From: Candidatus Portnoybacteria bacterium
GTDB taxonomy: Bacteria > Patescibacteriota > Minisyncoccia > Portnoybacterales > GWB1-42-6
DNA length: 64,000 nucleotides
Direction of reading: 5' to 3'
Assembly: GCA_028688325.1 (NCBI GenBank)
Contig: JAQTYI010000002.1
Span: forward strand, 9,395-73,394
Part shown: one piece after another, positions 1 through 64,000 of the stretch
Layout of the letters: each line of letters begins with the position of its first letter
Numbering within the stretch: position 1 is the first letter of the stretch
The notes under the pieces: generated by a model
What the model saw: the letters and a program-made list of their open reading frames with translations, nothing else
Databases searched by the model: none
What the model was told of the DNA's origin: nothing
Program-made: the position numbers and the translations under genes

Positions 1-1868
1 CGTAAAGAATTGAGCAGGGGCAAAAAATCCGTTATAAAATTATAAGCGGCGGCGGCTCCGGGATCAAGGTAGCCCATAAAGACCAGCGCCAAGCCCATAA
101 CATTCACCGTCCCCCAAACCCAAAGGTCCTGGCTGATTATTTTCATCGTGAAGCGGCCCAAATTCATAACTTCCGCCAAGCCCCTCAAATTGTCTTTGGC
201 CAAAATAATATCCGCCGATCCGATGGCCGCGTCCGAACCGATGGATCCCATGGCGATGCCGATATCAGCCAACGCCAAACCGGCCGCGTCGTTGACTCCG
301 TCGCCCACCATCGCCACTTTATATTTCGGACTTAAAACGCCTTTTATAAAATTTACTTTATCCTGAGGCAATAAATTCGCCTGTAATTCGTCTATTCCGA
401 CCATCTTAGCCACCTCGCCGGCTATCTTTTCATTGTCGCCGGTCAACATCACGGTGCGTTTGACGCCAAACTCCTTGATCTGCGCGATAGCCAGAGGAGC
501 CACGGGACGGACGGCATCGGAAAAGGAGATGAAGCCCAGAAGCTCCTTGCCGATGCCAAGCGAGGTTAGCATGCGCCGCTTCTTTTTTTGCTCCTCTATC
601 GCGTCCAGTTCGTCCGGCGAAAAATCGATGCCATTGTCTTTTAGGAATTTGACCTTGCCGGCCACGACCTCCTGGCCGTCCACCCGCCCCTTGATACCAA
701 AACCCGGCTCCTCATGGACCAGGGTTATGGGCGGCACCGTGATATTTTTTTCAGCCACATATTTTTGTGCGGCTCTGGCGGCCGGATGCGCCGAATCCTG
801 TTCGGCGGCGCCGAGCAGCGCCAAGAATTTTTCCTTTGAATAGCCGTGGAAGGTCGCGACTTCCACAACCTGCGGCTGGCCTTCGGTTATCGTGCCGGTT
901 TTATCGAATATCATTATTTTCGTTTCGCTCAGCCCCTCGATGAAGTTGCCACCTTTAACGATAATGCCACGCTTGGCCAGTGTGGCGATGGCTGCGCTAA
1001 AAGCCAGAGGGATTGCCACGGCCAAATCGTCCGCGCAGGTAACCAGCAATATCGCCAGAGAAAGCCCTATGTTGCGGGTGAGGTAATATGAAACTCCTGC
1101 CAGAATGAAAGTTGCCAGAATATACCAACCGGTAAACTTTTCCGTCACGGAAACAATCTGCGCTTTGCTGTCTTGGGATTTTTCCACCAATTCCAAAATT
1201 TTGGCAAAGGCGGTATCCGCGCCAACTTTGGTGGCGCGGACGATGAGGGAGCCCCCGACATTCAGGGTGGAGCTCAAAACTTCGTCTCCCGTTTTTTTGC
1301 CAACCGGATTTGATTCGCCGGTCAAAGATGACTGATCTATGCTCGCTTCGCCCGATTGCACAATGCCGTCCACCGCAATTCGTTCTCCTGATTCAACCAT
1401 TACTATATCGCCCACTTTTATCTCGTCTATATGCGTTTCCTTGGGCTTGCCGTCCGCTCCCACCAGATGGACCATAACCGGCCGTAATTTTAACAAGCCC
1501 CCTATGGACCGTTTGGCGCGGCCGGCGGTGTAGCGGGTGAAAAGGCGTGCCGAAGCCAGCATCAAGCTGATAAAAACCGCGCTGTGCCATTCGCCAGCCA
1601 GCAAAGAAAAGATCAAAGCCACGCTGGCCAAAAGATCTATAGTTAAGTGCTTCTGGATAAGAGATTTTATCGCGTTAAAAATGACCGGCAAAAGACCGGC
1701 AACGGAAACGGCGATTAAGACCGGCACATCTATGGCGGCAAGATAAGGGCTTGTAAAATTAATTATCAGAATCAATGCCGATACGGCAACCAAAAAAGAA
1801 TCTATCCAAAAAAATATTTGGCTGTCGTTTAAAGCGAACGCCGAAATTTGATGGTGTTTTTTTCGCAT
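1..1868 (-). CDS. Cation-transporting P-type ATPase (HAD-type P1B-like topology), C-terminus truncated by the window edge
   Basis: The minus-strand translation contains GDIVMVESGER, LTGES, DKTGTIT and MVGDGVNDAAGLALADIGIAMGS. The start ATG is at 1868-1866, immediately after the stop of the upstream gene. The TM6 motif reads TCADD where CPC is expected. Confidence 0.85.
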   Translation of the reverse strand, partial: MRKKHHQISAFALNDSQIFFWIDSFLVAVSALILIINFTSPYLAAIDVPVLIAVSVAGLLPVIFNAIKSLIQKHLTIDLLASVALIFSLLAGEWHSAVFISLMLASARLFTRYTAGRAKRSIGGLLKLRPVMVHLVGADGKPKETHIDEIKVGDIVMVESGERIAVDGIVQSGEASIDQSSLTGESNPVGKKTGDEVLSSTLNVGGSLIVRATKVGADTAFAKILELVEKSQDSKAQIVSVTEKFTGWYILATFILAGVSYYLTRNIGLSLAILLVTCADDLAVAIPLAFSAAIATLAKRGIIVKGGNFIEGLSETKIMIFDKTGTITEGQPQVVEVATFHGYSKEKFLALLGAAEQDSAHPAARAAQKYVAEKNITVPPITLVHEEPGFGIKGRVDGQEVVAGKVKFLKDNGIDFSPDELDAIEEQKKKRRMLTSLGIGKELLGFISFSDAVRPVAPLAIAQIKEFGVKRTVMLTGDNEKIAGEVAKMVGIDELQANLLPQDKVNFIKGVLSPKYKVAMVGDGVNDAAGLALADIGIAMGSIGSDAAIGSADIILAKDNLRGLAEVMNLGRFTMKIISQDLWVWGTVNVMGLALVFMGYLDPGAAAAYNFITDFLPLLNSL

Positions 1869-2444
1869 TTAAATTTTCTTTTCCAATCCGTATCTGCCTA
1901 TCAAAAAATCCGCGATAAAAAACAAAACGACTCCCAATGCCAAGGCGTATTCAGTAAATTTCAAATAATGTTTAACATATTGGAACGACGCGCCCGAAAG
2001 ATATCCGAGCCCTCCGATAATGGCGACCCAGGCCAAATTGGCGAGAAAATCATCTTTAAAAAATTCCCGGAATTTCAATTTTATGACTCCCGCCCGCGCC
2101 ATCATCAAATGATGGGCGCCATAAACGAATTTGGAAATAAATATCGTGCGCAAGGAGTTATTCAGCAGGTGCTCGTCGAACCGGCCCGTTTTGGCAACCA
2201 GCCAGCGGCTAATAAAGGTCTCTGAATGGTTTATCTTGTGGCCCAGCCAATACCACAGGGAATCGCCCGCCATAGCACCGCCAAAAATGGTCAAAAAGGT
2301 AAGTTCGGGACTTAAAAATCCCTGCGACGCCAAAAAAGCCGCCGCGAAAAGGAAAACTTCACCCTCAATTACCATGGCCGCAAAAATAAAAACATATATC
2401 GCCGGCCCCAAAAGAGGCAGATAATGGAAAACCAATGAATTCAT
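1869..2444 (-). CDS. DedA/SNARE-associated (VTT-domain) membrane protein
   Basis: 191 aa, multi-TM, with DedA-like G(A/G)xxGDSLWYWLG and ARAGVIKLKFREFF segments. It overlaps the rlmN stop by 4 nt. Confidence 0.65.
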   Translation of the reverse strand: MNSLVFHYLPLLGPAIYVFIFAAMVIEGEVFLFAAAFLASQGFLSPELTFLTIFGGAMAGDSLWYWLGHKINHSETFISRWLVAKTGRFDEHLLNNSLRTIFISKFVYGAHHLMMARAGVIKLKFREFFKDDFLANLAWVAIIGGLGYLSGASFQYVKHYLKFTEYALALGVVLFFIADFLIGRYGLEKKI

Positions 2445-3457
2445 AGATCCGTATTTTTACCTGATAATTGTCCGCACGCGCCAGCGATATCATCCCCAAA
2501 CCTATACCTCTCCAATGCTTGAACGCCCGCTTTCATTAAAACATCCTTAAATTTTTTCACTTGGGACGGCTCCGACGGAGTAAAATCTCCCGTTTGATTA
2601 TACACAATTAAATTGACAAAATACAGGCGGTTATCCAAAAGCGTTGCCAACTCTTTGGCCTGTTCAACGGAATCATTAATATCTTTTATCATAATATACT
2701 CAAACATCAGCTTGCGGTTGGTCTTGGCGGCATAATCGCCGGCCGCCGCCATCACTTGTTCCAGCGGATATTTTTTGGCTACGGGTATCAGTTTCAGCCG
2801 CAACTCATCATTTGGCGCGTGAAGCGAGATCGCCAGATTTATTTGCGGCATATCTTCGGCCATTCTTTCCATCCCGTCAATGATGCCGGCTGTGGAAATA
2901 GAAATATGCCGCGCGCCGATACCCAGCAAATTATCATCATTCAAGATTTTTATCGCGCCAAAAACATTATCGTAGTTCAAGAACGGCTCGCCCATGCCCA
3001 TAAAGACGATGTTCGCCACGCGCTCATTTTCTTTTTTCAGATAACGCGCCCAGAATAAAACCTGTTCGGATATTTCTCCCGACGATAAATTTCTCTTTAG
3101 GCCCATCTTGCCCGTGGCGCAAAAAAGACAACCCAAAGGACAGCCGACTTGCGAAGAAACGCAGACGGTATTTCGGCCTTGGTGACGCATTAAAACCGTT
3201 TCCACGCTTAAGCCGTCTTCAAGCGTTAACAGCGCCTTAAATGATTGCATGTCCTTGCCCGTAAATATTTCCGCTTTTATTTCCAGCGATGCTTCCGCCT
3301 TCAATTTTTCGCGCAATTCGCTCGGCAAAGTCGTGGCCTGCGTCCAGTCGTCGATCAAGTCGCGCCAGATAAGCTGCCCTGCCTGTTTGGCGCGGAATTT
3401 TTTCTCGCCGGATAAAATTTTATCTATTTTTCCAAAATCCATTCCAATCCTTTCCAA
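2441..3457 (-). CDS. rlmN: 23S rRNA m2A2503 / tRNA methyltransferase RlmN (radical SAM)
   Basis: CVSSQVGCPLGCLFCATG radical-SAM cysteine motif and overall RlmN collinearity. Confidence 0.9.
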   Translation of the reverse strand: MERIGMDFGKIDKILSGEKKFRAKQAGQLIWRDLIDDWTQATTLPSELREKLKAEASLEIKAEIFTGKDMQSFKALLTLEDGLSVETVLMRHQGRNTVCVSSQVGCPLGCLFCATGKMGLKRNLSSGEISEQVLFWARYLKKENERVANIVFMGMGEPFLNYDNVFGAIKILNDDNLLGIGARHISISTAGIIDGMERMAEDMPQINLAISLHAPNDELRLKLIPVAKKYPLEQVMAAAGDYAAKTNRKLMFEYIMIKDINDSVEQAKELATLLDNRLYFVNLIVYNQTGDFTPSEPSQVKKFKDVLMKAGVQALERYRFGDDIAGACGQLSGKNTDL

Positions 3458-3561
3458 TTTTTAATTTTCTTATAAGGGTCTTCCTTTGTTTTTATGCCGC
3501 ACACTAATATATCATACTCAAACCCTCCGAAATTATCAATCGGCCACTATGTTCCATCTAT

Positions 3562-3590
3562 TTGACAAGCTATTATAAATATTGTATCAT
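3562..3590 (+). promoter_or_regulatory. Sigma70-like promoter for the FadL-like gene
   Basis: TTGACA, a 17-nt spacer, then TATCAT. A GGGAGG ribosome-binding site lies 7 nt before the ATG at 3652. Confidence 0.45.
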
Positions 3591-3651
3591 TATGTATTCG
3601 GCAAGTTCTTCAAAAACTGGGCCAGGCCCCAAAAATACAAGGGAGGAAAAA

Positions 3652-4797
3652 ATGAAAGCGAAAAATTTGATTTTTTGGCTGATTGTTTTGTCTGTTTTTA
3701 TTGCGACCGCATCTTGGGCCGCAGCACTCAATCCCCTGGGAGGATTCGGGCCGCGCAAGGCCATGCCTGCGGGCATTGCCGTGGCGGATGATCTGGCGGC
3801 ATTTTATTACAATCCGGCGCTGCTGCTGAAAGCGGGAAATTTCGCGCAGGCGGGACTGGAAGGCATGAGAGCGAACTTTGTTTACAAGAACGCGGCCGGC
3901 CGCGAATATAACGCCAAAACAGGCAATTATCTCACGCCTTCAATCGGAGTCAATTATCGGATAAACGACAAGCTGGCAGCGGGTCTGGGCATTTACACGC
4001 CCTACGGCTTTGGCGCGGATTTCAAAGACGAGCTGGGTCTTTATTCAAAAATGTCTCTGACCAATCTGGCGCCGGCCGTTGCTTACAAGGTATCGGATAA
4101 ATTGACGCTCGGCCTTTCAACAAAAGCAGGTCTCGGCCAGATAGAGCAAAGCCAGCCGACCGCTTCCGGCCGTCTAGATAGCAGATCGGACGGCTACGGC
4201 TACTCCGCGCAAGTCGGCTTGCTGTGGGAAGCAGCCGACTGGCTGCGATTCGGCCTGACCTATCAGACCAAAACTAAGGTTATGCTGGACGGCAATGCTA
4301 AATATGTGGATACCGGCGCCAGCGACACCTATACGGGAGAATTTTACTTTCCCGGCTATTACGGCTTTGGAGTGGGCATGGAATTCGGCAATCTGCTGAT
4401 CGCAGCCGATGTTATGCGCTTTGATTATTCGTCCACCGACACGGCGCTCACCAACTACCGCCACTGGCCGCAAGGCGTCCAGGCGCTTCATTGGGAAAAC
4501 AACACCTTCTGGGGTGTCGGCGCGGAATATAAATTCAGAAATGTCTGGCGTCTGCGCGGCGGGCTGGTCTACCAGGACGCGGTAATTCCCGACAGCACCA
4601 TCAATGCTTCGGGGCCCGACATGAATGGTTATTCAGCCGGTCTGGGCCTGGGGTATCGCGGCCAAAACATCAATATGGATATAAATTATATCCATATTTG
4701 GGGCCCGGAAAGAACGGTCCAGGGTACCTATTTTGGCGCCGGCCGCTACTCGGCCGACATCAACATCATCTCAACGGCAATAAGCTGGCGATGGTGA
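3652..4797 (+). CDS. FadL/TodX/OmpP1-family outer-membrane beta-barrel transporter
   Basis: Signal peptide MKAKNLIFWLIVLSVFIATASWAA. FadL-type N-terminal hatch (AAFYYNPA), many G/Y-rich beta strands, and a C-terminal aromatic residue (…ISWRW). Confidence 0.75.
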   Translation: MKAKNLIFWLIVLSVFIATASWAAALNPLGGFGPRKAMPAGIAVADDLAAFYYNPALLLKAGNFAQAGLEGMRANFVYKNAAGREYNAKTGNYLTPSIGVNYRINDKLAAGLGIYTPYGFGADFKDELGLYSKMSLTNLAPAVAYKVSDKLTLGLSTKAGLGQIEQSQPTASGRLDSRSDGYGYSAQVGLLWEAADWLRFGLTYQTKTKVMLDGNAKYVDTGASDTYTGEFYFPGYYGFGVGMEFGNLLIAADVMRFDYSSTDTALTNYRHWPQGVQALHWENNTFWGVGAEYKFRNVWRLRGGLVYQDAVIPDSTINASGPDMNGYSAGLGLGYRGQNINMDINYIHIWGPERTVQGTYFGAGRYSADINIISTAISWRW

Positions 4798-4806
4798 GGC
4801 GACAAA

Positions 4807-4845
4807 GGGAGCGATTCGCACAAGCGAATCGCTCCCTATTTTTTT
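4807..4845 (+). terminator. Rho-independent terminator (bidirectional)
   Basis: 13-bp perfect stem gggagcgattcgc/gcgaatcgctccc, loop acaa, followed by tattttttt. Confidence 0.7.
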
Positions 4846-4867
4846 ACTCCGCGCCCGCAAATCAGGC

Positions 4868-5089
4868 CTAAGAGTTTATTTCAAATATCTTGCTTCTCTC
4901 CTTGAATCCTTTTATTATTCTCACTTTCGAAACATCCACATTAAAATACCGCGCCAGGATATTGCGGATAGACAAGTTAGCGCGGCCGTTAACCGGCGGT
5001 TCGCGCGTTTCCACGACAAAATGCGCCTCGTCTATTTTTTCCATTTTGTCTTCATAGCCATCGGGCTTGGCTTTGATGTGAATTATCAT
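4868..5089 (-). CDS. DUF167 (YggU-like) small protein
   Basis: 73 aa containing KAKP…GRANL…LA, the YggU family signature. Confidence 0.55.
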   Translation of the reverse strand: MIIHIKAKPDGYEDKMEKIDEAHFVVETREPPVNGRANLSIRNILARYFNVDVSKVRIIKGFKERSKIFEINS

Positions 5090-5109
5090 ATAAGGTTTAA
5101 ATTAACGGC

Positions 5110-5265
5110 CCTAAAAAAGATTATGTCATTCCCGCCCCGCATCAAGTGCGGGGAGAATCCAGGTTTTTTGTCGCCCTGAACTTGCTTGCCTCGCCAAAGC
5201 TTTAGCGACGGTTGGGCTTCAGGGCCTGGATCCCGGGTCAGGCCCGGGATGACAATTCTATTAAT
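5110..5265. repeat. Palindromic dispersed repeat (tgtcattcccgcc…ggatcccgggtcaggcccgggatgaca)
   Basis: Related copies at 28076-28150 and 43048-43090. Confidence 0.55.
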
Positions 5266-5933
5266 CTTCTTTGCACCGCTTCGCTTCTAAGCTCCCGCAA
5301 CGCATCTGCTGCTACCCAGCGCGCGGCGCGCGAATCAATTTTAGCAATTTCCCGTGCCAAAGATATCGCTTTTTTATTCAAATTCATATTCCTCTTACCG
5401 ATCTGGCGCAGCGCCCAATTCACCGCCTTACGGACATAATTGCGCTCGTCCGCGGCGTATTTTTTTATCAGCGGAAAAAATTTTATAAAATCGCCGTCTT
5501 TCGCTTGTTTGTTTTTGAATGCCGCCGTGGCCATCAGCGCGAATCCCGCCCGGCGTTCGAATTCTGATTTTCTATCAGCCCAAGTCGCGCATTTTTTGAA
5601 CACCAGCGGATGGCTAAAAAATAGATTCAAGCAAACCTGGTCGCAAACATCCCAAGAATCAAAACCTTTTATCCATTTGTCCATCTGCGCGCCGCTCACC
5701 ATTTTTACATCGTCCACCATACTCGCCAATATTTTTGCCTCGTGAATTCCCGATCTCCAAAGTTTTTGCGCCAAGACATGATCGCGGCCGATTTTTTTGA
5801 CTAAAGACCGCAAAAGAGGCATCGGCGCTCCCAGTACCTTGCTTTTGGGCCGGATGCCAAAACGCGCCATACCGGCGGCGTTTTTTGGATCAGACATTGA
5901 TTTCAGTTTTTTTAGAATATCTTTATCCGTCAT
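5238..5933 (-). CDS. DNA alkylation repair protein (AlkD-like HEAT-repeat glycosylase family)
   Basis: 231 aa alpha-helical repeat protein of AlkD/PF08713-like composition. It overlaps csaA by 4 nt. Confidence 0.65.
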   Translation of the reverse strand: MTDKDILKKLKSMSDPKNAAGMARFGIRPKSKVLGAPMPLLRSLVKKIGRDHVLAQKLWRSGIHEAKILASMVDDVKMVSGAQMDKWIKGFDSWDVCDQVCLNLFFSHPLVFKKCATWADRKSEFERRAGFALMATAAFKNKQAKDGDFIKFFPLIKKYAADERNYVRKAVNWALRQIGKRNMNLNKKAISLAREIAKIDSRAARWVAADALRELRSEAVQRRLIELSSRA

Positions 5934-6268
5934 CTGATTTTGCTGCCAACCGGCGCTTCCTTGTCCGGCACAAGCAAGATCGGCTCTTCGTCTCCCGCCG
6001 CCAGCAGCATTCCTTGGCTTTCTTCGCCCATCAATTTGCGCGGCTCCAAATTTATCACCACGATTATCTGGCGGCCGAGTAATTTTTCCGGCTCATAAAA
6101 TTTCGCGATGCCGGCTAAAATTTGCCGCTCCTCATCTCCTGTGGAAATTTTAAGCTTCAATAATTTTTCCGAACCGTCAACGCGTTGGGCATCTAAAATT
6201 TCTGCTACCCGCAAATCAAGCTTTTTAAAGTCATCGTGAGTTGTCATAAAAATGTCAATTTCCGTCAA
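5930..6268 (-). CDS. csaA: tRNA-binding protein CsaA/Trbp111 (EMAP domain)
   Basis: 112 aa with a LKVGKI-like core (LRVAEIL…GRQIIVVINLEPRKLMGEESQGMLLAA). Confidence 0.85.
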   Translation of the reverse strand: MTEIDIFMTTHDDFKKLDLRVAEILDAQRVDGSEKLLKLKISTGDEERQILAGIAKFYEPEKLLGRQIIVVINLEPRKLMGEESQGMLLAAGDEEPILLVPDKEAPVGSKIR

Positions 6269-7166
6269 TTAATTCAATAATTCTTTCCATCAAGGTCTCC
6301 GGCTCCTTTTTGAGGTAGCCCGCTTTGACCCTGATCTCGTCCAGTCCACTCTCGGCCTCCTTGCGTCCCGCATCAATGATGTCTCCAGCGCGTTCAAAAT
6401 CTATCCATTGAAAATTCGCTACCAGCGGCTTTAAAACGAAATCCGCCTGCCCGACCGCCCTGCGCGACAACTGATAATTCAACGCCATAAACGCATGCGA
6501 AACTATGCGGTTTAAATTTTGTTGTGTGATCAAATCGTCAGAAAAGTTAACCCAGCGGCTGGAAACATCCACCGCAATGACAAAATCCGCGCCCATATTT
6601 TTTACCACATCAACCGGCAAAGGGTTGACCATTCCGCCGTCCATCAGTAATTGCTCCTCGAATTTTACCGGCTGAAAAATCACCGGCAAGGAAACACTGG
6701 CCAAAATTCCCTGTGCCAAAGAGCCGTTGCCGATGTCAACTTCTTTACCGGTCTCCACATTCGTGGCCACCGCCTGGAACGGAATTTGGCACTGTCTAAA
6801 GGTTTTCACATCCATCAGTTTTTCCAGCAATGCCGTCATTTGCTCACCCTTAAACAATCCCTTGCTGAAGTCCATATTGATTTTCTGCGATTCCTTTTCG
6901 GAAAATGTCTCCACGCCATCGGCGAATAGATCCTTGGTGCTGGTTTTTAAAAAAATGTTGCGCAAAAATTTGATGTTTTTGGTCGCCGCGTACCAGCCGC
7001 CGACCAGCGCTCCCATGCTTGTGCCGGCGATAAAATCAATAGGGATGCCGGCTTCTTCCAGCGCCAAAATTACGCCGATATGCGCCAACCCCCTGGCTCC
7101 GCCGGCACCCAGCGCCAGGCCTATTTTTTTGCGCTTCTGGCCGAGATTTGTCTGAATTCTCGCCAT
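6255..7166 (-). CDS. Patatin-like phospholipase
   Basis: GLALGAGGARG oxyanion loop and a GTSMG lipase serine motif. The alternative start MARIQ at 7166 avoids overlap with the upstream ORF. Confidence 0.85.
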   Translation of the reverse strand: MARIQTNLGQKRKKIGLALGAGGARGLAHIGVILALEEAGIPIDFIAGTSMGALVGGWYAATKNIKFLRNIFLKTSTKDLFADGVETFSEKESQKINMDFSKGLFKGEQMTALLEKLMDVKTFRQCQIPFQAVATNVETGKEVDIGNGSLAQGILASVSLPVIFQPVKFEEQLLMDGGMVNPLPVDVVKNMGADFVIAVDVSSRWVNFSDDLITQQNLNRIVSHAFMALNYQLSRRAVGQADFVLKPLVANFQWIDFERAGDIIDAGRKEAESGLDEIRVKAGYLKKEPETLMERIIELIDGN

Positions 7167-7167
7167 A

Positions 7168-7434
7168 TTATTTAGTCCAAAATTCTTTGGCTTCTTTTTC
7201 CATTCTCTCAAGACGGGTGTAATAATCGGCAAACTCATTCAAATGCGCCAAAGCGATTTTACCAGTCATTAACGGATCATCGTTTGTCACATTGGTAGCG
7301 GCATTCTCGGTGCCGTGTTCCAACTCCACATCCATACCCGTGCGGAATTGTTCAATATCGAATTTAAACCAATCAACGCCCAATTGTTCGCCGATCTGTT
7401 TGGCAACATCGGCTGTAAAATTTTGCTTTGTCAT
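7168..7434 (-). CDS. Hypothetical small protein
   Basis: 88-aa ORF in an operon with the patatin gene; no recognisable motif. Confidence 0.4.
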   Translation of the reverse strand: MTKQNFTADVAKQIGEQLGVDWFKFDIEQFRTGMDVELEHGTENAATNVTNDDPLMTGKIALAHLNEFADYYTRLERMEKEAKEFWTK

Positions 7435-7557
7435 AGAATTTTAATTTAATGATTTATGCTCTTGTATTATATTTTATCCTTTCCCCGCCGGAAGCGCAAC
7501 CCAAACGCGACGCCAGAAAAATAAAAAGGCCCCCCTTGAAGACGAGGCCTTTTCCTG

Positions 7558-7968
7558 TTAACTCCAGGGAAAATCCCTAAGCCAACCCCTGATTCTCATT
7601 AAGGTGGGCCTCGGATATTTTAACGGATTGGATATTATCACTTCTTTCAAGGCCTCTCTTAATTTAGCGTTATTGATTCTCTGAATCTCATAGCTGAAGT
7701 CATCGTTACCCATAGATAATTGAAGCTTATGGTGCCGCTCGCTCTCTTCGTCCAGAAGCCGCATTTGACAATCCCAGATCGTTGGCGGACCGGGTCTTTT
7801 TCTCGGTTTTTTTTTACCATTTCCGTTTTTTTTACCGTTTTTTCTTCCATGGATATGGTGTCCGACCAGCCGACCGCCGTTCTTGCCGGATAGCTCCGAG
7901 CAATATCCCAGAAAATCGCATCTTATCTTCTTTATTGTGTCCCACAACTCTCCGTTTTTGACGACCAC
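7558..7968 (-). CDS. Small HNH-family endonuclease
   Basis: CSELSG…VGHHIHGRKNG followed by CQMRLLDEESERHH, an HNH beta-beta-alpha zinc-finger arrangement. Basic K/G/N-rich linker. Confidence 0.45.
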   Translation of the reverse strand: MVVKNGELWDTIKKIRCDFLGYCSELSGKNGGRLVGHHIHGRKNGKKNGNGKKKPRKRPGPPTIWDCQMRLLDEESERHHKLQLSMGNDDFSYEIQRINNAKLREALKEVIISNPLKYPRPTLMRIRGWLRDFPWS

Positions 7969-8064
7969 CCCCTTTCAATAAAAAATAAAAAGAACTTCTG
8001 AAGTTCCCTCATGCAAATATTTTAACACCGACAGGGCCCTCGCGCAAAACCAACTTATCCACAA

Positions 8065-8781
8065 CTAACCCCGGCAAACCAAATAAGAAGCCACCATCGC
8101 CGCGGTCTCGGCGCGCAAAGTCAGTTTTCCCAGCGAAATTAGCTTAACCCCCGCTCCTCTGGCCGCGCCGATTTCCTCTCCGCTCCATCCGCCTTCCGGG
8201 CCGATAAAAATTCCGACTTGCTCTTTTTCCTGTTGCACCAAATTATTGATGTCAGACATCAATAATTTGGTGCCGGACGCATCAAATAATATGTTTGCCG
8301 TGTTTTCTTTTGCGCCAGCCAGCGCATCGTTGAAACTTATTGCTTCCCGCAAAACCGGAATTATTCCCCGGCCGGATTGTTCCGCCGCTTCTTTGATGAT
8401 TTTTTTCAGCCGGTCATATTTCAAACCTGTTTTAACCGTGCATCGCGATATCACGGGCACTATCTCGCTTACGCCGGCTTCCACGGCCTTCTGGACAACC
8501 AATTCAAAATTTTCCCGCTTTAAAACCGCGCAATACAAGATTACTTGCCTTTCCGGTTCATTCTCATTTTCTTTTACTTCCAAGATTTCCACCTCAACAA
8601 AATCTTTGCCGTATTGTGCAATTTTCGCTGACGCCTCTTTTCCTTGTCCGTTGACTAAAATAATTTCTTCACCTGCGCCCAGGCGCAAAACATTTTTCAC
8701 CTGATGCAAAAAATCCCCGTCGGAAATTCGCAGGGTTTTTTGCGCAAGATCAAAATCGCCGAAGAATCTGTTCAATCTCAT
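8065..8781 (-). CDS. rsmE: 16S rRNA m3U1498 methyltransferase RsmE
   Basis: 238 aa with an RsmE PUA-like N-terminus and a C-terminal SPOUT fold (GPEGGWSGEEI). Confidence 0.85.
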   Translation of the reverse strand: MRLNRFFGDFDLAQKTLRISDGDFLHQVKNVLRLGAGEEIILVNGQGKEASAKIAQYGKDFVEVEILEVKENENEPERQVILYCAVLKRENFELVVQKAVEAGVSEIVPVISRCTVKTGLKYDRLKKIIKEAAEQSGRGIIPVLREAISFNDALAGAKENTANILFDASGTKLLMSDINNLVQQEKEQVGIFIGPEGGWSGEEIGAARGAGVKLISLGKLTLRAETAAMVASYLVCRG

Positions 8782-8819
8782 AGATACAATCTAATGAAAA
8801 TGGTCGTCAATCCTGACCA

Positions 8820-9848
8820 TTACAAGTATTTTTTATTTATTTCCTTCACAATATCATATCCGTTGCAATGCTTCAACATTCCCGAATATGACTGTAAACT
8901 CTGGCCAAACGACTCCTCCAATATTAATCCGTCCTGCCAATTATTATATTTGTTTTTAATATTTTTAAACATTCTCCTTCTGGTTTTAGTCCGCAAAATT
9001 CTATAATCAGGAAAATTGACCAAACCCAAAAAATCCACCCCCGAAGCCAATGTTTTAATAAAAATTTTATCCGGATGCAATTCTAATTTTAGCCCTCGTC
9101 GCAAAAATTGCCGTATCGGCTCAATTTGTTGCTCCAAGCGTTTTTTGTCATCAGAAAAAAACACGAAATCGTCCGCGTACCGTATATATCGTTTATCTTT
9201 CAATTTATGCTTGGCAAACTGATCAAATTTATTCATGTAAATATTCACAAATAATTGCGAGGTGAGATTGCCAAGCGGCAAACCAATGCTCATCCCCTTT
9301 TCTGATGGAAAACTATCTACCACTCCTTCCAGCAGCCAAATAATATTCTCATCCGGAATATACTCTTTTAATATTTTGACTAAAATTTTGTGGTCAATAT
9401 TGGCAAAGAATTTTCTGATGTCACATTTCAAAACCCAGCATGTTTTTGTGTTATTTTTACTCACCTTCCAGACAAATTCCCGAAACCTGTTAACGACTTT
9501 ATGTGTTCCTTTCTTCAGTCGGCACGAATATGAATCGACAATAAAGGTTTTATCAAAAAACGGATATAAAATTCTGTAAATCGCGTGGTGAAGCAATCGG
9601 TCACGGACGCCCGCCTTATGAATGTTCCTGGGCTTAGGATCATTGATTTTAAACGCTTGATACCCGCCGTGCTTATAGGTATGATTAATAAGGTCGTTGT
9701 GGAGCGAAAAAATATTGTCCATTAAACGCATAGAAAATTCTTGAACATCTTTTCGCTGTTTTTTACCCTTCAAAAATTCCTTCCATGCTTCCAGCAAATT
9801 TTCAATGTTAATTATATCTTCAAATTTATGGACCAATTGAATTTTCAT
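8820..9848 (-). CDS. DGR-type reverse transcriptase
   Basis: 342-aa RT with YADD catalytic motif (IRYADDFVFF). DGR-diagnostic motif 4 reads IGLPLGNLTSQLFVNIYMN. No maturase or endonuclease domains. Confidence 0.85.
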   Translation of the reverse strand: MKIQLVHKFEDIINIENLLEAWKEFLKGKKQRKDVQEFSMRLMDNIFSLHNDLINHTYKHGGYQAFKINDPKPRNIHKAGVRDRLLHHAIYRILYPFFDKTFIVDSYSCRLKKGTHKVVNRFREFVWKVSKNNTKTCWVLKCDIRKFFANIDHKILVKILKEYIPDENIIWLLEGVVDSFPSEKGMSIGLPLGNLTSQLFVNIYMNKFDQFAKHKLKDKRYIRYADDFVFFSDDKKRLEQQIEPIRQFLRRGLKLELHPDKIFIKTLASGVDFLGLVNFPDYRILRTKTRRRMFKNIKNKYNNWQDGLILEESFGQSLQSYSGMLKHCNGYDIVKEINKKYL

Positions 9849-9942
9849 AAAAATTCGGCTTTTAACGCCCCCCCCCCAGACCCTTCCTTCACTGCTTCAG
9901 AAAGTAAAAATTCTTTACCTTTTATGGTACGGTTATTATCTG

Positions 9943-10227
9943 GTGTTGCCAAAAACCCATCGCCACACTTTGGGACAAAAAATAGATAATTTATTGGTAG
10001 AAATTATTGAAGCAATTGCCATTGCTATTTTCTTGAAACCCGAGGAAAAAATATCGTATGTCAGAATAGCAATCAGAAAAACTGACACTTTAAAAATTTT
10101 TCTAATGATACTTTGGGAAACTAAATCTTTGGATAATAAAAAATACATTGCTCTTTCGGAAAAATTAAACGAGGTTGGCAGAATGCTCGGCGGTTGGAAC
10201 GGACAACTTTCAAAACCCATAAAATAA
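9943..10227 (+). CDS. avd: Avd-like accessory variability determinant (four-helix-bundle, 23S-rRNA-IVS protein family)
   Basis: 94 aa that aligns with the C-terminal three helices of the in-window paralog at 52721-53083 (FLRIT/YVRIA; LETQIIIAKDL/LKIFLMILWETKSL; EVQKML/EVGRML). It appears N-terminally short and lies on the strand opposite the RT. Confidence 0.55.
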   Translation: MLPKTHRHTLGQKIDNLLVEIIEAIAIAIFLKPEEKISYVRIAIRKTDTLKIFLMILWETKSLDNKKYIALSEKLNEVGRMLGGWNGQLSKPIK

Positions 10228-10266
10228 AACTCTCCCGGCAAGCAGCCAGGAGAGAAATGAAAAGAG

Positions 10267-10397
10267 TTGCGCAACCCGCAGACGGATTGTCGGCGTTCCA
10301 ATCGTTGTCAAGCCAGTTGTAGTTCCAGTTCCACTCGCCATCGTCGTTGCGATAGAGATAGAGCACATTGCGGTTGCCGTCCGGGTTGCGAAGAATT
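10267..10397 (-). repeat. DGR template repeat (TR)
   Basis: 131 bp matching 10799-10929 except at 15 positions. All 15 are T on the plus strand, i.e. A on the coding minus strand, in this copy. Confidence 0.85.
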
Positions 10398-10787
10398 GTA
10401 TAGAATGCCTTCTATTCCACCACCCATTGAATTCTCTTTGGGTTGAATTTTATTCGACATCTCATTCAGCAGAATGACCTACTGGGTTAATGCCATAGCA
10501 TCTTACACCAAGTATCTTCATTTTTTGAAGTTTCTGCATACACCACTCTATCCGAAACCATAGTCGCGGATATTCTCAATGTATGGATACTGGTTTCGAC
10601 TGCGAGAAACCTTAATCGCTCGCACATTCATCTACTTCCATTCATATTTTAGCATAAAAAAAGACCCCATGCATTTTGTTGCAGGAGGTCTGGAAATGTA
10701 TTCGCACATTTCGAAAGCGTTGCGGAAAAATTTCCGCGCTCCAAGGACAAAGAACAAAGGATTCAAAAGATCCCAGATTCAAATGCC

Positions 10788-11474
10788 CTATGACTGACTT
10801 GCGCAACCCGCAGACGGACCGTCGGCGTTCCAAGCGATGCCAAGCCAGTAGTAGCGCCAGTGCCACTCGCCATCGTCGTAGCGATAGAGACAGAGCACAT
10901 CGCGGTCGCCGCCCGGGTAGCGAAGAATTTGGCCGAAGAAATCCAGGTAGGAGATTTTGAAATTCCGATAAAACCACTCGAGAATACTGTTTTCCTTGTT
11001 GGCCTGGTAATCAAGCCATAAAGCGAGGAAAACATTGCCTCCGAAGCGGATGAAGTCGGGTTTTTCTTCTTTCAGGCGGCGGAGCTTTTCTTCGCCCTTG
11101 ATTGACTTCTCGTCTGCCCGAAGGCAAGTTTCAAAAACAAACCTGGCAAGCTCAATTTCTGAGAGAGCCAATGAACGAGGATCAATGTCTTCCTCGCCAG
11201 TTAACCCGTCGCCGTCAATCGGACCTTTCCAGGTTGCCCAACCCTTGCCGAGAAATTCGGCGGGATTGAAGGATTGGGTCAGAACGGATTTCGGATCGCC
11301 GATGATGAAACGGCCGCCATTCTTAAGGAAAGCGGTGAAACGCTTGCCGAATTCCTCCGGTGAAAGATTGATAACATTTTTTTGAAGACGATCTCCATCA
11401 ATTTCGTCCCAACTAACTTGCGTCCCGACACGGGCCGCGACCTCCAGAGCTTGACCGCGAGAAACTGTTTTCAT
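10788..11474 (-). CDS. DGR target protein with C-terminal C-type-lectin/FGE-like variable domain
   Basis: The VR occupies the last ~44 codons. Likely start MKTVSRGQ at 11474, with GGAGAA 5 nt upstream. The annotated longer ORF begins at 11540. Confidence 0.7.
10799..10929 (-). repeat. DGR variable repeat (VR) within the target-gene 3' end
   Basis: It differs from the TR only where the TR has A (A-to-N changes). It encodes …[35 protein letters not shown]. Confidence 0.85.
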
Positions 11475-11764
11475 GGCTATTCTCCTTTTCTGAATTTGCG
11501 CTTTAACCATATTTAATGGCTCTACGCATGTTTGGCTCACCCCTCATCCCGCCCCATGCGGAACTCCAAGATTGCCGTTATTTGCTTTAAATACGCTGTT
11601 TTTAATGTACTTTATTAATATACACCTTAATAAGATTCTTGTCAAGTCGAGGTGCGGATTATACACAAATAAAACACCCCGTAAAATGCAGGGTATTTTA
11701 TTTGAGATTGAGCCTACAATAAGCGACTCTATCTCATTAAATTATCGTGGACGAAATTTACATA

Positions 11765-12547
11765 CTAATAAATTTCGTAAGTGAGATTCACATCAATGAT
11801 TATTTCGTTCTGGCCGGCTTGTATCTGCGGCACCACTCCGCCTCCGCCGCCCTGACCCCGCGCGTCGCTGGCGTACATCGGAATCGGCTGGCCCGCCGAG
11901 CTTTCATTGAAGCTGGTTATCTTGCCCAAGCTCACGCCCAAGCTCTTGGCCAGGTCGCCGGCTTTCTGTTTGGCTTGTTCAATGGCCTTAGCACGCGCTT
12001 CGTTTTGTTGCGCTTCGGGATTGTCGAAAGTGAAAGTCAGGGAGCCCACCTGGTTGGCGCCGGCCGTAGCGGCCTTGCTCAAAACATCGCCGACTTTCGT
12101 CAAATCCCTTATCTTAACATCCAAATTCTGCACAACTTCATAACCGATAATATCGCTTCTGCCGGAGATATATTGATAGCGAGGCATAACGCTGTAGCTG
12201 GTAGTCTTAAGATCTTCTTCTTTAACTCCCAAGTCCTTCATGGCCTGAGTGATCTTATTCATCTTGTCGGTATTGTCCTTTTGCGCCGCGGCCACCGTGG
12301 CGGCGTCGGAAATAACGGACAAAGAAACCTGGCTGATGTCGGGCTTGGCCACAACTTTCCCCTCGCCGGAAACGGAAATCGTATTTTTATACTGCGATGA
12401 CTGGCCGACATAGCGGCCTTCGATTATCTTGGTATAAGCAGCCGCGGCCAAGAAAATTATCAAAAACGCCGCTACCGCCAAAACCGCCCCCGGCAGATAC
12501 TTTGCCGGCGGAATGATCCTCAGATTGACATTTTTCTCTTCTATCAT
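11765..12547 (-). CDS. SIMPL-domain (DUF541/YggE-like) protein with N-terminal membrane anchor
   Basis: 260 aa of SIMPL family composition with one N-terminal TM helix. Confidence 0.7.
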   Translation of the reverse strand: MIEEKNVNLRIIPPAKYLPGAVLAVAAFLIIFLAAAAYTKIIEGRYVGQSSQYKNTISVSGEGKVVAKPDISQVSLSVISDAATVAAAQKDNTDKMNKITQAMKDLGVKEEDLKTTSYSVMPRYQYISGRSDIIGYEVVQNLDVKIRDLTKVGDVLSKAATAGANQVGSLTFTFDNPEAQQNEARAKAIEQAKQKAGDLAKSLGVSLGKITSFNESSAGQPIPMYASDARGQGGGGGVVPQIQAGQNEIIIDVNLTYEIY

Positions 12548-12571
12548 ATTTTTAAATTAATTATTAATTTA

Positions 12572-12940
12572 TTATTTATTATTTGCCGCTTTTTTTGCGC
12601 CGAATTCTCCGCTCCCGAAATGATGCGCTATCTCGTGGCGCACGGTATCTTGAACTAGTTTTTTGATGGCCTCGGGCGTATGGGCGACCAGTTCAATTGA
12701 ATTTTTAAAAATAGAGATCTTATCAGGCAGCGCCATCGTGTAAGAATTTCTCTGAGTCAGGGGAACCCCTTCATACAGTCCCAATAGGGTCAAGTCGCTT
12801 CTCAATTTCAGCTTTCTCAATTGTTCATTATTGGGCTCATCTTCAACCACAATCGCCACATTTTTCAATCGCGCCAAAAATTCATCCGGAATCTCGTCTA
12901 TTGCCTCCGCTACCAGTTTTTCAAATTCCCCTCTATCCAT
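12572..12940 (-). CDS. Zincin-like metallopeptidase (DUF1025-type)
   Basis: TVRHEIAHHFG HExxH motif in a ~120-aa protein. Probable true start MDRGEF at 12940; the upstream MNIAEFLLPGM is encoded by a dispersed repeat. Confidence 0.6.
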   Translation of the reverse strand: MDRGEFEKLVAEAIDEIPDEFLARLKNVAIVVEDEPNNEQLRKLKLRSDLTLLGLYEGVPLTQRNSYTMALPDKISIFKNSIELVAHTPEAIKKLVQDTVRHEIAHHFGSGEFGAKKAANNK

Positions 12941-13072
12941 ACCAGGTAGTAGAAATTCGGCTATATTCATAAATCCGAATGGACTTGATCAAGCTTGCCA
13001 AACTCCATGATTTTATCTATTTTTACCAGTTAGCGATGATTCGGTTAAACAGCCGAATTTTCACTACCTGGC
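12941..13072. repeat. MITE-like element with terminal inverted repeats (copy 1 of 3)
   Basis: ccaggtagtagaaattcggct … agccgaattttcactacctgg termini around a ~100-bp core shared with the copies at 33036-33180 and 33512-33650. Confidence 0.7.
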
Positions 13073-13120
13073 ATATATATTTCATTATACAATAAAACAG
13101 AGAAAGATTAAAATAAAATG

Positions 13121-13148
13121 AAAAGGCCCCGGTTTTAAGGGGCTTTTT
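13121..13148 (-). terminator. Rho-independent terminator after typA
   Basis: aaaaggcccc-ggttttaa-ggggcttttt hairpin with T-runs on both strands. Confidence 0.55.
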
Positions 13149-13188
13149 CATTTGTTATTCGCTATATGCTATTTGCTAATAGCTAATT

Positions 13189-14973
13189 TTATCTGTTCGC
13201 CCGGGTCCTGTCGACCGCGGTCAGAAGCTGTTTTCGCAAACGGATGCTTTTTGGCGTGACTTCCAAATACTCATCCGCGTTCATTATTTCCAACCCCCGC
13301 TCCAAGGTCAAATCCAGCGGCGGAGTCAGATTGATGGCTTCATCCGTGCTTTTGGAGCGCATATTGGTCAACTGCTTTCCCTTAATGGGGTTCACGCTCA
13401 GATCCTCGCCCTTGGAGGTATTGCCGATGACCATTCCTTCATAAACTTCAACGCCGGCGTCGATATAAAGCACGCCGCGTTCTTGTAAATTATAAAGCGA
13501 AAAGCCCAGCGCCTTGCCGGTCATCATAGAGATCATGGAGCCGACGGAACGGCGCGAGATGTCGCCGGCATACGGCTTGAAACCGACAACCCTGCTGCTC
13601 AAAATTCCTTCGCCTCGCGTATCGATGACAAATTCGCTCCGGTAGCCCAAAAATCCGCGCGTTGGGATCTCAAACATCAAGCGCATATGGCTTTGCTCCG
13701 GTTTCATTTCAACCATTGAACCCTTCCGGCGCGACAGTTTGTCCATCACCGCGCCCACCATGTCGCTGGGCACATCAATGGTTAATTCCTCGAACGGCTC
13801 CAATTTTTGGCCGTCTTGTTCCTTGATAATAACTTGGGGTTGGGAAACCTGCAGCTCATAGCCCTCGCGGCGCATATTTTCCAGCAAAATGGCGATATGC
13901 AATTCGCCGCGACCGTAGACCTTAAAATATTCGCTGGCTGAAAAATCAACCTTGAGCCCCACATTGACTTCCAGCTCCCGTTCCAAGCGTTCGCGGATTT
14001 GGCGGGTCGTCACGAATTTACCCTCACGGCCGGCAAAAGGAGAATTGTTGACCAAAAAATTAAGAGAGATAGTCGGCTCGTCGATATTGATGGCCGGCAA
14101 GGCCTCCTGCGTTTCGTTCTGGCAGATTGTCTCACCGATAAAAATATCGGGCAAGCCCGCCACCATCACAATGTCGCCGGCCGAGGCCTCGTCTGCTTCA
14201 ATGCGTTCCAAGCCCTTGAACGAAAAATTTTTGGTAATTTTTCCCGAGCGCGCCTCGCCCGTCGGCTTTTTAATGAAAACACTCATACCCGGCTTGATGG
14301 TTCCCTCATACAGGCGCCCAATGGCCAAACGGCCCAAAAAATTATCATAAGCCAGATTGAACGGCTGAAAACGCAATTCTTTGGCCGTTGCTTCCAGCGA
14401 AGAAGCCACTGGCACTTCTTTTAAAATTGTTTCGAGTAGCGGAGTCAGATCGTTTGATTCGTCGGTTAATTTCAACTTGGCAATCCCCTGTTTGGCGATA
14501 GCAAAAACCGTTGCAAAATTTAATTGCTCGTCATTGGCGCCCAGATCCATAAAAAGCTCCAGCACCGCGTTATGGGTCCACTCGGGCCTGGCCGCGGGTT
14601 TGTCTATCTTGTTTATGACGACTATGGGCTTGATTCCCAGTTCCAGAGATTTTTTCAGCACAAATTTCGTTTGCGGCATCGGGCCCTCCTGCGCGTCCAC
14701 CACCAGCAAAACCGAATCGATGGAGCGCAAAATGCGCTCAACCTCGGAGCCGAAATCGGCGTGGCCGGGAGTATCCACGATATTTATTTTCGTATCTTTG
14801 TAAAAGATAGACGCGTTCTTTGAATAAATAGTGATGCCTCGCTCCTGTTCCAGATCGTTTGAGTCCATGCTCACGCCCGCGGCCGCCACGCCTGTTTGCT
14901 GCAACAGGGCGTCGGTCAGGCGCGTTTTTCCATGGTCCACATGAGCGATAATGGCAATATTGCGAATCTCCAT
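13189..14973 (-). CDS. typA: Translational GTPase TypA/BipA
   Basis: AHVDHGKT G1, DTPGHADF G3, NKIDK G4, and full EF-G-like domain order. Confidence 0.95.
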   Translation of the reverse strand: MEIRNIAIIAHVDHGKTRLTDALLQQTGVAAAGVSMDSNDLEQERGITIYSKNASIFYKDTKINIVDTPGHADFGSEVERILRSIDSVLLVVDAQEGPMPQTKFVLKKSLELGIKPIVVINKIDKPAARPEWTHNAVLELFMDLGANDEQLNFATVFAIAKQGIAKLKLTDESNDLTPLLETILKEVPVASSLEATAKELRFQPFNLAYDNFLGRLAIGRLYEGTIKPGMSVFIKKPTGEARSGKITKNFSFKGLERIEADEASAGDIVMVAGLPDIFIGETICQNETQEALPAINIDEPTISLNFLVNNSPFAGREGKFVTTRQIRERLERELEVNVGLKVDFSASEYFKVYGRGELHIAILLENMRREGYELQVSQPQVIIKEQDGQKLEPFEELTIDVPSDMVGAVMDKLSRRKGSMVEMKPEQSHMRLMFEIPTRGFLGYRSEFVIDTRGEGILSSRVVGFKPYAGDISRRSVGSMISMMTGKALGFSLYNLQERGVLYIDAGVEVYEGMVIGNTSKGEDLSVNPIKGKQLTNMRSKSTDEAINLTPPLDLTLERGLEIMNADEYLEVTPKSIRLRKQLLTAVDRTRANR

Positions 14974-15257
14974 AAAATTTAAATTTATGACTCGAGCAAA
15001 TCAAGGACTTCCTTATTATACTATAATTTATCCCGAGCTCAGCGAGGGAAAACAAAAACTGCCCGAAAGCAGTATAAAAATATTATTCCTCGAGCGAAGC
15101 CCTGAGCGCAGTCGAGAGGTCTTACCACTTGCTTATTCCAAGTTTACCACGAAACTTTAAAAATGGCAAATATATTCCCGCGCCTATGCGCAAATGCGGA
15201 AACAAAAAGAAGTCGGAGTGAGTATGGCTCCGAAGTGGAAACTAATGAACACGCGGG

Positions 15258-16238
15258 TTAAGTCCCGCATTGAGCGCTGACGCCGGAGCTGACTCCGGTA
15301 CCAAAACCCGGCGCCGGCTCAACGGACGATAATTTTTCATCGCACTCGCCCGGCTTATTCGTAAAAGCGGAGCAAACCGCATCCAGCAACGATTGAGGAT
15401 TCCTATTCGGCTGGACCATCTTGCCGTTTATCACCAGAGCCGGAGAACCCTGAACACCATATCTGGCGTTGTCGGCCTGATTAATATCGAATGGCGGAAA
15501 AGACGAATTTCGCCACTGGCTTTTATCAGCCGCTTTGGCGTTGATCTTGAATTGCGCGTCTGTTTGCCCGACGCAACTTGCCACATCAACCTTGGCAGCG
15601 CTCAAACAGAAGTTTGAATCCCCTTGTTTAACAAAGCAACTCAGATAAGCATCCAGCTTGTCCAGTCCTTTTTTTTGAATGCAATATTGCCTGAGATTTT
15701 CATCTATTTCTTTCTGACCGTGCATAGCGTAATCCACGAACTTCAGCTGAAAATTAATCTTTGACTCCAGCAATTCCACCACCGGCAAGATTCCTTTTTC
15801 GATCTGCAAACCATAAGGGCAATAACTCATCACAAACAGCTCCACATCCGGCTTATCCGTTTTAGCGATGTCGCGGTTGGCATTTTGGGCCGGATTAGCC
15901 GATGCCGACGGGCTGGTCTGCTCCGTCTTCTGCTCATCTATATTATAAACTTGCGGATAAAAATTCTTGCCGTCCTTGCTGATATAAGCCGCGATCTCCT
16001 GCGCCCCCACGCCGACCAGAATTTTATACATTCCGTTTTCTTCAACAATACTTTTGACCGCCGCATTAGTTCCGGGCTGGACTAGCTGTTCATTGATGAA
16101 TTTTTCCGCTTTTGTCTTTATCGCTTCCATCTGGCTGGCCGAAACTGAGCCGCCGTTTCCTTTGGCAGAATAAAAATACGCTCCCGTTCCCAGGGCTATC
16201 AATATCAAACTAACGGCGATGATTTTTTTGTCCTGCAT
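15258..16238 (-). CDS. Membrane-anchored thioredoxin-fold (DsbA-like) protein with degenerate CPYG active site
   Basis: N-terminal TM helix. DsbA-like length and Cys pattern, but CPYG in place of CxxC. Confidence 0.4.
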   Translation of the reverse strand: MQDKKIIAVSLILIALGTGAYFYSAKGNGGSVSASQMEAIKTKAEKFINEQLVQPGTNAAVKSIVEENGMYKILVGVGAQEIAAYISKDGKNFYPQVYNIDEQKTEQTSPSASANPAQNANRDIAKTDKPDVELFVMSYCPYGLQIEKGILPVVELLESKINFQLKFVDYAMHGQKEIDENLRQYCIQKKGLDKLDAYLSCFVKQGDSNFCLSAAKVDVASCVGQTDAQFKINAKAADKSQWRNSSFPPFDINQADNARYGVQGSPALVINGKMVQPNRNPQSLLDAVCSAFTNKPGECDEKLSSVEPAPGFGTGVSSGVSAQCGT

Positions 16239-16311
16239 TTTTTTAGTTTAAAATATTTAATACCCGCTAATTTTAACCGATTCGCTTTTTGGCGTCAATG
16301 AATAAACTAAA

Positions 16312-17286
16312 TCAGTTCGGCGTGCAAACAGCGTCGAGTTCTTTTTGGTCCGCCGCGGTCGGCTTATCGTTCGCGCTGATATTTAATTTATACATTATGG
16401 CTTTAGGATCATCTGCGTGAGGAAGACCAAGCGCGTGGCCGAGCTCGTGCGCCAGAAGCCGCACCAGCTTTTCACGGCTGCTGAATTCGTAAATATTGAT
16501 AGCTTGATTTCCGTTGTTGACCTCATAATCTCCTTCGGTGAATTCTTCGCCGCGAGAGGCACCGATTTCATTATATTTTTCCACATTCAAATTAAGGACC
16601 GACACCAGGCGGTTCAGCGCCAGCGCCAAGGAATTTATTTCGGACACATATTCGTTCAAGGCGGCTTCCATTTTCTGTATATCGGTTAACTCGGCTTTTA
16701 TGGTCGTTTCTTCCGCTCGAAGACGGTCGTATTCGGCTTTCGACGCGCTCCTGCCCTTATTAAAAGATTGCACTTTCTGATTATAAGCGGCTTGTCTCTG
16801 GTTAAACAACGCCAAACGCGCGTCGTAAGCCGCTTTTGCCTGGCTATATTGCGCGTTAAGCGTGTTATATCTCGCTTTTAAACTGTCATACGAGGCCCTG
16901 TCTTCATTCACCGTAATACCCAAGTCATTGAGCTTATCGGTTGCCCGCTGGCGGTAATCATAAATAAGATTTATTTTCAGCTCTCCGCTATCGGTGTAAC
17001 CAAAAAGCTGCTTGCCGGCCGTTTTCTCCCATATTGTACCCGCCTCTTTAACAGCTGACAAAAGATCATTTTTGGACAAGCCGAATTTATCATCGAATAA
17101 GCCGAGCGAATAAGTTATGGGCTTTTCACACGGAGCGTAGATGGAAGAAAATCTCACCAAATTTTCTATCTGATGCCGGAAAATAAATCCCGCGATAATC
17201 AGCAATACTGCTGCGATAATGTCGACTAACTTTATTTTCATAAAAAACTTAAAAAATAAATATTCCACGCGATACAACATTCTCAC
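16312..17286 (-). CDS. Matrixin-like zinc metalloprotease with coiled-coil region
   Basis: HELGHALGLPH HExxHxxGxxH motif, N-terminal TM, central Q/A-rich coiled coil. Confidence 0.65.
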   Translation of the reverse strand: MRMLYRVEYLFFKFFMKIKLVDIIAAVLLIIAGFIFRHQIENLVRFSSIYAPCEKPITYSLGLFDDKFGLSKNDLLSAVKEAGTIWEKTAGKQLFGYTDSGELKINLIYDYRQRATDKLNDLGITVNEDRASYDSLKARYNTLNAQYSQAKAAYDARLALFNQRQAAYNQKVQSFNKGRSASKAEYDRLRAEETTIKAELTDIQKMEAALNEYVSEINSLALALNRLVSVLNLNVEKYNEIGASRGEEFTEGDYEVNNGNQAINIYEFSSREKLVRLLAHELGHALGLPHADDPKAIMYKLNISANDKPTAADQKELDAVCTPN

Positions 17287-17310
17287 ATTCTTGAGAATGT
17301 GAGAATGTTA

Positions 17311-17877
17311 TTATTTAAAGCGCACAGGCAAGGAAATTGAATCTTCAAATTCCGGCAAGCCGGACGGATTGTCTTTTTCCAAAACCAGCATTCCGGTGGC
17401 GGTTTGCGGCAAAGTAAATTCCAGCACGACTTCAAAGGGCACAAATTCCGTAGTCATCCAGTCGCTTTGCGCCTGCGCCGGTTTGATTGCCAGCTGCCTG
17501 CCTTGGCCATCAAATAATTTAACGGGGAAAGACGCTTCAAAATACCATGCGCCCCTGGCCCGGCCGGCCACTTTTAGCGGGCTTTGCACGATGGCGTTAA
17601 GTAGTGGCGCGCTGACTTCGATTTTTTCGTTGCCGACCGGAACAATTTCAGTAAAATTTTTATCGCCCGCTCGGCACCGGCGCGGATAGCTTTCCATAAC
17701 GGGATTGCCCATTGCTGCGCATTTTTCAAAGCTGTCTATCACTCTGTTTTTTTGCCAATCAAACACCAAGCACCAATCGCTCTGGCACCAAAAAAGAAAA
17801 ACTGACACCATCGCTCCGGCGCCAACCAAAATTATCGTTAAAATAATATAAATTGATTTCATTTCTGCTTCGTGCAA
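17311..17877 (-). CDS. Exported Gmad2/Ig-like domain protein
   Basis: N-terminal TM or signal peptide. [20 protein letters not shown] resembles the Gmad2 immunoglobulin-like domain. Confidence 0.4.
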
Positions 17878-18155
17878 TGTCTTAGCCCTGTGGAGGTCTG
17901 ACTTCCACAGAATTTAATCAGATCTATCTTCTTTTTTCTCGGCCAAGTTTTAATTTCCGCTTCGCGGCGGCGGGCCTTTAAGAGAGCTTTGAATTTTTCC
18001 GAGTGTTTTAGGATAACGGGCCGGCGGATTTTAGTGTAGTGCGCGCCTTGCTTGGAATTGTTGTGCTGATGCAATCTTTTTTCCAGGTCGTTGGTGCAGC
18101 CGACATACAGGGACTTGTCGACGCATTCGAGGATGTAGGTATAGTAATATGGCAT
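17859..18155 (-). CDS. GIY-YIG nuclease family protein
   Basis: YYTYILEC…[17 protein letters not shown] is a canonical GIY-YIG motif. Confidence 0.85.
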
Positions 18156-18640
18156 CGGACTTTGTCGTTCATTATAAAACTTCTTCTTTTCTCTCTGGCT
18201 TTCTACTAAATTCTTCCGTTAATTTTCTAAATGACTCCTTCCCCAAGAAACCTTCTGTGGTCCGAGCGAGTGGAAAAAATTACCGTATTGGGAAGGAGGG
18301 ATTCGGTTTCGGTTCTCGGCTCGCCGTCGCTCGCCTCGGCCTAACCACCGCCTCGCGGCGCCAGAGAAGAGGCAAACACAGTAAGATGTACTTGAGTTTT
18401 ACCCTCGCAGTTTCACTGCTCGGGGTCTTTTTCTTTTTTATTTAATTTTGCTCTAATTCTGCTGAATTTTCGCAAAATACTAAGGAAACGGAAAAGAGTT
18501 GACTGACTCGTTGTGAACCTATACCTATCAAGCATTATAGAGCTTTCTTGGACATTTTTCCAGAGCCAAACCGACGCAGCCCGGTAGAGGTCAAAAATAC
18601 TAAGAGACCAGATAAAGCCGTGTCTCGTTTTACTAATCCG

Positions 18641-19027
18641 CTACTTCATCCTCGCCTTAATACTTTTAGCAAATTCTACCGGCGTGGTTTGGATCTTTAA
18701 GATAAATTCTATAGCTCCGAACTTGGCGCACTCCTCCCGCAATCCTTTTTTCTCATAATTTGTAAAAACAATCACGGGAATATTTTGGGTTTTTGGATTG
18801 GCCTTTAGGTCTTTTAGAACATCCAGGCCGCTTTCATTGCCCAATAACAAATCAAGCAAAATGAGCTCGGGCTTTTCCGTCTGAGCCATTCTTAACGCTT
18901 CCTGGTGATAAGTAGCCGCCATTAGACACATTCCTTCCAACTCAAAGACGCTCTGATACATAAATATCTGAGCCGGATCGTCTTCAACGAATAAAACCTT
19001 GCGTAGATTTTTTAGTGTCTCAAGCAT
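18641..19027 (-). CDS. Stand-alone response-regulator receiver domain (CheY-like)
   Basis: VLFVEDD…LILLDLLL…VIVFT receiver motifs. The start was trimmed to MLETLKN to reduce overlap with the kinase. Confidence 0.8.
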   Translation of the reverse strand: MLETLKNLRKVLFVEDDPAQIFMYQSVFELEGMCLMAATYHQEALRMAQTEKPELILLDLLLGNESGLDVLKDLKANPKTQNIPVIVFTNYEKKGLREECAKFGAIEFILKIQTTPVEFAKSIKARMK

Positions 19028-20300
19028 TTGTTTTTTGGGCAGATTCTCCCGCCCGTTCAATAATTGTCGCTTTAATGTTTATGTCTTTAGGCGGATTGGT
19101 CGGCAAACTCGCAAAAAAGCTGGAACCCTTGCCAAGTTCGCTCTCGGCCCAGACCCGGCCGCCATGGCCTTCAATGATTTCTTTAACAATGAATAGGCCC
19201 AGGCCAGAACCGTCGGTATACATATCTCTGGCGTTTGAACCGCGCTGGAATTTTTTAAAAATGTTGGCGATTTCTTCTTTGGGCACGCCGATGCCGTTAT
19301 CCTGAATCTTAAAAACAACCTCATTATCTTTTTGATAGATAAAAACGATAATTTCGGCTTTGCCTTCCCTGATATTCCTAGTATACGAATCGGCCTTGGC
19401 CGAAGGCGTATATTTGATGGCGTTTTCAATTAAATTGCCAATGGCATCTTTTAGAAAATTCTCCTGACAGAGAATTTTGGGCAACAGGATTTTTTCAATA
19501 TTAATCTTTAAATCTATCTGCCGCTCGGCCAGCTTGGGCTCAAAACCGCTGGCTAGTTCCTTAATGAATGATTCCGGGTCAATCCACTGAGCATGGTCAG
19601 GGGTTACCTTAAATTTAGTGCTCGTCATTTCCGAGGCGTTTAAAATATCATTGATAATATCTTCCAACTTTAGGGCTTTATCATACAGGCCCTCTATGAA
19701 AGTAGCTTGCTTCTCTTTGGGAAACTTCTCAAAACTCCCCTCTTTAATCATCGAGGCAATGCCTTTAATAACTGAAATCGGGGTTCTTAGCTGATGCGAA
19801 GCTAAATTAAGAAATTCGGTTTTAGCTTGATTGAGTTTTTGCAGCTCCTCGCGGGCCTGCTTTTCAACTTCCAGAGCCGACTCTACTTTGACCTTGCCGG
19901 CCTGAAGCTCGGCTGTGGCCTTAACAACTTCTTGCTGAAGATTATTGCTTAGCTCTTTAAATGCATTTTTGGCTTTTTTCTCTTCAAAATTTGATACAAT
20001 TATTTTTTCTGTGCTTTTATTAAAAAAATATCCGTAAGTAATAATTAAAACGAAGATGGAAACAATCAACGATTTTGAAATATTTTTTTCAACTAAATAT
20101 GATCCGAGCAAAAGACAAGAAGCTAAAATTAAGCTTATTAAAAGATAGCGCTCAAATAAGCAATCACTGAATTTTAGTTCGCAATATTGGCATCGTTTAG
20201 CGGGAGGATAATTAAGGTTTCTTGCGAGCCAACAATTTTTATTAACGCACCCGGATCCTCCCGACATCTTTTCCGTTTGTATTTTTTGTTCTTTCTCCAT
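19020..20300 (-). CDS. Sensor histidine kinase with N-terminal Cys4 zinc-ribbon and 2 TM helices
   Basis: HisKA H-box (LASHQLRTPISVI) and HATPase_c N/G1/G2 boxes (DNGIGVP, GSGLGL). The N-terminus reads CVNKNC…CQYC. Confidence 0.85.
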   Translation of the reverse strand: MEKEQKIQTEKMSGGSGCVNKNCWLARNLNYPPAKRCQYCELKFSDCLFERYLLISLILASCLLLGSYLVEKNISKSLIVSIFVLIITYGYFFNKSTEKIIVSNFEEKKAKNAFKELSNNLQQEVVKATAELQAGKVKVESALEVEKQAREELQKLNQAKTEFLNLASHQLRTPISVIKGIASMIKEGSFEKFPKEKQATFIEGLYDKALKLEDIINDILNASEMTSTKFKVTPDHAQWIDPESFIKELASGFEPKLAERQIDLKINIEKILLPKILCQENFLKDAIGNLIENAIKYTPSAKADSYTRNIREGKAEIIVFIYQKDNEVVFKIQDNGIGVPKEEIANIFKKFQRGSNARDMYTDGSGLGLFIVKEIIEGHGGRVWAESELGKGSSFFASLPTNPPKDINIKATIIERAGESAQKTNA

Positions 20301-20729
20301 TTATTTATTGAAAATTTTCTTAAAAAGAACATACATTAAAGCGGCTATGCAAATATTGGCGAAGCTCGCCAAAAGAGTTAAGAAAGACACCAGCAAATCC
20401 AACCCCCAAGCAAAAATGATAAATTTCCCAAGATAGAGAAGCGCGAAAGAAATAAAAAATAGTACAGCCGTAAATCCGTAAACGAATTTCAGCTCTCCGG
20501 GGTCTTTTTCAATCGGCACGATACCCTGTTTTAAAACATTCCTTGAGAATAATCCATAAAACTGATAAAGAAAATTAAGCTTCATTGAAAAAACTCCAAA
20601 AAAAAATAAAAGAGCCGTTGCCAAAACTAACCAGTGATTTTGGATTAAAAAAGCGATCAGCGCCAAAAAACCACTGGTGGCCCTAAAAAAATTAAGAGAT
20701 CGGTTATCGTAAATTGAACATTGTTGCAT
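20301..20729 (-). CDS. DUF4395-like integral membrane protein
   Basis: 142 aa with 4 predicted TM helices, co-directional with the kinase. Confidence 0.35.
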   Translation of the reverse strand: MQQCSIYDNRSLNFFRATSGFLALIAFLIQNHWLVLATALLFFFGVFSMKLNFLYQFYGLFSRNVLKQGIVPIEKDPGELKFVYGFTAVLFFISFALLYLGKFIIFAWGLDLLVSFLTLLASFANICIAALMYVLFKKIFNK

Positions 20730-20757
20730 ATAAATGTTTTTAAAAATTATTTTATTT

Positions 20758-22143
20758 TTATTTACTTATAAACTTTTTTGCGGCGCTAATAAAATGCCAT
20801 TTAGAAGTCCCGGCATTTTTAAGTTGAGCGCGATCTTTAACTGCGGAGCACGCTTTTACCACATCTTCAATATTGTTATATATATAAAAACTCAATCTGC
20901 AGCTAGCCGGCGGATTCAATTCATATTGATGGTGCGCTAAAGTCGCGCAATGACACCCGGCCCGAGATTCTATCCCTTGGCTGCTTAATTCTTTGGAAAT
21001 TTCAAATGGATCCCTTCCTTCGCAAGTAAACGAAACTAAAGAAGTCCTATTTTTAGAATCTTTGGGACCGTAAATTTTTAACGACGGCACCTCTTCCAAT
21101 ATCTCCAACGCTTTTTTTATTAAATCATTTTCGTGTGATTCTATACTGCTCATCGCCTTTTCAACATCCGACGCTTCTATCTTTTTGTCGGCCATAAAAT
21201 AATTGGGCACACCGGGGTTTAAAGAAAAATCCATTAACAATCTTATCGCCTGAGCGGAAAGGATTGTCCCTAAGATATTGGGAGTCCCTGCGGTAAATTT
21301 CCAGGGAAGCAAATTATATTCCACTTTTTCCGGACTAACCTTTCCCTCAGCTATCATGTCTCCCCCATAAAGAAACGGCCTCATTTTTGTAAGCAATTCC
21401 TCTTTCGCGTACAAAGCTCCGACTCCAAAAGGTGCAAGCATTTTATGAAAAGACCAAACCAGAAAATCCACATCTAAATCTTTAACATCAACAAAAATAT
21501 TTGGAACAACCTGGGCGCCGTCAATTAAAAGATATGATTTTTTTTCTCCGCTTGGTTGAATATATCCGCTGGAATCGGCAATCTCCCTTATTTTTTTAAT
21601 CGGATTTTTTGTTCCTAAAAAATTGGATGCTCCGGTGCAACAAACTATTTTAGTTCTTTTGTCCACCAGGGATCTTAAATGATCTAAATCAAGTTCTCCC
21701 GTTTCTTTGTCAAATCTTGCCAGTCTGCATTCAACTTTTACTCCAAATTTTGGCAAAATTTCACTGCATAGCCCGTACCAGGGAACATAATTTGAATTAT
21801 GCTCCATAAATGTCGTGACTACATTATCTCCGTCTTTGAATTCGGTCATCAAAGAGTACATAACCGAATTGATCGCTTCGGTGGCGTTTCTGTATAAAAT
21901 AATACTTCTCTTGGACGGAGCGCCGACGAACTGAGCGATAGTGTCATAGGAAGATTCAAACTTTTCGGTAGTTAATAGTGAAGACCGAGACTGGCCCCTG
22001 TGCACATTATCGTATTGCACGATAAGTTCATCCATCAAATCTAACAATTGGATCGGCGCTTGGGTGCTGGCCGCGTTATTAGAAACAACCCTTCCGGTCT
22101 TTATTGCCGGAAAGAATTTTCTTATTTTTTGAGTATCGATCAT
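20758..22143 (-). CDS. Class-V aminotransferase / cysteine desulfurase family (SufS/CsdA-like)
   Basis: PLP-lysine motif SFHKM and a C-terminal catalytic-Cys region (RAGCHCA). Confidence 0.8.
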   Translation of the reverse strand: MIDTQKIRKFFPAIKTGRVVSNNAASTQAPIQLLDLMDELIVQYDNVHRGQSRSSLLTTEKFESSYDTIAQFVGAPSKRSIILYRNATEAINSVMYSLMTEFKDGDNVVTTFMEHNSNYVPWYGLCSEILPKFGVKVECRLARFDKETGELDLDHLRSLVDKRTKIVCCTGASNFLGTKNPIKKIREIADSSGYIQPSGEKKSYLLIDGAQVVPNIFVDVKDLDVDFLVWSFHKMLAPFGVGALYAKEELLTKMRPFLYGGDMIAEGKVSPEKVEYNLLPWKFTAGTPNILGTILSAQAIRLLMDFSLNPGVPNYFMADKKIEASDVEKAMSSIESHENDLIKKALEILEEVPSLKIYGPKDSKNRTSLVSFTCEGRDPFEISKELSSQGIESRAGCHCATLAHHQYELNPPASCRLSFYIYNNIEDVVKACSAVKDRAQLKNAGTSKWHFISAAKKFISK

Positions 22144-22273
22144 GCCCTATTATTATAGTATTCCTCTAATTCAATTTTAACATATTTCAACTAAAAGCGA
22201 ACCTGCCCTTATCAACATTCCTATCCTTTGCTTCCCTTACTTTAAATCCTGCCTCTGCATATTTGAATACCCC

Positions 22274-22819
22274 GTGGGCGGCAATACCTGGTACCAAGGC
22301 AAACACGAGCCGATTGTTAGCAAAGATTTATTTGACCTGGTGCAGGATAGAATAACCAGCCAGACATCAAGAGTTAATAATCAAGAATTCGCCTTTACCA
22401 AACTGATGAAGTGCGGACTTTGCGGCTCGGGCATTACGGCAGATGAAAAAATTAAGAAACAGCTAAACGGCAATATCCACCGCTATGTTTATTACGGCTG
22501 CACCCGATTCAACGATAAAGAATGCAAATGCGGCTATATCCGGGAAGACGACTTAATCAAGCAGCTTGAAAATCTGATAGACCAGATGTCCTTGGACGAG
22601 ATTGGCATTAAGCAAAAAATTAAAGCTGAAGTTGAGCGGCATAAAAAATTCCAAGCCGGGATGCTCGGAATAAAATCGATAATAAAAGTGGCTGATATAG
22701 ATATACGCAACTACGCCAAATACATTCTTAGAGACGGCACAAATCTTGAAAAAAGAGAGCTGATATCTTGTTTCAAAAGCAAGGTTGTAATAAAAAACAA
22801 ACTAGTTTCTTTAGAATAA
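22274..22819 (+). pseudogene. Large serine recombinase remnant (C-terminal zinc-ribbon/coiled-coil part only)
   Basis: Contains the CGLCGS…YYGC zinc ribbon and recombinase-domain residues, but lacks the N-terminal resolvase catalytic domain. Confidence 0.7.
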
Positions 22820-22821
22820 AC

Positions 22822-22849
22822 TAAAATCACCCGAATTCGGGTGATTTTA
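22822..22849. terminator. Bidirectional Rho-independent terminator between convergent genes
   Basis: Perfect 12-bp stem taaaatcacccg/cgggtgatttta with aatt loop. Confidence 0.75.
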
Positions 22850-22874
22850 GTTTATGACATCCAACACCTTTTAT

Positions 22875-23417
22875 CTACTCAGTCTCTAATAATATTTGAA
22901 CTAATGGATTTAAGGTTTTATATCCATGCTCCACAAAAAGACGATCTCTTCTGTCCTCTGGATTCTTTGCTCCATGAAAAAGATTATTACGAATTGAATA
23001 CCAAAACTCGACCATATTTTCCCAGTCTTCTAAATTATAAATATATCCTTTTACTTTATTCTTATCGTCTATAGCATGACCTCCAAGATCCGAATGAGAA
23101 CAATTCCACCATTTTATCTCTTCCACATTACCACTGTTACCGCTTACATTACCAAGTCGTGCAATTTTTAGTTCCTTTTTTATTTCTTCCCAAGAAAGAT
23201 GCAAATCTACATTATTTAGAACTTTATTTAAATATTTTATCTTGATACTTTCGTCCTGCTTTAAAAATTGGATAGCGGCTCTATCGTTTTGAGAATTGGT
23301 GAATTTTTTCTTTTTCAAAAAAGCTATGAACGCCAAATATTCAAAAACAAACTTAGAAAAGAAATCGTCATCTGAGGCCTTTACGTGCCAATTTATAATT
23401 AATTGATTATAGTTCAT
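22875..23417 (-). CDS. HEPN-domain protein (putative RNase effector/toxin)
   Basis: 180 aa, alpha-helical, with the Rx4H motif RNNLFHG near the C-terminus. It overlaps the upstream small ORF by 1 nt. Confidence 0.5.
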   Translation of the reverse strand: MNYNQLIINWHVKASDDDFFSKFVFEYLAFIAFLKKKKFTNSQNDRAAIQFLKQDESIKIKYLNKVLNNVDLHLSWEEIKKELKIARLGNVSGNSGNVEEIKWWNCSHSDLGGHAIDDKNKVKGYIYNLEDWENMVEFWYSIRNNLFHGAKNPEDRRDRLFVEHGYKTLNPLVQILLETE

Positions 23418-23418
23418 A

Positions 23419-23649
23419 TTAAGTTTTTAATTTCCAACGATAGGTTCCTGAGTTTTTTATCAGCCCTCTTTTACAGGGTTTTCCATAAAAGAAGTACTGT
23501 CCAAAAGCATTGCCAAATGGCCAATTTTTAATCTCTATTTTCTCCACTACAGCGTAGTGTTTAGCTTCGTTCCAAGAATCCAATATAACAATAAATGAAA
23601 TTTTTTCTCCGTTTTCGCGCCATAATTCAAAGATATTCTTTTTATCCAT
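23419..23649 (-). CDS. Small hypothetical protein (possible HEPN partner/antitoxin)
   Basis: 76-aa ORF immediately upstream of, and overlapping, the HEPN gene. Confidence 0.35.
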   Translation of the reverse strand: MDKKNIFELWRENGEKISFIVILDSWNEAKHYAVVEKIEIKNWPFGNAFGQYFFYGKPCKRGLIKNSGTYRWKLKT

Positions 23650-23711
23650 TATTTTTTAACATTTACTTCGGTTGTTATAAACATATAAATACTAAAAATC
23701 TATTTAAGGCC

Positions 23712-25460
23712 CTAAAATCTAAACCCTAACAGACCACCATTTTCTTTAGCGTCTGTAAAGATAATCCTTATAGCCTTTTTAAATTCAACCCCAAATTCTT
23801 CGCTAAATTCTGAATAAGGAACATCGTCAGAGTTTAATGTGCAAATATACTGGGTCTTCGTTTCGCTGGCTATCTTTGCTGCAGACTCCAAGGCTTTTGC
23901 TGTTTGCCTTTCGTCAACACCATCAAAAATAGTGCTATCATGGATTAAGAATCTGGGACTCGGCTTCTTCTGTCTAAATTCTAAAACAGTAATATCATAA
24001 GTAAAAACTTTCATATAACTAATCCCTTGACTTCCCGCCCTCAATATCTCTACATTAAATTTATAGCCGGCATTAGTTATCGAGATCAAGAAATTACCTG
24101 GCTGAGAATATAAAAACTCTGAATTTTTATTAAATAATTTTATAATTTTTTCAATCTGGTCCTCTCTTTCTTCTTTATCTTGTCTAGCTTTTTTAATTAA
24201 GTCTTCTTTTTTAATTTTAATATTGCTAACGCCTTCTTCAATTTTTTTTATATCTCTGACTCTGTTATTTTTTTCCTCCAAAGACTGTCTTATCACTGAG
24301 AGGTGATTTTGTAATTTTGTATATTCTTCTAAGGCGCCATGGGTCTGCAAAATCATTAATAACTCAGCTCGCTTTGCGGATAATTCCTCTGTCTTCACTT
24401 TTTGCTCAGCCATTTCTCGTTGTATTCTTTGAACCTCTGATAATAGATAATCTTTCCTATTCTTTATAACTTTAATATGGAAATTTAGAACATCTTCTAC
24501 TCGCTTCTTTATTGCATCCGAAAATACAAACCTAGCTTCCGCATAAAGTTGTTCGACCTTTTGCAAGGAAATGTCTTTTTCTTCAATAAAACTCTCTTGG
24601 TATTTATCTAAAATATTTTTATTAATCGCAGAAGCATTAATGACATTATGGATTTGCTCTGTTAAAAGATCGGCTTCTTGCTGAATTTTATAATACTGTG
24701 GATGAACATTAAATGAATTGAGCTCTTCCTCATTCGCTTCAACCTCACTCAATAAACGAACTTTTTCTGCTTCTAGCTCGCTCAAAGAGCCCACCAAGCT
24801 ATCAAGCAATCCCAGCCCTAATGCTTTTTTTAAATTTTCTATTATACCCAATTCATCCTTCAATACCTGGAACTGACTAGCATACTCATCATTCATACCC
24901 AACAAAAAAGAATTATTTACTTGAACATCCCATTCTTTTTGCTGCGGATAATGTCTAAAGGGATCCTGAAAGCCGCCTAAACCTCTTCTGACTGCATAGG
25001 ATATCAGACTTCTAAATGTTGGCGAATATTTCCGCTCTTCAATTACCGGAAGACCATACATAAAAAAACCTAAGACTATTGTCCAGTCCTTAATAGGCAA
25101 AGTGCGTTTTCCGTCTCTTATCCCTACCTCTGGTTCTATGGGCCAACCAGAAAAATTACCCTCCAGCGTTACCCTCGAAAATTCTTTCGTATTTCTAGAA
25201 ACCGTTATAATTTTCCCATCAAGCTCAAGATCCAAAATAAAAGTCCATCCTTCAAGTTCTTTTCTACGAACACCAACATTTGGACTCGTACTTGAGCCAA
25301 GACAAAAATGTATGATTTCAATTAGAAAGCTTTTACCTAAACCATTTCTAGAATCTTTATCAGAGGAGTCGTTAGTACGCTCAGCGAGCACGACATTAAA
25401 ACCAGGGGAAAAATCAACTCGTTTGAATAAAGGATTTGTACTCCTAACCGATTTGATCAT
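23712..25460 (-). CDS. ABC/SMC-like coiled-coil ATPase (Septu PtuA / Lamassu LmuB / ABC-3C-like)
   Basis: N-terminal P-loop with insert (FNVVLAE-x12-NGLGKS). ~350 aa of coiled coil. C-terminal signature-like RAGSQGIS and Walker B/D-loop PRFLIHDSTIFDGVDE. Confidence 0.6.
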   Translation of the reverse strand: MIKSVRSTNPLFKRVDFSPGFNVVLAERTNDSSDKDSRNGLGKSFLIEIIHFCLGSSTSPNVGVRRKELEGWTFILDLELDGKIITVSRNTKEFSRVTLEGNFSGWPIEPEVGIRDGKRTLPIKDWTIVLGFFMYGLPVIEERKYSPTFRSLISYAVRRGLGGFQDPFRHYPQQKEWDVQVNNSFLLGMNDEYASQFQVLKDELGIIENLKKALGLGLLDSLVGSLSELEAEKVRLLSEVEANEEELNSFNVHPQYYKIQQEADLLTEQIHNVINASAINKNILDKYQESFIEEKDISLQKVEQLYAEARFVFSDAIKKRVEDVLNFHIKVIKNRKDYLLSEVQRIQREMAEQKVKTEELSAKRAELLMILQTHGALEEYTKLQNHLSVIRQSLEEKNNRVRDIKKIEEGVSNIKIKKEDLIKKARQDKEEREDQIEKIIKLFNKNSEFLYSQPGNFLISITNAGYKFNVEILRAGSQGISYMKVFTYDITVLEFRQKKPSPRFLIHDSTIFDGVDERQTAKALESAAKIASETKTQYICTLNSDDVPYSEFSEEFGVEFKKAIRIIFTDAKENGGLLGFRF

Positions 25461-25680
25461 GCTTTAATTTTATTAGATTGTTTTCAATTGTTATCAAGTC
25501 CAAAAGATGAAGTAAATCAAGAGTTAAAACAAATTTCTCAAAATTATTTACTTCTGGAATTTTATTATTTTTTTCCCACAAGGAAGAAACGGAACACGGT
25601 CTTCTAATTTCACCAAGCAAAACAGAGCCGACCCCAATAAGAGAATTAGATAATTTTATATTTTTATCAGGTAAAATCAT
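25444..25680 (-). CDS. Small hypothetical protein (middle component of ATPase operon)
   Basis: 78 aa. It overlaps both neighbours (17 nt and 4 nt). Confidence 0.4.
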   Translation of the reverse strand: MILPDKNIKLSNSLIGVGSVLLGEIRRPCSVSSLWEKNNKIPEVNNFEKFVLTLDLLHLLDLITIENNLIKLKHDQIG

Positions 25681-26408
25681 TTTTCAAATATATCACACTG
25701 CTCAAAAAAATAAATTAAAACAGATAAGCCAGCTGCTTGCTTTAAAATGTCTGCTGAATTAGATGAAGCGAAATCGGAAAGAATGTAAAATAGGCCGTCA
25801 CTCGAATTTCCTTTTTCTCTAAGCTCGCGATATTTTTCTATAAAACCGCGCTTCAGCCTTTCGGCAAAATCAGTGTCGGGGTGAGAATTTAAATATCTTT
25901 TAACTAAAGTTACCTTACTTAGTCCCATTTTTATTCGTTCCACAACATCCAGAGACAGGTCATTCTTTTTTATCTTTTCTTGCGGGGTTATTAAATCTAG
26001 TGTGCTTACTTCAAAATCATATTGCTTAACCAAATATTTTATCGTATCCTCTAACTCGCTAAAAGTAATCTGGGGCAAATTCATAATCAATTTCTTCTTT
26101 ACCCAGTCTTCGTGGTCTAGCTTTATCTTTTTTAATATATCTACCGTGTAAGCAATAGGATCTTTATCAATTTCTGTATGACAAGAAGAACACAACAAAA
26201 TATGATTGGCATAACAAGCCCTCTCTTTTTCTGTCATAGATTTATTGTATCTTGCAGAACCAGGCTCCTTGCCCTCAATGTGTGCGTCCTCTCCTTTGTG
26301 CTGGACATGACTTTTTACGCTCGTATGTGTAACTTGCCCTTTACACTTATTGCATATGCCAGCACTTCTCCCCCAAAGAATAATTTTTTCTGCCGGAGAA
26401 ATTTTCAT
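25677..26408 (-). CDS. HNH nuclease domain protein
   Basis: N-terminal CNKCKG…HIEGKEP…YANHILLCSSCH HNH zinc-finger nuclease motif, plus a ~150-aa helical C-terminal domain. Confidence 0.6.
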   Translation of the reverse strand: MKISPAEKIILWGRSAGICNKCKGQVTHTSVKSHVQHKGEDAHIEGKEPGSARYNKSMTEKERACYANHILLCSSCHTEIDKDPIAYTVDILKKIKLDHEDWVKKKLIMNLPQITFSELEDTIKYLVKQYDFEVSTLDLITPQEKIKKNDLSLDVVERIKMGLSKVTLVKRYLNSHPDTDFAERLKRGFIEKYRELREKGNSSDGLFYILSDFASSNSADILKQAAGLSVLIYFFEQCDIFEK

Positions 26409-26738
26409 AATCTTAATTATTTATAATATTAACACTTTCTAAAAAAACAGAACAGATAGAAACTGTTAATATTCCATCAAAAATGGCCTTTGAAAATACA
26501 AATAATGAAAAGAGTCGAATAACTTTTCTATTAATTAAGTTGCACTCAAAAACGGCGCAATCTAAATTGCGCCGTTTAAAAGCGATCTTTGACCCAAGCT
26601 AAATTTTTGGACATTTATTGTCATTTAATTTAACCCCCCTTCTGAATCGCCTCTGACGATACAGAATCTAAGAATCAAATTCTTGACATAACCCAGAAAT
26701 AAATCTGTTAAACCGTCTCGGTCGGTCTCACATGAGTG

Positions 26739-26809
26739 TTGGGGAGGAGGGATTCGAACCCCCGATGACGGATTCAGAGTCCGTTGCCTTACCGCTTGGC
26801 TACTCCCCA
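26739..26809 (-). tRNA. tRNA-Gln (anticodon CUG)
   Basis: 7-bp acceptor TGGGGAG/CTCCCCA with U1 as in E. coli tRNA-Gln. D-arm GCCAAGCGGTAAGGC. Anticodon stem ACGGA/TCCGT with loop CTCTGAA. T-arm GGGGGTTCGAATCCCTC. CCA is not encoded. Confidence 0.85.
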
Positions 26810-26894
26810 GAAATAGCTTATAGCTGATAGCTTTTAGCTAATGGAAAAACTCAATTCTTGCGCGGATCGCTGCACTCGGAATGACAAAGTTTTT

Positions 26895-28058
26895 TTATTT
26901 ACTTTCCGTCCCCGCCCATTCCACCACCGCCAATTCCAGCGGCAACTGAGGCAAGGAGGCGGATTTGATTTCGTTTTCCGCGCGGATCAAAAACCGGATA
27001 AGATTGATAAAGTCCGCACCGGTGAATTTACGCCCTTGCTCCAAAATAACCGTAAATTGCTCGTCCGTCAATTCCGGCGCGATGAGCTGGCGCATTTTTT
27101 CCGTTTCACCGCTTTGCTTCCAAGCGGCCAGGATCATCATTTTGCGGGCGTAATTTATCAATGATTTGGCAAATTGCCCGAGCTCATAGCCATCTTCCGC
27201 CAGCTTATTCACATAGCCCAGCGCTTCTTTGGCATTTTTAGTGACCAAAAAGTTCATCATATCCGCCACCGCCGCCATATCTGTGATGCCTAAAATCGTT
27301 TGCGCTTCGACCAGAGTAATGTTTTTATCTTCCATTGCCATCACTTGGCCCAGAAGCGACTCGGCGTCGCGCGCCGCGCCATCCGCGTTCAGCGCTATCA
27401 GTTCCAAAGCACCTTTATCGATCTTCAATCCTTCCTCCTTAGCGATGATTTTTAATCGCTCGATTATTTTATCCAGCGTCAATTTATGGAAATCAAACCT
27501 TTGGCAGCGCGAAATTATTGTCTGCGGAACCTTATGCGTTTCGGTGGTAGCTAAAACGAAAATGGCGTGACTTGGTGGCTCTTCCAGTGTCTTGAGCAGC
27601 GCATTGAAAGCTTCACGCGTCAACATATGCACTTCATCGATGATGAAAACCTTATATTTTAATTTGGCCGGCGAAAATTTTATGCCTTCGCGCAATTCCC
27701 GGATCTCGTCTATGCCGCGGTTTGACGCCGCGTCGATCTCTATTAAGTCCATGGCCCGGCCTTCGTTTATTTCCGCGCAAGAAGCGCATTTGTTGCAGGG
27801 CTCATAACTTTTTACTCCGAGCGATTTATCCCGAGTAGAATCGAGGGAAGTCGAAGAGCGGGCTTCGCAGTTCACGGCTTTTGCCAGCAAACGCGCAACT
27901 GTCGTTTTGCCCGTTCCGCGCGGCCCGCAAAACAAATAAGCGTGCGCTACTTTTCCCAGTGTCAAAGCATTGGTTATGGTGCGCACCACATGTTCCTGGC
28001 CGGAAACCTCAGCAAAGGTTTTTGGCCGGTATTTGCGGTATAAAACCAGATTTTCCAT
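26895..28058 (-). CDS. dnaX: DNA polymerase III subunit gamma/tau
   Basis: Walker A GPRGTGKTT, DEVHML, zinc module CNKCASC. It carries a ~15-aa in-frame repeat-derived insert (ARSSTSLDSTRDKSLGVKS). Confidence 0.9.
   Translation of the reverse strand: MENLVLYRKYRPKTFAEVSGQEHVVRTITNALTLGKVAHAYLFCGPRGTGKTTVARLLAKAVNCEARSSTSLDSTRDKSLGVKSYEPCNKCASCAEINEGRAMDLIEIDAASNRGIDEIRELREGIKFSPAKLKYKVFIIDEVHMLTREAFNALLKTLEEPPSHAIFVLATTETHKVPQTIISRCQRFDFHKLTLDKIIERLKIIAKEEGLKIDKGALELIALNADGAARDAESLLGQVMAMEDKNITLVEAQTILGITDMAAVADMMNFLVTKNAKEALGYVNKLAEDGYELGQFAKSLINYARKMMILAAWKQSGETEKMRQLIAPELTDEQFTVILEQGRKFTGADFINLIRFLIRAENEIKSASLPQLPLELAVVEWAGTESK
27806..27870. repeat. Dispersed palindromic repeat inserted in frame within dnaX
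   Basis: gagcgatttatcccgagtagaatcgagggaagtcgaagagcgggcttcgcag matches intergenic copies at ~38700-38760 and ~15040-15130. Confidence 0.6.
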
Positions 28059-28266
28059 AGAATTACCCTCTCTTTTTTTATCTTGTCATCCCGGGCTTAA
28101 CCCGGGATCCAGGCCTTGCCATTCCCGCCCCGTACTTGATATGGGGCGGGAATGGCAGAAAAAAGGATACCAGTATCAGCCAAAATTCACTCATATTTTA
28201 TCCTAAAAACAAAAAAGGCGCAACCGAAATTACGCCCCCGCATATCGAGATTAAATCTCAATATTT

Positions 28267-28932
28267 TCAGTTTTTAAACACCATCAGTTTATACCCCACG
28301 AAATTCCAGCCCATGCTCAGCACCGTACCGGCTAACGCGCCAACATTAGCCCAAAGCTTGGCACTCAAGCCGAATTGCGGACCAAAAACATTAACCAACA
28401 AAGTGGCCCCACCCACATTCAAAGCAAACCCTACCACGCTCACGATAAAAAACTGCAGCATTTCTTGGCCGCTTTTTTGAAGCTCGCTTGCCTCCTTTTT
28501 CTTAAAAGTCCAGAATTTATTCCAAAAATAACTGCTGGTCATAGCCGCCAAAAAAGAGATCCCCTTAAAAACCGCATAAAGCGCGCCGGAACTGATGCCG
28601 GCCAAGAACATCAGCAAATTTAAAATTCCCCAGTCAAACAAGGAGTTAAGCGCGCCAACCAGCACAAACTTTGCTAATTGATAGAAAATTTTGACTTTTT
28701 GGGCCAGCCAATAGGCCGCGGCCATGCCGGCAACAGACAAAACCGGCAAAATCACCAGCAAGGTGAAAGCAAAAGATTGCTGAATTTTTAAATTCTGCGC
28801 AATAGGCAAGGCCAACGCGGCGCAAAAAAATCCGATTATCGCCGAAATTATCAAGTCCTTTTTGAATATTGATGTGTTTCCTGTTGCCAACGCATACGCG
28901 GATGCATTTTGTTGCGGTGTTTTTTCATCCAT
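28267..28932 (-). CDS. GtrA-family membrane protein
   Basis: The C-terminal ~120 aa have GtrA-like 4-TM composition (KFVLVGALNSLFDWGILNLL … GWNFVGYKLMVF). Confidence 0.6.
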   Translation of the reverse strand: MDEKTPQQNASAYALATGNTSIFKKDLIISAIIGFFCAALALPIAQNLKIQQSFAFTLLVILPVLSVAGMAAAYWLAQKVKIFYQLAKFVLVGALNSLFDWGILNLLMFLAGISSGALYAVFKGISFLAAMTSSYFWNKFWTFKKKEASELQKSGQEMLQFFIVSVVGFALNVGGATLLVNVFGPQFGLSAKLWANVGALAGTVLSMGWNFVGYKLMVFKN

Positions 28933-29028
28933 ATTTGTCGCGATCCCAATCTACGAATAACATCCGAATGCAACGAATGGATTCATTCGGATAATTCGAA
29001 TGGAATTTTTATTATTCGGATCGCTATC

Positions 29029-31479
29029 TTATGATTTATATCTGCTGTTTATTTCTCCCTCCACCAGATGCTTGTCCCGCCCGTATTTCAGCCGCGACAG
29101 GTCCTTCAGGGCGCCGATTATCTCTTTGTTTTCCTGCGGCGGGCGGTCAAAGACCATATTGAAGGGCTTGGAGGTCAGGTTGTTTATTAGAAGCTTGGCA
29201 TAAGCGCTGAAATTGTCCTGATTTATCAGGTCGTTCTGATCGAAAATAGGCGTGAACTGTTTGACCAAAAATTCCGCGTCTTCCGCGCCCACGCGCATAG
29301 CCAGCATTGAGCCCACATTGCCAAACACCGCGTCTCTTATCTTTTCCGGAATTTGTTTAATATATTGGTGCGTTATCACCAGGCACAATTTATATTTCCT
29401 GGCTTCCGACAATATAGTGGAAATGCTGTCGGTGGTGAAATTTTGGAATTCGTCGATATAAAGATAAAAATCGGAACGCAGCTCTTCGGCCGTATCCACG
29501 CGAGAAAAAGACGCCATCATCAATTTGCCTACAATTATCAACCCTAAAAGATAAGCGTTCAAATCGCCGATGCGGCCCTTGCTCAAATTCACTATCAGAA
29601 TTTTTTTGTTATCCATTATGTCGCGGAAATTGATGGCTGATTTGCTCTGCCCGATTATCGGCCGCATAAAATCATTGGCGATAAAGGTGTTGAATTTGGA
29701 AGTGATATACGGCACAACATTGGCCAGCGCCGCCTCGCCTCCGGCTTTTTCCGCCTCTTTCACCCAGAAATCTTTCACCACAACATTCTGGCATTTATCC
29801 AGCAATCGTTTGCGATATGCCGCGTCCGCCAACACCCTTGGCACCTCCATCAGCGTGGCACCTTCATTGGGATCATCCATCAAAAGCTGCAGAGCATTGC
29901 GGGTGTATTGTTCAAAGATCGGCCCGCCGGTGGTTTTTAAGTCGTATAATTTATCAAAAATGCTTATCAGCTCGTTGACGATGAAAGTTTTCTGCTCGGG
30001 GTATTTCGGATCGTATTCCAGCATATTGATTCCCAAGGGGCGCTCAATATCGGCCGGGTTAAAATAGACAACATCTTCCGCGCGATTTGGCGGCACACAA
30101 CCCAAAACATAATCGGCAAAATCGCCATGCGGGTCGATGACGGCCAGCCCCTCCTCTTTGACATCCTGCGCCAGCATTCCCTGCATGGCTGAGGTTTTGC
30201 CGGTACCCGTCTGGCCCACGATATAAAGGTGCCGGCGCCTGTCGTCTCGCTGCATACGCACCACCGTTTCCACGCCCCGGAAAAAATTCTTGCCCAAAAT
30301 AAGGCCTTGTGTTGGCATATTGGGAGGAGGAGCGGCCTGTTTTGATTTTATAAATTTGACTTTGGGCGTTTCCACTTCCGTGGTCGGAAAATGGAAAATG
30401 GAAGCCAACTCTTCAGTGCTTAAAATAATTTTTCGGCTCGAGTCAAAAATACGGAAAGAAAAATCATAAAGCAGCTGGCGCAATCTCCGGCCAGTGCCGG
30501 CCCGCGATGATTTCAACAGATTCAAATTAAGCCCGTTAAATTGCGAAAAAGCGCTTTCCATCTGCAGCAAAATCCGGTCCGCTTGTTCGGGCATTTTGGC
30601 CGAAACGATCATATTGATATTCGCTTCATAGGCCACTTTGCTGGCCTTGCTTTCCAATGCTTTTATGACTTCCAAGCTCAGAGGCGTAACCGAAGGCGGG
30701 CCGGGAGACGGCGCTTCTTTTTTGGAGAACAAAGTGGAGCCGGTCAAAAGGTCGATTAAAATAACCAGCCAATTTTTATCCACCCGTATTTTTGACAGTT
30801 CATATCTTTTGCCCTTCTGCATCTCCTGGGCGATCTTCAAGGAATTTTTGCGCCAGCGCTTGGCCTTGCTCGGCCGGATGGCAATCTGAATGGCCGCACC
30901 TTCGCCTTCCGCGTCCAACTTGCTCAGCGAGTTGACTATTTCATTTAACGGGTCGGTTTCCAGCCCCTGATAGGTCTTAAAAGGCAGGGAAATTCCTCTG
31001 CCCGCAAAAAGATACGCACCCGTCCCCGCGCCCTGAGGATTGAAGATGTTGTAATCGTCTATCGGCCGCACATCTGCCAACGGGAAAAATCCGTGGATCT
31101 GTTTTTCCATTACTTCCTTCAGGCGCCTGGGACAAGCGACATAAAAAGCTATCTCTTCGCCCACATTCTGCACCGCCATTTCAAAGGTGAAAACCGGCTG
31201 ACCGAAAAGAAACGCGCTGCTCCCTTTTTCTTTCAGGTTGCTCAAGCTGGCATAAAACTGTTCCATCACCGCCACCAGCTCCTTGAACGGCTTTTTATTT
31301 TTATCATCCGCGGGGAGCTTGGGCACAGTCACCAGAAACAGCGACATATTCAACGCCCGGGTTATCCGGCCCTTGCCGCGAACCAGATTTATCAAAAAAT
31401 ATATACCCAAAAAAACCACGATAAAAAATAATACCATGGTTAAGGGAAACAAGATTAAATTAAGGTCGAATGTTTGCAC
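29029..31479 (-). CDS. Type IV secretion coupling-protein-like ATPase (VirD4/TraG/TraD family)
   Basis: Two N-terminal TM helices. Walker A GQTGTGKTS. 816 aa with TraG/VirD4-like layout. Confidence 0.65.
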   Translation of the reverse strand: MQTFDLNLILFPLTMVLFFIVVFLGIYFLINLVRGKGRITRALNMSLFLVTVPKLPADDKNKKPFKELVAVMEQFYASLSNLKEKGSSAFLFGQPVFTFEMAVQNVGEEIAFYVACPRRLKEVMEKQIHGFFPLADVRPIDDYNIFNPQGAGTGAYLFAGRGISLPFKTYQGLETDPLNEIVNSLSKLDAEGEGAAIQIAIRPSKAKRWRKNSLKIAQEMQKGKRYELSKIRVDKNWLVILIDLLTGSTLFSKKEAPSPGPPSVTPLSLEVIKALESKASKVAYEANINMIVSAKMPEQADRILLQMESAFSQFNGLNLNLLKSSRAGTGRRLRQLLYDFSFRIFDSSRKIILSTEELASIFHFPTTEVETPKVKFIKSKQAAPPPNMPTQGLILGKNFFRGVETVVRMQRDDRRRHLYIVGQTGTGKTSAMQGMLAQDVKEEGLAVIDPHGDFADYVLGCVPPNRAEDVVYFNPADIERPLGINMLEYDPKYPEQKTFIVNELISIFDKLYDLKTTGGPIFEQYTRNALQLLMDDPNEGATLMEVPRVLADAAYRKRLLDKCQNVVVKDFWVKEAEKAGGEAALANVVPYITSKFNTFIANDFMRPIIGQSKSAINFRDIMDNKKILIVNLSKGRIGDLNAYLLGLIIVGKLMMASFSRVDTAEELRSDFYLYIDEFQNFTTDSISTILSEARKYKLCLVITHQYIKQIPEKIRDAVFGNVGSMLAMRVGAEDAEFLVKQFTPIFDQNDLINQDNFSAYAKLLINNLTSKPFNMVFDRPPQENKEIIGALKDLSRLKYGRDKHLVEGEINSRYKS

Positions 31480-31565
31480 TAATTTTCAGATGTCCGACAA
31501 CCCAAATATTAAAAAGAATTTTTGGTTGTCGGACATCTCTAGATTTAAATTTATCTTGCCTAAAG

Positions 31566-32582
31566 TTAAAATGTTTCTTTTGCACCATCAACATAAATGA
31601 TAGTTGAAACGCTCCATTTATATTTTAGATCTTTTAATTCTGTGTCTTTTAATTCCACATCTTCCTCTTTAAATTGATTATAATCGGTTCCCGACTTCCA
31701 AATTTTACTGCCACGAGCAGGAATTCCTTTGTCATAACTTACTTTCGATACGGAAATTTTATTATCAAAAATATCATAAAAGGTAAGTGCGCCCTCGACG
31801 CCTCTTATTTCTTTATCGGTTTCGTTGATAAATTTTAAATCCATCGTGATTTGATCCTCGTAATCGCCGGACATATAATCGGCTTTATGAAAACCCTTAC
31901 TTGTAATTTCCAGATTAACCCTTTTTGCGTCCGATTTTAACTGCGAGATGCCACCTTGTTGCATCTCCTTGCCTAACTCTTCCTTTTCTTTTACATCTTT
32001 CTTGTAAGCTTGCACGCTTGAAACGGAACCCATAATAATGGCAAGCAGAATTATGGCGGCAATTGAAAGAGCTATGCCATGTTTATTAGATAGCGATTCT
32101 TGCTGTCTAATTTCAATTTTTTCCGCCTTTTTCTCATATTTATTAGCAATCAAATGAACAACCATACCGCCAATAAGACCGATAATGAAAGACAATATAA
32201 TTACAACAGTTGCGCCCATCGCCGCACCTAAGGCGGCTCCCCCTCTCTCAATCCCGCTCGATGTTGACATCGCTGCCTGCGAACCAAAAATAAACGCAAA
32301 AACAATGGCCGATAAAGGAAGAAAAAACAAAGATATTTCCGTCAAACGAAAACATCTTTCTAGAATGTGATTTCTTTCGGTAAATTGCCAAACATTCCAG
32401 ATCGTCAATGCCCAAATAATCCAAAACGCTATACCCAAATAAGAATTAAGCGTCATCCACGCATAATTTTGAGTAAAGATTAAAGCAGGCAATAGCGCCA
32501 AAAAAATCTTTAAAACAGCATATTCTTTTATTATATTTTTCATAACAATTAAATTTATCTTCGTGTTTTCTTCAATTTGCAA
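31566..32582 (-). CDS. Hypothetical polytopic membrane protein with soluble C-terminal domain
   Basis: 338 aa with ~6 TM segments. Confidence 0.4.
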   Translation of the reverse strand: MQIEENTKINLIVMKNIIKEYAVLKIFLALLPALIFTQNYAWMTLNSYLGIAFWIIWALTIWNVWQFTERNHILERCFRLTEISLFFLPLSAIVFAFIFGSQAAMSTSSGIERGGAALGAAMGATVVIILSFIIGLIGGMVVHLIANKYEKKAEKIEIRQQESLSNKHGIALSIAAIILLAIIMGSVSSVQAYKKDVKEKEELGKEMQQGGISQLKSDAKRVNLEITSKGFHKADYMSGDYEDQITMDLKFINETDKEIRGVEGALTFYDIFDNKISVSKVSYDKGIPARGSKIWKSGTDYNQFKEEDVELKDTELKDLKYKWSVSTIIYVDGAKETF

Positions 32583-32585
32583 GCT

Positions 32586-33041
32586 CTAAATCTCTTCCAA
32601 CTTCCCTTTTTCCACCAATTCCTTATGCAACTCTCCCACCAGCGCGTCATGGAATTCATCCATCAAATACGGGTTCTCCAGGTCGCGCGCCACATCCGCC
32701 GCGTAGACGACGCCTTTTTGAAACGCCAAATCAACCAAATTTTTTAACTGCTGGTTCTTTTCCAGGCGCTTGAATTGCCTTATTTCGGGCTTTGCCTCTT
32801 TGGCGGGAAACGGCAGTGCGCTAACGGGCTCCGCTGGAGCGGCTGAAGATAAAACGGCCGGTTTTTCCGCCGCGACAACCTGCTCCAAAGGCCTCTCTTT
32901 TTCTTTTTGCAACGCCGCTCTTTTGGCCGCTATTTGTTTTTCCAAGTCCGCAAGTTCCATCTCGGCCGAACTTAACGGCGCGGGAGGCGCCGATAGTGTT
33001 TCCGCCGATTGGTCGACCGGTTCGCGATATAGGTCTGGCAT
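32586..33041 (-). CDS. Hypothetical protein
   Basis: 151 aa, A/P/E-rich. The start codon abuts a MITE terminus. Confidence 0.4.
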   Translation of the reverse strand: MPDLYREPVDQSAETLSAPPAPLSSAEMELADLEKQIAAKRAALQKEKERPLEQVVAAEKPAVLSSAAPAEPVSALPFPAKEAKPEIRQFKRLEKNQQLKNLVDLAFQKGVVYAADVARDLENPYLMDEFHDALVGELHKELVEKGKLEEI

Positions 33042-33180
33042 ACCAGGTAGTAGAAATTCGGCTATATTTAATTAAATTCTATGGGCTTAATTAAAATCGC
33101 CAATTTTCCTATTTTTATTAAACTTCACCAGCCAGCAATAATTCGTTTAAACAGCCGAATTTTCACTACCTGGCATAGGG
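33036..33180. repeat. MITE-like element (copy 2 of 3)
   Basis: Same inverted termini and core as 12941-13072. Confidence 0.7.
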
Positions 33181-33212
33181 ATAGTTTTTAGTTAATAGTT
33201 TTTAGTCAAAAC

Positions 33213-33512
33213 TCATACCAGCAAAGAATCCACTGTTTTTTGCATGTCTTGCTTAAAGTTCGCCACTTCTTCTTTGACCAGCTCTTCGTGGTTGGGAATA
33301 TTAGCCGCCAAAAATTGGCTTATTTTTTCCGTGTCTTCTCCCAGGGCCTCAAGCTCGCTCTTTTTTTCCTCGGCCAGCGCGCCGATGAGCCGTAGCGTTA
33401 TCCTTTTTAAAACCGCTTCGGTCATGGCGGTTAAAACCTCTTCTTGGCGCTCTTGCGGTAATTCCGCAATTCCCAATTCTTGAAAAATATTTTCCTCGAT
33501 TTGAGTTGGCAT
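33213..33512 (-). CDS. Hypothetical small helical protein
   Basis: Probable start MPTQIEENIF. The extra upstream MNIAEFLLPGM is encoded by a MITE. Confidence 0.4.
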   Translation of the reverse strand: MPTQIEENIFQELGIAELPQERQEEVLTAMTEAVLKRITLRLIGALAEEKKSELEALGEDTEKISQFLAANIPNHEELVKEEVANFKQDMQKTVDSLLV

Positions 33513-33650
33513 TCCAGGTAGTAGAAATTCGGCTATATTCATAAATCCATCTGGATTTAATTAGCTTACCGAATTCTATAATTTTATTTTTGTTTACCAG
33601 ATAATCTTAATTCGGTTAAACCGCCGAATTTTCACTACCTGGCATTTTTT
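33512..33650. repeat. MITE-like element (copy 3 of 3)
   Basis: Same inverted termini and core as 12941-13072. Confidence 0.7.
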
Positions 33651-33666
33651 TTATTTTAATATTTTA

Positions 33667-36618
33667 TTATTTGTTTTCAAGGTGGCCCTGGTTAAAATCC
33701 GCCGCTATTTCCTTATCGGCGTTTTCCATATATTTATTGAAAAATTCTCCCACTGTCATATTTTTTACTCCCCCAATACCTTGCTTGCCAATGCTATTTC
33801 TCAAAAATTTGGCCATCTCGGCGTATTTTGTATAGTCGCTATAAGTCAAGCCGAGCCAGCTGGAACCGGGTAAATTTAACTGTGATAGTTTGGCTTCGTG
33901 CCAAAAACGGCTCAAGGCGTATTTATCCTCGTAGGCCTCCGGCGGTATGGCATCCAATATCTTACCCAGCGGCACTTTGGCTGCGGCCTTGAAGGTTTCT
34001 TCGGTTAAAATATTCGGTTCAACCAGGCGGGAAACTATTTTTTTTATCTTTTCATCCGCCGGGCCCGCATTGTCCAGCGCTCCATTCAATATATGCTCTT
34101 TTGCGGTCAAATCGGGAACACCCGAACTCGCCGCCCTTAAAAAGGTTGCCTTATCGCTCAAATGCATATGCCCTTGTCCGTCCAATTCCACAAAAGCGCC
34201 CCGGCCAAGATGGCGCATGGCCTTGGCATAACCCTCGGCATTCGCCGTAAAACCGTGTTTAACCAAATTTTCCGCCATACCCGGCTTAGCCAATTCTCCC
34301 TCCGCGCTTTTTAACCACAGCTGATGCGCGCGAGTTCCGGCCCATTTATTGATATCTGTTTTACCGTCCCAGCCAAAGGCCTTGGCCACATCCGGCTTAG
34401 CCCTGAAATTATCAATTATCGCGCCTTCCGGACCTCGGCTGCCGATTTTCAAATTAAAAATTTCTTCGCCGGCTTTGGCGCCGCCCGGCGAAGGCAGAAT
34501 TTCCGGATTCACAGCATCGCCCCCGAGAATCGGCATTCCCGATTTTGGCACATTGCCCGGCAAATGGCTCTTCATTTCGCCGTACCCCGTCTCTCTCAAT
34601 GCTTCTTTTTCTAAATCAAAACCGCCGGTCAAAGGGTGTTTTGCAAAATCGATCGTTTTTTCAGCCGCAGCTTTTATTTTTTCAATCATTTCTTGGCCGA
34701 ATCCAGAATTGATTCCATTGCGCACTGCTTGAGCCAACGCACCGCTGCCGACCAGTGCGCCCAGCGTGCCGGCCAAAACGAACCGCCTGTTTTTTTCGCT
34801 TTCCTTGGCTTTTATCAACTCAAACAGCTTATCGTCCAGTTCGCCATTCTGATTTTTTAGCGCTTCCAAAAACTTCCCGCCAAATTCCTTGCTTAATTTT
34901 TTCTCCGCGCTTTTTTCCTGAGATCTTTTAATGAGCTGCTCGGCGCCGGCTGTCATCATTGAACCGCCAAGCACGCGCAAAGCTGCCTGCCCCGCAAAAG
35001 CCGCCGAGACAATCGCCGTGCTGCCGACCAAACCGCCCGCCAAACCCCCAACAAATAAACCGGCCGAAACCGCCATCTTATATTTAACCGGCAGTTTTTT
35101 ATACCAATCCGTGAATTCCTCGGCTTTTTCATTCATATACCGGCGCGCCGCGCCCATTTGCTCAATTTGCTTGTCGGACTTCAAAGAGTCAATTTTTGCC
35201 GCCTCGCGCAAAGTCACGGCCAGCAAGATATCCTTGGCGTATTTTTCCAGTTCTTCCTTGATGTTTTCGTCCGACTTTCCAGCGGCTTTCAATTCCGCCG
35301 TTTTCCAGGCGATTTCTCCGTCGCGATATGCTTTTAAAGACCCCTTTAAACTTTCTTGCGCCTTTGAAAAATTTTCCCGCGCCTGGGCGGCCTCCGCTTG
35401 TGCGCCGCCGATGTTTTCCTGCCTGACCGGCACTCGGGTTTTGTCGCCTTCAAAACTCGTAAAGCCGCCGACAATGAATTCCTTGATTCTGGCCCGCAAG
35501 CCAGTTAACTTATTTTCTTCTTTTTCCGCCCTTTCTTTGGCCAGCTCCGCCGCCACGAAATTCTCACGCGCTTTATCCAGCGCGGCTTCGGCTTGTTCTT
35601 TTTCGGCTTTTCTGTTGGCTTCTTGGACCTTTTCGAGGCCGTATATTTCTTTTTCTTCGTCTTTGCCGTAGTTTTTGCGCTCGCCCAGAGGATGCTCTTC
35701 CGGCTCTATTTCCCTTTCCGCTGACAACCCCGTTTCGTCCGCCGCATAAGGCCGAGCTGTTGGATGCATCTTGTCTTCCAATATCTCATTTATCTCTTCT
35801 TGCGTCTTATCTTCTGTTATCCGAGAATCAGTTTTTTTCTCGCGTCCCTCCGAAGCGTTTTCTTTTTTCTCCTGCGCTTTTCGCTCCTCTTTTTCGTTTT
35901 CTTTTTTGCCTCTTTCATCCGCTTTATATTTTTCCTTCATTTTTTCCGCTATGCCGCTCACTTCGCCGCTATGAATTACGCCGCGCAATTCACTTTCCGT
36001 CCGGGCGATTAAATCATAAAGTTCTTTGGGCGCATCTTTTTTATTGTTCAAAAAATCGTAAAGTTGCTTAAAGGCCCCTTCCAGCCGATTCACCAGTTCT
36101 TTTTTCTTGTCCGGCAATATAATTTTTTCTTTTTTGCCCTCCTTGGTTTTTTCGCCGCCCGCCTCGTTTTTCGCCGCTTCCAGCGCATCCGCTTCCCTGA
36201 CATCGCGGAGTTTTTTGGTTTTTTTCTTCAACAGAGAAATTTCCCCTTTAAACTCGCCCGGGTTCTCTGTTTTTTCTTTTTTGTCGACAAAGTTGGGGTC
36301 AAAAAAAATCTCGTTTCTTTTTCGCTCGAGCGCTTGATAATAATTTTCCAGTCCGGACAATAAATCCTCGGTCCGCTCGCCATTGGCATAACGATCCAAA
36401 AGAGCGCTGTTGTCCCTTACAAAATCAAACAGCTCCTTCTCCTGCGCCAGAGAGATAAATTTATTTTTTAAAGCCATCTCGGCTTTAAATTCCAGTTTAT
36501 TGCCGTTTAATCTGTCTATCTTGCCCACCATGTCTTCCACTTTATTGTCCAAATCTCTCATTTCTTCCGCCGACAAGCCGCTTTTTTGCTCACCGGAAAT
36601 ATATTTGCTTCCGCTCAT
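33667..36618 (-). CDS. Large (983 aa) K/E-rich coiled-coil membrane-anchored protein
   Basis: N-terminal ~500 aa highly charged coiled coil. Central Gly/Ala-rich TM segments. C-terminal ~350 aa globular region. Confidence 0.5.
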   Translation of the reverse strand: MSGSKYISGEQKSGLSAEEMRDLDNKVEDMVGKIDRLNGNKLEFKAEMALKNKFISLAQEKELFDFVRDNSALLDRYANGERTEDLLSGLENYYQALERKRNEIFFDPNFVDKKEKTENPGEFKGEISLLKKKTKKLRDVREADALEAAKNEAGGEKTKEGKKEKIILPDKKKELVNRLEGAFKQLYDFLNNKKDAPKELYDLIARTESELRGVIHSGEVSGIAEKMKEKYKADERGKKENEKEERKAQEKKENASEGREKKTDSRITEDKTQEEINEILEDKMHPTARPYAADETGLSAEREIEPEEHPLGERKNYGKDEEKEIYGLEKVQEANRKAEKEQAEAALDKARENFVAAELAKERAEKEENKLTGLRARIKEFIVGGFTSFEGDKTRVPVRQENIGGAQAEAAQARENFSKAQESLKGSLKAYRDGEIAWKTAELKAAGKSDENIKEELEKYAKDILLAVTLREAAKIDSLKSDKQIEQMGAARRYMNEKAEEFTDWYKKLPVKYKMAVSAGLFVGGLAGGLVGSTAIVSAAFAGQAALRVLGGSMMTAGAEQLIKRSQEKSAEKKLSKEFGGKFLEALKNQNGELDDKLFELIKAKESEKNRRFVLAGTLGALVGSGALAQAVRNGINSGFGQEMIEKIKAAAEKTIDFAKHPLTGGFDLEKEALRETGYGEMKSHLPGNVPKSGMPILGGDAVNPEILPSPGGAKAGEEIFNLKIGSRGPEGAIIDNFRAKPDVAKAFGWDGKTDINKWAGTRAHQLWLKSAEGELAKPGMAENLVKHGFTANAEGYAKAMRHLGRGAFVELDGQGHMHLSDKATFLRAASSGVPDLTAKEHILNGALDNAGPADEKIKKIVSRLVEPNILTEETFKAAAKVPLGKILDAIPPEAYEDKYALSRFWHEAKLSQLNLPGSSWLGLTYSDYTKYAEMAKFLRNSIGKQGIGGVKNMTVGEFFNKYMENADKEIAADFNQGHLENK

Positions 36619-36865
36619 AAAGTTGTTTCTGTTTGATTATATTGTATCATACTCTCTTTATTATTTAAATCGTTTTTCTGTGGATTACAAACAGGACCGA
36701 AAATGTTAAACTATGCTTAAATTATCACTAACTCGGACTATCTAACAATAAATAATGCGTTTTTTGAAAACTCCCGTCAACCTAATCAGGAAACAACAAA
36801 AAATGCGCTAATTCTTAAAAGAGTCGGTTCCTTGTTTGCGCAAATAAGAAAATAAAAAACACTTT

Positions 36866-38689
36866 ATGACAAAATACGCTTCTTGGATTGCTTCTTTGAT
36901 GTTAATTTTTATGGTCGGAATCGCGTTTTTCAGCCTGCGGGGCGACTCAGCCATAATGGACGAGGTTTCCCATCTGCCCGCCGGCTATTCATATGTCACC
37001 CAATTGGATATGCGCATCAATCCCGAGCATCCCCCGCTGATAAAAGACCTGGCGGGCGGAGCAGTTTTGCTTTGGTCGAAGATCACCGGCGCTAAAATAA
37101 ATTTCCCGTCCAATATCCCGGCTTGGCAAAGCATGATCAACGGCCAGTGGGACTTTGGTTTTGACCTTATGTATAAAGAAGGCAATCCGGCGGACCAAAT
37201 GCTGTTTTTCGGCCGCCTGCCAATGTTGGCGATAATGCTGCTGCTGGGAATTTATGTTTTCAAATGGACGCGGGAGCTCGCCGGTCCCGCCGCGGCGCTG
37301 CTGGCTACATTCTTGTATTCTTTCTCGCCGACCTTCATTGCCCACGGGCGGTTCGTCACGACCGATGTTGGCGCCGCGGCCGCGGTCTTTATCGCCAGTT
37401 ATTATTTCGTCCGCTGGCTCAAAAACCCCTCGGCTAAAAATTTGATCGCCGCCGGCTTGGTCTTTGGCATAGCACAGCTGGCCAAATTCTCGGTCTTTTT
37501 GCTGGTAATACTCTTTGCCATTATCGCCCTGCTTTGGGTATACCTAAAAACCCGGGAGGATAAGAAGTTCTGGCATAATCTTTATAAATACCTGGGCGGC
37601 ACGATATTGCTCTACGCCATCGGCTACATCGTTATCGTCTGGCCGGTCTACCTTTTCCATGTAGCCGACTATCCCATCGCCCGCCAGATCCAAGACACCG
37701 AATACAACCTAGCGACATTCGGCATGCGCCCCATCGCGAACCTCATAATTTGGATGGCTGGGATTCCTTATCTGCGCGCTCTGGCCCAATACGGACTGGG
37801 CCTGGCTATGGTGCTGCAGCGGGCGGTCGGCGGCAACACTGCTTACTTTTTGGGCGAAATTTCCAATACCGGCTCAAAAATTTATTTCCCGGTGGTATAT
37901 TTTCTCAAGGAAACCCTGACTCTCCATGTTCTGACCATCATTGCTTTGTTTTACGGCCTCTGGCAATTTGGCAAAAATAAAATCTACCGCCGGTATAATT
38001 TCAACAAGTTCTTAGAGCAAAACATCGCCCAGATAACAATGTTGGGATTTTTGGCAATCTATTGGTACTCCAGTTTGCGCTCCATCCTGAATATCGGCGT
38101 GCGCCATCTTATGCCGACAATCCCCTTGGTTTTTGTAATGACCTCCCAACAGATAGCTTTATGGCTGGAAGGAAATACCGAAGAGACCAAAACAAAACTC
38201 AAGCAAAATCTGAAATATGGATTTGTCGCCGCCTTAATAATCTGGCAAGCAATAAGCGTGGTCAGCGTTTACCCCTCCTTCCTGGCCTACTTTAACGAAT
38301 CCATCGGCGGCCCGGCCAACGGATACAAATATGTCACCGACTCCAACCTCGACTGGGGCCAGGATCTGCGGCGCCTGACCGCCTGGGTCAACGATAACAA
38401 GATTGATAAGCTCTATCTGGACTTTTTCGGCGGGGTTTTGCCGCAGTATTATTTGAACGGCAAATTCATGCCTTGGTGGGGCGAACGCAACCCGCAAGAC
38501 ATCCAAAAACAAGGCGGCTGGCTGGCGGTCTCCGCCTCCTTCCTGCAAGGCGGCCGAGGCAAGTTCGCGCCGGGATTTTACGATAAGAACGGCTACTACA
38601 ACTGGCTGAACGCCTATGAACCGACAGCCGTCATCGGCTACTCCATATTTGTTTATCATATCCCTGCGCAATTTGATTTTACTCCTTAG
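36866..38689 (+). CDS. ArnT/PMT-like (GT-C fold) integral-membrane glycosyltransferase
   Basis: 607 aa with ~12 TM helices. The N-terminal loop contains DE…H (DEVSHLPAGYSY), GT39/83-like. Confidence 0.6.
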   Translation: MTKYASWIASLMLIFMVGIAFFSLRGDSAIMDEVSHLPAGYSYVTQLDMRINPEHPPLIKDLAGGAVLLWSKITGAKINFPSNIPAWQSMINGQWDFGFDLMYKEGNPADQMLFFGRLPMLAIMLLLGIYVFKWTRELAGPAAALLATFLYSFSPTFIAHGRFVTTDVGAAAAVFIASYYFVRWLKNPSAKNLIAAGLVFGIAQLAKFSVFLLVILFAIIALLWVYLKTREDKKFWHNLYKYLGGTILLYAIGYIVIVWPVYLFHVADYPIARQIQDTEYNLATFGMRPIANLIIWMAGIPYLRALAQYGLGLAMVLQRAVGGNTAYFLGEISNTGSKIYFPVVYFLKETLTLHVLTIIALFYGLWQFGKNKIYRRYNFNKFLEQNIAQITMLGFLAIYWYSSLRSILNIGVRHLMPTIPLVFVMTSQQIALWLEGNTEETKTKLKQNLKYGFVAALIIWQAISVVSVYPSFLAYFNESIGGPANGYKYVTDSNLDWGQDLRRLTAWVNDNKIDKLYLDFFGGVLPQYYLNGKFMPWWGERNPQDIQKQGGWLAVSASFLQGGRGKFAPGFYDKNGYYNWLNAYEPTAVIGYSIFVYHIPAQFDFTP

Positions 38690-38867
38690 ACCTTTTAACT
38701 TCGCAGTTTACCCTGAGCGATTTATCCCGAGCGGAGCTGAGGGAAGCCGAAGGGTCTATCACATTCCGCCAAGTCCCGCCAGATAAATAATACACCAAAA
38801 ATAAAATTTCCCTCTCTGGGGGGATTTTATTTTGACCCTAACTCTAAGCGGGGCCTTCGCCTGCAAA

Positions 38868-39120
38868 AAATGTGTTGTATCAATCAGCGAGGGAGTCGGT
38901 TTTAAAACGCTCAATCCGATGAGTCAAACTTTTGGCGAGGCGTCCGCTGAGAAAAATGTCGCACACGAACTCCCTTGCAATTAGCGAGGGAGTTCGTTTT
39001 AAAACGCTCAATCCGACGAGCGGGCACGGTTTCCCGCTTTAGCGGGAAGAGCGAGGAGGATTGGCGAGTGAAATTTTCCTGGCTGGGGAAAATTTCACGA
39101 TTTTAAAACCGACTCCCGAG
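38868..39120. repeat. Composite/nested MITE region
   Basis: Two ~38-bp direct repeats (gcgagggagtYcgttttaaaacgctcaatccgaYgag) and an inverted terminal copy (ttttaaaaccgactcccgagcg). Internal copies of the gcgaggcgtccgctgagaaaaatgtcgc element. Confidence 0.55.
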
Positions 39121-39123
39121 CGC

Positions 39124-40002
39124 TTATTTATAATAGACCTTATTCGCCATCCTCAAATCCACATATTTCAGCCCGGCTCCCTTATTTTTTATTTCATTAT
39201 TCAGTAAAGCGTCCAAAACCCTGGCCTGCGCTTGGGCAGCGCGGCTTAAATTAAAATAGGCCAGCCAGCCCTCGCCGGTAAAAGCGACCAAGCTTTGGGT
39301 GTCGCCGGCCATCAGAGTGAAACCGGACAGATCCGCTCCGCTTTCCCGCAGTTGTTTTTTTATTTGCGCGGCAAATTTAATTGTTGAAGACGCGACCGCG
39401 CTGTTGCCAGGGCCGATATTTTGGCCCGGCTGGCTGAAAAATGTCGGCAAAGCGGTGCCAAAAATTTCCGGCGCTTCGCGGAAAACCAATCCGTCATCAT
39501 CCATAAAGAAGCATCCGTTGCTTTGCGGCATAAGAAAAAACATCTCCGTTGTTGTCGCGCTGTTCCCGGTCTGCGCCGCGTTTTGGCACCAAAAAGCCGC
39601 TGCCTGGCGCCCTTTCACAGTTATTTTGACCCCCTTGAAGATGTTTTTATCCACCGCCACGCTAACTGCCTCGGGAAAAGATCCCATAATCTTATCAGAT
39701 AGGTCGCTGCTGGAAAACATCAGCCAATTATCCCTGGGAATCTTTTTCCATATCTTCGCCCGGAAAAAATCATCCGCCAGTTCCTGCGCTTGCGCCGCAG
39801 CGGTGAAATTCACACCCTCGACGGCCAGTTTTTTTATCTTCAGGACAGGCGAGAAAATCGCCAAATATAAAAGCCCGGTCAGGGCTAATAGCAAGATTCC
39901 CAACCAAAGCCATACCCGCCAATTGATTGCGAACTTACGGCGGCTGGCTTTAACCGAGATAGCAAAAATTTTAGAGCGTTTTTTTCTCCGATAAGCGAAC
40001 AT
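39124..40002 (-). CDS. ftsQ: Cell-division protein FtsQ/DivIB-like (POTRA)
   Basis: Single N-terminal TM followed by a POTRA-like domain. Confidence 0.5.
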   Translation of the reverse strand: MFAYRRKKRSKIFAISVKASRRKFAINWRVWLWLGILLLALTGLLYLAIFSPVLKIKKLAVEGVNFTAAAQAQELADDFFRAKIWKKIPRDNWLMFSSSDLSDKIMGSFPEAVSVAVDKNIFKGVKITVKGRQAAAFWCQNAAQTGNSATTTEMFFLMPQSNGCFFMDDDGLVFREAPEIFGTALPTFFSQPGQNIGPGNSAVASSTIKFAAQIKKQLRESGADLSGFTLMAGDTQSLVAFTGEGWLAYFNLSRAAQAQARVLDALLNNEIKNKGAGLKYVDLRMANKVYYK

Positions 40003-40110
40003 AATATCCGGATTTTTTACCCGCCAAATCCGCCCCGGGCGAAGAAGGAGGGCTATTTCTTACTTTTATTTTATACCCTGACCGGCATTGAGGCAAATCA
40101 GTTATCTACA

Positions 40111-40144
40111 AAAAAGAAAAACCGCCAAGACCCGGTCTTGGCGG
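40111..40144. terminator. Rho-independent terminator
   Basis: Perfect 15-bp stem aaaaaccgccaagac/gtcttggcggttttt with ccgg loop. Confidence 0.75.
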
Positions 40145-40147
40145 TTT

Positions 40148-40522
40148 TTATGCTTTTTTCATTTTCCGTAAAACTTCCCAGACATCATCGGGGATCGGTG
40201 GCGGCTCGCGCAACGGGCTCACGCCCGGATAGCGCCAGGCGGAAATGATAATTATCTGCTCTCCGTCAGGATTGAATTTAGTTTTGACTTTTGAGTTTTG
40301 ACTTTTGAGTTTTTGTTGCCACATCACCCAGATCTCAAACGGATGCTTGGCGCTTCCGGCCGGCTGCATGCCCGCCACCGTGTTTTCCGCCACGCCCACT
40401 TCCAGGCGTTTGGGATGGCGCAGCACTCTTTTGACGCGGCTGGCCGACAAACCATACCGGCGCATCTTCCCTTTGACATGGTCGGTCCAGTAATAATTTT
40501 CCCTGATATTTTGCAGATTCAT
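40148..40522 (-). CDS. DUF4258-like (RelE-fold toxin-like) protein
   Basis: N-terminus YWTDHVKGKMRRYGLSASRVKRVL is DUF4258-like. Contains an in-frame 15-nt tandem repeat. Confidence 0.4.
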   Translation of the reverse strand: MNLQNIRENYYWTDHVKGKMRRYGLSASRVKRVLRHPKRLEVGVAENTVAGMQPAGSAKHPFEIWVMWQQKLKSQNSKVKTKFNPDGEQIIIISAWRYPGVSPLREPPPIPDDVWEVLRKMKKA

Positions 40523-40609
40523 ACTCTTTATTTATGTCTATATTATAGCAACGACAAAAATAAAAAACCACCGCCAAACTTTAGTTCAACGGTGGCTGGC
40601 AAGAACAGC

Positions 40610-41248
40610 TCATTCAACAAAATTTATTTTTAAGCTTCTGAAATCAAATGGATTTTCCTCATCTTTAACATCGTTCTCAAAAACCATAAAATGAAGGTGA
40701 TCTCGGTCTGTCCAGCCGGTTTTACCGACTTTGGCGATCACATCCCCCTCCGAAACAAGAGACCCGATTGAAAAACGGACGGAATTTTTTTCTAGATGAC
40801 AGTACTGCGAGTATTCAATGCTGTGACCGAGATCGTGCGCCAGATGCTTTATAGTCACATAATTCAGCTTGTCTCGATAAGCGGGGTCATCTCCCCATTC
40901 ATCAAAATGATCTACGATATCCACCACTACGCCCGATTGCGCGGCCAAAACGCCTGTTCCGTCCGGAACCAAAAAATCAATCGCGTGTGAAAACGGGCCG
41001 ATGTGAGACTCGGGACTGGCAGCGGTTAAAAAAGGGCCGACCCTTTTTAGCTGATCAGCCGGAATCCCCTGCGCCAACGAATCTCCCGCCTTTATCACGC
41101 TTTCATTCTTTAAGGATAATGGAAAGTTGTAAATGAGCGCCGATGAGCTTTTAGATTTCCTCCACGCCTTATTCGCCTCCAAACATCTCTTACTAAAATC
41201 ATCCATGGACATCCTCCCTATTTGCTCCCTTGATATTTTATTTATCAT
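40610..41248 (-). CDS. M23 (LytM-domain) peptidase
   Basis: HxxxD … HLH zinc-ligand arrangement (HAIDF…DHLHFMV). Confidence 0.75.
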   Translation of the reverse strand: MINKISREQIGRMSMDDFSKRCLEANKAWRKSKSSSALIYNFPLSLKNESVIKAGDSLAQGIPADQLKRVGPFLTAASPESHIGPFSHAIDFLVPDGTGVLAAQSGVVVDIVDHFDEWGDDPAYRDKLNYVTIKHLAHDLGHSIEYSQYCHLEKNSVRFSIGSLVSEGDVIAKVGKTGWTDRDHLHFMVFENDVKDEENPFDFRSLKINFVE

Positions 41249-41288
41249 CAGTAATAATAACGGCCGCTTGTTACTCTGTCAATGTTTT

Positions 41289-42740
41289 TTAATCTTGTTT
41301 TTCCCGCATCGCCGGAAATAAAATTACCTCACGCATAGTAGGAGCGTTGGTTAATATCATCACCAAACGGTCGATGCCGATACCCCAGCCGGCGGCCGGC
41401 GGCATGCCGTATTCCAAGGCGTCAATGAAATCCTGGTCGAACCGTTGGATTTCCTCATCCTTGGCGTGATGGTGTTCTTGTTTTTTCATACGGCTCGCTT
41501 GGTCTTGTGGGTCGTTCAATTCGGAATAGGCATTTATCAATTCGGTTCCGGCAACAATTAGCTGGAACCTGGCGGCTTCTTGCGGGTCCTCATCAGACGC
41601 CTTGGCCAACGGAGACATCTCTAGCGGATGATTTATCACAAAAGTCGGCTGAATTATTTTTGACCGGATAGTTTTGAAAAGCTCGTCCACCATTTTGCAG
41701 GCGGGCATATCCTCATCGATTTTTTCTCCGGCCTTGACCAGGGTTTTCACCAGCACCTCCTTGCCGCAATCTTTAATATCGATATCGTAATATTCTTTTA
41801 TCAGATCGGCCATCGCCACGCGCTTAAATGGAGGGGAAAGATTTATTTTTTCTCCCTGATATTCGATTTCCAGCTCGGGTACCAAAAATTCAAACATCTC
41901 TTCGGTCAGCTCCATCAGCTGCTCGTAGTCGGCATAGGCCCAATAAAATTCCAAGATGGTAAAATCCGGATTGTGCAATTTATCCATTCCCTCGTTCCGG
42001 AAACACCGGCCCAGCTCATAAACCTTTTCGAATCCACCCACCAAAAGACGCTTCAAATACAGCTCCGGCGCCACGCGCAAATATAAATCCATATCCAACG
42101 CATTCAGGTGCGTTTTAAACGGCTTGGCCAATGCGCCGCCTGGCAAGGCCTGCAATATAGGCGTTTCCACTTCCATAAATCCCTTGCCTTCCAAAAATGC
42201 GCGCATATTCTTGATTATTTCGCTGCGCATTTTAAATCTTTCCCGCGCATCCCTGTCCATCACCAAATCCAGATAGCGGTGGCGGAATCGCTCCTCAACA
42301 TCTTTCAGGCCGTGCCACTTATCCGGTAGCTGGTTAAGCGACTTTGACAATAATTTTATTTTTCTAACCAGCAGGGTTTTCTCTTCCGTTTGCGTTTTGA
42401 AAAGCTCTCCTTGCGCTTCAATAAAATCGCCGATATCAAAATTGTCTGCGAATAATTTATATTCTGCTTCACCCAAAACATCTTTTTTGAAAAAAAGTTG
42501 GATTTGGCCGGAAACATCTTCCAAGCGCGCAAAGCACGAACCGCCATGCAAACGCAAGAGGCGCAAGCGGCCGGCTAAAATTATTTCTTTTTTTGTTCGT
42601 GCATATTCGTCGAATTTTTCCAGCACCTGCTCAGCCAAAAACCGGCCATGCGCCGTTTGCGCCGGATAAGGATTTACGCCCGACTCTTTCAGCCGGGTCA
42701 ATTTTTCCAAACGGTCGTTTTTTATTTTTTCCAGAGACAT
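41289..42740 (-). CDS. lysS: Lysine--tRNA ligase (class II)
   Basis: N-terminal OB anticodon-binding domain plus class II motifs 1-3 (FMEVETP, FRNEG, GIGIDRL). Confidence 0.95.
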   Translation of the reverse strand: MSLEKIKNDRLEKLTRLKESGVNPYPAQTAHGRFLAEQVLEKFDEYARTKKEIILAGRLRLLRLHGGSCFARLEDVSGQIQLFFKKDVLGEAEYKLFADNFDIGDFIEAQGELFKTQTEEKTLLVRKIKLLSKSLNQLPDKWHGLKDVEERFRHRYLDLVMDRDARERFKMRSEIIKNMRAFLEGKGFMEVETPILQALPGGALAKPFKTHLNALDMDLYLRVAPELYLKRLLVGGFEKVYELGRCFRNEGMDKLHNPDFTILEFYWAYADYEQLMELTEEMFEFLVPELEIEYQGEKINLSPPFKRVAMADLIKEYYDIDIKDCGKEVLVKTLVKAGEKIDEDMPACKMVDELFKTIRSKIIQPTFVINHPLEMSPLAKASDEDPQEAARFQLIVAGTELINAYSELNDPQDQASRMKKQEHHHAKDEEIQRFDQDFIDALEYGMPPAAGWGIGIDRLVMILTNAPTMREVILFPAMREKQD

Positions 42741-42784
42741 ATATAATTATAATTCAATTTAAAATCCGCATCTCTTCCGCGCAT

Positions 42785-43040
42785 ACGAAAAATTTTGTTA
42801 TAAAATCCTGGCGAGCCGAGCGTCTAAAATTGCCAGCGGGACAAGAGAACGGAGCGAATCGAGTTGTCCGCGGCGATTTTAGCAAGGCGAGGCGGATTTT
42901 ATATAAAATATATTTACTTGCTCGCTCGGAAATAAAAGTAATAACTTCTATTTCGCTCACTCGCTTCTTAAATCAAAATTTTATCGTCGCGCGCAGTCTT
43001 TTGGCTACTTTTCTGCTGCCAGAAAAGTAGCGAGATAAAT
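42785..43040. repeat. Dispersed repeat family (gctacttttctg…cagaaaagtagc hairpin plus cgtctaaaat…attttagacg)
   Basis: Matches 49215-49390. Confidence 0.55.
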
Positions 43041-43092
43041 ATTGATAAAAAATCCTGGATCCCGGGTCAAGCATGGGATGACAATTTATTTA

Positions 43093-43545
43093 TTAGCTTA
43101 AAGCCACTATCTTGTAGGTTGTTTTGCCGCCGGGGGTTTCAACCTCCACCGTATCGCCGGCTTTGTGGCCCAAAAATGCTTTGCCCAAAGGCGATTCGTT
43201 GGAAATTTTGCCGCCCGCCGGGTTGGCCTCCTCGGAGCCCACAATGGCGAATTCCTGGCTTTTTCCGTTGGCGCGCACTTCAACGGTTGAGCCGATATGC
43301 GCAATACTTGAACGACGATTTTTGTCTATTATGGTCGCTTCCCGCAATAATTGCTCCAATTCCAGTATTTTTCCTTCGTTGAATGCCTGGGCTTCGCGCG
43401 CAGAAATATATTCCTGATTTTCCGAAAGGTCTCCCAGGGCTTTGGCTTCTTCAATGCGCGCGGCGACTTCCTGGCGCTTAAGCTTTAATTCTTCCAATTC
43501 CTGCTTATGTTGCCGAAATCCTTCCTCGCTCAAGTACTGTGGCAT
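43093..43545 (-). CDS. greA: Transcription elongation factor GreA
   Basis: N-terminal coiled coil plus C-terminal FKBP-like domain; conserved acidic tip. Confidence 0.95.
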   Translation of the reverse strand: MPQYLSEEGFRQHKQELEELKLKRQEVAARIEEAKALGDLSENQEYISAREAQAFNEGKILELEQLLREATIIDKNRRSSIAHIGSTVEVRANGKSQEFAIVGSEEANPAGGKISNESPLGKAFLGHKAGDTVEVETPGGKTTYKIVALS

Positions 43546-43666
43546 ATCCTGAAAATTTCTAAATCCTAATTTCTAATCTTTAATCCCGTCCCGCAAAGCG
43601 GGACCTTATTGCCGCCCTGCGGGCGGTCATCCGAAGGATGAAAAATTGAAAATTGAAAATTGAAAA

Positions 43667-45601
43667 TTATTGTTTATAGTATTCCTTCAAGACCTCTTTT
43701 ATGACCGGCATGGCCACTTGGCTTCCTTCGCCCGCTTTTTCCACCAGAACGACCAGAACCATCTGCGGATTATCGTATGGGGCGAATACGACTCCCCAGG
43801 CGTTCGGGCTGGCATTCCCCGCCACCTGGGCGGTGCCGGTCTTAGCGCCAACCGCCACGGGCAAGTCATTAAGCAGAAGCGCCGAACCGTCGGTGACGGT
43901 TTGGCGCATGGCTTTTTTTATGACGGCAAAGTTCGCTTCGTCAATGAAATTTCGGCTGATGATTTTTGGCTCAACATTAACAATAACATTCTTGTCTGAA
44001 TCAATGATTTTGTCAACTACATGCGGCTTCAAAACTTTTCCGCCGTTTAAAATGGCGGCGGTGGCCGCGGCCATCTGTAAAGGAGTCGCCAGAAGGTCGC
44101 CCTGCCCAATGGAAATATGATAGGTATCGCCGGTATACCAGTCCTCTTTTTTGACCTGCTGTTTCCATCGCTCGCTCGGCACAAGGCCGCTGCCCTCTCC
44201 GGGCAGATCAATGCCCAAGATATTGCCGAACCCGAACAATTTGAAATATTTTTCCAAGTTTCCCATTCCCAGCCCTTTTATATTACCATATCCGCCGCCG
44301 ACTGTATAGAAATAAACATCGCAGGACTGGGCGATAGCGGAATAGATGTTCACTGTGCCATGCGCTTTCCAGTCGGCAAAACGATAGATGATGCTGGAAT
44401 CGTATTGATTCATCAAGGCAAGCTCTCCCGGATCATAAATCGATGTGCCCGGAGTAACAATTTTTTCCTGCAGCGCCGCGGCGCCTATCAGCGGCTTTAC
44501 TGTAGAACCCGGCGGATATTGGCCGGATACGACCCTGTTGAACAACGGCTGAGTGGGATTATTCGCCAAGTCGCCGTAATCCTTGGAAGAAAAATTCTGT
44601 CCGAAAAGATTATTGTCAAAAGACGGGAAGCTCGCCATCGCCAGGACGCCGCCGCTTGAAGGATCTATGGCCACTGCGGCGGCCCTTTTTAATTGTCGGC
44701 TCTGCAAAGCACGGCTTAAACTGCCGTAAAGAAGTTCCTGCAACCGGCTGTCAATGGCCAGAACCAACCCCTGCCCGTCTTTTGCTTTTTGTTCCGACAC
44801 CTCGCCTTTTAACCGCCCCATTGAGTCAACTTCCAGTAGGCGCTGGCCGGGAGTTCCCCGTAAAATTTTTTCGTAAAACGCTTCCAATCCATTTTTGCCG
44901 ATCTTTTCCGTTAAAAAATAATCCGGATTCTCGACAATATCCCGGCCGGTCAACTTTCCCAAATATCCCAAAATGTGGGAGTATTGAGGGCCGCTAACAT
45001 ATTGGCGGGAAATATTCTGTTCGATGCGGAACCCGGGCAGTTCATTCAACTCCGCTTGAATTTCAAGCATTTTTTTGTGCTCCAAACCGTCAATGACGAT
45101 GGCCGAGGAGTTATACTTTGAATTAATATCGCCGATTTCCTTCAATATTTCCTCTTGGGGCGCGCCGGAAATATCGGCCGCCTTTTTTATTACTTCCCGG
45201 CGCACGGCAGCATCCCTGGGTAAGTCCGGCAAGCTCACCACGAGATTGAAACTGGGCGCGTTAAAAACCAGCTGCTTCATATTTTTATCATAAATGATCC
45301 CGCGCGCCGCGAAAATCGGCAAAGACCGGGTGCGGTTTTTCTCGGCCAAATTCTTGAAATATCCGCTGTTCCAAATTTGCAAATAGGCGGCCTGCCCCGT
45401 CAAGACCAAAAAAGCGCCTAAAATTATCGCCCCAAAAAGCCGAAAAATTCTGCGCCTGATGGGCACCTCTATTTTTTGCTCTTCCAAATCCGACGATTTG
45501 GTCGCATCAAGCAAAATTTCCTCCGGTTCTATCGTTTCTTTGAATATCGTTCTTATCTTGAATTTATCCAGGTTTTTATTTAATTTTGGCAAGTGGTCCA
45601 T
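43667..45601 (-). CDS. mrdA: Penicillin-binding protein 2 (transpeptidase)
   Basis: STVK active site, SxN, KTGT. N-terminal TM plus dimerisation domain. Confidence 0.9.
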   Translation of the reverse strand: MDHLPKLNKNLDKFKIRTIFKETIEPEEILLDATKSSDLEEQKIEVPIRRRIFRLFGAIILGAFLVLTGQAAYLQIWNSGYFKNLAEKNRTRSLPIFAARGIIYDKNMKQLVFNAPSFNLVVSLPDLPRDAAVRREVIKKAADISGAPQEEILKEIGDINSKYNSSAIVIDGLEHKKMLEIQAELNELPGFRIEQNISRQYVSGPQYSHILGYLGKLTGRDIVENPDYFLTEKIGKNGLEAFYEKILRGTPGQRLLEVDSMGRLKGEVSEQKAKDGQGLVLAIDSRLQELLYGSLSRALQSRQLKRAAAVAIDPSSGGVLAMASFPSFDNNLFGQNFSSKDYGDLANNPTQPLFNRVVSGQYPPGSTVKPLIGAAALQEKIVTPGTSIYDPGELALMNQYDSSIIYRFADWKAHGTVNIYSAIAQSCDVYFYTVGGGYGNIKGLGMGNLEKYFKLFGFGNILGIDLPGEGSGLVPSERWKQQVKKEDWYTGDTYHISIGQGDLLATPLQMAAATAAILNGGKVLKPHVVDKIIDSDKNVIVNVEPKIISRNFIDEANFAVIKKAMRQTVTDGSALLLNDLPVAVGAKTGTAQVAGNASPNAWGVVFAPYDNPQMVLVVLVEKAGEGSQVAMPVIKEVLKEYYKQ

Positions 45602-46109
45602 GATTTTTAAGTATTTTCATATTGTTTAAAGCCCAAAGAAAGGACAAGCTAAGAATCCCGTTATATAAAACGCCGATCGGTAAAACGGCATAGAAGTAGA
45701 AAGGCGACAGAACAACCGGCTCGGCTAAATGCCAAATTGAAAAAACATAACCCAGTAAAATCCTGAAAAATTCATAAGACAACAAGCCGACAAAGGCCAG
45801 CGACAAAACCGCCAAAAAATCATTTTGCTTTAAAAAAGTGTTCTCCATCCGTTCGATAAAAAAATACATCAGCCATAAACTGAGCGCAAAAAGACCAAAC
45901 GGCCGGCCCGCAGCCAGCTCAAAAAACAGGATGGGAATCAAAATAAGCCAGGCGTTTTTTCGTTCCGATTGCCAGACCGCGACAGCCAAAATGCCGGATA
46001 AAATTAAATTGGGCGCGACCGCCAAAACGGCCAGGCGCGCCGCTACGGTCAGCTGCAAGACCGCGATAATGATTGAAAATAAAACTGCAAAAAAAATCCG
46101 CATAATCAT
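45576..46109 (-). CDS. mreD: Rod shape-determining protein MreD
   Basis: 177-aa polytopic membrane protein positioned between mreC and PBP2. Confidence 0.55.
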   Translation of the reverse strand: MIMRIFFAVLFSIIIAVLQLTVAARLAVLAVAPNLILSGILAVAVWQSERKNAWLILIPILFFELAAGRPFGLFALSLWLMYFFIERMENTFLKQNDFLAVLSLAFVGLLSYEFFRILLGYVFSIWHLAEPVVLSPFYFYAVLPIGVLYNGILSLSFLWALNNMKILKNHGPLAKIK

Positions 46110-46140
46110 TTATTCTCTTTATATCCGCTGAGTTTCGCCG

Positions 46141-46941
46141 CTATTGAACAATCACAAAAACCTGCTCCAAATTTTTAATTTCCATTGCCGGCGTTATGGA
46201 AGCGCGTTGAAAAATATCATTGGCCTTTTTGACGACATCCGTTATTTTTCCGATAATCAGGTCTTTCGGGACGCCGTCATTCAATCCCGATGTCAACACT
46301 GTTTCTCCGACATTGATCCGGACATCAATCGGTATCATTTCCATCGCCACGCCAAGACCGTGGCTTCCCTTGACGGCCCCGCCCACCCGCGTATCCTGAG
46401 TCACCGCATTCACGGACGAATTGCTGTCAAAAATCAAAAGCACCTTGGAATGATTTCCTTCGACTTCAGCCACTCGGCCGATCAAAAAGTCATTGGCCGC
46501 GACCACCGCCTGCCCCGCCGACAGGCCGTCCGCTCTGCCTTTGTCTATCAAAAAATACTGGCCCAAAACGGGATTATATCCGACAACATCCGCCATCACC
46601 GACCGGCGATTGGCCGTTTCGTCGTTCTCTAAATGCCGGCGCAACGCTTCATTTTCCCTGGCCGTTTCTTTTAATCGCGACACCTCTCCCAAAAGCGCCA
46701 GATTGGCATTTTTTAAATTAGCATTCTCTTTGTTCAGGTCTTTGATTTCCACAAAAAAATCCCAAGCGCCCGAAAATCCCTTATCAACGGAACGGAATAA
46801 TTTTAAAAACGGGCCGGCGGTCCAAAGCGCCAGATCCTTGGCGGGCGAGAGCAAGCCGCAAAAATTAAAAAAAATCAGCAGCAAGATTACCGCCAAGACC
46901 GCAAAAAAGTTAATTAATTTTGATTTATTTACATTTTTCAT
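46141..46941 (-). CDS. mreC: Rod shape-determining protein MreC
   Basis: N-terminal TM, coiled coil, beta-rich C-terminus; sits in the mreBCD order. Confidence 0.8.
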   Translation of the reverse strand: MKNVNKSKLINFFAVLAVILLLIFFNFCGLLSPAKDLALWTAGPFLKLFRSVDKGFSGAWDFFVEIKDLNKENANLKNANLALLGEVSRLKETARENEALRRHLENDETANRRSVMADVVGYNPVLGQYFLIDKGRADGLSAGQAVVAANDFLIGRVAEVEGNHSKVLLIFDSNSSVNAVTQDTRVGGAVKGSHGLGVAMEMIPIDVRINVGETVLTSGLNDGVPKDLIIGKITDVVKKANDIFQRASITPAMEIKNLEQVFVIVQ

Positions 46942-47036
46942 TGAATAACTCTCTTCTTTTCTTCCGCGTGATTCCGCGAAACTACGCTAAATTGCAGAGG
47001 ATAAACGCAGAAATAAGTTCCGCGTTTATCCGCGGC

Positions 47037-48095
47037 TTATCTGGGCACTTCCCTGTATTGAGGCGAGACCAAAACTTCGCTTAGTCGCTCAATATCTTCC
47101 AAGACAATGCCGCATCCCCGCACCACCGCGGTCAAAGGATCTTCGGCCACCCGCACCGGCATTTGCGTTTCCTCGGCCACCAATTTGTCCAGCCCCCTCA
47201 GCAAGCTGCCGCCGCCCGACAAGACAATGCCGCGCTCCATGATGTCAGCCACTAACTCCGGCGGCGTTTGCTCAACAGCGGCTCGAATGGTATTAACTAA
47301 TATTTTTACGGACCTGGCCATGGCTTCCCTAATCTCAAAATCGCTCACCATCAATTCTTTGGGCAAGCCGTTGATAAGATCGCGGCCGCGCATCAAGGCC
47401 TTAGATTTTTCGTTCATATCATAAGCCGAACCAATGGAAATTTTAATATCTTCGGCGGTCCGCTCGCCAAGCAATAATTTAAATTCATCCCGCGCATATT
47501 TAATGATATCCTCATTCAATTTGTCGCCGGCAATCCGCAAACTTTTGCTGATGACTATTCCGCCAAGAGAAATTATCGCCACTTCACAAGTGCCTCCGCC
47601 GATATCCACTATCATATTGCCCACTGCGTCCTGCACGGGTAAGCGTGCGCCAATCGCCGCGGCCATTGGCTCCTCTATCAAAAAAACCTCGCGAGCCCCC
47701 GCGTTGCGCGCCGCATCTTCCACGGCCCGCTTTTCCACCTCCGTCACACCGCAAGGCACGCCGATAACCACCCTGGGCCGCGCCAAAAAAGACAAATTTT
47801 TGTTATTCACCTGGCCGATGAAATATCTGAGCATCTGCTCGGTCACTTCAAAATCCGAGATTACTCCGTCAACCAGAGGGCGCGTCGCCACGATATGGCC
47901 GGGAGTGCGGCCCACCATTCTTTTGGCTTCATTGCCGATCGCTAAAATCTGGCCGGTCTTTTGGTTAACCGCCACTACCGACGGCTCATTGATGACAATG
48001 CCTCGGCCGCGGACATAAACCAAAGTATTGGCCGTGCCCAAATCGATGCCGATGTCTTTTGAAAAATTTCCGAAAATTTTGCTTATCATAATCAA
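47037..48095 (-). CDS. mreB: Rod shape-determining protein MreB
   Basis: Actin-fold motifs GIDLGTANT, DIGGGT, LSGGGS. Confidence 0.95.
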   Translation of the reverse strand: MIMISKIFGNFSKDIGIDLGTANTLVYVRGRGIVINEPSVVAVNQKTGQILAIGNEAKRMVGRTPGHIVATRPLVDGVISDFEVTEQMLRYFIGQVNNKNLSFLARPRVVIGVPCGVTEVEKRAVEDAARNAGAREVFLIEEPMAAAIGARLPVQDAVGNMIVDIGGGTCEVAIISLGGIVISKSLRIAGDKLNEDIIKYARDEFKLLLGERTAEDIKISIGSAYDMNEKSKALMRGRDLINGLPKELMVSDFEIREAMARSVKILVNTIRAAVEQTPPELVADIMERGIVLSGGGSLLRGLDKLVAEETQMPVRVAEDPLTAVVRGCGIVLEDIERLSEVLVSPQYREVPR

Positions 48096-49168
48096 AATAA
48101 TCTCGCTATGTCTTTCAAAGTTATCACAACCATCAATAAAATCAAGAAAACAAAGCCCGCCGCGTGAACCGCCTTTTCCACCGACTCGCTCACCGGCGAA
48201 CCCTTTATTTTTTCTATTATCAGAAAAAGGACCCGCCCGCCGTCCAGCGCCGGAAAAGGCAGGGCATTAACGATGGCCAGATTTATCGAAAGGAAGGCGG
48301 CCAGCTGCAGCAGATAGACAAAACCCATTTGCGCGGCCTGTCCGGTTATCATATAGACGCCCACCGGCCCCACCACTCCGCCCGCCGCGCCGCCGGAGCT
48401 GAAAAACTTCCAGATGATATATGCCAAGGAAGAAATAATGACCCAAATTAGAACAAAAACGGTTTTTACGCCTTCATATATCGCCTGATACCAGGGAAAA
48501 GCTATTTTGGCCACGCGCGCCAGTCCCACGCCCATTGCGCCCTCGCCTTGAGGCGGATTGGAGCGCGGCACGATATTTATCTGAAATTGCGACTGCCCTC
48601 TTTTGAGCCACACGGAAATTTCCTTTCCCTTGTTTCTATCAACGAAGCCCTGAAAATCAACGACTTTTTTGACATCCGATAATTGGTTGCCAGACGCGTT
48701 GGCGCCCAAAACGATATCCCCCGCTTTGATGCCGGCACTCTCTGCCGGCGAGCCGGCCGCGATCTGAGTTATCTGAACTATTGCGCCGTTAATATTTTGG
48801 GCGTCGTCTATCGTTTGAGGCAGGCCTATCATATAGCCCATGCTAAGCAGCAATATCGCCAAGATTATATTCATTGTCACCCCTGCCAGCAAAACAATGG
48901 CACGCTGCCAGGCCTTTTTGGCGGCAAAAGAATGAGTGCTGTTTTTTTCTTCCCCATCCTCACCAAAAATTTTAACAAATCCCCCCAGCGGAATCAGATT
49001 AATAGAATAAATTGTCTCACCTCTTTTCACGCCAAAGAGCCGAGGCGGAAAACCGAACCCGAATTCCTCCACGCGTATGCCCATCTTCTTGGCGGCAAAA
49101 AAATGCCCAAGCTCATGGACAAAGACCAGCGGGCCCAATATTAAAATAAAAGCGATGACGGTTAGCAT
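48092..49168 (-). CDS. rseP: Site-2 protease RseP (M50) with PDZ domain
   Basis: HELGHFFAAK HExxH in TM1, PDZ insert, LDG motif. Confidence 0.9.
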   Translation of the reverse strand: MLTVIAFILILGPLVFVHELGHFFAAKKMGIRVEEFGFGFPPRLFGVKRGETIYSINLIPLGGFVKIFGEDGEEKNSTHSFAAKKAWQRAIVLLAGVTMNIILAILLLSMGYMIGLPQTIDDAQNINGAIVQITQIAAGSPAESAGIKAGDIVLGANASGNQLSDVKKVVDFQGFVDRNKGKEISVWLKRGQSQFQINIVPRSNPPQGEGAMGVGLARVAKIAFPWYQAIYEGVKTVFVLIWVIISSLAYIIWKFFSSGGAAGGVVGPVGVYMITGQAAQMGFVYLLQLAAFLSINLAIVNALPFPALDGGRVLFLIIEKIKGSPVSESVEKAVHAAGFVFLILLMVVITLKDIARLF

Positions 49169-49214
49169 TAACTTAGATTAAAATCATTTTCAAGCCGCCC
49201 ATAGCGAAAAAATA

Positions 49215-49390
49215 ATCAGAAAATCGAGATGAGCGAGTCGTCTAAAATCGCGTGCTGTGGTGGGGCCCCGACCGTCAGGTCGGGGCGTTGCGGATAGCGA
49301 TTTTAGACGAGCGAATCCGATTTTCTTTATTTTTTACGCTCGGGCGCGGTCTTTTGGCTACTTTTCTGCCGACAGAAAAGTAGCAAGAAA
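49215..49390. repeat. Dispersed repeat family copy
   Basis: cgtctaaaatcgc…gcgattttagacg inverted repeat plus ggtcttttggctacttttctgccgacagaaaagtagc hairpin. Confidence 0.55.
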
Positions 49391-49394
49391 AATT

Positions 49395-49976
49395 CTATAT
49401 AGTCATGATCTCTTTCTCTTTTCCCCCGCCCATCTCTTCAATCTTCTTGTTATATTCATCTATCATTTTCTGCAATTCTTCCTTGCCGCGGAATTTATCA
49501 TCCTCGCGGATCGCTCCGGCGCGCTCTCCGTCCTGCAGTTCTTTCCAGACCTTCTCGCGGGCGTTGCGCACTGCCTGCTTGGCGGTCTCCATTTTTTGCT
49601 TCAGATTGCGCACCAATTCCTTGCGTGTCTCTTCGGTCAGCTGAGGAATAGCCACTCTGATGATATCGCCGGTACTGGAAACGGAAAGCCCCGAGCGGGA
49701 ACCGCTGATGGCTTTTTCAATCTCTTTGTTGATAGTCTTATCCCATGGCTGAACCGTCAAAAGGCGCGGCTCGGGCGCGTTGATAACTGCCAATTCGCGC
49801 AATTGCGAACGGCTGCCGTAGCATTCAACTTCCACCGTCTCAATTAAAGCCGGTGTGGCTCGGCCCGTGCGCAAAGTGCCCATTTCTTCCTTGAAATGGA
49901 CCATTGTTTTTTCGAGTTCCGGTTTTATTCTGTTGATGATTTCTTTATACATTTTTTGCTTTTGAGACATATTCAA
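49395..49976 (-). CDS. frr: Ribosome recycling factor
   Basis: Full-length RRF collinearity. Confidence 0.95.
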   Translation of the reverse strand: MNMSQKQKMYKEIINRIKPELEKTMVHFKEEMGTLRTGRATPALIETVEVECYGSRSQLRELAVINAPEPRLLTVQPWDKTINKEIEKAISGSRSGLSVSSTGDIIRVAIPQLTEETRKELVRNLKQKMETAKQAVRNAREKVWKELQDGERAGAIREDDKFRGKEELQKMIDEYNKKIEEMGGGKEKEIMTI

Positions 49977-50712
49977 TTATTTTATCCCAATCCAAATTGC
50001 TTTTTGAATAAAATAATTCGACTATATCTTCTGTCATCTCGTTTATTTTTTTAATATATAAATCCTTAAATGTCTCGTCTCGTTTTTTTGCCTCTTTATC
50101 AAGAGGTTGAACTATTTTTTTATATAATTCGTTATCGCCAGAAATTAACTCCCAAAATTTTTGACCGCAAATTTTATAATAACTAAGGGCAGGATCTTTA
50201 CTAACCTTATGAGGACTGTTGTCCCTTCCATACATACATCCATTAACGGCAATAATTGTTTTTTTGTCTGCGCCCACACGAATCTCTTTTTTTGCTAATT
50301 TAAAATTTCTTCTCATTATATTAACTTGGTCGCTATTGCCCCAATTTGGCCCAGATTTAATACCAACAATATAAAATTTATTTTCTCTTTCAAAAATTAA
50401 ATCAATACTTTTATATTTTCCTTCTTCTGCTTTTTTACCATTAAATATCTGGCGGCAAATATGGATCGCAAGATTTTCCATAAGGTCTCCGAATATGGTT
50501 TCTTCCTGAGATGACAAAAAGGCATCCAGAATAGCTTTTGCCAAATCACCCGCGGTCTCAATATTTTTTGCTTTAAAAAGATAGGGATTTTTTCTCGCAA
50601 ATATACTTGATAAATTAGCTGATTCCAGACGATCTAGCCTGATTTTATAAAATGGCCGTATAATATCAAGGGCAATAAAAGAATTTAATTTATTGTAATC
50701 AATTTTTTTCAT
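49945..50712 (-). CDS. Putative type II restriction endonuclease
   Basis: 255-aa AT-rich gene overlapping by 4 nt the stop of the adjacent DNA methyltransferase. Confidence 0.45.
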   Translation of the reverse strand: MKKIDYNKLNSFIALDIIRPFYKIRLDRLESANLSSIFARKNPYLFKAKNIETAGDLAKAILDAFLSSQEETIFGDLMENLAIHICRQIFNGKKAEEGKYKSIDLIFERENKFYIVGIKSGPNWGNSDQVNIMRRNFKLAKKEIRVGADKKTIIAVNGCMYGRDNSPHKVSKDPALSYYKICGQKFWELISGDNELYKKIVQPLDKEAKKRDETFKDLYIKKINEMTEDIVELFYSKSNLDWDKIIEYVSKAKNV

Positions 50713-51602
50713 AATTTATTTCTGTTTAATTCATTAAGGTTTTGAATTGCAAGATTATAATATTCCTCTTTAATTTCAATCCCGATTGAATTGCGGTCTA
50801 ATTGAAAAGCGGCAACTGATGTTGTGCCAGAGCCCAAAAAAGGGTCCAATACTGTATCACCCGGTTTAGTAAATAGTTTAATAAACCAGGATGGGAGTTC
50901 TCTTGGAAATACTGCGCTATGCTCTTTATTTGATGTTTCGGTAGCCATAGTTAAAACATTTGTAGGATATGCCATATCTCTGCCTACCCATTTTGAAACA
51001 TTTTTACCAAAACCGCTTCCCACCCTTGAATTATCTCGTTTTTTATCTGTCTCGCTAAGATTTTTAAGCCGAGTTTTAGCCCAGTCGCCCATAGGAACCA
51101 TCACTCCGTCTTGATACATGTTAAAATCTTTTTGTTTATTAAATTGCAATAAACGCTCCCAGGCATCACGAAATCTATTTGGCCACTTTCCTGGAAAACA
51201 ATTTTTTTTATGCCATATAAATTCTTCCGTCCAAAGCCAACCTTGCTTCCTCATTTCCATTATCAATTCCATTACATATGTATGCCTTTCGCTTTCAACA
51301 ACTTTTTCCTTAATATTTAAAATAAAAGTCCCCTTTGGGCTTAAAACGCGTAAAAATTCCTCTGTTTTTGGTAGAAACCATTTTACATAATCATCAGGAT
51401 TGATACCCCCGTAGGTGCCTTTTCTTTGGTCGGCATACGGTGGAGATGTAATTATTAAATCAATACTACCGTCAGAAAAACTTTTCAATGTTTTATAACA
51501 ATCACCAAGCACTATATCAGCCCTAATTTTTTCTTTAAGGTTTTGGGTAAATAAATTTAATTTTTCTACGGTTTTAATTGTCATAGTCATTTCCTTAATC
51601 AA
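50709..51602 (-). CDS. DNA methyltransferase (beta-class N4-cytosine/N6-adenine, SPPY)
   Basis: Motif IV DLIITSPPYA in the N-terminus and motif I DPFLGSGTT in the C-terminus (circularly permuted beta-class arrangement). Confidence 0.8.
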   Translation of the reverse strand: MIKEMTMTIKTVEKLNLFTQNLKEKIRADIVLGDCYKTLKSFSDGSIDLIITSPPYADQRKGTYGGINPDDYVKWFLPKTEEFLRVLSPKGTFILNIKEKVVESERHTYVMELIMEMRKQGWLWTEEFIWHKKNCFPGKWPNRFRDAWERLLQFNKQKDFNMYQDGVMVPMGDWAKTRLKNLSETDKKRDNSRVGSGFGKNVSKWVGRDMAYPTNVLTMATETSNKEHSAVFPRELPSWFIKLFTKPGDTVLDPFLGSGTTSVAAFQLDRNSIGIEIKEEYYNLAIQNLNELNRNKL

Positions 51603-51610
51603 ACAAAAAC

Positions 51611-52702
51611 CTATTCTCCCAATCCCGCGTAGATCACTTGGGGATTTTGCGGGTCGATGGCGATAGCGTTAACCGTTTTGACGCTGTTTATGGGATGCAG
51701 CGTCCAGGTCTGGCCGTTATCCTGCGTGCGGTAAACAACATTGCCGGCCGCGTAATACAAGAAAAAAGAAGTAACCGGATCCAGCGCTATGGCGCTCACT
51801 GAAACGGAGGAAGGCGGTATCGCGATATTAACCCTCTGCCACGATTGTCCGGTGTCGGTGCTTTTTAAAAGCCCCGATTTTGAGCCGACATACAAAACTT
51901 CGGGGTTTTTATTATCCATAACCAAAACTTGCATTTCTTGCATTTCGCCGGGAAAATTTTTCAAGTTCTCCAGCGCCTGCCAAGTATTTCCCTTGTCATT
52001 AGTTTTATAAACGCCTTTATCGTAAGTGCTGACAAAAACGGTCCGGGTATCGTGGGGATTGACCTTGATGTCGGTTATGACATCGTCAAACCATTTAATA
52101 ACTTTCCAGCTTTTGCCGTAATCGGTGCTCTTTAAAAATCCGCCTTCGGCCGTGCCCATATAAACGACCGACGGGTCGTAGGAATCGATTTCCACCGCGA
52201 AGACCGCGTATTGTTCGCGGGACACTCGATAAACCTCCTGCCAACTTTTGCCCGCGTCGCCCGATCTTAGCAAGCGGCCAAGTTTGTTTTGATAAATGCC
52301 GGCATACAGGATATTTGTGTCCCTTGGATCAATGGCTATATCATAAACATTGGCCCGCTTATCAAACACCGAATTCATGTCATCCAGATGATACCAGATA
52401 TCTCCGCCGTCGCTTGATTTATAAATTCCCTCTCCCCTGGTACCGGCATAAACGATATTTGGGGTTCTGGGATCCAGCGTGATGAACGAAATGTTGGAAG
52501 CGGAAATATTCTGGTTTTTGGAAATAGTTGTTTTTTGCTCCCAGGTTTCGCCCCTGTTAAGCGAGCGCCAAACCCCGCCGTCCCGCGCCGTTGAGCAATC
52601 AAAAGGAAAAGCCGCCAGAATGCCGGTGAAGAAGACAGGAAGAATCATAACAAATAAAGTATTTTTTAATTTTGGCATCTTCTTTAAATTATCGTTTACC
52701 AC
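51611..52702 (-). CDS. BNR/Asp-box repeat beta-propeller protein (Ycf48/sialidase-like)
   Basis: At least six SxDxGxTW-type repeats (SDGGDIW, GDAGKSW, TDYGKSW, NDKGNTW, TDTGQSW, QDNGQTW). N-terminal signal anchor. Confidence 0.7.
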   Translation of the reverse strand: MVNDNLKKMPKLKNTLFVMILPVFFTGILAAFPFDCSTARDGGVWRSLNRGETWEQKTTISKNQNISASNISFITLDPRTPNIVYAGTRGEGIYKSSDGGDIWYHLDDMNSVFDKRANVYDIAIDPRDTNILYAGIYQNKLGRLLRSGDAGKSWQEVYRVSREQYAVFAVEIDSYDPSVVYMGTAEGGFLKSTDYGKSWKVIKWFDDVITDIKVNPHDTRTVFVSTYDKGVYKTNDKGNTWQALENLKNFPGEMQEMQVLVMDNKNPEVLYVGSKSGLLKSTDTGQSWQRVNIAIPPSSVSVSAIALDPVTSFFLYYAAGNVVYRTQDNGQTWTLHPINSVKTVNAIAIDPQNPQVIYAGLGE

Positions 52703-52720
52703 AGTCCTTGATTATAGCTG

Positions 52721-53083
52721 TTAGCTGTTAGGAAATTCTAACTTTTTAATTATCGTTGACAGCATTTTTTGAACCTCATCAAATAAAATATCGGCTCTTG
52801 AAAAATCTAATTTTATGAATAAATCTTTAGCTATAATAATTTGTGTTTCCAGCTCTGCCACAGAACCGTCTGTTATTCTTAAAAATTGCACAAAATCTTT
52901 TTTTGTTTTTCTCTTCTTACCTTCTGCTATGTTTGACGGGATAGAAACGGCTGCTCGCCTCATCTGACTTGTTAAACCATATAACTCTGAACTGGGAAAA
53001 AGCCCGGTAATTTTATAGGTTTCTTTTACTAATCCTATCGCTTTCTGCCAAACTATCAGTTGTTTAAACGATTCGATATACAT
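52721..53083 (-). CDS. Four-helix-bundle protein, 23S-rRNA-IVS protein family (Avd paralog)
   Basis: 120 aa with the TIGR02436-like pattern (SQMRRAAVSIPSNIAEG … FLRITDGSVAELETQIIIAKDL). Flanked by 17-bp inverted repeats. Confidence 0.75.
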   Translation of the reverse strand: MYIESFKQLIVWQKAIGLVKETYKITGLFPSSELYGLTSQMRRAAVSIPSNIAEGKKRKTKKDFVQFLRITDGSVAELETQIIIAKDLFIKLDFSRADILFDEVQKMLSTIIKKLEFPNS

Positions 53084-53118
53084 AACTAAAAGCTAACAGC
53101 TATCAGCTAAAAGCTCCC

Positions 53119-54108
53119 CTAAATTTTCGTCATTAAAACCTCCAGCGCCAGCCGCGCGTTAAAGCTCGGATTGTGCAAAATCGACTGGGTTTTTTGTATC
53201 TCGCGGCATATGCTAAGCAAATTGCCCGGGTGATATCCGCCTGCGGAAGTTCCACTCGTCCGACCGCTAACAGCCAGATCGGCGCAACCGCTGATTTCTA
53301 AAATTCTGTCCCTGAGACACAACACCCACTGATCCAGCGTTTCCCGCGCTTCAACGGTATTCTGTGCTAACTTTGCGGCCTGTTCCAAGCGCCAAACCAA
53401 CGGCGCTTTCAATATTTTTTCAAAAATTTCTATACTCCTTTCCTGCTCCGCCAGGCGTTCCGGCTCCCGTAATAATTGGATGGCGAGTCCCGGCCTGCCG
53501 GCGGATAATTTTATAGCCCGCTTGAAATCCGCTTCTTTTTTTGACAGACCTCCGAGCTTGGCCGACATTTCAATTTCGGGCACCGGCAAAAATTTTATCA
53601 GTTGGCAGCGCGAAACGATTGTCGGCAAGGCCGCCTGCCAAGATGAGCTTATCAAAATTATCAAACTGCGCGGGCTCGGCTCTTCCAGCGTCTTTAATAA
53701 AGCATTCGTTGCCTCGCCGCTTAAAGCCGCCGCCTCTTCGATTATGGCAATTTTATGCGAAGCGCCGTAAGCGGATAAACTTAACTTATGCTGCAAGGCG
53801 CGAATTTCGGCAATGCCGATTTCCTTATTTTTTAAAATATCATCTTTATCCGTTTGCTTGGCCGACAAAATAAGCATATCCGGATTTTGACCGCGCTCAA
53901 CCGACAAACACGATTTGCATTTGCCACAAGGTTCGGTAGGGCTTGTCCTGAGCTTTGTCGAAGGACAAAAAAGCCACTTAGCAAATTCCAGCGCGGTTGT
54001 TAGCTTGCCGACCTGCGCCGAGCCGACGAAAAAATAAGCATGCGCCAATCTATCCTGCTTGGCGGATCCGGTCAAAAAATCCCAAATTCGCTGATGGCCG
54101 ATAAGCAT
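53119..54108 (-). CDS. holB: DNA polymerase III subunit delta'
   Basis: AAA+ clamp-loader fold with degenerate P-loop GSAQVGKLT, CxxC zinc module, SRC-like motif. Confidence 0.8.
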   Translation of the reverse strand: MLIGHQRIWDFLTGSAKQDRLAHAYFFVGSAQVGKLTTALEFAKWLFCPSTKLRTSPTEPCGKCKSCLSVERGQNPDMLILSAKQTDKDDILKNKEIGIAEIRALQHKLSLSAYGASHKIAIIEEAAALSGEATNALLKTLEEPSPRSLIILISSSWQAALPTIVSRCQLIKFLPVPEIEMSAKLGGLSKKEADFKRAIKLSAGRPGLAIQLLREPERLAEQERSIEIFEKILKAPLVWRLEQAAKLAQNTVEARETLDQWVLCLRDRILEISGCADLAVSGRTSGTSAGGYHPGNLLSICREIQKTQSILHNPSFNARLALEVLMTKI

Positions 54109-54303
54109 AAAATAAATTACAACAATCCGCCTCGCGTATACAGAGAATCTTCTTCAGATCAAAAGCGAGGGGGTATTTTCTGAAACGCTCAGTTTTGCGA
54201 GCGGGCACGGTTTCGCCTTTAGGCGAAGAGCGAACAAAACTGGCGAATAAAATTTCCTGGCTGGGGAAATTTTATGATTTCAGAAAATATTTCCGAGCTT
54301 ATT

Positions 54304-55422
54304 TTAATTATACCGCACCTTCTCAATAAACTCCATTATCTCCCGCCTGAACCTTTCCTCCGAGAATTTCTCCGCCCATTTACGAATAACCAAGGGGCTG
54401 TAATTTTTATAATTCTCACGCAAGCGGCGCACTCCGTCAGCCAGAACTTCCGGCGTTGCCTCATTAAAAAGCTCCCCGGTCATGGACGGCAAAACGGTTT
54501 CTTGCGCTCCGCCGGCGTTCAATGCCAGCACCGGCTTGCCATAACCCATGGCCTCAACCGGCGCGATGCCGAAATCATCTTCGCCCGGAAAAACAAAAGC
54601 ATAGCAATTCTTATAATATTCGGCTGTTTCTTTATCGCTGCGCCAGCCCAGAATACTGATATTCTCTTTAGCGATGCTTCGCAAATATTCTTCCTGCGGG
54701 CCCTCGCCGATTATCACCAAGGGCAAGCCGAGCTTATTGAACGCCTCAATAGCCACATCCACTTTTTTATACGGCGTGAGCTGAGAAACTATAAGAAAAT
54801 ATTCTTCGCCTTCTTCCACTGTCTCGTTTTTGGCAAGCAAAAATTCCGTGTCGGGCAGATATACGGGCGGATAGATGACTTTGGCCGTCTGGCGGTAGAA
54901 CTTCTGAATGCGCCCGGCCGTGGCCCGGGAGTTGGCAATAAAAGCGTCCACCCGTTGGCCTGCCGCCCTGTCCCATAAGCGTAAATAGCTTATGGCAAGT
55001 TTGGCAAAAAGTTGGCGCAGCCCGCCCACTTTTTGCTGACCCAGATATTCGTGGGAATAATCCCATAAAAACCGTGCGGGGTTATGGCAATAATTTATAT
55101 GGACCGTTTTGGGGCGGGTGATTACTCCTTTGGCAAAAGCCGAAGAAGAAGATATGACAAGGTCAAAGTCGCGCAGATCAAAGGTCTCGGGCGCCACCGG
55201 CAAAAAAGGCAGGAGATACTTGGGCCGCGACCTCAGCCATTTAGGAAATTTTTGCAAAAAAGAAACGCGCACGCGCCCGACCGGAAAATATCCGCCCATC
55301 TTGGCTTCATCGTATAAAAAAGTATAGATCGGCGCTTCAGGAAACATTTCCGCCAATTCCAAAAGCACCCTCTCCGCCCCTCCAAATCTTGTTAGATAAT
55401 CATGGACCAATGCTACCTTCAT
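54304..55422 (-). CDS. GT4-family glycosyltransferase
   Basis: C-terminal E-x7-E region (FVFPGEDDFGIAPVEAMGYGKPV). Start trimmed to MKVALVHDY; upstream codons derive from a repeat. Confidence 0.8.
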   Translation of the reverse strand: MKVALVHDYLTRFGGAERVLLELAEMFPEAPIYTFLYDEAKMGGYFPVGRVRVSFLQKFPKWLRSRPKYLLPFLPVAPETFDLRDFDLVISSSSAFAKGVITRPKTVHINYCHNPARFLWDYSHEYLGQQKVGGLRQLFAKLAISYLRLWDRAAGQRVDAFIANSRATAGRIQKFYRQTAKVIYPPVYLPDTEFLLAKNETVEEGEEYFLIVSQLTPYKKVDVAIEAFNKLGLPLVIIGEGPQEEYLRSIAKENISILGWRSDKETAEYYKNCYAFVFPGEDDFGIAPVEAMGYGKPVLALNAGGAQETVLPSMTGELFNEATPEVLADGVRRLRENYKNYSPLVIRKWAEKFSEERFRREIMEFIEKVRYN

Positions 55423-55469
55423 TTCATTAAGTTTTGTATTACTATTCCGCGCATGCGAAAAATGACAAT

Positions 55470-55600
55470 TTATTGTCATCCCGAACGAAGTGAGGAATCT
55501 CTGGCTAATGCCAGACCCGTTGCGCGGATCTCCGCCTGATGGCGGATCCCGCGAGATCCCTCGCTACGCTCGGGACGACACTTCGTGTCGATTTTATCGT
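55470..55600. repeat. Palindromic dispersed repeat (gtcatcccgaacgaagtgagg … ctcgggacgacacttcgt)
   Basis: Homologous to 58385-58500; partial copy at 56024-56080. Confidence 0.6.
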
Positions 55601-55676
55601 CGCGCGGCGGTTTTTCTGGTTCTCTGGCGTCCACCCCGTAATTTATACGGGGCCCGGGCAAAAGAGAACGAAAATA

Positions 55677-56927
55677 TCAACTTATCAGTATCTTTAGCGT
55701 TTCCCTCGCGCATTTATCCCAGCTAAACCTCTTAACATTCTCATAACCCAATTGTATCAGTTTATCACGCAATGCCTTATCGTCAATTATCTGTTTGGCC
55801 GCCTCGGCGATTTGGGCGGGATTTTGGGGATTAACGAACAATGCCCCGCTGCCGGCAATTTCCGGCAAACAAGAACCATACGAAGTTATCACAGACACGC
55901 TCGCGGCCTGGGCTTCAAGCACGGGTAGTCCGAATCCTTCGTAAAAGGAAGGGAACAGAAAAACGGCCGCGTTAGAAAGTAATTGCCATTTTGCATCTTC
56001 AGATATATAACCAAGTTCGACTATTTTGTCATCCCGAACTTGTTTCGGGATCCCGCGAGATGCCGAAATAAATTCGGCATGGCAATTATTAAATTTCTCT
56101 ATCTCTTTTTTTAAATTTTTGTAACCATAGCCGGGCGCACCTGCCAAGACAAGTCGGTGCGGCGCGCCATATTCTTCTTTCAAAATCTTATACGCCTCCA
56201 AAATTCCTTGAATATTTTTTTTGGTTTCAATACGGCCGATATATAATAAATATGGTTCAAATAACTCCCCCTTACCCCCTCTTAATTTAAGAGGGGGTGG
56301 TTCTCCCTCCTTTTGCAAAGAAGGACTGGGGTGGTTTTCTCCTCCACTTAGATTAAGGGGAGGTTGGGAGGGGTTAGAAAAAGTCACTCCATGATGCACC
56401 ACGCTGATTTTCTCCGCTTCGCCGCCATATAATTTTACCAAGTCCCGCTTCGTGTTTTCCGATATCGCGATAATTTTTTTAGCGCGCTTGAACGCGTGTT
56501 TTGTACTCCAACGCAAATACATTCTGCGCCAAAACGAATAATACTGCGGGAAATGCTCATATTCCAAACCGTGCAGCGCCACTACGGAATTTGGCGGCGC
56601 GCCGAAGGGCAGAATATGAACGGGAATAAACAGCGTATCTGGTTTGTGCCGCCATACTTCCCAAGCCAACCGGATTTGCGTCCATAAAAACGGCAACGGC
56701 CAGCGCAGAATTTTTATTTCAAAATTAGGAGGCAATAGAAAATCGAAATATTTTTTATTCGTGTCATTCGCGCTAATTCGTGTATCGGTGTCGGGTAAAT
56801 ATAACAAAAACCGATGCTCGCGGGCCTCCGGAAGCATCGTTAAATGTTTTATCAGCTGATACGCATATTCTTCAACACCCGTGCGCGGCTGTTTTATCGC
56901 CGCCGCGGCATTAATGCCAATAATCAT
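55677..56927 (-). CDS. GT4-family glycosyltransferase carrying two in-frame repeat-derived insertions
   Basis: GT4 C-terminal domain (FLFPSFYEGFGLPVLEAQAASVSVI). Extra segments NCHAEFISASRGIPKQVRDDK and …GGENHPSPSLQKEGEPPPLKLRGGKGE coincide with palindromic repeats at 56024-56080 and 56270-56390. Confidence 0.75.
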   Translation of the reverse strand: MIIGINAAAAIKQPRTGVEEYAYQLIKHLTMLPEAREHRFLLYLPDTDTRISANDTNKKYFDFLLPPNFEIKILRWPLPFLWTQIRLAWEVWRHKPDTLFIPVHILPFGAPPNSVVALHGLEYEHFPQYYSFWRRMYLRWSTKHAFKRAKKIIAISENTKRDLVKLYGGEAEKISVVHHGVTFSNPSQPPLNLSGGENHPSPSLQKEGEPPPLKLRGGKGELFEPYLLYIGRIETKKNIQGILEAYKILKEEYGAPHRLVLAGAPGYGYKNLKKEIEKFNNCHAEFISASRGIPKQVRDDKIVELGYISEDAKWQLLSNAAVFLFPSFYEGFGLPVLEAQAASVSVITSYGSCLPEIAGSGALFVNPQNPAQIAEAAKQIIDDKALRDKLIQLGYENVKRFSWDKCARETLKILIS

Positions 56928-57319
56928 AAAGAATTGAAATATAAATCACAAAATTCCTTAACTCTTTTTCTCTGCTCTTCTATGTGTGCGTTTTTATAAT
57001 TATATCCCTTCAATTCGTTCAATAGGTGTCGTCCAATTTCTTTTATAGTCGCTCCTTCTTTTTCTTTTCTCTCTTTTTTTGTATGAATGTCTTTGTGTCT
57101 AATATCTACTATTATATTCTGTCTTCTTTCTCGTAAATATTTTATTGCTTCTCCAACTTTAAAATCCGTTGACGATTTAAAACTCGCCCTGCAATAATCG
57201 CCAATTCTTCCCCATAAGCTGGAGCTTTCTCCTACATAAATAGGTATTTTCCTATTATCTTTCGCTGAATAAATAATATATACCGCGCTAATATCGTTAG
57301 GAAAATTAAATGTAAACAA
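56924..57319 (-). CDS. GIY-YIG-like small nuclease
   Basis: VYIIYS…IYVGESSSLWGRIGDY resembles GIY-YIG. Overlaps the GT4 start by 4 nt. Confidence 0.45.
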   Translation of the reverse strand: MFTFNFPNDISAVYIIYSAKDNRKIPIYVGESSSLWGRIGDYCRASFKSSTDFKVGEAIKYLRERRQNIIVDIRHKDIHTKKERKEKEGATIKEIGRHLLNELKGYNYKNAHIEEQRKRVKEFCDLYFNSL

Positions 57320-57334
57320 ATCTTTAAATTTTAT

Positions 57335-58348
57335 TTATTTTTTACTCATTATGCTCCTCTTGTAAACCTCCAAATGGTCCAGCGCCAAACCCGCGCCCTT
57401 GGCCACGCAAAGTTCTGGTTCATCGGCCCTGTAGCAGGGCACGCCAATCGCTTTTTCGATGAGTTCGGGCAAATTGCGTAACTTGGCGCTGCCGCCCGAC
57501 AATATCATTCCTCTGTCCATCACATCCGCGGAAAGTTCGGGCGGAGTATCTTGCAAGACCGCTTTCACCGTTTGGACAATTTCGCGCAGCTGCTCGGCGA
57601 TGGCCTCGGTTATTTCGTTGGTTTTTATTTCCACATTTTTGGGCAGGCCGGAAATCAGGTCGCGGCCGCGAACCTCAAAATATTGCTCTTCTTTGGGCGG
57701 CAAAGGCAGGGCCGAACCGATGGCGACTTTTATTTCTTCGGCTGTGCGCTCGCCGATGGCCAAGTTGTGTTTTTTCCTGACATATTCTGCAATGGCTTGG
57801 TCGATCTTGTTGCCGCCCACGCGCGCCGAAGCCCAGGCCACAATTCCGCCAAGAGAAATAACGGCCACTTCCGAAGTCCCCCCGCCGATATCAATTATCA
57901 TGTGGCCGGCCGGCTCATTGATGGGGATGCCCGCGCCGATGGCGGCCAGAACCGGTTCTTTCACGATATAGGCGGCCTTGGCGCCGGCATTCAGAGTAGC
58001 GTCAACGACCGCGCGCCGTTCCGTTGAGGTAATGCCCGCCGGAACTGCCACCATAACCTCGGGCCGGAATAAACGGAACGCGCCCGTGGTTTTATTGATG
58101 AAATAGCGCAGCATGGCCTCGGTCACCCGATAATCAGCTATCACGCCATCTTTCATGGGGCGCGATGCAACTATGGCTTCGGGGGTTCTCCCTAACATTT
58201 CTTTGGCTTCATTTCCCACCGCCAGTATCTTGTTGTCATCCAAAGATATCGCCACAACCGTGGGCTCGTTTATGACAACGCCTTTTCCCGGCACGAAAAC
58301 CAAAGTGTTGGCCGTGCCCAGGTCTATGCCGATTTTTTTAATAAACAT
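57335..58348 (-). CDS. MreB-like actin homolog (second paralog)
   Basis: GIDLGTANT, IDIGGGT, LSGGSA motifs. Start trimmed to MFIKKIG; upstream codons derive from a repeat. Confidence 0.85.
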   Translation of the reverse strand: MFIKKIGIDLGTANTLVFVPGKGVVINEPTVVAISLDDNKILAVGNEAKEMLGRTPEAIVASRPMKDGVIADYRVTEAMLRYFINKTTGAFRLFRPEVMVAVPAGITSTERRAVVDATLNAGAKAAYIVKEPVLAAIGAGIPINEPAGHMIIDIGGGTSEVAVISLGGIVAWASARVGGNKIDQAIAEYVRKKHNLAIGERTAEEIKVAIGSALPLPPKEEQYFEVRGRDLISGLPKNVEIKTNEITEAIAEQLREIVQTVKAVLQDTPPELSADVMDRGMILSGGSAKLRNLPELIEKAIGVPCYRADEPELCVAKGAGLALDHLEVYKRSIMSKK

Positions 58349-58384
58349 TTTTCTGTTAATTAAAACCAATTTATTCTTGCCATA

Positions 58385-58500
58385 CAACATCGTCATACCG
58401 AACGAAGTGAGTGATCCCTCGCGAATGCGAGATTGTCCGCCCATTCGGGCGAGATTCCTCGCTCCGCTCGGAATGACACATCGTCGCGCGGCAAAAGTAT
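58385..58500. repeat. Palindromic dispersed repeat copy
   Basis: cgtcataccgaacgaagtgagtgatccctcgc … ctcgctccgctcggaatgacacatcgtcgcg. Confidence 0.6.
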
Positions 58501-58501
58501 T

Positions 58502-59764
58502 TTATATCTTCTGAATGTCTGCACCAATATTTTTCAGCCTTCCTGCCAAATCTTCATATCCCCTCTCTATCTGATAAATATTGCTTATTTCCGTCTTTCC
58601 TTTCGCTATCAAAGCAGCGATAATCAAGGCGATGCCGGCGCGCAGATCGGGAATCACGAGCTTGCGGCCGTAAAGTTTGGTCGGGCCATTGACCACTGCC
58701 CTGTGCGGATCGGCCATAATAATATCGGCTCCCATTTGCGTTAAAGTATCGGTAAAAAGTAAACGGCGGTCGTATATTGTTTCGTGTATCAAACTGGAAC
58801 CATGGGCCTGGGTCATAAGCACTGTGTAGGCAGATTGCAGGTCGGTGGCAAAGCCCGGGTATTCATGGGTCACAACATCTTCCGCTAAAATTTTGGCGCT
58901 CGGCTTTATTTTGATGCTGCTTTTGCCCAATTCATAATTTACGCCGATCTTGTCAAACAAAGCCCAAAGCGCGCCCAAATGCGCCGGCTCGCAATCCTCG
59001 ATAATGATTTCACCGCTGTTTGACGCGGCCGCCAGAATGGCGAAAGTCCCCGCTTCAATGCGATCGGGAATTATTTTATACTCCCCGCCACCCAATTTAT
59101 CAACGCCCGTTATTTTAATGGTCGGCGTGCCTGCGCCGCTGATTTTCGCCCCCATGCGGTTTAAAAGATCCGCCAGCGCCGAAATTTCCGGCTCCATGGC
59201 GCAATTTTCCAAAATGGTTTCTCCTTGCGCCAGGCAAGCCGTGGTCATCAAGCTTTCCGTGCCAGTCACGGTGACTTTGGGAAAAAATATTTTCGCACCC
59301 CGCAATTTCTTAGCAGTCAGGCGATAACTGTTTTCTAAAATTTCCGCCTTGGCGCCCATTTTGGCGAACCCGTCCAAAAACATATCGATGGGGCGCGTCG
59401 CGCCGATAACACAGCCGCCTGGATGAGGAAAATAAACCTCGCCGCAAGTGGCCAGAAGCGGCCCGACAAACATGACCGCCGCGCGGAATTTATTGACGAG
59501 GTCCGCCGGCAGATTAACGCAAACCTTGCTTTTTCGCTGAATTTGCATCACGCTGCCGCCCAGATCTTTTACCTCATGGCCCAAAGCAACCAGCATTTCC
59601 TGCGCCCGGTGGCAATCTTCGATGTCCGGCACATTGATCATTTTTATCGGCTCATCCATCATTAAGGCCAGCGGAAAAACCTTAAGCGCGGCATTTTTTG
59701 CGCCCTTGACCTTAATGGTTCCGCTAAGCGGTTTTTGGCCATTTATGACGAATTTCGACTCCAT
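58502..59764 (-). CDS. murA: UDP-N-acetylglucosamine 1-carboxyvinyltransferase
   Basis: Full-length MurA collinearity with catalytic Cys loop (…HPGGCVIG…). Confidence 0.95.
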   Translation of the reverse strand: MESKFVINGQKPLSGTIKVKGAKNAALKVFPLALMMDEPIKMINVPDIEDCHRAQEMLVALGHEVKDLGGSVMQIQRKSKVCVNLPADLVNKFRAAVMFVGPLLATCGEVYFPHPGGCVIGATRPIDMFLDGFAKMGAKAEILENSYRLTAKKLRGAKIFFPKVTVTGTESLMTTACLAQGETILENCAMEPEISALADLLNRMGAKISGAGTPTIKITGVDKLGGGEYKIIPDRIEAGTFAILAAASNSGEIIIEDCEPAHLGALWALFDKIGVNYELGKSSIKIKPSAKILAEDVVTHEYPGFATDLQSAYTVLMTQAHGSSLIHETIYDRRLLFTDTLTQMGADIIMADPHRAVVNGPTKLYGRKLVIPDLRAGIALIIAALIAKGKTEISNIYQIERGYEDLAGRLKNIGADIQKI

Positions 59765-59765
59765 G

Positions 59766-59935
59766 AATTTATGCTTTAGCGAGGCGTCCGCTGAGAAAAA
59801 TGTCGCGCAGCCGCGCTGCTAAATCTTTTTATTTAAACCATCATTGCGCGGCGAGCGCCAAGCAGCAGCCGGGGTTGTACATTATGCTATCGCGACATGG
59901 CTGACTGCGGTTTTTCGAAGCGGACGCCGAGTCGC
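59766..59935. repeat. MITE-like element (gcgaggcgtccgctgagaaaaatgtcgcgcagccgc … ctgactgcggtttttc…)
   Basis: ~160 bp with imperfect inverted termini; second copy at 62268-62432. Confidence 0.65.
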
Positions 59936-60054
59936 TTTCATCTTAAATTAAAACGCCCCATCTGACAAGTTTTACTGGATATCGGACTTAAGTTGTAGTA
60001 TAGTGGATTTAATATATGACCCGTAAAATTCGCCGTTAGATTTTTTATTGCCTC

Positions 60055-61056
60055 GTGCTTCTTTTTCTCATCGCCACCCCGCCCACTATTTTTTACGCCA
60101 TGGGTTATTCTTTCGATTGGCAAACAAAAACTTTGGCGCAAAGCGGCGGTTTTTATTTTAAATCGCTGCCTGATGCCGCCGATATTTTCATCAACGGCCA
60201 GAACCAAAAAACTACTCCGCGGCTGATATCCCGCCTGGCTCCAAAAACTTACGACATAACCATAAGCAAAAATGGTTTTTTCCCCTGGCATAAAAACCTG
60301 GCGATCGAGCCGAGCTTGGTGGCCGAAGCGCGAAATATAATATTGTTCCCGCAAAATATTCAACCGGAAAAAATCGCCAACACCACTTCCACCATCACCG
60401 ATTTTTTGGCTTCGCCCGAAGAAAAGCAGAACCAGTTAAGAGCCAAAAAGATTGCAACAAGCACCGCCGGCTGGCTAAACAAGGGCAACGATATCTTCTA
60501 TGTCAGCAACGCCAATTTCATCTTATACCGCCAGGACCTGGGCGGATTTATCAAAGAACAGCTTTCTAAGGAGCCGCTGCCCAAAGAAAATTACAAGATA
60601 ATCAACAGCTCCAATGGCCGTTTTCTGGCGCTGGACGGCAAAGGCGTTCTATATTTGCTAAATAAAAATACCGGCATATTTGAGCAAGCCGCGGACCGGG
60701 TCAAAGACGCGTTATTCTCCGGCGACGACAAAAAAATACTGATAAGAAAAACCAACGAGATAAGGATTTTATACATCGAGGATATCCTGATCCAGCCCTA
60801 TAAAAAAACAGGCGAGGAAGAACTTATCACCCGCTCCGGCCAGACAATTTTGCAGGCCGTTTTTTACCCCGACAACGAACATATCGCTTTTGTCGCGAGC
60901 GACCAGATAAAAATTATTGAGCTTGACGGCCGCGACAGCCGCAACAGCGTTGATTTCGTCTCCGCGCCCAATTCCCAAATTTATTTTGACGGATCAAATT
61001 CATCTTTTTATTATTTATCCAAGAACGAGCTTTTCCGGGTGAAATTGGAATTATAG
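60055..61056 (+). CDS. PEGA-domain membrane-anchored protein
   Basis: GTG start. N-terminal TM. PEGA motif ADIFINGQNQKTTP…LAPKTYDITISKNGFFPW. Confidence 0.55.
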   Translation: MLLFLIATPPTIFYAMGYSFDWQTKTLAQSGGFYFKSLPDAADIFINGQNQKTTPRLISRLAPKTYDITISKNGFFPWHKNLAIEPSLVAEARNIILFPQNIQPEKIANTTSTITDFLASPEEKQNQLRAKKIATSTAGWLNKGNDIFYVSNANFILYRQDLGGFIKEQLSKEPLPKENYKIINSSNGRFLALDGKGVLYLLNKNTGIFEQAADRVKDALFSGDDKKILIRKTNEIRILYIEDILIQPYKKTGEEELITRSGQTILQAVFYPDNEHIAFVASDQIKIIELDGRDSRNSVDFVSAPNSQIYFDGSNSSFYYLSKNELFRVKLEL

Positions 61057-61276
61057 CAGCCCCGGCAAATAACTCGGGAAACCAAAAATCCCGTTTCGCG
61101 TTAGGCGAGCGGGATTTTTATATTGCAATTAGCTATAAGCCATTTGCCATAAGCTACTTTACCGCTTTGCCCACTGCGGTCGCTTCGCTCCTTAAAACCT
61201 TGCGGTTTTAATATTTCCACCGCGGGGAAACACCCAGTTTCCCCGTCGCCCCTTCTGCCGCATCGGTCAAAACGGA

Positions 61277-61870
61277 TTACCGCTTTGCCCACTGCGGAGC
61301 GCGGCGGGCTTTTTTCAGGCCGTATTTCTTTCTTTCCTTGGCTCGCGGGTCGCGTTTTAAGTAGCCGACTTTTTTCAGTTTCTTGCGAAAATCAATATTG
61401 AAATCAACCAGCACGCGGGCGATGCCATGACGCAGGGCCTCGGCCTGGGCGTGAGCGCCCCCGCCTTTTATCTTGGCCACTATCTCGAACCTGTTCAGGG
61501 ATTTTAACCGGCGCAGCGATGCCTCGGCTATCTGGCACAATTCCATGGTCGTAAAATATTGCCGGTACGGCTTGCCGTTTACGGTTATTCTGCCCTCATC
61601 GCCTTCAAAGGGCTTGATGGTCAAAAGGCGCACGCGAGCGATGGCGGTCTTTCTCCGGCCGACAGCTTCGTAGTAACGCTTGTTCTTTTTGTCTTTGGGC
61701 TCAAAATCGGCTTCGGTCAATTCCCTATCCTCGACAACAGCAGTTGGAATATTTTTGATTTCTTCCATCGGCAACTCCAAAATTTCCTCTTTTCGGGGCT
61801 TAATCGGCTTTTTGACCGCCGGCTTCCTTGCTGCCGGTTTCTTCGGTTTTGTTTCTTTTTCTTTTACCAT
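61277..61870 (-). CDS. rpsI: 30S ribosomal protein S9 with ~65-aa lysine-rich N-terminal extension
   Basis: C-terminal …GGGAHAQAEALRHGIARVL…KARRAPQWAKR is canonical S9. Confidence 0.9.
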   Translation of the reverse strand: MVKEKETKPKKPAARKPAVKKPIKPRKEEILELPMEEIKNIPTAVVEDRELTEADFEPKDKKNKRYYEAVGRRKTAIARVRLLTIKPFEGDEGRITVNGKPYRQYFTTMELCQIAEASLRRLKSLNRFEIVAKIKGGGAHAQAEALRHGIARVLVDFNIDFRKKLKKVGYLKRDPRAKERKKYGLKKARRAPQWAKR

Positions 61871-61894
61871 ATTATCTGTTTTGCGGTTTTAAAA

Positions 61895-62257
61895 CTATTT
61901 TGCTTCTTTCTTAAAAAGTTTCAGATTATTAATGATTTTGTCGCGCGTGCGGTTTTTCGGCAGCATGCCATAAACCGCGAGCTTCAACACTTCCCGAGAA
62001 TCCTTGGTCATAAGCTTTTCCAGGGCTATCTCTTTAAGCCCGCCCGGATAGCCGGAGTGATGCCTATACATTTTCTGTTTCAATTTTTTGCCGGTGAATT
62101 TTAAAAGGTCGGTGTTATAAACTTTCACGATATTTTCCGGAGTTATCCTGGGCAGAAAATTAGCGGTATTCTTGCTGCGCAGTAAAACCGCCGCCTCAAC
62201 GGCCAACCGGCCAAGGATTTTTCCCTTAGCATCAATTGTATGCTCTTTTCTTTCCAT
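61895..62257 (-). CDS. rplM: 50S ribosomal protein L13
   Basis: KGKILGRLA… L13 N-terminus. The ORF-track start at 62308 includes repeat-derived codons. Confidence 0.9.
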   Translation of the reverse strand: MERKEHTIDAKGKILGRLAVEAAVLLRSKNTANFLPRITPENIVKVYNTDLLKFTGKKLKQKMYRHHSGYPGGLKEIALEKLMTKDSREVLKLAVYGMLPKNRTRDKIINNLKLFKKEAK

Positions 62258-62267
62258 ATTTTTACTC

Positions 62268-62432
62268 TTAAGCGAGGCGTCTGCTGAGAAAATGTCGCGC
62301 AGCCGCACCGTTAATCAATTTATGCTTATTCTGTGTTTATTGCGCGGCGAGCGCCAAGCAGCAGCCGAATTTGAACTCTCTATTATGCCTTTTGGCTGAC
62401 TGCGGTTTTTCTCAGCGCCTACGCCGAACGAT
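62268..62432. repeat. MITE-like element inserted between rplM and rplQ
   Basis: Homologous to 59766-59935. Confidence 0.65.
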
Positions 62433-62434
62433 TT

Positions 62435-62767
62435 TTATTTCAAAATTTCAATGAAAGCCATTTTGGCGCTGTCGCTCAGGCGCCGGCCAAGCTTGGTAAC
62501 GCGGGTATAGCCGCCCTGTCTTTGAGCAAAGCGAGGCGCAATTTCTTTATAAACCTTCTTAGCCGCAGTCGAAGGCAAAACAGCCGCAATGGCGCGCTTT
62601 GACGCCAGGGTGTTTTTCTTGCCGTAGCTTATTAATCGCTCAACCAAAGAACGCACTTCCTTGGCCCGGGCCTCGGTGGTCTTGATCTTTTCTTTCAGGA
62701 TCAGGTTCGCCGCCAACGATTTCAGAAACGCCCGGCGCTGATCTTTTGTTCTTCCGAATTTTCGCAT
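62435..62767 (-). CDS. rplQ: 50S ribosomal protein L17
   Basis: MRKFGRTKDQRRAFLKSLAANLI… is canonical L17. Confidence 0.9.
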   Translation of the reverse strand: MRKFGRTKDQRRAFLKSLAANLILKEKIKTTEARAKEVRSLVERLISYGKKNTLASKRAIAAVLPSTAAKKVYKEIAPRFAQRQGGYTRVTKLGRRLSDSAKMAFIEILK

Positions 62768-62889
62768 AATTATGTTTTCCGCGTTTTTCCGCAAAAATTA
62801 ACCTTATTCTATTAACTCGTCTTCGCTGAACCGTGCGGAACTATACGCAGAAATACGCTGAAATTAAGTTCCGCGCAGTTTCGCGGTTT

Positions 62890-63831
62890 TTATTCTTTCA
62901 ATGTCAACCCCAATTTTTTCAAAGCTTTCTTTATTTCCGCTATCCCTTTGTCTCCCATGCCATCAAGTTCCCGCAAAGACGCTTCGCTCTTTTTTATCAG
63001 CCCGCCGACGGTTTTGATTCCGCCGTCCGTTAAAGAGCTTATGGTCCTGGTTGATAATTTTAAGTCCTCTGTTTTTATCTTAGCCGCGTCTTCTTTGCCG
63101 TCCGCGTCTTCTTTTAATCCGCCGCCGGCCTCTTCTTCCGCTTGTTCTCTTCCTGCCAAAGCTGAAAATTGCTCCACTAAAATTTCGCAGGTCTTGGCAA
63201 AGGCCTCTTCCGCGGAAGTACTGCCGTCGGTCTCGATGTCAAAACGCAATTTATTATAATCTGTCCTGTCGCCGACGCGCATATTTTCCACTTCAAAATT
63301 GACTTTTCTAATCGGAGAAAAAAGCGCGTCTACGGCGATCATGCCGATATCCTGCTTGTCTTTTTTTCTTGACTCCACCGGCACAAAGCCCAGTCCCGAA
63401 GCCACTTCAATTTCAATTTCCAGCTCCGCTTTTTTGTCGGTTAACGAGGCGATTGGCGCTTCTTTGTTTATAATCTCTATGTCGGCGCTTGTTTTAATGT
63501 CCGCGGCCGTAACATCTTTTTCGCCTTTTACCGACAAAGTTAGCATCACCGACTCCTCTATGTGCTTTTTAAAGCGCACCTGGCGCAAATTCAAAATTAT
63601 TTCAATAACATCCTCGGCCACATGAGGAATGGTTGAAAATTCATGATGCACGCCCTTAATCTTCACAGCCACCACGGCCGCGCCGGGCAGCGAAGACAGT
63701 AAAACGCGCCTCAGGGCATTGCCCAAAGTCACGCCGTAACCGGGGTATAAACCTTCAATTTCAAAAATAGTCCTGTTGCCTTCGTTTTTAACTATCTTCG
63801 GTTTTTGCGGAAGATTTATTTTCATAGACAT
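62890..63831 (-). CDS. rpoA: DNA-directed RNA polymerase alpha subunit
   Basis: N-terminal dimerisation domain plus C-terminal CTD helix-hairpin-helix (…ELDGMGDKGIAEIKKALKKLGL). Confidence 0.95.
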   Translation of the reverse strand: MSMKINLPQKPKIVKNEGNRTIFEIEGLYPGYGVTLGNALRRVLLSSLPGAAVVAVKIKGVHHEFSTIPHVAEDVIEIILNLRQVRFKKHIEESVMLTLSVKGEKDVTAADIKTSADIEIINKEAPIASLTDKKAELEIEIEVASGLGFVPVESRKKDKQDIGMIAVDALFSPIRKVNFEVENMRVGDRTDYNKLRFDIETDGSTSAEEAFAKTCEILVEQFSALAGREQAEEEAGGGLKEDADGKEDAAKIKTEDLKLSTRTISSLTDGGIKTVGGLIKKSEASLRELDGMGDKGIAEIKKALKKLGLTLKE

Positions 63832-63898
63832 ATAGATCAGTCCCCCTTGCCAATCATTGATTTATATGATCGGCCCGAAATCCTGAACCATAAAATTA

Positions 63899-64000
63899 TT
63901 ACCTGGAATAATATTCAACGATTAAGCCGATGGAAGAAACATCTCCCAGTTCATCTGCCGTCGGCGCGGCCAGAACTTTAGCTTCCAATTTATTTTGCTC
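63899..64000 (-). CDS. rpsD: 30S ribosomal protein S4, C-terminal fragment (window edge)
   Basis: The minus-strand translation ends …SSIGLIVEYYSR, then a stop at 63899. Confidence 0.75.
   Translation of the reverse strand, partial: EQNKLEAKVLAAPTADELGDVSSIGLIVEYYSR

What the first reader, a model, noticed from the sequence alone, without database searches (positions are those of the whole stretch)
22144..26810. AT-rich island at the tRNA-Gln 3' end with a 5-gene HNH / ABC-ATPase / HEPN operon (candidate multi-component defense system)
The segment between the aminotransferase gene and the 3' end of tRNA-Gln(CUG) is visibly more AT-rich than its flanks. On the far side it carries a serine-recombinase gene that lacks its catalytic N-terminus, i.e. 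an integrase remnant. Inside are five minus-strand ORFs with overlapping start and stop codons: an HNH nuclease (243 aa), a 78-aa protein, an ABC/SMC-like coiled-coil ATPase (582 aa), a 76-aa protein after a 62-nt gap, and a HEPN Rx4H protein (180 aa). The ATPase/HNH sizes resemble the Septu proteins PtuA and PtuB. The effector / small protein / SMC-like ATPase order resembles Lamassu. Pairing an ABC ATPase with HNH and HEPN effectors and small helical middle proteins matches the in-silico ABC-3C class. I know of no characterised system with exactly this five-gene HNH-x-ATPase-x-HEPN order.
Basis: partly seen in the sequence, partly recalled or inferred. Interest (0 to 1): 0.85.

Follow-up and report, generated by a model that had tools for sequence, protein, structure and literature searches.

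The report
Two defence modules on decayed island
The five genes are two separable anti-phage modules sitting side by side on a decayed mobile island in a tiny-genome (CPR) bacterium. One is a three-gene Lamassu-like "ABC-3C" system with an HNH nuclease. The other is an unannotated small-protein + HEPN RNase pair that repeatedly attaches itself to many different defence systems.

Summary
Five intact minus-strand ORFs lie in the most AT-rich stretch of the window, between tRNA-Gln and a serine-recombinase C-terminal remnant.

- **Genes 1-3** (HNH-CTD10, MC6, DUF2326 ABC ATPase) are a textbook ABC-3C / Lamassu-superfamily cassette. They match PADLOC's untested candidate PDC-M68 over nearly their full lengths (the 582-aa ATPase end to end). 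The trio is strictly conserved in all 12 related loci (in the 11 that include the HNH position), and none of the six metagenome loci with readable downstream sequence carries genes 4-5 after the ATPase.
- **Where gene 5's relatives sit.** They lie between hsdM and hsdS of Type I R-M operons, or directly after Avs4, Avs3, a GmrSD-like gene, Lamassu, Ppl-like and ABC-3C genes, and one gene after Gabija.
- **Gene 4** (76 aa, β-rich, not an ABC-3C middle component) is a facultative upstream partner. It pairs with two or three different HEPN families, including AbiU2 in Rhizobium.
- **The five-gene order** recurs once, behind a bona fide Lamassu.

So this is a composite, not one five-part system. 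Septu is rejected.

The parts
25677..26408 (-). ABC-3C effector. N-terminal Cap5-like HNH endonuclease (residues ~1-106) plus C-terminal CTD10 docking domain (residues 122-242). Equivalent to PADLOC PDC-M68A.
   Evidence: Pfam CTD10 1.1e-9, 39.4 bits, above the 28.1-bit cut-off. PADLOC PDC-M68A 2.6e-65 over residues 3-242; the HNH part also matches CBASS/SAVED-HNH effector models at 1e-19 to 1e-22. The motifs AHIxG...N..L.C..CH..ID and both Cys pairs are intact and conserved in 10 homologues.
25444..25680 (-). ABC-3C middle component, family MC6 (78 aa); the LmuC-like adaptor.
   Evidence: Pfam MC6 1.2e-15, 57.7 bits, above the 27.2-bit cut-off. It overlaps the HNH gene by 4 nt and the ATPase gene by 17 nt. 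It is conserved between effector and ATPase in 11 of 11 related metagenome loci and in L022.
23712..25460 (-). ABC-3C sensor ATPase (582 aa). SMC/Rad50-like ABC ATPase of the DUF2326 type; a distant LmuB homologue; equivalent to PADLOC PDC-M68B.
   Evidence: PADLOC PDC-M68B 9.7e-183, residues 1-582 against profile 1-581/581; LmuB 1.5e-11. Pfam DUF2326 2.1e-36 on residues 447-582. Walker A NGLGKS, a signature-like SxG and Walker B hhHD are conserved. The residue after the Walker B Asp is Ser, Gly or Asn rather than Glu.
23650..23711 (-). 62-nt spacer between the ATPase stop codon and the start of the 76-aa gene. It marks the boundary between the two modules.
   Evidence: No terminator-like or promoter-like site on the minus strand here; sequence shown. 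In L085, L009 and L086 the equivalent spacer is only 1-7 nt.
23419..23649 (-). s76: a 76-aa conserved small protein, predicted beta-rich. It is a facultative upstream partner of HEPN genes and is proposed here to be a neutraliser or regulator.
22875..23417 (-). H180: a 180-aa stand-alone HEPN-fold protein (predicted RNase) from an unannotated family. It behaves as a 'satellite' of defence systems.
22816..22855 (.). Perfect 20+20-nt palindrome between the convergent recombinase remnant and H180. Probably a bidirectional terminator and the end of the operon.
   Evidence: Inverted repeat I1, 100% complementary, 0-nt loop; sequence.
22274..22819 (+). C-terminal remnant of a large serine recombinase. 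The catalytic resolvase domain and most of the recombinase domain are missing.
   Evidence: Pfam Zn_ribbon_recom 1.4e-9; Recombinase profile positions 79-100 of 102 only. NCBIfam CcrB and XisF alignments start at profile position ~256-260. 55% identical to residues 305-486 of the 486-aa recombinase of L002, which lies about 4 kb from an s76-H180 pair plus an ABC-3C system.
26738..26809 (-). tRNA-Gln(CUG), the right-hand neighbour of the island. It is not demonstrably an integration site.
   Evidence: ARAGORN. No direct repeat of its 3' end within 21900-27000. A 9-bp GC-rich hairpin followed by a T-run on the minus strand at ~26547-26574 was read by eye and was not flagged by the scan.

Best explanation
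Window 22274-26737 is the decayed remnant of a serine-recombinase-borne defence island in a Candidatus Portnoybacteria genome. It carries two separable defence modules that are probably co-transcribed.

Module 1 (25444-26408 plus 23712-25460) is a three-gene ABC-3C / Lamassu-superfamily system, equivalent to PADLOC candidate PDC-M68. The mechanism is inferred by homology to Lamassu/DdmABC:
- A dimer of the coiled-coil DUF2326 ABC ATPase, together with the MC6 adaptor, holds the HNH-CTD10 effector inactive through its CTD10 domain.
- When the ATPase senses aberrant or foreign DNA structures (DNA ends or palindromic replication intermediates), the effector is released and oligomerises.
- The HNH nuclease then degrades DNA, aborting the infection.

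Module 2 (22875-23649) is a two-gene cassette, s76 plus a stand-alone HEPN protein (H180).
- H180 is predicted to be a latent RNase that uses R143 and H148.
- It acts as an independent second-line abortive-infection effector.
- The cassette, or H180 alone, habitually inserts inside or directly behind other defence genes and borrows their transcription.
- s76 is inferred to be its cognate neutraliser or regulator in contexts where H180 is not embedded in a Type I R-M operon.

What is shown: gene content, family membership, the HEPN fold and motif, the separability of the modules, and their contexts elsewhere. What is inferred: all biochemical activities, the triggers, and the role of s76.
For: Module 1:
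- Pfam MC6, CTD10 and DUF2326 all score above their curated cut-offs.
- PADLOC PDC-M68A scores 2.6e-65 and PDC-M68B scores 9.7e-183 over the full length.
- HNH-MC6-ATPase with 4-nt overlaps is conserved in the metagenome loci (in 10 of 11; L078's contig ends before the HNH position) at 47-60% ATPase identity, and in L022.
- The HNH catalytic residues are intact.
- PDC candidates derive from cassettes embedded in BREX, DISARM and Type I R-M systems (Payne et al., bioRxiv 10.1101/2024.01.29.577857). L022 and L007 show exactly this embedding.
- ABC-3C is equated with type II Lamassu/DdmABC, whose LmuA effector is sequestered and then released as an active tetramer on sensing DNA ends (bioRxiv 10.1101/2025.06.23.660979; PMC10586767; PMC11707656).

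Module 2:
- HEPN fold and motif.
- H180 homologues lie between hsdM and hsdS in 13 non-redundant loci.
- Others lie directly after Avs4 (L020, L040, L045), Avs3a (L039), PDC-S41 (L033) and a GmrSD-like Orf5/HEC-06 gene (L034). One lies one small gene after Gabija GajB (L031). Two lie after Type I REase genes (L058 by 4 nt; L060 by 288 nt).
- s76 precedes two or three HEPN families: H180, Pfam HEPN_AbiU2, and a 145-aa RNSFMH protein whose HEPN nature rests only on the motif.
- Embedded solo HEPN genes can confer defence that depends on the motif histidine (HEC-08). R-M-embedded HEPN acting as a second line of defence is the PrrC paradigm (PMC3710099).

Separability:
- None of the six PDC-M68 metagenome loci with sequence downstream of the ATPase has s76 or H180 there.
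- None of the 63 genome loci retrieved with the H180 profile has s76, and only 2 have a DUF2326 ATPase.

Island: GC outlier and truncated recombinase. Related recombinases lie near s76 in L001, L087 and L089.
Against: The s76-H180 pair, or H180 alone, lies next to SMC-like ABC ATPase genes more often than simple independence predicts:
- Window: 62-nt gap.
- L085 (Lamassu): 7-nt gap.
- L009 and L086 (Ppl-like): 1-nt gap.
- L026 (DUF2326): 0-nt gap.
- L001: convergent, 4 nt between the stop codons.
- L007 and L022: the same R-M operon holds both.

That pattern could reflect functional coupling. It also recalls the ABC-HEPN fusions PrrC and RloC.

Other weaknesses:
- No experiment exists for PDC-M68, H180 or s76.
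- The s76 structure model is poor, so an antitoxin-like role is a guess.
- H180 has no visible neutraliser in most loci.
- The ATPase lacks the canonical catalytic Glu after Walker B, so its ATPase cycle may differ from LmuB's.
- The neighbourhood sample is small (about 50 H180 loci and 11 s76 loci) and was not drawn at random.
Confidence: 0.65

Rival explanations
1. A single five-component, dual-effector system. The ABC ATPase is the shared sensor. It controls the HNH DNase through MC6 and CTD10, and controls the HEPN RNase through s76 acting as a second adaptor. This would be a split, in-trans version of the ABC-HEPN anticodon nucleases PrrC and RloC, grafted onto Lamassu-like machinery.
For: - The same five-gene order recurs in L085 behind a bona fide Lamassu: LmuA 1.8e-106, LmuC 2.5e-44, LmuB 3.6e-145, with 7 nt between lmuB and s76.
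- Ppl-like ABC ATPases are followed at 1 nt by s76 and a HEPN-like gene in L009 and L086.
- H180 abuts a DUF2326 ATPase in L026.
- No terminator lies in the window's 62-nt spacer.
- ABC-HEPN fusions are an established architecture (PMC3710099).
Against: - H180 has no ABC-3C CTD, and s76 hits no MC model.
- All 11 close PDC-M68 metagenome loci lack the pair; six of them have readable sequence downstream of the ATPase.
- In L001 the pair is convergent with the ABC-3C operon, so it cannot be co-transcribed with it.
- H180 is equally appended to non-ABC systems: Type I R-M, Avs3/Avs4, GmrSD-like, PDC-S41 and (one gene away) Gabija.
- s76 also occurs with AbiU2 in a prophage-like region, with an ATPase plus S8 peptidase, between hsdM and hsdS, and next to reverse transcriptases, none of which involves an ABC ATPase.
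- The partner ATPases are too divergent to share a docking surface. The L001 and window ATPases are not detectable by tblastn at 1e-3.
Confidence: 0.2
2. s76-H180 is a toxin-antitoxin addiction cassette. Its role would be to stabilise the mobile island or the neighbouring defence genes through post-segregational killing, not to defend against phage. Only module 1 would be a defence system.
For: - It has the two-gene, translationally coupled small-plus-toxin architecture, with a 1-nt spacer.
- HEPN toxins of TA systems are the top structural matches: 8xdj, 5yep and 7ae2.
- It is associated with serine-recombinase islands in L001, L087 and L089.
Against: - H180 occurs without s76 in every one of the 63 genome loci retrieved with the H180 profile, which does not fit an obligate TA pair.
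- s76 is not an MNT, nor any known antitoxin fold.
- The consistent embedding inside or behind defence genes is the signature used successfully to predict defence genes.
Confidence: 0.1
3. The cluster is a non-functional relic: decaying cargo of a dead mobile element with no current role.
For: The recombinase is truncated, no att repeats were found, and the island's composition has not ameliorated toward the host's.
Against: - All five ORFs are full length relative to their homologues.
- Every invariant residue is retained: HNH motif, Walker A, signature and Walker B, HEPN R143/H148, and the 20 invariant s76 positions.
- The start/stop overlaps are preserved as in homologous cassettes.
Confidence: 0.05

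Closest known systems
ABC-3C systems (Krishnan, Burroughs, Iyer & Aravind 2020, in silico) / PADLOC phage-defence candidate PDC-M68 (Payne et al. 2024 preprint)
   Same: Genes 1-3 match the defining Pfam models (CTD10, MC6, and the DUF2326 ATPase C-terminus). They also match both PDC-M68 HMMs over essentially their full lengths, in the canonical effector-MC-ATPase order with overlapping stop and start codons.
   Different: Nothing substantive for genes 1-3. Genes 4-5 are not part of the class: they hit no CTD, MC or PDC model. PDC-M68 is an untested candidate. I found no paper that names it, and the two papers that mention DUF2326 concern a botulism-outbreak genome study and a liver-fluke transcriptome.
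Lamassu type II / DdmABC (LmuA-LmuC-LmuB), experimentally characterised
   Same: The same three-part logic: an effector with a C-terminal docking domain, a small middle component, and an SMC/Rad50-like ABC ATPase. DUF2326 ATPases align to a PADLOC LmuB model, over most of its length in the relatives L026, L001 and L007 (E 7e-15 to 2e-11). The literature treats ABC-3C as part of the Lamassu superfamily.
   Different: - The effector is an HNH nuclease with CTD10, rather than Cap4 with CTD7 or CTD12.
- The middle component is MC6 (78 aa), rather than MC3 or MC2.
- The window's proteins hit no LmuA or LmuC model, and hit LmuB only weakly at the N-terminus.
- Walker B lacks the following Glu.
R-M-embedded and Abi-type solo HEPN proteins (Anantharaman et al. 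2013; HEC-08 of Payne et al. 2024), and the PrrC/RloC paradigm
   Same: - H180 has the HEPN fold and the Rx4H motif.
- Its closest relatives sit between hsdM and hsdS of Type I R-M operons, much as prrC is embedded in EcoprrI.
- Others are appended to further defence genes.
   Different: - The family is captured by no Pfam HEPN model, PADLOC model or NCBIfam model.
- There is no fused ABC ATPase as in PrrC and RloC.
- In the window there is no R-M system at all.
- It has a facultative 76-aa beta-rich partner that I did not find mentioned for HEPN genes in my keyword look-up of the one HEPN survey I consulted (the term 'small protein' has no occurrence).
HEPN-MNT toxin-antitoxin systems
   Same: The best structural matches to H180 are HEPN toxins of these systems: 8xdj, 5yep and 7ae2. 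The gene arrangement is also two genes, adjacent and on the same strand.
   Different: The partner is not a minimal nucleotidyltransferase. s76 is 76 aa, beta-rich and has no NTP-transferase hit. H180 carries large insertions (180 aa, against about 130 aa for the toxins).
Septu (PtuA/PtuB)
   Same: An ABC-type ATPase plus an HNH nuclease, of roughly similar sizes.
   Different: - No PtuA or PtuB PADLOC hit at E<=0.01.
- The gene order is effector first.
- A middle component is present.
- The HNH protein carries an ABC-3C CTD.

Membership tests
ABC-3C (ABC-three-component) systems | SMC/Rad50-like ABC ATPase with a long helical insert | tested here: met
   Pfam DUF2326 2.1e-36. PADLOC PDC-M68B 9.7e-183 over the full length, plus LmuB 1.5e-11. 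Walker A, a signature-like motif and Walker B lie at the two ends of the protein.
ABC-3C (ABC-three-component) systems | Small middle component (MC family) encoded between the effector and the ATPase | tested here: met
   Pfam MC6 1.2e-15, 57.7 bits, above the 27.2-bit cut-off. The position is conserved in 11 of 11 metagenome loci plus L022.
ABC-3C (ABC-three-component) systems | Effector protein carrying one of the ABC-3C C-terminal domains (CTD1-12) | tested here: met
   Pfam CTD10 1.1e-9, 39.4 bits, above the 28.1-bit cut-off, on residues 122-242 of the HNH protein.
ABC-3C (ABC-three-component) systems | Genes 4 and 5 belong to the system (they carry an MC or CTD signature, or co-occur with the trio) | tested here: not met
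   No MC or CTD hit even at E<=10. Absent from all 11 PDC-M68 metagenome loci, six of which have readable sequence downstream of the ATPase.
PADLOC PDC-M68 (candidate, untested) | Adjacent genes matching both the PDC-M68A and PDC-M68B HMMs | tested here: met
   2.6e-65 (residues 3-242 against profile 5-251/253) and 9.7e-183 (residues 1-582 against profile 1-581/581).
Lamassu sensu stricto (LmuA/LmuB/LmuC models) | Hits to the LmuA, LmuB and LmuC HMMs | tested here: not met
   Only a weak N-terminal LmuB hit (1.5e-11, residues 13-155) and no LmuA or LmuC hit. For contrast, L085 scores 1e-106, 1e-145 and 1e-44. DefenseFinder's Lamassu-Fam models could not be run.
Lamassu / ABC-3C | Anti-phage or anti-plasmid activity; effector release on DNA sensing | not testable with these tools
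   Needs heterologous expression and biochemistry. The mechanism is taken from the literature on DdmABC and Lamassu.
Septu | PtuA ATPase and PtuB HNH matching the Septu HMMs | tested here: not met
   No PtuA or PtuB among the PADLOC hits at E<=0.01.
HEPN superfamily | Conserved Rx4-6H motif | tested here: met
   R143-N-N-L-F-H148 is invariant in 25 sequences at 54-68% identity. It is also present in L026.
HEPN superfamily | Four-helix up-down bundle fold | tested here: met
HEPN superfamily | Metal-independent RNase activity | not testable with these tools
   Inferred from the motif only.
HEPN-MNT toxin-antitoxin | Adjacent minimal nucleotidyltransferase antitoxin | tested here: not met
   The neighbour s76 has no Pfam hit and a beta-rich model.
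PrrC/RloC-type anticodon nucleases | ABC ATPase fused to a C-terminal HEPN domain, embedded in a Type I R-M locus | tested here: not met
   H180 is a separate 180-aa protein. The window holds no hsdM, hsdS or hsdR. Homologues are R-M-embedded, so the resemblance is one of context only.
tRNA-integrated genomic island | Direct repeat of the tRNA 3' end at the distal boundary, plus an intact integrase | tested here: not met
   No such repeat in 21900-27000. The recombinase is truncated and of the serine type. Only 2 of 17 related loci hold tRNA genes, none adjacent to the cassette. The compositional anomaly is real.

The most novel reading that the evidence does not exclude
s76-H180 is a portable 'guard' module. 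It would be a latent HEPN RNase, kept off by s76 or by the host system it is embedded in, that fires when the neighbouring primary defence is disabled by phage anti-defence proteins. The neighbouring system could be ABC-3C/Lamassu, Ppl, Type I R-M, Avs or Gabija. This would generalise the PrrC-EcoprrI principle to many defence systems. s76 would be a new, widely shared adaptor or antitoxin for at least two, possibly three, HEPN families. In the window the module would make the PDC-M68 system a two-layer DNase-then-RNase defence.
Probability: 0.2. Interest if true: 0.7.

Novelty: new variant of a known kind. Interest (0 to 1): 0.45.

Why it matters
- **Classification.** Genes 1-3 can be filed with confidence as an ABC-3C/Lamassu-superfamily system (PDC-M68) in an ultra-small CPR genome. 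This adds an HNH/CTD10/MC6 example that nobody has tested.
- **A missing HEPN family.** The more useful outcome is that genes 4-5 expose a widespread HEPN family that no annotation library covers: 346 homologues and 409 clusters at 50% identity, across bacteria and archaea. Its members are embedded in or appended to at least eight kinds of defence system.
- **A possible general HEPN regulator.** The 76-aa partner family recurs with two or three unrelated HEPN families, including AbiU2 in culturable Rhizobium.
- **Practical consequences.** If the pair is a self-contained or guarding RNase module, it would add a family to defence-finder databases. It would also give a tractable test case, in Rhizobium or by heterologous expression, for how solo HEPN toxins are kept silent.

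Tried and rejected
- **Septu.** Rejected; no PtuA or PtuB hits.
- **s76 as an ABC-3C middle component.** Rejected; no MC hit, beta-rich model.
- **s76 fused to H180 elsewhere.** Homologues next to Avs genes carry an N-terminal extension of about 70 aa, which could have been an s76 fusion. An HMM of s76 finds nothing in them.
- **H180 related to HEPN_AbiU2 or to the 145-aa RNSFMH protein.** hhalign probability is 0.2% for both.
- **Bridging H180 to a Pfam HEPN family through distant members.** No HEPN hit in 10 remote homologues.
- **Sequence search of solved structures with the H180 profile.** Only spurious DnaK matches.
- **att site or tRNA-targeted integration.** No repeats, and tRNA adjacency is not recurrent.
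- **Phage origin.** No s76 or H180 in IMG/VR. No s76-family (Rhizobium s80) match in GenBank phages. H180 was not searched against the phage records. H180 is absent from PLSDB plasmids. PHROG hits are limited to unknown-function families for the HNH protein and the ATPase.
- **Type I R-M elsewhere in the window.** None.
- **Krishnan et al. 2020.** The paper could not be opened. ABC-3C definitions therefore rest on the Pfam models and on secondary citations.
- **Neighbours of the distant (40-49% identity) H180 group, Pfam census.** Heterogeneous, with no dominant family.

Full report
**1. The observation**

- HNH protein, 25677-26408 (243 aa).
- A 78-aa protein, 25444-25680.
- ATPase, 23712-25460 (582 aa).
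- A 76-aa protein, 23419-23649.
- A 180-aa protein, 22875-23417.

Genes 1/2 overlap by 4 nt and genes 2/3 by 17 nt. A 62-nt spacer follows, and then genes 4/5 are separated by a single nucleotide. tRNA-Gln(CUG) lies at 26738-26809 on the minus strand.

The segment 22820-26550 has GC 0.335. That is the lowest of all same-length windows in the 64 kb (mean 0.450, sd 0.038). GC3 of the five genes is 0.23-0.33, against 0.51 +/- 0.10 for the window's ORFs of at least 150 aa.

The plus-strand ORF 22274-22819 carries only the zinc-ribbon domain and the last ~22 positions of the Recombinase domain. It is 55% identical to residues 305-486 of a full-length 486-aa serine recombinase in a groundwater metagenome contig. 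It is therefore a true C-terminal remnant.

A perfect 20+20-nt palindrome (22816-22855) sits between this remnant and the convergent 180-aa gene.

The window is a Candidatus Portnoybacteria (CPR) contig of 788,852 bp (locus tags PHT44_02375 and PHT44_02380).

No direct repeat of the tRNA end was found. Only two of 17 related loci hold any tRNA gene, and none of these lies next to the cassette. 'Integrated at the tRNA' therefore remains unproven, although foreign origin is well supported.

**2. Genes 1-3 are a canonical ABC-3C cassette**

Pfam places:
- the C-terminal half of the HNH protein in CTD10 of ABC-3C systems (39.4 bits, cut-off 28.1);
- the 78-aa protein in Middle Component 6 (57.7 bits, cut-off 27.2);
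- the ATPase C-terminus in DUF2326 (125 bits, cut-off 28.7).

PADLOC matches the HNH protein to PDC-M68A (2.6e-65) and the ATPase end to end to PDC-M68B (9.7e-183). There is a weaker LmuB hit and no Septu hit. The HNH domain also resembles the HNH effectors of CBASS.

PDC models are untested 'phage defence candidates'. They derive from cassettes embedded in BREX, DISARM and Type I R-M systems (Payne et al. preprint).

Eleven metagenomic loci have ATPases 47-60% identical to the window's. Ten of them keep HNH-MC6-ATPase, with 4-nt overlaps where my ORF calls cover the junctions. In the eleventh (L078) the contig ends before the HNH position, but MC6 and the ATPase are present. What follows the ATPase differs from locus to locus and never includes genes 4-5.

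Conserved residues:
- The HNH motif (AHIxG...N..L.C..CH..ID) and both Cys pairs are intact.
- The ATPase keeps Walker A (NGLGKS), a signature-like SxG and Walker B hhHD. The residue after the Asp is Ser, Gly or Asn rather than Glu.

The literature equates ABC-3C with type II Lamassu/DdmABC. In those systems the effector is sequestered by the SMC-like ATPase and the middle protein, and is released as an active oligomer on sensing DNA ends. I transfer that mechanism by homology; it is inferred, not shown.

**3. Gene 5 is a real HEPN protein from an unannotated family**

It has no Pfam, NCBIfam or PADLOC hit, even at E<=10 in Pfam. It does have 346 homologues at 54-68% identity. It also has 409 cluster representatives at 50% identity in a 1.84-billion-protein library, spanning CPR bacteria, Proteobacteria, Bacteroidota, Omnitrophota and several archaeal phyla.

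**4. Where gene 5's relatives live**

| Context of the H180 homologue | Loci |
|---|---|
| Between hsdM and hsdS of a Type I R-M operon (closest relatives, 51-65% identity) | 13 non-redundant loci |
| Same R-M operon also holds a DUF2326 ABC-3C cassette after hsdS | L007, L022 (L022's cassette is homologous to the window's at 40/42/46% identity) |
| Directly after Avs4 | L020, L040, L045 |
| Directly after Avs3a | L039 |
| Directly after PDC-S41 | L033 |
| Directly after a GmrSD-like Orf5/HEC-06 gene | L034 |
| One small gene after Gabija GajB | L031 |
| After a Type I REase gene | L058 (4 nt), L060 (288 nt) |
| Abutting a DUF2326 ATPase | L026 |

H180 is thus a generic satellite of defence systems, not an ABC-3C component. 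This matches two established precedents. One is the theme of solo HEPN genes embedded in R-M loci as second-line effectors, the PrrC paradigm (PMC3710099). The other is the demonstrated defence function of an embedded HEPN protein that depends on the motif histidine (HEC-08).

Neither H180 nor s76 occurs in IMG/VR viral contigs. H180 has no match in PLSDB plasmids, and the Rhizobium s76 homologue has no match in GenBank phages. H180 itself was not searched against the phage records.

**5. Gene 4 (s76)**

Its contexts are more telling:

| Locus | Arrangement |
|---|---|
| Window | PDC-M68 ATPase, then s76, then H180 |
| L085 | Bona fide Lamassu (LmuA, LmuC, LmuB), then s76, then H180 |
| L009 | Ppl-like ABC ATPase, then s76, then H180 |
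| L086 | Ppl-like ABC ATPase, then s76, then a 145-aa protein with an RNSFMH motif |
| L001 | s76 then H180, convergent with a SMEK_N/CTD12-MC8-DUF2326 system and near a related serine recombinase |
| L087 | hsdM, s76, hsdS, reverse transcriptase, hsdR |
| L090 (Rhizobium ruizarguesonis) | An 80-aa homologue overlapping the start of a Pfam HEPN_AbiU2 gene |
| L091, L093 (Rhizobium plasmids) | A homologue upstream of an ATP-binding protein and an S8 peptidase |

s76 therefore partners with H180 and Pfam HEPN_AbiU2, which are mutually unrelated by hhalign. It also partners with a third candidate, the 145-aa RNSFMH protein. That protein's HEPN assignment rests only on the motif, and it is likewise unrelated to H180 by hhalign. 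I read s76 as a dedicated HEPN-associated regulator or neutraliser. That is an inference.

s76 is absent from all 63 genome loci retrieved with the H180 profile, so it is facultative.

**6. Synthesis**

The best-supported reading (confidence about 0.65) is a composite of two parts that share a decayed serine-recombinase island and probably one transcript. One part is a complete ABC-3C/PDC-M68 system. The other is an s76-HEPN satellite cassette.

The main rival (about 0.2) is a genuine dual-effector five-gene system in which the ABC ATPase also controls the HEPN protein through s76. Its support is the recurrence of the pair immediately after three kinds of SMC-like ABC ATPase gene, together with the PrrC/RloC precedent. 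Four observations count against it:
- No close PDC-M68 locus carries the pair; six of the 11 have readable sequence downstream of the ATPase.
- The arrangement in L001 is convergent.
- The partner ATPases are highly divergent.
- H180 is equally often adjacent to non-ABC defence genes.

A pure addiction-module role (about 0.1) and a dead relic (about 0.05) are less likely.

**7. Novelty and score**

Genes 1-3 are a new member of a known, computationally defined kind. Genes 4-5 represent an unannotated HEPN family and an undescribed small partner, both with a striking 'embedding' habit. The five-gene arrangement is a recurrent but non-obligate variant. Overall verdict: new variant of a known kind, interest 0.45.

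Noticed in passing
L090:8001-9025 (Rhizobium ruizarguesonis chromosome SIQR01000001.1); also L091 and L093 (Rhizobium plasmids) and L092 (S. meliloti pRmeGR4d): In culturable rhizobia, an s76-family protein (80 aa, 41% identity) overlaps the start of a Pfam HEPN_AbiU2 gene, beside phage terminase and tail genes. On plasmids, homologues instead precede an 'ATP-binding protein' plus an S8 peptidase, or follow a 785-aa ORF. This is a tractable system for testing what s76 does.
   Followed up: partly
L020:5149-10534, L040:4828-10507, L045:4810-10492, L039:2758-9969: H180-family HEPN genes lie 3-34 nt downstream of, or overlapping, Avs4 and Avs3a genes in a Patescibacteria MAG, Rhizobium, Thiobacillus and Porticoccaceae. 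In the three proteobacterial loci the ORFs are 245-262 aa, which implies an extra N-terminal stretch of about 70 aa; that stretch is not related to s76. The Patescibacteria copy (L020) is 179 aa.
   Followed up: partly
window 23712-25460 (ATPase residues 503-520): In the window's DUF2326 ATPase and eight homologues, Walker B reads hhHD followed by Ser, Gly or Asn. The canonical catalytic Glu of ABC ATPases is missing. A 'VDE' eight residues later is conserved only in the PDC-M68 subgroup. This may mean slow or altered ATP hydrolysis.
   Followed up: no
L087:5147-12579 and L088: A Type I R-M operon carries two embedded guests: s76 between hsdM and hsdS, and a reverse transcriptase (RVT_1, 447 aa) between hsdS and hsdR. 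A 574-aa serine recombinase lies nearby.
   Followed up: no
L001/L002:1-12250: A CPR defence island, flanked by the dcw cluster (murE, PBP, rsmH), holds the following:
- a DNA methylase;
- a MutH-like nuclease;
- a full-length serine recombinase related to the window's remnant;
- a ParB-N6_N4 methyltransferase;
- s76-H180;
- a SMEK_N/CTD12-MC8-DUF2326 ABC-3C system.
The ParB-methyltransferase gene also recurs in L009 and L086. This suggests a shared mobile-element backbone.
   Followed up: partly
window 31566-32582 (minus strand) and 20000-20750: There are two further AT-rich patches in the window. One is a 338-aa ORF with GC 0.36 and GC3 0.34. The other is the 142-aa membrane-like ORF region with GC 0.33-0.35. 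These may be additional foreign or fast-evolving genes.
   Followed up: no
window 29029-31479 (minus strand): An 816-aa ORF has an N-terminal membrane segment and a P-loop NTPase region (GQTGTGKT...IDEFQNF). It resembles TraG/VirD4 or HerA-type DNA-translocation ATPases. It lies just beyond dnaX.
   Followed up: no
L004/L005:2968-3177: A 69-aa histone-fold gene lies a few kb from the R-M-embedded H180 homologue, in a contig labelled as an uncultured archaeon.
   Followed up: no

What the first reader, a model, noticed from the sequence alone, without database searches (positions are those of the whole stretch)
23712..25460. ABC-type ATPase with an insertion-containing P-loop
The Walker A region reads FNVVLAERTNDSSDKDSRNGLGKS. 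A 12-residue insert separates the conserved hydrophobic strand from the GxGKS, whereas SMC/RecF/RecN-type ABC ATPases have a contiguous GxNGxGKS(T). The C-terminus keeps a signature-like RAGSQGIS and a Walker B/D-loop LIHDSTIFDGVDE. About 350 residues of heptad-rich coiled coil lie between them. This is atypical for housekeeping SMC-family proteins. It may mark a distinct defense-ATPase clade.
Basis: seen in the sequence. Interest (0 to 1): 0.55.

Follow-up and report, generated by a model that had tools for sequence, protein, structure and literature searches.

The report
Lamassu-type defence ATPase, extended P-loop
The gene encodes the ATPase of an already catalogued three-gene anti-phage system (ABC-3C/Lamassu type with an HNH nuclease), and the odd 11-residue stretch in its ATP-binding loop is real but is a normal hallmark of that whole protein family, not a peculiarity of this gene.

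Summary
ORF 23712-25460(-) encodes a 582-aa SMC/Rad50-like ABC ATPase. Its Walker A reads FNVVLA-ERTNDSSDKDS-RNGLGKS, which is 11 residues longer than E. coli RecF (SPGFNFLVG-ANGSGKT) between identical flanks. It is not an ORF-calling or assembly artefact.

The extension is not private to this gene. Every relative examined has it: 120 close homologues, 136 scorable of 143 full-length 50%-identity representatives, and 22 plasmid or viral-contig members at 20-45% identity. The Asn-to-Lys distance is 21 in 129 of 136 representatives and is never shorter.

The family is known. The ATPase matches Pfam DUF2326 and is a full-length match to PADLOC PDC-M68B. RefSeq names relatives 'ABC-three component system protein'. 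The gene is the last of a translationally coupled operon: HNH-CTD10 effector (25677-26408), Middle Component 6 (25444-25680), then the ATPase. That triad is conserved in about 77 of 80 related loci across bacteria and archaea.

Best fold matches are B. subtilis YydD and Lamassu LmuB. The effector head matches the CBASS Cap5 HNH domain. The operon lies in a low-GC island next to tRNA-Gln in a Candidatus Portnoybacteria (CPR) genome.

Verdict: a new member of a known kind, of low to moderate interest. The role of the P-loop extension remains open.

The parts
25677..26408 (-). Effector (LmuA-like), 243 aa: an N-terminal Cap5-like HNH nuclease (aa ~1-107) followed by the helical ABC-3C C-terminal domain 10 (aa ~115-243).
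   Evidence: Pfam CTD10 scores 39.4 bits against a cut-off of 28.1. PADLOC gives PDC-M68A at E 2.6e-65 and SAVED_HNH / CBASS endonuclease effectors at E 1e-22 to 1e-19 over aa 2-106. H43, N68 and H77 are invariant in 25 homologues. The AF2 model has pLDDT 79.8. Foldseek best hits are the CBASS Cap5 HNH domain, 9dih_A and 8fmf_A, rmsd 2.7 A, 26% identity.
25444..25680 (-). Middle component (LmuC-like), 78 aa, ABC-3C Middle Component 6. Its start overlaps the effector stop by 4 nt (ATGA).
   Evidence: Pfam MC6 at E 1.2e-15, 57.7 bits against a cut-off of 27.2. An MC6 homologue lies directly upstream of the ATPase in 78 of 80 related genomic loci. The overlap was read.
23712..25460 (-). SMC/Rad50-like ABC ATPase (LmuB-like, DUF2326 type), 582 aa. 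N-head is aa 1-190, coiled coil aa 191-450, C-head aa 451-582. Its start overlaps the MC6 stop by 17 nt.
   Evidence: Pfam DUF2326 at E 2e-36 and PADLOC PDC-M68B at E 1e-182 over the full length. The AF2 model has pLDDT 85.7 and pTM 0.71. Foldseek hits: YydD 9a6c_A at E 2e-27, Lamassu LmuB 9hqx_B at E 1e-13, then Smc, Rad50, SbcC and JetC.
25329..25400 (-). Walker A region, aa 21-44: FNVVLA | ERTNDSSDKDS | RNGLGKS.
   Evidence: G42 and K43 are present in 143 of 143 representatives and N39 in 142 of 143. Position 37 is Ser in 98 and Thr in 45.
25350..25382 (-). The 11-residue P-loop extension, aa 27-37 (ERTNDSSDKDS). It lies between core strand 21-27 and the phosphate-binding turn. The model's block for residues 31-40 has mean pLDDT 56.
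   Evidence: The Asn-to-Lys distance is 21 in 129 of 136 representatives, 23-28 in the other 7, and 21-25 in distant plasmid and viral members, against 10 in RecF.
24111..24890 (-). Antiparallel coiled-coil arm, aa 191-450, with helix breaks around aa 293-314. There is no CxxC zinc hook.
   Evidence: DSSP on the AF2 model. CxxC occurs in 0 of 143 representatives, and the query has only C53 and C540.
24018..24041 (-). Signature-like motif RAGSQGIS, aa 474-481.
   Evidence: S477 is present in 137 of 143 representatives and G479 in 140 of 143.
23904..23951 (-). Deviant Walker B and D-loop, FLIHDSTIFDGVDERQ, aa 504-519. H507-D508-S509 has Ser where the catalytic Glu normally sits.
   Evidence: H507 and D508 are present in 143 of 143, S509 in 139, D516 in 141, R518 in 141 and Q519 in 143.
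26738..26809 (-). tRNA-Gln(CTG), flanking the upstream edge of the low-GC island. This is context, not part of the system.
   Evidence: ARAGORN. The GC dip is 0.33-0.37 against 0.44-0.50 for neighbouring stretches.
22274..22819 (+). C-terminal remnant of a large serine recombinase at the other edge of the island. This is context and probably a decayed integrase.
   Evidence: Pfam Zn_ribbon_recom at E 1.4e-9 and only the tail end of the Recombinase domain. NCBIfam CcrB and XisF hits start at profile position ~256-260.

Best explanation
The ORF is the ATPase of a three-gene ABC-3C / short type II Lamassu-like defence operon: an HNH-CTD10 effector, then Middle Component 6, then a DUF2326 ATPase. 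The operon sits on a small horizontally acquired island in a Candidatus Portnoybacteria genome.

Shown here: the family assignment of all three proteins; the translationally coupled operon; conservation of the triad across phyla; the SMC/Rad50/LmuB-like fold of the ATPase; the Cap5-like HNH fold of the effector with an intact H-N-H catalytic core; and the clade-wide Walker A extension.

Inferred by analogy with solved Lamassu complexes (bioRxiv 10.1101/2025.03.14.643221, 10.1101/2025.04.02.646746, 10.1101/2025.06.23.660979): an ATPase dimer, together with the middle component, holds one effector by its C-terminal domain on the coiled-coil arm, which keeps the nuclease monomeric and inactive. 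When the heads, helped by the middle component, recognise foreign DNA structures such as ends, hairpins or replication intermediates, ATP-dependent head engagement releases the effector. The effector then oligomerises into an active non-specific DNase, as the Cap5 HNH does when it tetramerises. The result is abortive infection or plasmid loss.

The 11-residue segment is a shared derived extension of the P-loop in the DUF2326 clade. The clade also has H-D-S in place of the catalytic Glu of Walker B and an invariant Asn (N543) in the QYICTLNSD motif of the C-head, which I read as the H-loop position; that placement is my inference and I did not test it. Together these features suggest a slow nucleotide-dependent switch rather than a motor. 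My hypothesis is that the extension tunes nucleotide binding or head engagement. That role is untested.
For: Family and operon. RefSeq product names and the identical HNH-MC6-DUF2326 layout in Agrobacterium vitis.

Triad conservation in 80 genomic loci (MC6 in 78, CTD10 in 77, HNH head in 56). Effector-head swapping with CTD10 retained.

Fold: for the ATPase and for the effector. Catalytic residues of the HNH. ATPase motif conservation (K43, D508, S477, G479, D516, Q519 invariant or nearly so).

The extension is universal. Canonical comparators.

Low-GC island next to a tRNA gene with a recombinase remnant.

Lamassu mechanism and equivalence with ABC-3C. HNH as a short-Lamassu effector. A Cap5-like HNH clade that includes ABC-3C effectors and is predicted to act as oligomers.
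Against: No experimental test of this subtype was found; PADLOC lists it only as a candidate (PDC-M68).

Sequence similarity to the PADLOC LmuB models is weak (E 1e-7 to 1e-13). No solved structure is reachable by sequence, even with a profile.

The helical CTD10 has no structural match to solved LmuA tails, so the docking geometry is assumed.

There is no zinc hook (0 of 143), so arm dimerisation must differ from the Salmonella and Vibrio LmuB proteins.

The extension is modelled with low confidence (pLDDT 56). Its sequence conservation is only average for the protein (35th percentile of 11-residue windows), so a specific function for it is not demonstrated.
Confidence: 0.85

Rival explanations
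1. It is a housekeeping SMC/RecN/RecF/SbcC-type chromosome-maintenance or repair ATPase that happens to have an aberrant P-loop.
For: The fold is shared with Smc, Rad50 and SbcC heads. The motif SPGFN before the strand is identical to E. coli RecF.
Against: The best family matches are DUF2326 and PDC-M68B. The gene is translationally coupled to an HNH effector and MC6, and that triad is conserved in about 77 of 80 loci. It lies in a low-GC island. Its distribution is patchy across phyla and archaea at 42-55% identity, and it also occurs on plasmids and viral contigs. There is no hinge and no zinc hook.
Confidence: 0.02
2. The ATPase is a catalytically dead scaffold. The extension and the H-D-S Walker B would have abolished nucleotide turnover, and the protein would only tether the effector, with activation independent of ATP.
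For: There is no catalytic Glu (S509 in 139 of 143). An Asn sits at what I take to be the H-loop position. The first Walker A Gly is replaced by Ser or Thr. In vitro nuclease activity of Salmonella LmuACB did not need ATP.
Against: G42, K43, S/T44, D508, S477, G479, D516 and Q519 are invariant or nearly so across 143 diverged representatives, which argues for selection on nucleotide binding and head engagement. LmuB proteins with a deviant Walker B still hydrolyse ATP slowly and need the Walker A Lys for defence.
Confidence: 0.1
3. The operon serves the mobile island itself, through addiction or competition with other mobile elements such as plasmid elimination like DdmABC, rather than protecting the host against phages.
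For: It is on an island with a recombinase remnant beside a tRNA gene. Relatives are frequent on conjugative and mobilisable plasmids and occur on viral or proviral contigs. Vibrio Lamassu (DdmABC) eliminates plasmids.
Against: This is not exclusive of defence, since characterised Lamassu systems do both. The recombinase is truncated and no att repeat was found, so the island is probably no longer mobile.
Confidence: 0.15
4. The 'insert' is an artefact of ORF calling, a frameshift or assembly.
For: None found.
Against: The identical protein appears in an independent assembly with 0 mismatches over 3,968 bp. The segment is present, in frame, in all homologues examined.
Confidence: 0.01

Closest known systems
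DUF2326-type ATPases of ABC-three-component (ABC-3C) systems; PADLOC candidate PDC-M68 (A = effector, B = ATPase); founding member B. subtilis YydD
   Same: Full-length match to PDC-M68B (E 1e-182) and to Pfam PF10088. The effector-MC6-ATPase operon is the same, and the HNH-MC6-DUF2326 layout is identical in Agrobacterium vitis. The P-loop extension, the H-D-S Walker B and the absence of a zinc hook are shared. The best structural match is the YydD-YydB integrative model 9a6c (E 2e-27, TM 0.60).
   Different: Nothing essential differs. It is a diverged member: the best database relative of the ATPase is 59% identical. The host is a CPR bacterium. By its PDB name YydD pairs with YydB; from memory, YydB is a phosphoesterase rather than an HNH nuclease.
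Lamassu type II (LmuA-LmuC-LmuB; DdmABC of V. cholerae; Salmonella enterica LmuACB, PDB 9hqx/9hqu)
   Same: Three-gene order of effector, small middle component and SMC/Rad50-like ATPase. The effector is modular, with an enzymatic head and a docking C-terminal domain. LmuB is short (~600 aa) and has a deviant Walker B lacking the catalytic Glu. LmuB chains are the best experimentally solved fold matches (E 1e-13 to 1e-12). The literature treats ABC-3C and Lamassu as one superfamily and lists HNH among short-Lamassu effectors.
   Different: Where they align, the DUF2326 N-terminal spans are 8-17 residues longer than the LmuB profile spans, which suggests those LmuB models lack most of the extension; I could not align them directly. 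Here the first Walker A position is S/T-x4-GK[ST], whereas LmuB is described as a prototypical G-x4-GK[ST]. There is no zinc hook, although the Salmonella system needs one. The effector is a Cap5-like HNH with CTD10, not Cap4 with CTD7 or CTD12. The middle component is MC6 (78 aa), not MC3.
Rad50/SbcC, RecF, RecN and SMC head domains
   Same: The ABC ATPase head is split by an antiparallel coiled coil. The motif order is the same: Walker A, coiled coil, signature, Walker B, D-loop. The pre-strand motif SPGFN is identical to RecF.
   Different: The canonical proteins have the strand contiguous with G-x-N/T-G-x-GK[ST], with 10 residues from Asn to Lys in RecF, and, from established knowledge, a catalytic Glu after Walker B. 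Here the distance is 21 and the motif is H-D-S. There is no hinge and no zinc hook, and the genomic context is defence.
CBASS Cap5 (SAVED-HNH effector)
   Same: The effector's HNH head superimposes on the Cap5 HNH domain (rmsd 2.7 A over ~105 columns, 26-27% identity) and matches the PADLOC SAVED_HNH models (E 1e-22).
   Different: There is no SAVED sensor domain. The regulatory half is the helical ABC-3C CTD10, so control should come from sequestration on the ATPase complex rather than from a cyclic nucleotide.

Membership tests
ABC-3C system (Krishnan et al. 2020 definition as implemented in Pfam and RefSeq) | An ABC ATPase of the SMC/Rad50-like class with a coiled-coil insertion, of the DUF2326 type | tested here: met
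   PF10088 scores 125 bits against a cut-off of 28.7. The AF2 model combined with Foldseek gives YydD, LmuB, Smc and Rad50.
ABC-3C system (Krishnan et al. 2020 definition as implemented in Pfam and RefSeq) | A small 'middle component' gene between the effector and the ATPase | tested here: met
   PF20293 MC6 scores 57.7 bits against a cut-off of 27.2. The gene lies between the other two with overlapping stops and starts. It is conserved in 78 of 80 loci.
ABC-3C system (Krishnan et al. 2020 definition as implemented in Pfam and RefSeq) | An effector with a variable enzymatic N-terminal head and an ABC-3C-specific C-terminal domain | tested here: met
   PF20275 CTD10 scores 39.4 bits against a cut-off of 28.1. 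The HNH head matches PADLOC models and Cap5 by fold. Head swapping with CTD10 retained is seen in relatives.
PADLOC PDC-M68 | Co-located PDC-M68A and PDC-M68B genes | tested here: met
   PDC-M68A at E 2.6e-65 and PDC-M68B at E 9.7e-183, both full length.
Lamassu (LmuACB) | LmuB: an SMC-like ATPase recognised by LmuB models or structures | tested here: inconclusive
   The fold matches Salmonella and Bacillus LmuB (E 1e-13 and 5e-10). PADLOC LmuB HMMs match only weakly and partially (E 1.5e-11, aa 13-155). There is no PDB sequence hit.
Lamassu (LmuACB) | A deviant Walker B lacking the catalytic Glu (hhhhD[Q/S/T/E] in short LmuB) | tested here: met
   LIHD-S, with S509 in 139 of 143 representatives.
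Lamassu (LmuACB) | A prototypical Walker A, G-x4-GK[S/T] | tested here: not met
   The first position is Ser or Thr (98 and 45 of 143), and an 11-residue extension separates the strand from the loop. GK[ST] itself is intact.
Lamassu (LmuACB) | A CxxC zinc hook at the coiled-coil apex (variable: zero, one or two copies in short LmuB) | tested here: not met
   Present in 0 of 143 representatives. The literature accepts hook-less short LmuB clades, so this is not disqualifying.
Lamassu (LmuACB) | An LmuA1:LmuB2:LmuC1 sequestration complex, DNA-end sensing, and effector release with oligomerisation | not testable with these tools
   This needs biochemistry or multimer modelling. It is inferred.
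Lamassu (LmuACB) | Anti-phage or anti-plasmid activity | not testable with these tools
   No experimental report on the HNH-MC6-DUF2326 subtype was found in the held library.
Housekeeping SMC / RecN / RecF | A contiguous strand followed by G-x-N/T-G-x-GK[ST], with hinge or repair context | tested here: not met

The most novel reading that the evidence does not exclude
The DUF2326 branch of the Lamassu/ABC-3C superfamily may use a mechanistically distinct nucleotide switch. Four clade-wide features point that way: a fixed-length 11-residue extension inserted into the Walker A, H-D-S in place of the catalytic Glu of Walker B, an invariant Asn at what I take to be the H-loop position, and no zinc hook. 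None of these features is represented in any experimentally solved structure, and none of the Lamassu papers I could read mentions the extension. The extension could gate ATP binding or head engagement in response to the middle component or to DNA. If so, the rules for effector release would differ from those worked out for the Vibrio, Salmonella and Bacillus Lamassu systems.
Probability: 0.2. Interest if true: 0.45.

Novelty: new member of a known kind. Interest (0 to 1): 0.22.

Why it matters
The finding mainly serves as a correct annotation. A gene deposited as hypothetical (the adjacent effector is PHT44_02395) belongs to an HNH-type ABC-3C/Lamassu-like defence operon. Together with a type II restriction-modification pair 25 kb away, it shows that a small-genome CPR bacterium carries at least two defence islands within 64 kb.

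The more general point concerns the DUF2326 branch. It has at least 2,152 representative clusters at 50% identity and occurs in many bacterial phyla and in archaea. It has a non-canonical ATP site and no experimental structure or functional test that I could find. Whether its P-loop extension changes how ATP controls effector release is a concrete question that could be tested.

Tried and rejected
1. I searched the PDB by sequence with the query, a 44-sequence profile and two distant DUF2326 members. Only coiled-coil noise came back, so I could not align the Walker A directly with a solved LmuB. I used profile-span differences and published Lys numbering instead (K37, K40 and K42, against K43 here). 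This evidence is indirect.

2. The Krishnan et al. 2020 paper that defined ABC-3C (PMC7544218) is not held, so I cannot say whether the extension was already described there.

3. I looked for a tRNA-derived att repeat marking the island's far boundary and found none.

4. Pfam CTD10 gave a sub-threshold hit on the ATPase arm (aa 295-386), and many homologues carry the same precomputed hit. hhalign between the effector CTD10 and the ATPase arm gave a probability of 1% or less, so I rejected this as helical compositional similarity.

5. I tested whether orf76 and orf180, downstream of the operon, belong to the system. They occur in 0 of 80 related loci and have no family hits, so they are not part of it.

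6. My first impression was that the extension is exceptionally conserved in sequence. The entropy analysis shows average conservation (35th percentile of 11-residue windows). It is the presence and length of the extension that are fixed.
Full report
**1. The observation.**
The ORF listing finds a 582-aa ORF at 23712..25460 on the minus strand. The peptide FNVVLAERTNDSSDKDSRNGLGKS is aa 21-44 (nt 25329-25400). RAGSQGIS is aa 474-481. FLIHDSTIFDGVDERQ is aa 504-519.

For a verified canonical comparator I fetched E. coli K-12 recF, recN and sbcC from the annotated genome and translated them. RecF reads SPGFNFLVG-ANGSGKT, with 10 residues from the conserved Asn to the Walker A Lys. RecN (GMTVITGETGAGKS) and SbcC (GLFAITGPTGAGKT) are also contiguous. 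The query reads SPGFNVVLA-ERTNDSSDKDS-RNGLGKS, with 21 residues from Asn to Lys. So there are 11 extra residues (nt 25350-25382) between flanks that match RecF almost residue for residue.

The AF2 model has mean pLDDT 85.7 and pTM 0.71. It places a core strand at 21-27, a loop at 28-36, a short turn at 37-40 and the P-loop helix from 43. The block for residues 31-40 has the lowest confidence in the N-terminal head (pLDDT 56). The helical arm spans about aa 191-450, roughly 260 residues rather than 350.

**2. It is not an artefact and not private to this gene.**
The N-terminus M-I-[KR]-x-[VI]-R is conserved in homologues, so the start codon is right. An independent assembly (Logan, SRR22315507) is identical to window 22826-26793 with 0 mismatches in 3,968 bp and encodes the same 582-aa protein.

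The word-indexed search found 1,371 proteins at E <= 1e-5. All of the best 120 (49-59% identity) carry the segment, with consensus fNvvLAeRt.eS.dKDSRNGlGK[ST].

The exhaustive search of 50%-identity representatives found 2,152 clusters at E <= 1e-3 and 616 at E <= 1e-30. In 143 full-length representatives no sequence has a deletion in aa 26-44. The Asn-to-Lys distance is 21 in 129 of 136 scorable sequences and 23-28 in the other seven. It is never shorter.

Five plasmid-borne members at 20-40% identity and 17 members on viral or proviral contigs at 21-45% identity all have distances of 21-25. Examples are NIILARITMPENKKKTSHSLGKT and NIVLGEVKHPKDRKKDSHNLGKT.

Within the extension, S32, K/R35, D36 and S/T37 are well conserved, but the mean column entropy (2.08 bits) is close to the protein average (2.25), at the 35th percentile of 11-residue windows. 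So presence and length are fixed, while the sequence is only moderately conserved.

**3. What the gene is.**
Pfam gives DUF2326 (PF10088, E 2e-36) on aa 447-582. PADLOC gives a full-length match to PDC-M68B (E 9.7e-183) and only weak N-terminal matches to LmuB (E 1.5e-11). NCBIfam has nothing meaningful.

The two genes upstream on the same strand are an ABC-3C Middle Component 6 (78 aa; PF20293, 57.7 bits against a cut-off of 27.2) and a 243-aa protein with ABC-3C C-terminal domain 10 (PF20275, 39.4 bits against 28.1). The N-terminal 106 residues of the 243-aa protein match the CBASS SAVED-HNH and endonuclease effector models (E 1e-22), and the whole protein matches PDC-M68A (E 2.6e-65). The three genes overlap by 4 nt and 17 nt, which indicates translational coupling.

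RefSeq already names plasmid homologues 'ABC-three component system protein' and 'ABC-three component system middle component 6'. Agrobacterium vitis has the identical HNH-MC6-DUF2326 layout.

**4. Conserved context.**
A scan of one genome per GTDB species found 248 relatives. I examined the best 80 loci, at 42-55% identity. They come from Acidobacteriota, Nitrospirota, Chloroflexota, Cyanobacteria, Planctomycetota, Omnitrophota, Paceibacteria and others, and from archaea including Methanosarcinaceae, Methanoperedens, Thermococci, Woesearchaeota and Heimdallarchaeota.

MC6 lies directly upstream in 78 of 80 loci, and the other two are contigs that end at the ATPase. CTD10 is present in 77 of 80 and the HNH head in 56 of 80. 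Most of the remainder, mainly cyanobacteria, keep CTD10 but have a ~70-residue charged helical N-terminus or another domain in place of the nuclease. That is the modular head swapping described for ABC-3C/Lamassu effectors. The two small ORFs downstream in the window (orf76 and orf180) recur in none of the 80 loci, so they are not part of the system.

**5. Folds.**
Foldseek of the ATPase model against the PDB gives, in order:
- the B. subtilis YydD-YydB integrative model 9a6c_A (E 1.9e-27, TM 0.60);
- Salmonella Lamassu LmuB 9hqx and 9hqu (E 1e-13 to 1e-12);
- a Pyrococcus Smc head, Rad50, Bacillus LmuAB-DNA 9ux7 (E 5e-10), Smc5/6, JetC and SbcC.

Sequence searches of the PDB reach none of these, even with profiles.

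The effector model (pLDDT 79.8) matches the HNH domain of CBASS Cap5 (9dih_A and 8fmf_A, rmsd 2.7 A over ~105 columns, 26-27% identity). H43, N68 and H77 are invariant in 25 homologues. The helical CTD10 half has no PDB match.

**6. ATP-site anatomy of the clade.**
- G42 and K43 are present in 143 of 143 representatives, and position 44 is S or T.
- The position of the first Walker A Gly is Ser (98) or Thr (45).
- Walker B is H507-D508 (143 of 143) followed by S509 (139 of 143), where ABC ATPases normally have the catalytic Glu.
- In the D-loop, D516 is present in 141, R518 in 141 and Q519 in 143.
- The signature has S477 (137) and G479 (140).
- N543 is invariant (143 of 143) in the QYICTLNSD motif. 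I take this to be the H-loop position, which I infer from motif order and did not test.
- No CxxC zinc hook occurs in the arm of any of the 143.

Strong conservation of the nucleotide-binding and head-engagement residues argues for a working nucleotide switch. The missing catalytic Glu matches the 'hhhhD[Q/S/T/E]' Walker B reported for short LmuB, which supports slow hydrolysis.

**7. Relation to Lamassu.**
The literature equates ABC-3C with type II Lamassu (PMC10586767; bioRxiv 10.1101/2025.06.23.660979; 10.1101/2025.03.14.643221). It lists HNH among LmuA heads and specifically for short Lamassu (10.1101/2025.04.02.646746).

The solved complexes show an LmuB dimer holding one LmuA, with or without one LmuC, in a nuclease-sequestration state. 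DNA ends are sensed, ATP-dependent head engagement follows, and LmuA is released and tetramerises into the active nuclease. The SPARHA paper places ABC-3C HNH effectors in the Cap5-like HNH clade and predicts that they are activated by oligomerisation (PMC12738770). I therefore infer the same logic here. These steps are inferred, not shown.

Differences from characterised LmuB proteins:
- PADLOC LmuB profiles match DUF2326 proteins only weakly (E 1e-7 to 1e-13).
- Where the N-terminal heads align, the DUF2326 span is 8-17 residues longer than the profile span, for example 2-94 against 5-82 and 6-112 against 3-92.
- LmuB is described as having a prototypical Gx4GK[S/T], with the Lys at K37 (Bacillus), K40 (Vibrio and Salmonella) or K42 (E. 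coli lipase type), against K43 here.

This suggests, but does not prove, that the full extension is specific to the DUF2326 branch. None of the papers I could read mentions it. The defining Krishnan et al. 2020 paper is not held.

**8. Genomic setting.**
The operon sits in a GC trough of 0.33-0.37, against 0.44-0.50 for neighbouring stretches, spanning about 22.2-26.7 kb. The trough is bounded by tRNA-Gln (26738-26809) and by the C-terminal remnant of a large serine recombinase (22274-22819). No att-like repeat was found.

The effector is 100% identical to a hypothetical protein (PHT44_02395) of a Candidatus Portnoybacteria MAG on a 788,852-bp contig. That lineage belongs to the Patescibacteria/Parcubacteria (CPR) group.

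**9. Verdict.**
The locus is a new, diverged member (59% identity to the nearest database relative of the ATPase) of the HNH-MC6-DUF2326 subtype of ABC-3C/Lamassu-like systems. What remains open is what the fixed-length P-loop extension does. No experimental structure or functional test of this branch was found.

Noticed in passing
window 49945-51602 (-): A second low-GC patch (GC 0.36-0.40) encodes a type II restriction-modification pair. The 297-aa protein is an N6/N4 DNA methyltransferase (PF01555, E 2.5e-44, motif TSPPY). The overlapping 255-aa protein is an EcoO109I-like restriction endonuclease (PF14511, E 1.4e-71). So there are two defence islands within 64 kb of a small CPR genome.
   Followed up: partly
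window 22875-23417 (-) and 23419-23649 (-): Two ORFs (180 aa and 76 aa) lie directly downstream of the operon on the same strand. The 180-aa protein has an RNNLFH (Rx4H, HEPN-like) motif. Neither has a Pfam, NCBIfam, PADLOC or plasmid tblastn hit, and the only PHROG hit is a marginal one for orf180 (phrog_5111, E 0.0069). Neither accompanies relatives of the system (0 of 80 loci), but both are present in the independent assembly. They may be an unrelated small toxin or defence gene pair. Their function is unresolved.
   Followed up: partly
window 22274-22855: A truncated large serine recombinase: only the zinc-ribbon and C-terminal part is present and the catalytic N-terminal domain is missing. 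It is followed immediately by a perfect 20+20-nt palindrome (22816-22855). The independent Logan contig ends at 22826 inside this palindrome and at 26793 inside tRNA-Gln. These ends are probably assembly break points rather than element ends.
   Followed up: partly
L024, L037-L039, L043, L044, L048, L052-L054, L057, L062, L067-L069, L077 (the gene upstream of MC6): In these relatives, most of them cyanobacterial, the CTD10 protein lacks any nuclease head. Where I read the ORF, it starts instead with a ~70-residue highly charged helical segment (for example MDLHQQRKQDLKEHIDKDYILQKELEDELRL...). This may be an adaptor that recruits an effector in trans. It was not analysed further.
   Followed up: no
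window 23712-25460: The word-indexed protein search did not return the query's own sequence; the best hit was 59% identical. Yet the same 582-aa product is called on a Logan contig and the neighbouring effector is found at 100% identity. This looks like a database or prefilter quirk rather than biology.
   Followed up: partly
window 29029-31479 (-) and 52721-53083 (-): An 816-aa protein resembles a TraD/VirD4/HerA-like coupling ATPase (TrwB_AAD_bind, DUF87, TraG-D_C). A 120-aa protein is a 23S rRNA-intervening-sequence / bAvd-like four-helix-bundle protein. Neither was pursued.
   Followed up: no

Follow-up and report, generated by a model that had tools for sequence, protein, structure and literature searches.

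The window, meaning the whole 64-kb stretch of DNA that was analysed, carries a gene for the gamma/tau subunit of DNA polymerase III (dnaX). Its product matched both NCBIfam equivalog models for DnaX above their cut-offs (NF004046.1 at 474.6 bits, cut-off 400; TIGR02397.1 at 424.8 bits, cut-off 250), E. coli gamma/tau structures aligned with it at E 5e-72, and a protein from a Candidatus Portnoybacteria MAG (788,852-bp contig) was 100% identical to it. A sequence-only reading had proposed that a palindromic element of about 60 nt is embedded in frame within this gene. The element is real and the open reading frame continues through it: a covariance model (CM) of 50 positions and 38 copies, both full window copies among them, scored the dnaX copy at 69 bits with its full model length covered. 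The proposed length did not hold, since the clean insert described below and the covariance model place it at 48-50 nt. A 32-mer from the dnaX copy occurred once in the window, with none expected from shuffled sequences.

The translated segment ARSSTSLDSTRDKSLGVKS is flanked by NCE and YEPCNKCASC, is open in frame throughout and separates the first cysteine of the Zn module from the second; the cysteines are conserved and are numbered here as presumed Zn ligands. In a structure alignment the stretch between the equivalents of Cys64 and Cys73 is 15 residues longer than that of E. coli gamma. The net gain over the basal ortholog loop NCENRKGFEPC was also 15 residues, although the insert itself has 16, because the native NRKG has been remodelled to ARS. 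AlphaFold2 modelled the insert as coil (mean pLDDT 48 for residues 71-80), with helices at 51-63 and 92-98 on either side. On the strength of this model we read it as a floppy 16-residue loop in an essential clamp-loader gene; there are no translation data.

Table 1. The dnaX element, its second full copy and related hairpins in the 64-kb window.
Feature	Position	Strand	Basis or context
dnaX, DNA polymerase III gamma/tau, 387 aa, host gene	26895..28058	-	ORF listing, NCBIfam
Composite 48-nt GA-hairpin element plus 1-2 flank bases, inside dnaX	27810..27859	+ (antisense to gene)	CM, aligned with 37 other copies
Translated insert plus remodelled native junction, codons 65-83, ARSSTSLDSTRDKSLGVKS	27810..27866	-	Between Cys64 and Cys88 of Zn module
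Inner 24-nt module of dnaX copy, ATTTATCCCGAGTAGAATCGAGGG	27824..27847	+	Columns 15-38 of copy alignment
Full copy in convergent intergenic region	38706..38755	+	CM 65 bits; 17 nt 3′ of stop of 607-aa PMT_2-type gene
Inner 24-nt module of intergenic copy	38720..38743	+	Missing at orthologous site of relative L002
Inner-hairpin-only copy, intergenic, ATTTATCCCGAGCTCAGCGAGGGAA	15026..15052	+	CM 20.6 bits, E 0.001, model positions 15-42
Simple outer-type GA hairpin in holB (53119-54108, -), GCTTGTCCTGAGCTTTGTCGAAGGAC	53941..53966	+ (antisense, in frame)	CM 17 bits, E 0.012
Simple GA hairpin, TCCCGAGCGTAGCGAGGGA core, putative wider hairpin superfamily	55556..55580	-	CM 14.9 bits, pattern match, regex scan
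Simple GA hairpin, TTCCGAGCGGAGCGAGGAA core, intergenic	58454..58478	-	CM 12.3 bits, regex scan

A homologous intergenic copy had been proposed at about 38700-38760, and the covariance model confirmed it. This copy and the one in dnaX have in common the exact 17-mer GAGCGATTTATCCCGAG, followed by GAGGGAAG and CGAAG, and the 5′ flank GTTTAC, which is the rarer type, is common to the intergenic copy and dnaX copies. A covariance-model search of the whole 64 kb found no third full copy. The further copy proposed at about 15040-15130 survived only as the inner hairpin listed in Table 1, accompanied by a weak relative of the element at 15083-15120 (14 bits, E 0.08).

The element consists of two nested 24-nt hairpin modules, 48 nt in total or 16 codons, so any insertion preserves the downstream reading frame. 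The outer module has the form CCCYGAGCG...AAGYCGARGGG, with CYTG or TTAC conserved 5′ of the stem, and the inner module (ATTTA-TCCCGAG-N5-TCGAGGG) is seated in its GCG^AAG loop. Each module is an imperfect palindrome in which a 4-bp helix is followed by a tandem G.A/A.G mismatch, and the REP signature GTAG is absent. GCGAAGC-type mini-hairpins with sheared tandem G.A pairs, a structural motif and not a genetic element, have the same stem, tandem G.A and triloop layout as the core CCCGAG-GC-NNN-GC-GAGGG / GAGCGAAG; they bear only on possible stabilisation of the hairpin as ssDNA or RNA.

Comparison with relatives revealed both filled and empty sites. Orthologs of DnaX mostly have the short loop NCENRKGFEPC, consistent with the proposal that the element was inserted between the conserved NCE and the CxxC Zn module, and alignment with them, the check that had been suggested, supported this: a relative with a 91% identical DnaX (P0003, loci L002/L003) has an empty site, while in a second relative (P0004, locus L001; 84% identical DnaX) a clean insertion of the same element, 48 nt long, falls precisely at the NRKG/FEPC junction. 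The intergenic site differs by one module only. In L002 the sequence TTTACCCTGAGCG is followed directly by AAGCCGAAGGGT, and in the window ATTTATCCCGAGCGGAGCTGAGGG stands between the two; the flanks are otherwise nearly identical, and what one site has and the other lacks is the inner module, neither more nor less: a discrete 24-nt indel within the loop of the outer hairpin, itself 24 nt long. Similarly, the dnaX of L152 carries the composite element minus 24 nt between CCGAG repeats.

Recombination in the loop was indicated by P0030 and P0035, in which both sides of the dnaX loop are 99.3-99.5% identical and the loop segment itself has been swapped. Within 90% protein clusters the element was fixed in the P0004 cluster, and only a different repeat was polymorphic, in the P0009 cluster. 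No filled/empty pair at >99% nucleotide identity was found for the 48-nt element, and insertion versus precise deletion, like the exact junctions, is therefore ambiguous. Neither a target-site duplication nor a defined cleavage site was visible at dnaX (L001 versus L002) or at the intergenic junctions, beyond the element's own CCGAG/CTGAG repeats.

Counting copies had also been suggested; here they were sought in public genomes and metagenomes, with an outcome that likewise favoured the original proposal. Exact-pattern scans matched at 48 loci of species-representative genomes and at 97 metagenome loci, corresponding to 105 unique copies, of which 57 (54%) lay inside called genes and about 46% were intergenic. 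Among Patescibacteria-labelled genome loci, 18 of 25 were in Pfam-verified genes. About 35 host genes were Pfam-verified; they are unrelated housekeeping genes from many Patescibacteria classes, with the element in frame, and include DnaX, Fe/Mn SOD (twice), HI0933-like flavoprotein, DprA, UPF0182, histidine kinase, Mur ligase, TypA, LepA, AspRS, AlaRS, class II aaRS, class I aaRS, M16 peptidase, transketolase, MnmA (twice), ThiI-like protein, CTP synthase, ATP synthase alpha/beta, GT4, UvrB, Pol I, GAPDH, TsaE, GyrB, Dus and beta-CASP nuclease. The pair of SOD hosts share 31% protein identity and yet carry elements alike at 44/50 nt in the same beta-turn, and the two MnmA hosts (47% identical) carry elements alike at 43/50 nt in the same loop.

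Outside Patescibacteria the element was found in MAGs labelled Nitrospirales, 'Proteobacteria' or unclassified, where copies were almost all intergenic. Each Patescibacteria MAG held 1-3 exact-pattern matches and copies were sometimes clustered (locus L049); copy number looks low, the 64 kb containing 2 full copies, and does not resemble the bursts of classical REPs or MITEs. As a test for a bias in replication strand, GC skew on the element strand was negative at 47 loci and positive at 32, a comparison confounded by gene orientation. A REP-like 3′-UTR role was considered and rejected, as neither the orientation of the intergenic copies nor their distance to flanking genes is clearly biased (upstream gene in the same direction for 24, opposite for 16). 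Carriage by phage was likewise rejected, the lone IMG/VR match having an atypical 8-nt spacer and lying on the same contig as metagenome locus L112, and being judged a chance match.

It is conceivable, though we think it unlikely, that the nucleic acid itself is functional, either as an RNA structure (in an antisense transcript, or through mRNA pausing or stability) or as an ssDNA signal (in replication, recombination or methylation), with the peptide a tolerated by-product. The four outer-stem pairs covary (CG/UA/GC/AU), even in coding copies: outer-stem cells were paired in 95.5% of cases versus 85.6% in shuffles, 0/500 shuffles reached the observed value, and pairing fell to 33-69% when the partners were slid out of register. 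The consensus '+' strand folds better than shuffles (-19.8 kcal/mol, z -2.1), and the opposite strand, which is the mRNA sense in most genes, gave -14.2 and z -0.2. Furthermore, the unpaired bases GAGCG, ATTTA and AAG are invariant or nearly so and lie outside the searched pattern; for the inner module, 20 bases were prescribed by the search pattern, which accounts for part of the conservation seen there. Where an insertion is shared between relatives, codons for identical residues were identical at 9/11 positions of the element versus 52% in the rest of the gene for dnaX, and at 12/13 versus 56% for lepA (combined P ~0.003, a hand-computed Fisher combination of two binomial tests). The element is thus more conserved than host synonymous sites, which could mean a nucleotide-level function and not purely selfish DNA.

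However, the high codon identity may also be explained by recent recombination, the lepA pair being alike even at variable loop bases. No Rfam family was matched: with Rfam 15 the only match in the window at gathering thresholds was a tRNA, and a search of 38600-39150 at E up to 10 gave nothing over the element. The absence of a consistent orientation or distance of intergenic copies to genes also argues against such a function, as do the lineage-specific, non-conserved sites and the degraded outer stem of the window dnaX copy (3/4 pairs intact). A nucleic-acid function would be compatible with mobility and would alter the reason for the element's persistence.

Of the 38 full copies situated in open frames of 190 codons or more, 30 are read in one antisense frame, encoding PSTSLDxARDKSLG, with 4, 3 and 1 copies in three other frames; five of the six frames of the element are open. 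The bias towards a single frame raises the question of whether the peptide is under selection, as a short linear motif (a modification, protease or interaction site) spread by a DNA cassette, which would make the DnaX insert functional. We regard this as distinctly improbable. Residues S19, L20 and RDKSL are invariant in 17 different hosts and the peptide is always in exposed loops, but its invariance follows in part from the fixed DNA search pattern. Moreover, about 46% of copies lie between genes, as do almost all of those in non-Patescibacteria MAGs, and GyrB, class I aaRS, Dus and beta-CASP nuclease use non-majority frames. Close DnaX relatives have no insert or have unrelated inserts in the same loop, and AlphaFold2 assigned the peptide no structure. 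A profile of 17 sequences (45-aa segments around the peptide) had 0 matches among 40 candidates, the word index used needing more shared words.

The loop that received the element is itself variable in length, about 45% of 120 DnaX orthologs being longer than the basal form, and P0004 has the segment at 84% protein identity. Both points could favour a native, drifting DnaX loop whose likeness to intergenic sequence reflects coincidence or local gene conversion, with nothing mobile. This we consider very unlikely: more than 30 genes with no relation to one another contain the same 48 nt, which are also found between genes in many classes, a relative as close as P0003 has an empty site, insert states are patchy on the DnaX tree and internal indels elsewhere in DnaX are rare. 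Conservation of the segment as native sequence in related DnaX proteins would have refuted the original proposal; it is common to one sub-lineage only.

The Zn-module loop of DnaX and of its window paralog HolB is a hotspot for several unrelated repeat-derived inserts. HolB, which matches PF13177 at E 9.5e-47, carries a simple hairpin that encodes PSTKLRTS in the paralogous loop (LFC-PSTKLRTS-PTEPCGKCKSC), a stretch that the closest HolB ortholog lacks (LFCENKGKQEKPCGKC). Two other insert types of the DnaX loop, the (CAATCACT)n octamer repeat and the 'ANLVGEERADTKLSV' element, had no copy in the window.

It is hardly credible that the 48 nt escape translation, whether by programmed translational bypassing or by a mini-intron-like removal from the RNA. 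The size of 48-50 nt, the hairpin and the mobility do recall the 50-nt gap of T4 gene 60 and the short mitochondrial inserts ('byps') of Magnusiomyces (PMC5009743; 10.1101/2022.08.31.505936). Nevertheless, no stop codon interrupts the frame in use or adjoins the insert, and the codons on its two flanks are not the same. Neither the length, divisible by three, nor the strong preference for one open frame would make a difference to a segment that was skipped. An assembly or binning artefact, which would also have refuted the proposal, can be given practically no weight even though short repeats can mis-assemble in metagenomes, since the dnaX ORF is intact and in frame, the identical protein occurs on two contigs (in NCBI, Logan and NCBI nr) and the P0004-type dnaX insert is present in at least five independent assemblies (L001, L006, L111, L144 and cluster members) from JGI, ENA and NCBI.

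We therefore favour, with a probability of roughly 0.8, the interpretation that the dnaX feature is a copy of a palindromic DNA element, small, dispersed and non-autonomous, and that this copy landed antisense in the gene, is translated and is tolerated. What was directly observed is the same element elsewhere, filled and empty sites, stem covariation, location in loops, frame and orientation bias, and modular 24-nt indels; the mobility mechanism and the translation are inferred. Copies would be propagated at the DNA level, a single-stranded hairpin on which an enzyme acts in trans being the probable intermediate. An HUH/RAYT-like or IS200/IS605-like protein is the obvious candidate enzyme, and none was found: among 126 ORFs around 21 copies there was no recurrent neighbouring transposase (no family had >3 ORFs, and the 25 families listed included no transposase or Y1/HUH gene), and no IS with element-like ends was seen in the fetched loci.

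In dnaX a copy would have landed in the Zn module, in the surface loop that runs from its first cysteine ligand to its second, and would now be transcribed and translated as a hydrophilic, disordered (P)STSLDxxRDKSLG stretch that the clamp loader tolerates. Selection presumably filters insertions, leaving those copies that lie in permissive loops and whose orientation and frame yield a flexible, soluble peptide together with the weaker mRNA hairpin. Within genes, homologous recombination between related strains and slippage at the CCGAG/CTGAG direct repeats may move, swap and shorten copies; such events, also inferred, would give the patchy pattern on the DnaX tree.

A broader hypothesis, which we put forward only tentatively, is that the element belongs to an undescribed superfamily of modular 24-nt 'GA-hairpin' elements in Patescibacteria and some other environmental bacteria, homing into one another's GCG^AAG loops and also into a small number of protein loops that tolerate them, among which would be those of the Zn module in DnaX and HolB. 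The conservation at synonymous positions within essential genes would then reflect ongoing activity at the nucleic-acid level (homing, gene conversion, or ssDNA or RNA function) and the copies would not be inert relics. If this were true, 'protein-coding palindromes' would have a second case in Patescibacteria, independent of the first and much broader.

Translation of in-frame palindromes within genes is a pattern documented so far mainly for Rickettsia, and here a different, far smaller element presumably does likewise in many Patescibacteria classes. Patescibacteria have tiny genomes with about 90% coding density, which leaves a mobile element hardly any other place to insert. The element offers a mechanism for many unexplained short insertions in CPR (Patescibacteria) proteins, as well as a natural experiment that marks permissive loops in essential enzymes, among them DnaX, HolB, GyrB, Pol I, aminoacyl-tRNA synthetases and SOD. 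It is also a warning that CPR marker genes, as annotated and as aligned for phylogenomics, include repeat-derived segments, and its 24/48 nt make a tractable substrate with which to identify the enzyme that moves such hairpins. We found no paper containing the peptide or DNA strings of the element, the sole match to RDKSLG being a myosin-VI paper, and none linking RPE-like, REP or MITE elements with CPR/Patescibacteria.

Several known systems resemble the element in part. REP/BIME sequences and the PATEs of IS200/IS605 are dispersed imperfect palindromes of 20-40 nt with a short conserved 5′ sequence and no evident target-site duplication; the 24-nt modules with their CYTG/TTAC flank recall this layout, a likeness that is only partial without the REP signature. 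In REP/RAYT and IS608 systems the hairpin is recognised on single-stranded DNA, and this is the most plausible chemistry here too. REPs, however, are extragenic by definition and usually number hundreds per genome, whereas this element lies in genes for over half of its unique copies, looks sparse and lacks GTAG; the extragenic criterion is not met. MITEs are 100-400 bp long, end in terminal inverted repeats, are flanked by target-site duplications and can be traced to a parent IS. The 48-nt element is a whole nested hairpin and does not consist of terminal inverted repeats around a core, it produces no visible duplication, and it fails the MITE criterion, although classical MITEs (ERIC, Correia/NEMIS, Nezha, BOX) are also non-autonomous, with occasional intragenic copies that are translated (PMC10969869).

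Bypass elements, exemplified by the T4 gene 60 gap and 'byps', are short (27-55 nt) mobile inserts in essential coding sequences (PMC5009743; 10.1101/2022.08.31.505936), and the gene 60 gap also forms a hairpin (PMC5009743). Those inserts break the frame and need bypassing signals, in contrast to an element that is a multiple of three, open and without such signals, and their criteria are not met.

The closest behaviour is that of the Rickettsia palindromic elements, and RPE-like, the term originally applied to the dnaX feature, is a fair description of it. Both are dispersed palindromes found between genes and in frame within many unrelated genes, essential ones included; both encode a conserved peptide, fit the fold of the host protein and occur in a reduced-genome, host-dependent lineage (PMC10969869). 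The criterion of a palindrome that is intergenic and also in frame within many ORFs is met by the unique copies counted above. RPE-1 to RPE-10 are about 100-150 bp long, encode a 30-50-aa peptide and are confined to Rickettsia (Ogata et al. 2000, 2002, summarised in PMC10969869), where their frequency is unusually high, similar behaviour in other prokaryotes having only been speculated upon (PMC10969869). By comparison, the present element encodes 16 aa in two nested 24-nt modules with tandem G.A mismatches, and the hosts in which it was found are many Patescibacteria classes and other MAGs, so that it departs from RPEs in length and in the hosts found, and membership of the family is not implied. 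A relationship in sequence is not to be expected, and the frame bias (30/38) and the recurrence of hotspot loops were quantified for the present element. The element behaves like an RPE and is not an RPE.

The product of the window dnaX scored 474.6 and 424.8 bits against two NCBIfam DnaX equivalog models, exceeding both cut-offs, and was 100% identical to a Candidatus Portnoybacteria MAG protein encoded on a 788,852-bp contig. Residues 65-83 (ARSSTSLDSTRDKSLGVKS; window 27810-27866, plus-strand DNA TTTTACTCCGAGCGATTTATCCCGAGTAGAATCGAGGGAAGTCGAAGAGC) are flanked by NCE and YEPCNKCASC, and alignment revealed a gain of 15 residues relative to E. coli gamma between the positions matching its Cys64 and Cys73, which are the first two zinc ligands in the four-cysteine module of domain I. 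The cysteines of the window protein are C64, C88, C91 and C94; among orthologs C64, C91 and C94 were invariant and C88 nearly so. An AlphaFold2 model built with a 60-sequence alignment (mean pLDDT 82) predicted residues 64-91 to be coil, with pLDDT <50 at 75-81 and confident helices on either side (51-63 and 92-98). That the insert is read as protein is assumed from its open frame. Bypassing and splicing are both unlikely, as the insert lacks the signals described for programmed bypass elements (PMC5009743) and as otherwise neither frame nor length would matter.

Alignment of 120 DnaX orthologs placed the insert at the NCE/CxxC loop, the basal sequence of which is NCENRKGFEPCNKC. The site is empty (AAT CCC AAG GGT/TTT GAG) in the ortholog P0003 (loci L002/L003), which is 91% identical to the window DnaX, and P0004 (locus L001, 84% identity) has the same element as a clean insert of 48 nt precisely at the NRKG/FEPC boundary; in the window protein the native NRKG is changed to ARS on top of the insert. 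Orthologous sites demonstrably differ in the presence or absence of the element. The sequence-only reading had proposed a palindromic repeat in frame within dnaX, at this loop, together with a related intergenic copy, and this was confirmed by the ORF, the alignment, and the 17-mer, 8-mer and 5-mer that the two copies have in common, far above chance. The size claimed (~60 nt) was too large, as the element measures 48-50 nt, and of the two intergenic sites named, ~38700-38760 holds a full copy, situated between convergent genes and 17 nt beyond the stop codon of one that encodes 607 aa, whereas ~15040-15130 holds only a partial one.

Features of the window bearing on the element (GA hairpin: hairpin with a tandem G.A/A.G mismatch in the stem)
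Feature	Position	Strand	Details	Evidence
Inner-hairpin-only partial copy	15026-15052			covariance model/sequence
Weak relative of the element	15083-15120			covariance model/sequence
tRNA gene	26739-26809	minus	~85 nt downstream of dnaX stop codon	Rfam RF00005, 69.6 bits
dnaX ORF	26895-28058	minus	387 aa	ORF listing
Second full copy	38706-38755		intergenic; plus-strand reading GTTTACCCTGAGCGATTTATCCCGAGCGGAGCTGAGGGAAGCCGAAGGGT	sequence
holB	53119-54108	minus	Pol III delta', DnaX paralog	PF13177
Simple GA hairpin in holB	53941-53966		antisense, in frame; encodes PSTKLRTS	covariance model, regex, translation

At the orthologous intergenic site of L002 (...TTTACCCTGAGCG/AAGCCGAAGGGT...), where the flanks are near-identical to those of the window, the window has exactly 24 extra bases (ATTTATCCCGAGCGGAGCTGAGGG, 38720-38743) inside the loop of the L002-type hairpin. 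The dnaX of L152 (P0008, PSTSLGV) equals the composite, i.e. the full element with both modules, without the 24 nt lying between two CCGAG repeats. Inner-only or outer-only units are also found alone, both in the window (15026-15052 and 53941-53966) and in the DnaX of P0025, P0018, P0033 and P0041, and in other genomes the inner module occupies the GCG^AAG loop of differing host hairpins (e.g. GTCATTCTGAGCG/AAGCGAAGAATC). The element thus consists of two 24-nt modules, one nested in the other; the junctions do not allow insertion and slippage deletion to be distinguished for any given difference.

An exact-pattern scan with 20 inner-hairpin bases fixed (ATTTATCCCGAG-N5-9-GAGGGAAG) matched 48 loci when run on contigs from one genome per species, and metagenomes gave 97. 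Dereplication left 105 unique copies, coding and intergenic, including 65 full composites, and the repeat is established as dispersed, structured and modular. Record labels, which are unverified, included Adler-, Berkel-, Kaiser-, Nomura- and Sungiibacteria, Paceibacterota and 'Saccharibacteria' among Patescibacteria, as well as Nitrospirales and 'Proteobacteria' MAGs; nine copies came from one unclassified MAG. In one intergenic region of a 'Proteobacteria'-labelled MAG (LacPavin; L049 1100-1420), three diverged copies and other hairpins were observed within ~300 bp, resembling a BIME-type REP cluster. Aligned copies were conserved beyond the fixed pattern (5′ GAGCG and 3′ YCGA), and the four outer-stem pairs covaried (CCCC/GGGG, CCCT/AGGG, TGGT/ACCA, TCCT/AGGA and others), with 95.5% of outer-stem cells paired compared with 85.6% after shuffling (0/500 shuffles equalled the observed value) and 33-69% in slid registers. 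Both stems contain a tandem G.A/A.G adjoining a G-C pair; for the invariant part an alternative, fully Watson-Crick/G.U register is possible and cannot be excluded. No Rfam family matched the element.

Among 25 copies from Patescibacteria-labelled genomes, 18 sit in long ORFs that encode ordinary housekeeping proteins according to Pfam, and metagenome loci contributed further coding hosts; copies of non-Patescibacteria MAGs are nearly all intergenic. The combined hosts are Fe/Mn SOD (twice), HI0933-like flavoprotein, DprA, TrwB-like ATPase, UPF0182, histidine kinase, Mur ligase, TypA/BipA, LepA, AspRS, AlaRS, another class II aaRS, a class I aaRS, M16 peptidase, transketolase, MnmA (twice), ThiI-like protein, CTP synthase, ATP synthase alpha/beta, GT4 glycosyltransferase, UvrB, DNA polymerase I, GAPDH, TsaE, GyrB, Dus and beta-CASP nuclease. 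In-frame residence at disordered loops in many essential genes is established. Because the element is 48 nt long, the downstream frame is kept at each insertion. All but one of its six frames lack a stop codon. Of the 38 full copies located in open frames spanning 190 codons or more, 30 are read in a single antisense frame ((P)STSLDxARDKSLG), four and three use the sense frames PSDLSRxxSREVEG and ERFIPSxVEGSR, respectively, and one uses the antisense frame RLPSTKLGINRS, demonstrating a marked frame and orientation bias. The favoured peptide is hydrophilic with a net charge of zero, and the consensus RNA folds more strongly as the plus strand (-19.8 kcal/mol, z -2.1) than as the complement (-14.2, z -0.2), so that mRNA from the favoured orientation contains the weaker of the two hairpins. 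Both properties fit a selective filter, and we infer that selection may have caused the bias, with a phase-specific insertion mechanism not excluded as its source.

Extra sequence was present in the zinc-module loop of ~45% of the DnaX orthologs, internal indels being rare outside it, and belonged to at least six unrelated sequence types. Besides composite and simple GA hairpins, these include a two-hairpin 'ANLVGEERADTKLSV...' element and, in the dnaX of P0010 (L153 152-1333), a perfect (CAATCACT)x4.5 octamer repeat translated as SQSLNHSITQSLN, the persistence of which in an essential gene is odd because an 8-nt unit shifts the frame on slippage. A decayed version of this repeat was observed in L004 (P0002, the closest relative of the window DnaX). 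Members of the P0009 cluster (90% identity) differ in whether they have a 12-aa repeat-derived stretch unlike the element (PHQNKFGTGQAG), which is nested within a larger insert in the loop (EKRNQES...IRNQG); this is a presence/absence polymorphism between close relatives. When the loop was masked, insert states were patchy on a neighbour-joining tree, with sisters differing. The dnaX genes of P0030 and P0035 (L150 2501-3721 and L151 10001-11155) share 99.3-99.5% DNA identity flanking the loop on both sides, and the loop segment is swapped together with a few flanking substitutions, one allele having a two-hairpin 'ANLVGEERADTKLSV...' element, longer by 66 nt, and the other the basal ENRKGS. 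The difference looks like a recombinational patch swap; the swapped loop points to allelic recombination as one route of insert spread.

In the window HolB (LFC-PSTKLRTS-PTEPCGKCKSC) the hairpin lies right behind the first zinc cysteine, at the paralogous position and in the same frame as the dnaX insert, and repeat-like inserts of at least 19 residues were found in the zinc loop of 9 of 78 HolB orthologs with recognisable zinc-module spacing. Two SOD hosts (31% identical) have the element in the same loop, as do two MnmA hosts (47% identical), and the copies within each pair are 86-88% identical. The simplest reading is that a few permissive loops are used repeatedly.

Where diverged orthologs have an insertion in common, the element is far less diverged than the synonymous sites of its host. 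Codons of identical residues were themselves identical in 9/11 cases within the element and 52% in the remaining gene for dnaX (window vs L001), and in 12/13 cases and 56% elsewhere for lepA (L060 vs L123). Either selection at the nucleotide level or later homogenisation or transfer of the segment could account for this; homogenisation or transfer is favoured because the lepA pair has identical loop bases.

Other repeats were also observed in the window. A GT4 glycosyltransferase gene (55677-56927, minus strand) has two more stretches that appear repeat-derived (56025-56090 and 56262-56363): NNCHAEFISASRGIPKQVRDDK is encoded by copies of two repeat families, GTCATCCCG...CGGGATCC and GGATCCCGCGAGAT, the other copies of which are found mostly in intergenic DNA, and the DNA of PPLNLSGGENHPSPSLQKEGEPPPLKLRGGKGEL is self-complementary. 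Palindromic repeats TTGTCATCCCGGGCTTAACCCGGGATCCAGG and CATTCCCGCCCCGTACTTGATATGGGGCGGGAATGG are paired directly upstream of the dnaX start codon (28083-28118, 28128-28160) and again, inverted, at 5121-5153 and 5220-5255, with one of the two also at 43054-43086. A ~140-nt element at gene ends (12934-13079, 33039-33177, 33510-33646) has 29-nt terminal inverted repeats (CATACCAGGTAGTAGAAATTCGGCT...AGCCGAATTTTCACTACCTGGCAT) and appears MITE-like. Several further short dispersed repeat families (D5, D14 and D19; 38886-39044 and 54164-54225; 59760-59799 and 62253-62292; 42979-43040 and 49332-49393) are mostly intergenic, two copies lying within crudely called ORFs, and in the convergent spacer 38690-39123 (434 bp) three or more types of repeat form a mosaic. 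The segments 47554-48059 and 57840-58339 (D6, D8), ~10.28 kb apart with 74-78% DNA identity, are probably paralogous genes.

Exchange of a loop segment by recombination is demonstrated; spread by an enzyme acting in trans on a single-stranded hairpin intermediate is inferred. No transposase was found among the 25 families listed for 126 ORFs flanking 21 copies, with no family in more than three ORFs, and a search of viral contigs found no phage carriage. No target-site duplication was visible at the dnaX (L001 vs L002) or intergenic (window vs L002) junctions.

A full-text literature search found no paper with the DNA or peptide strings of the element, the sole match to RDKSLG being a myosin-VI paper, and nothing connecting such elements with CPR/Patescibacteria. 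Among known systems, the element satisfies neither the 'extragenic' criterion for REPs nor the TIR and TSD criteria for MITEs. Its behaviour matches that of Rickettsia palindromic elements (RPEs) as summarised in PMC10969869, bearing out the likeness drawn in the sequence-only reading; it fails their length and host criteria and is therefore not an RPE. The findings are of considerable interest because, with an element that is modular and far smaller, they extend 'protein-coding palindromes' to an entire phylum.
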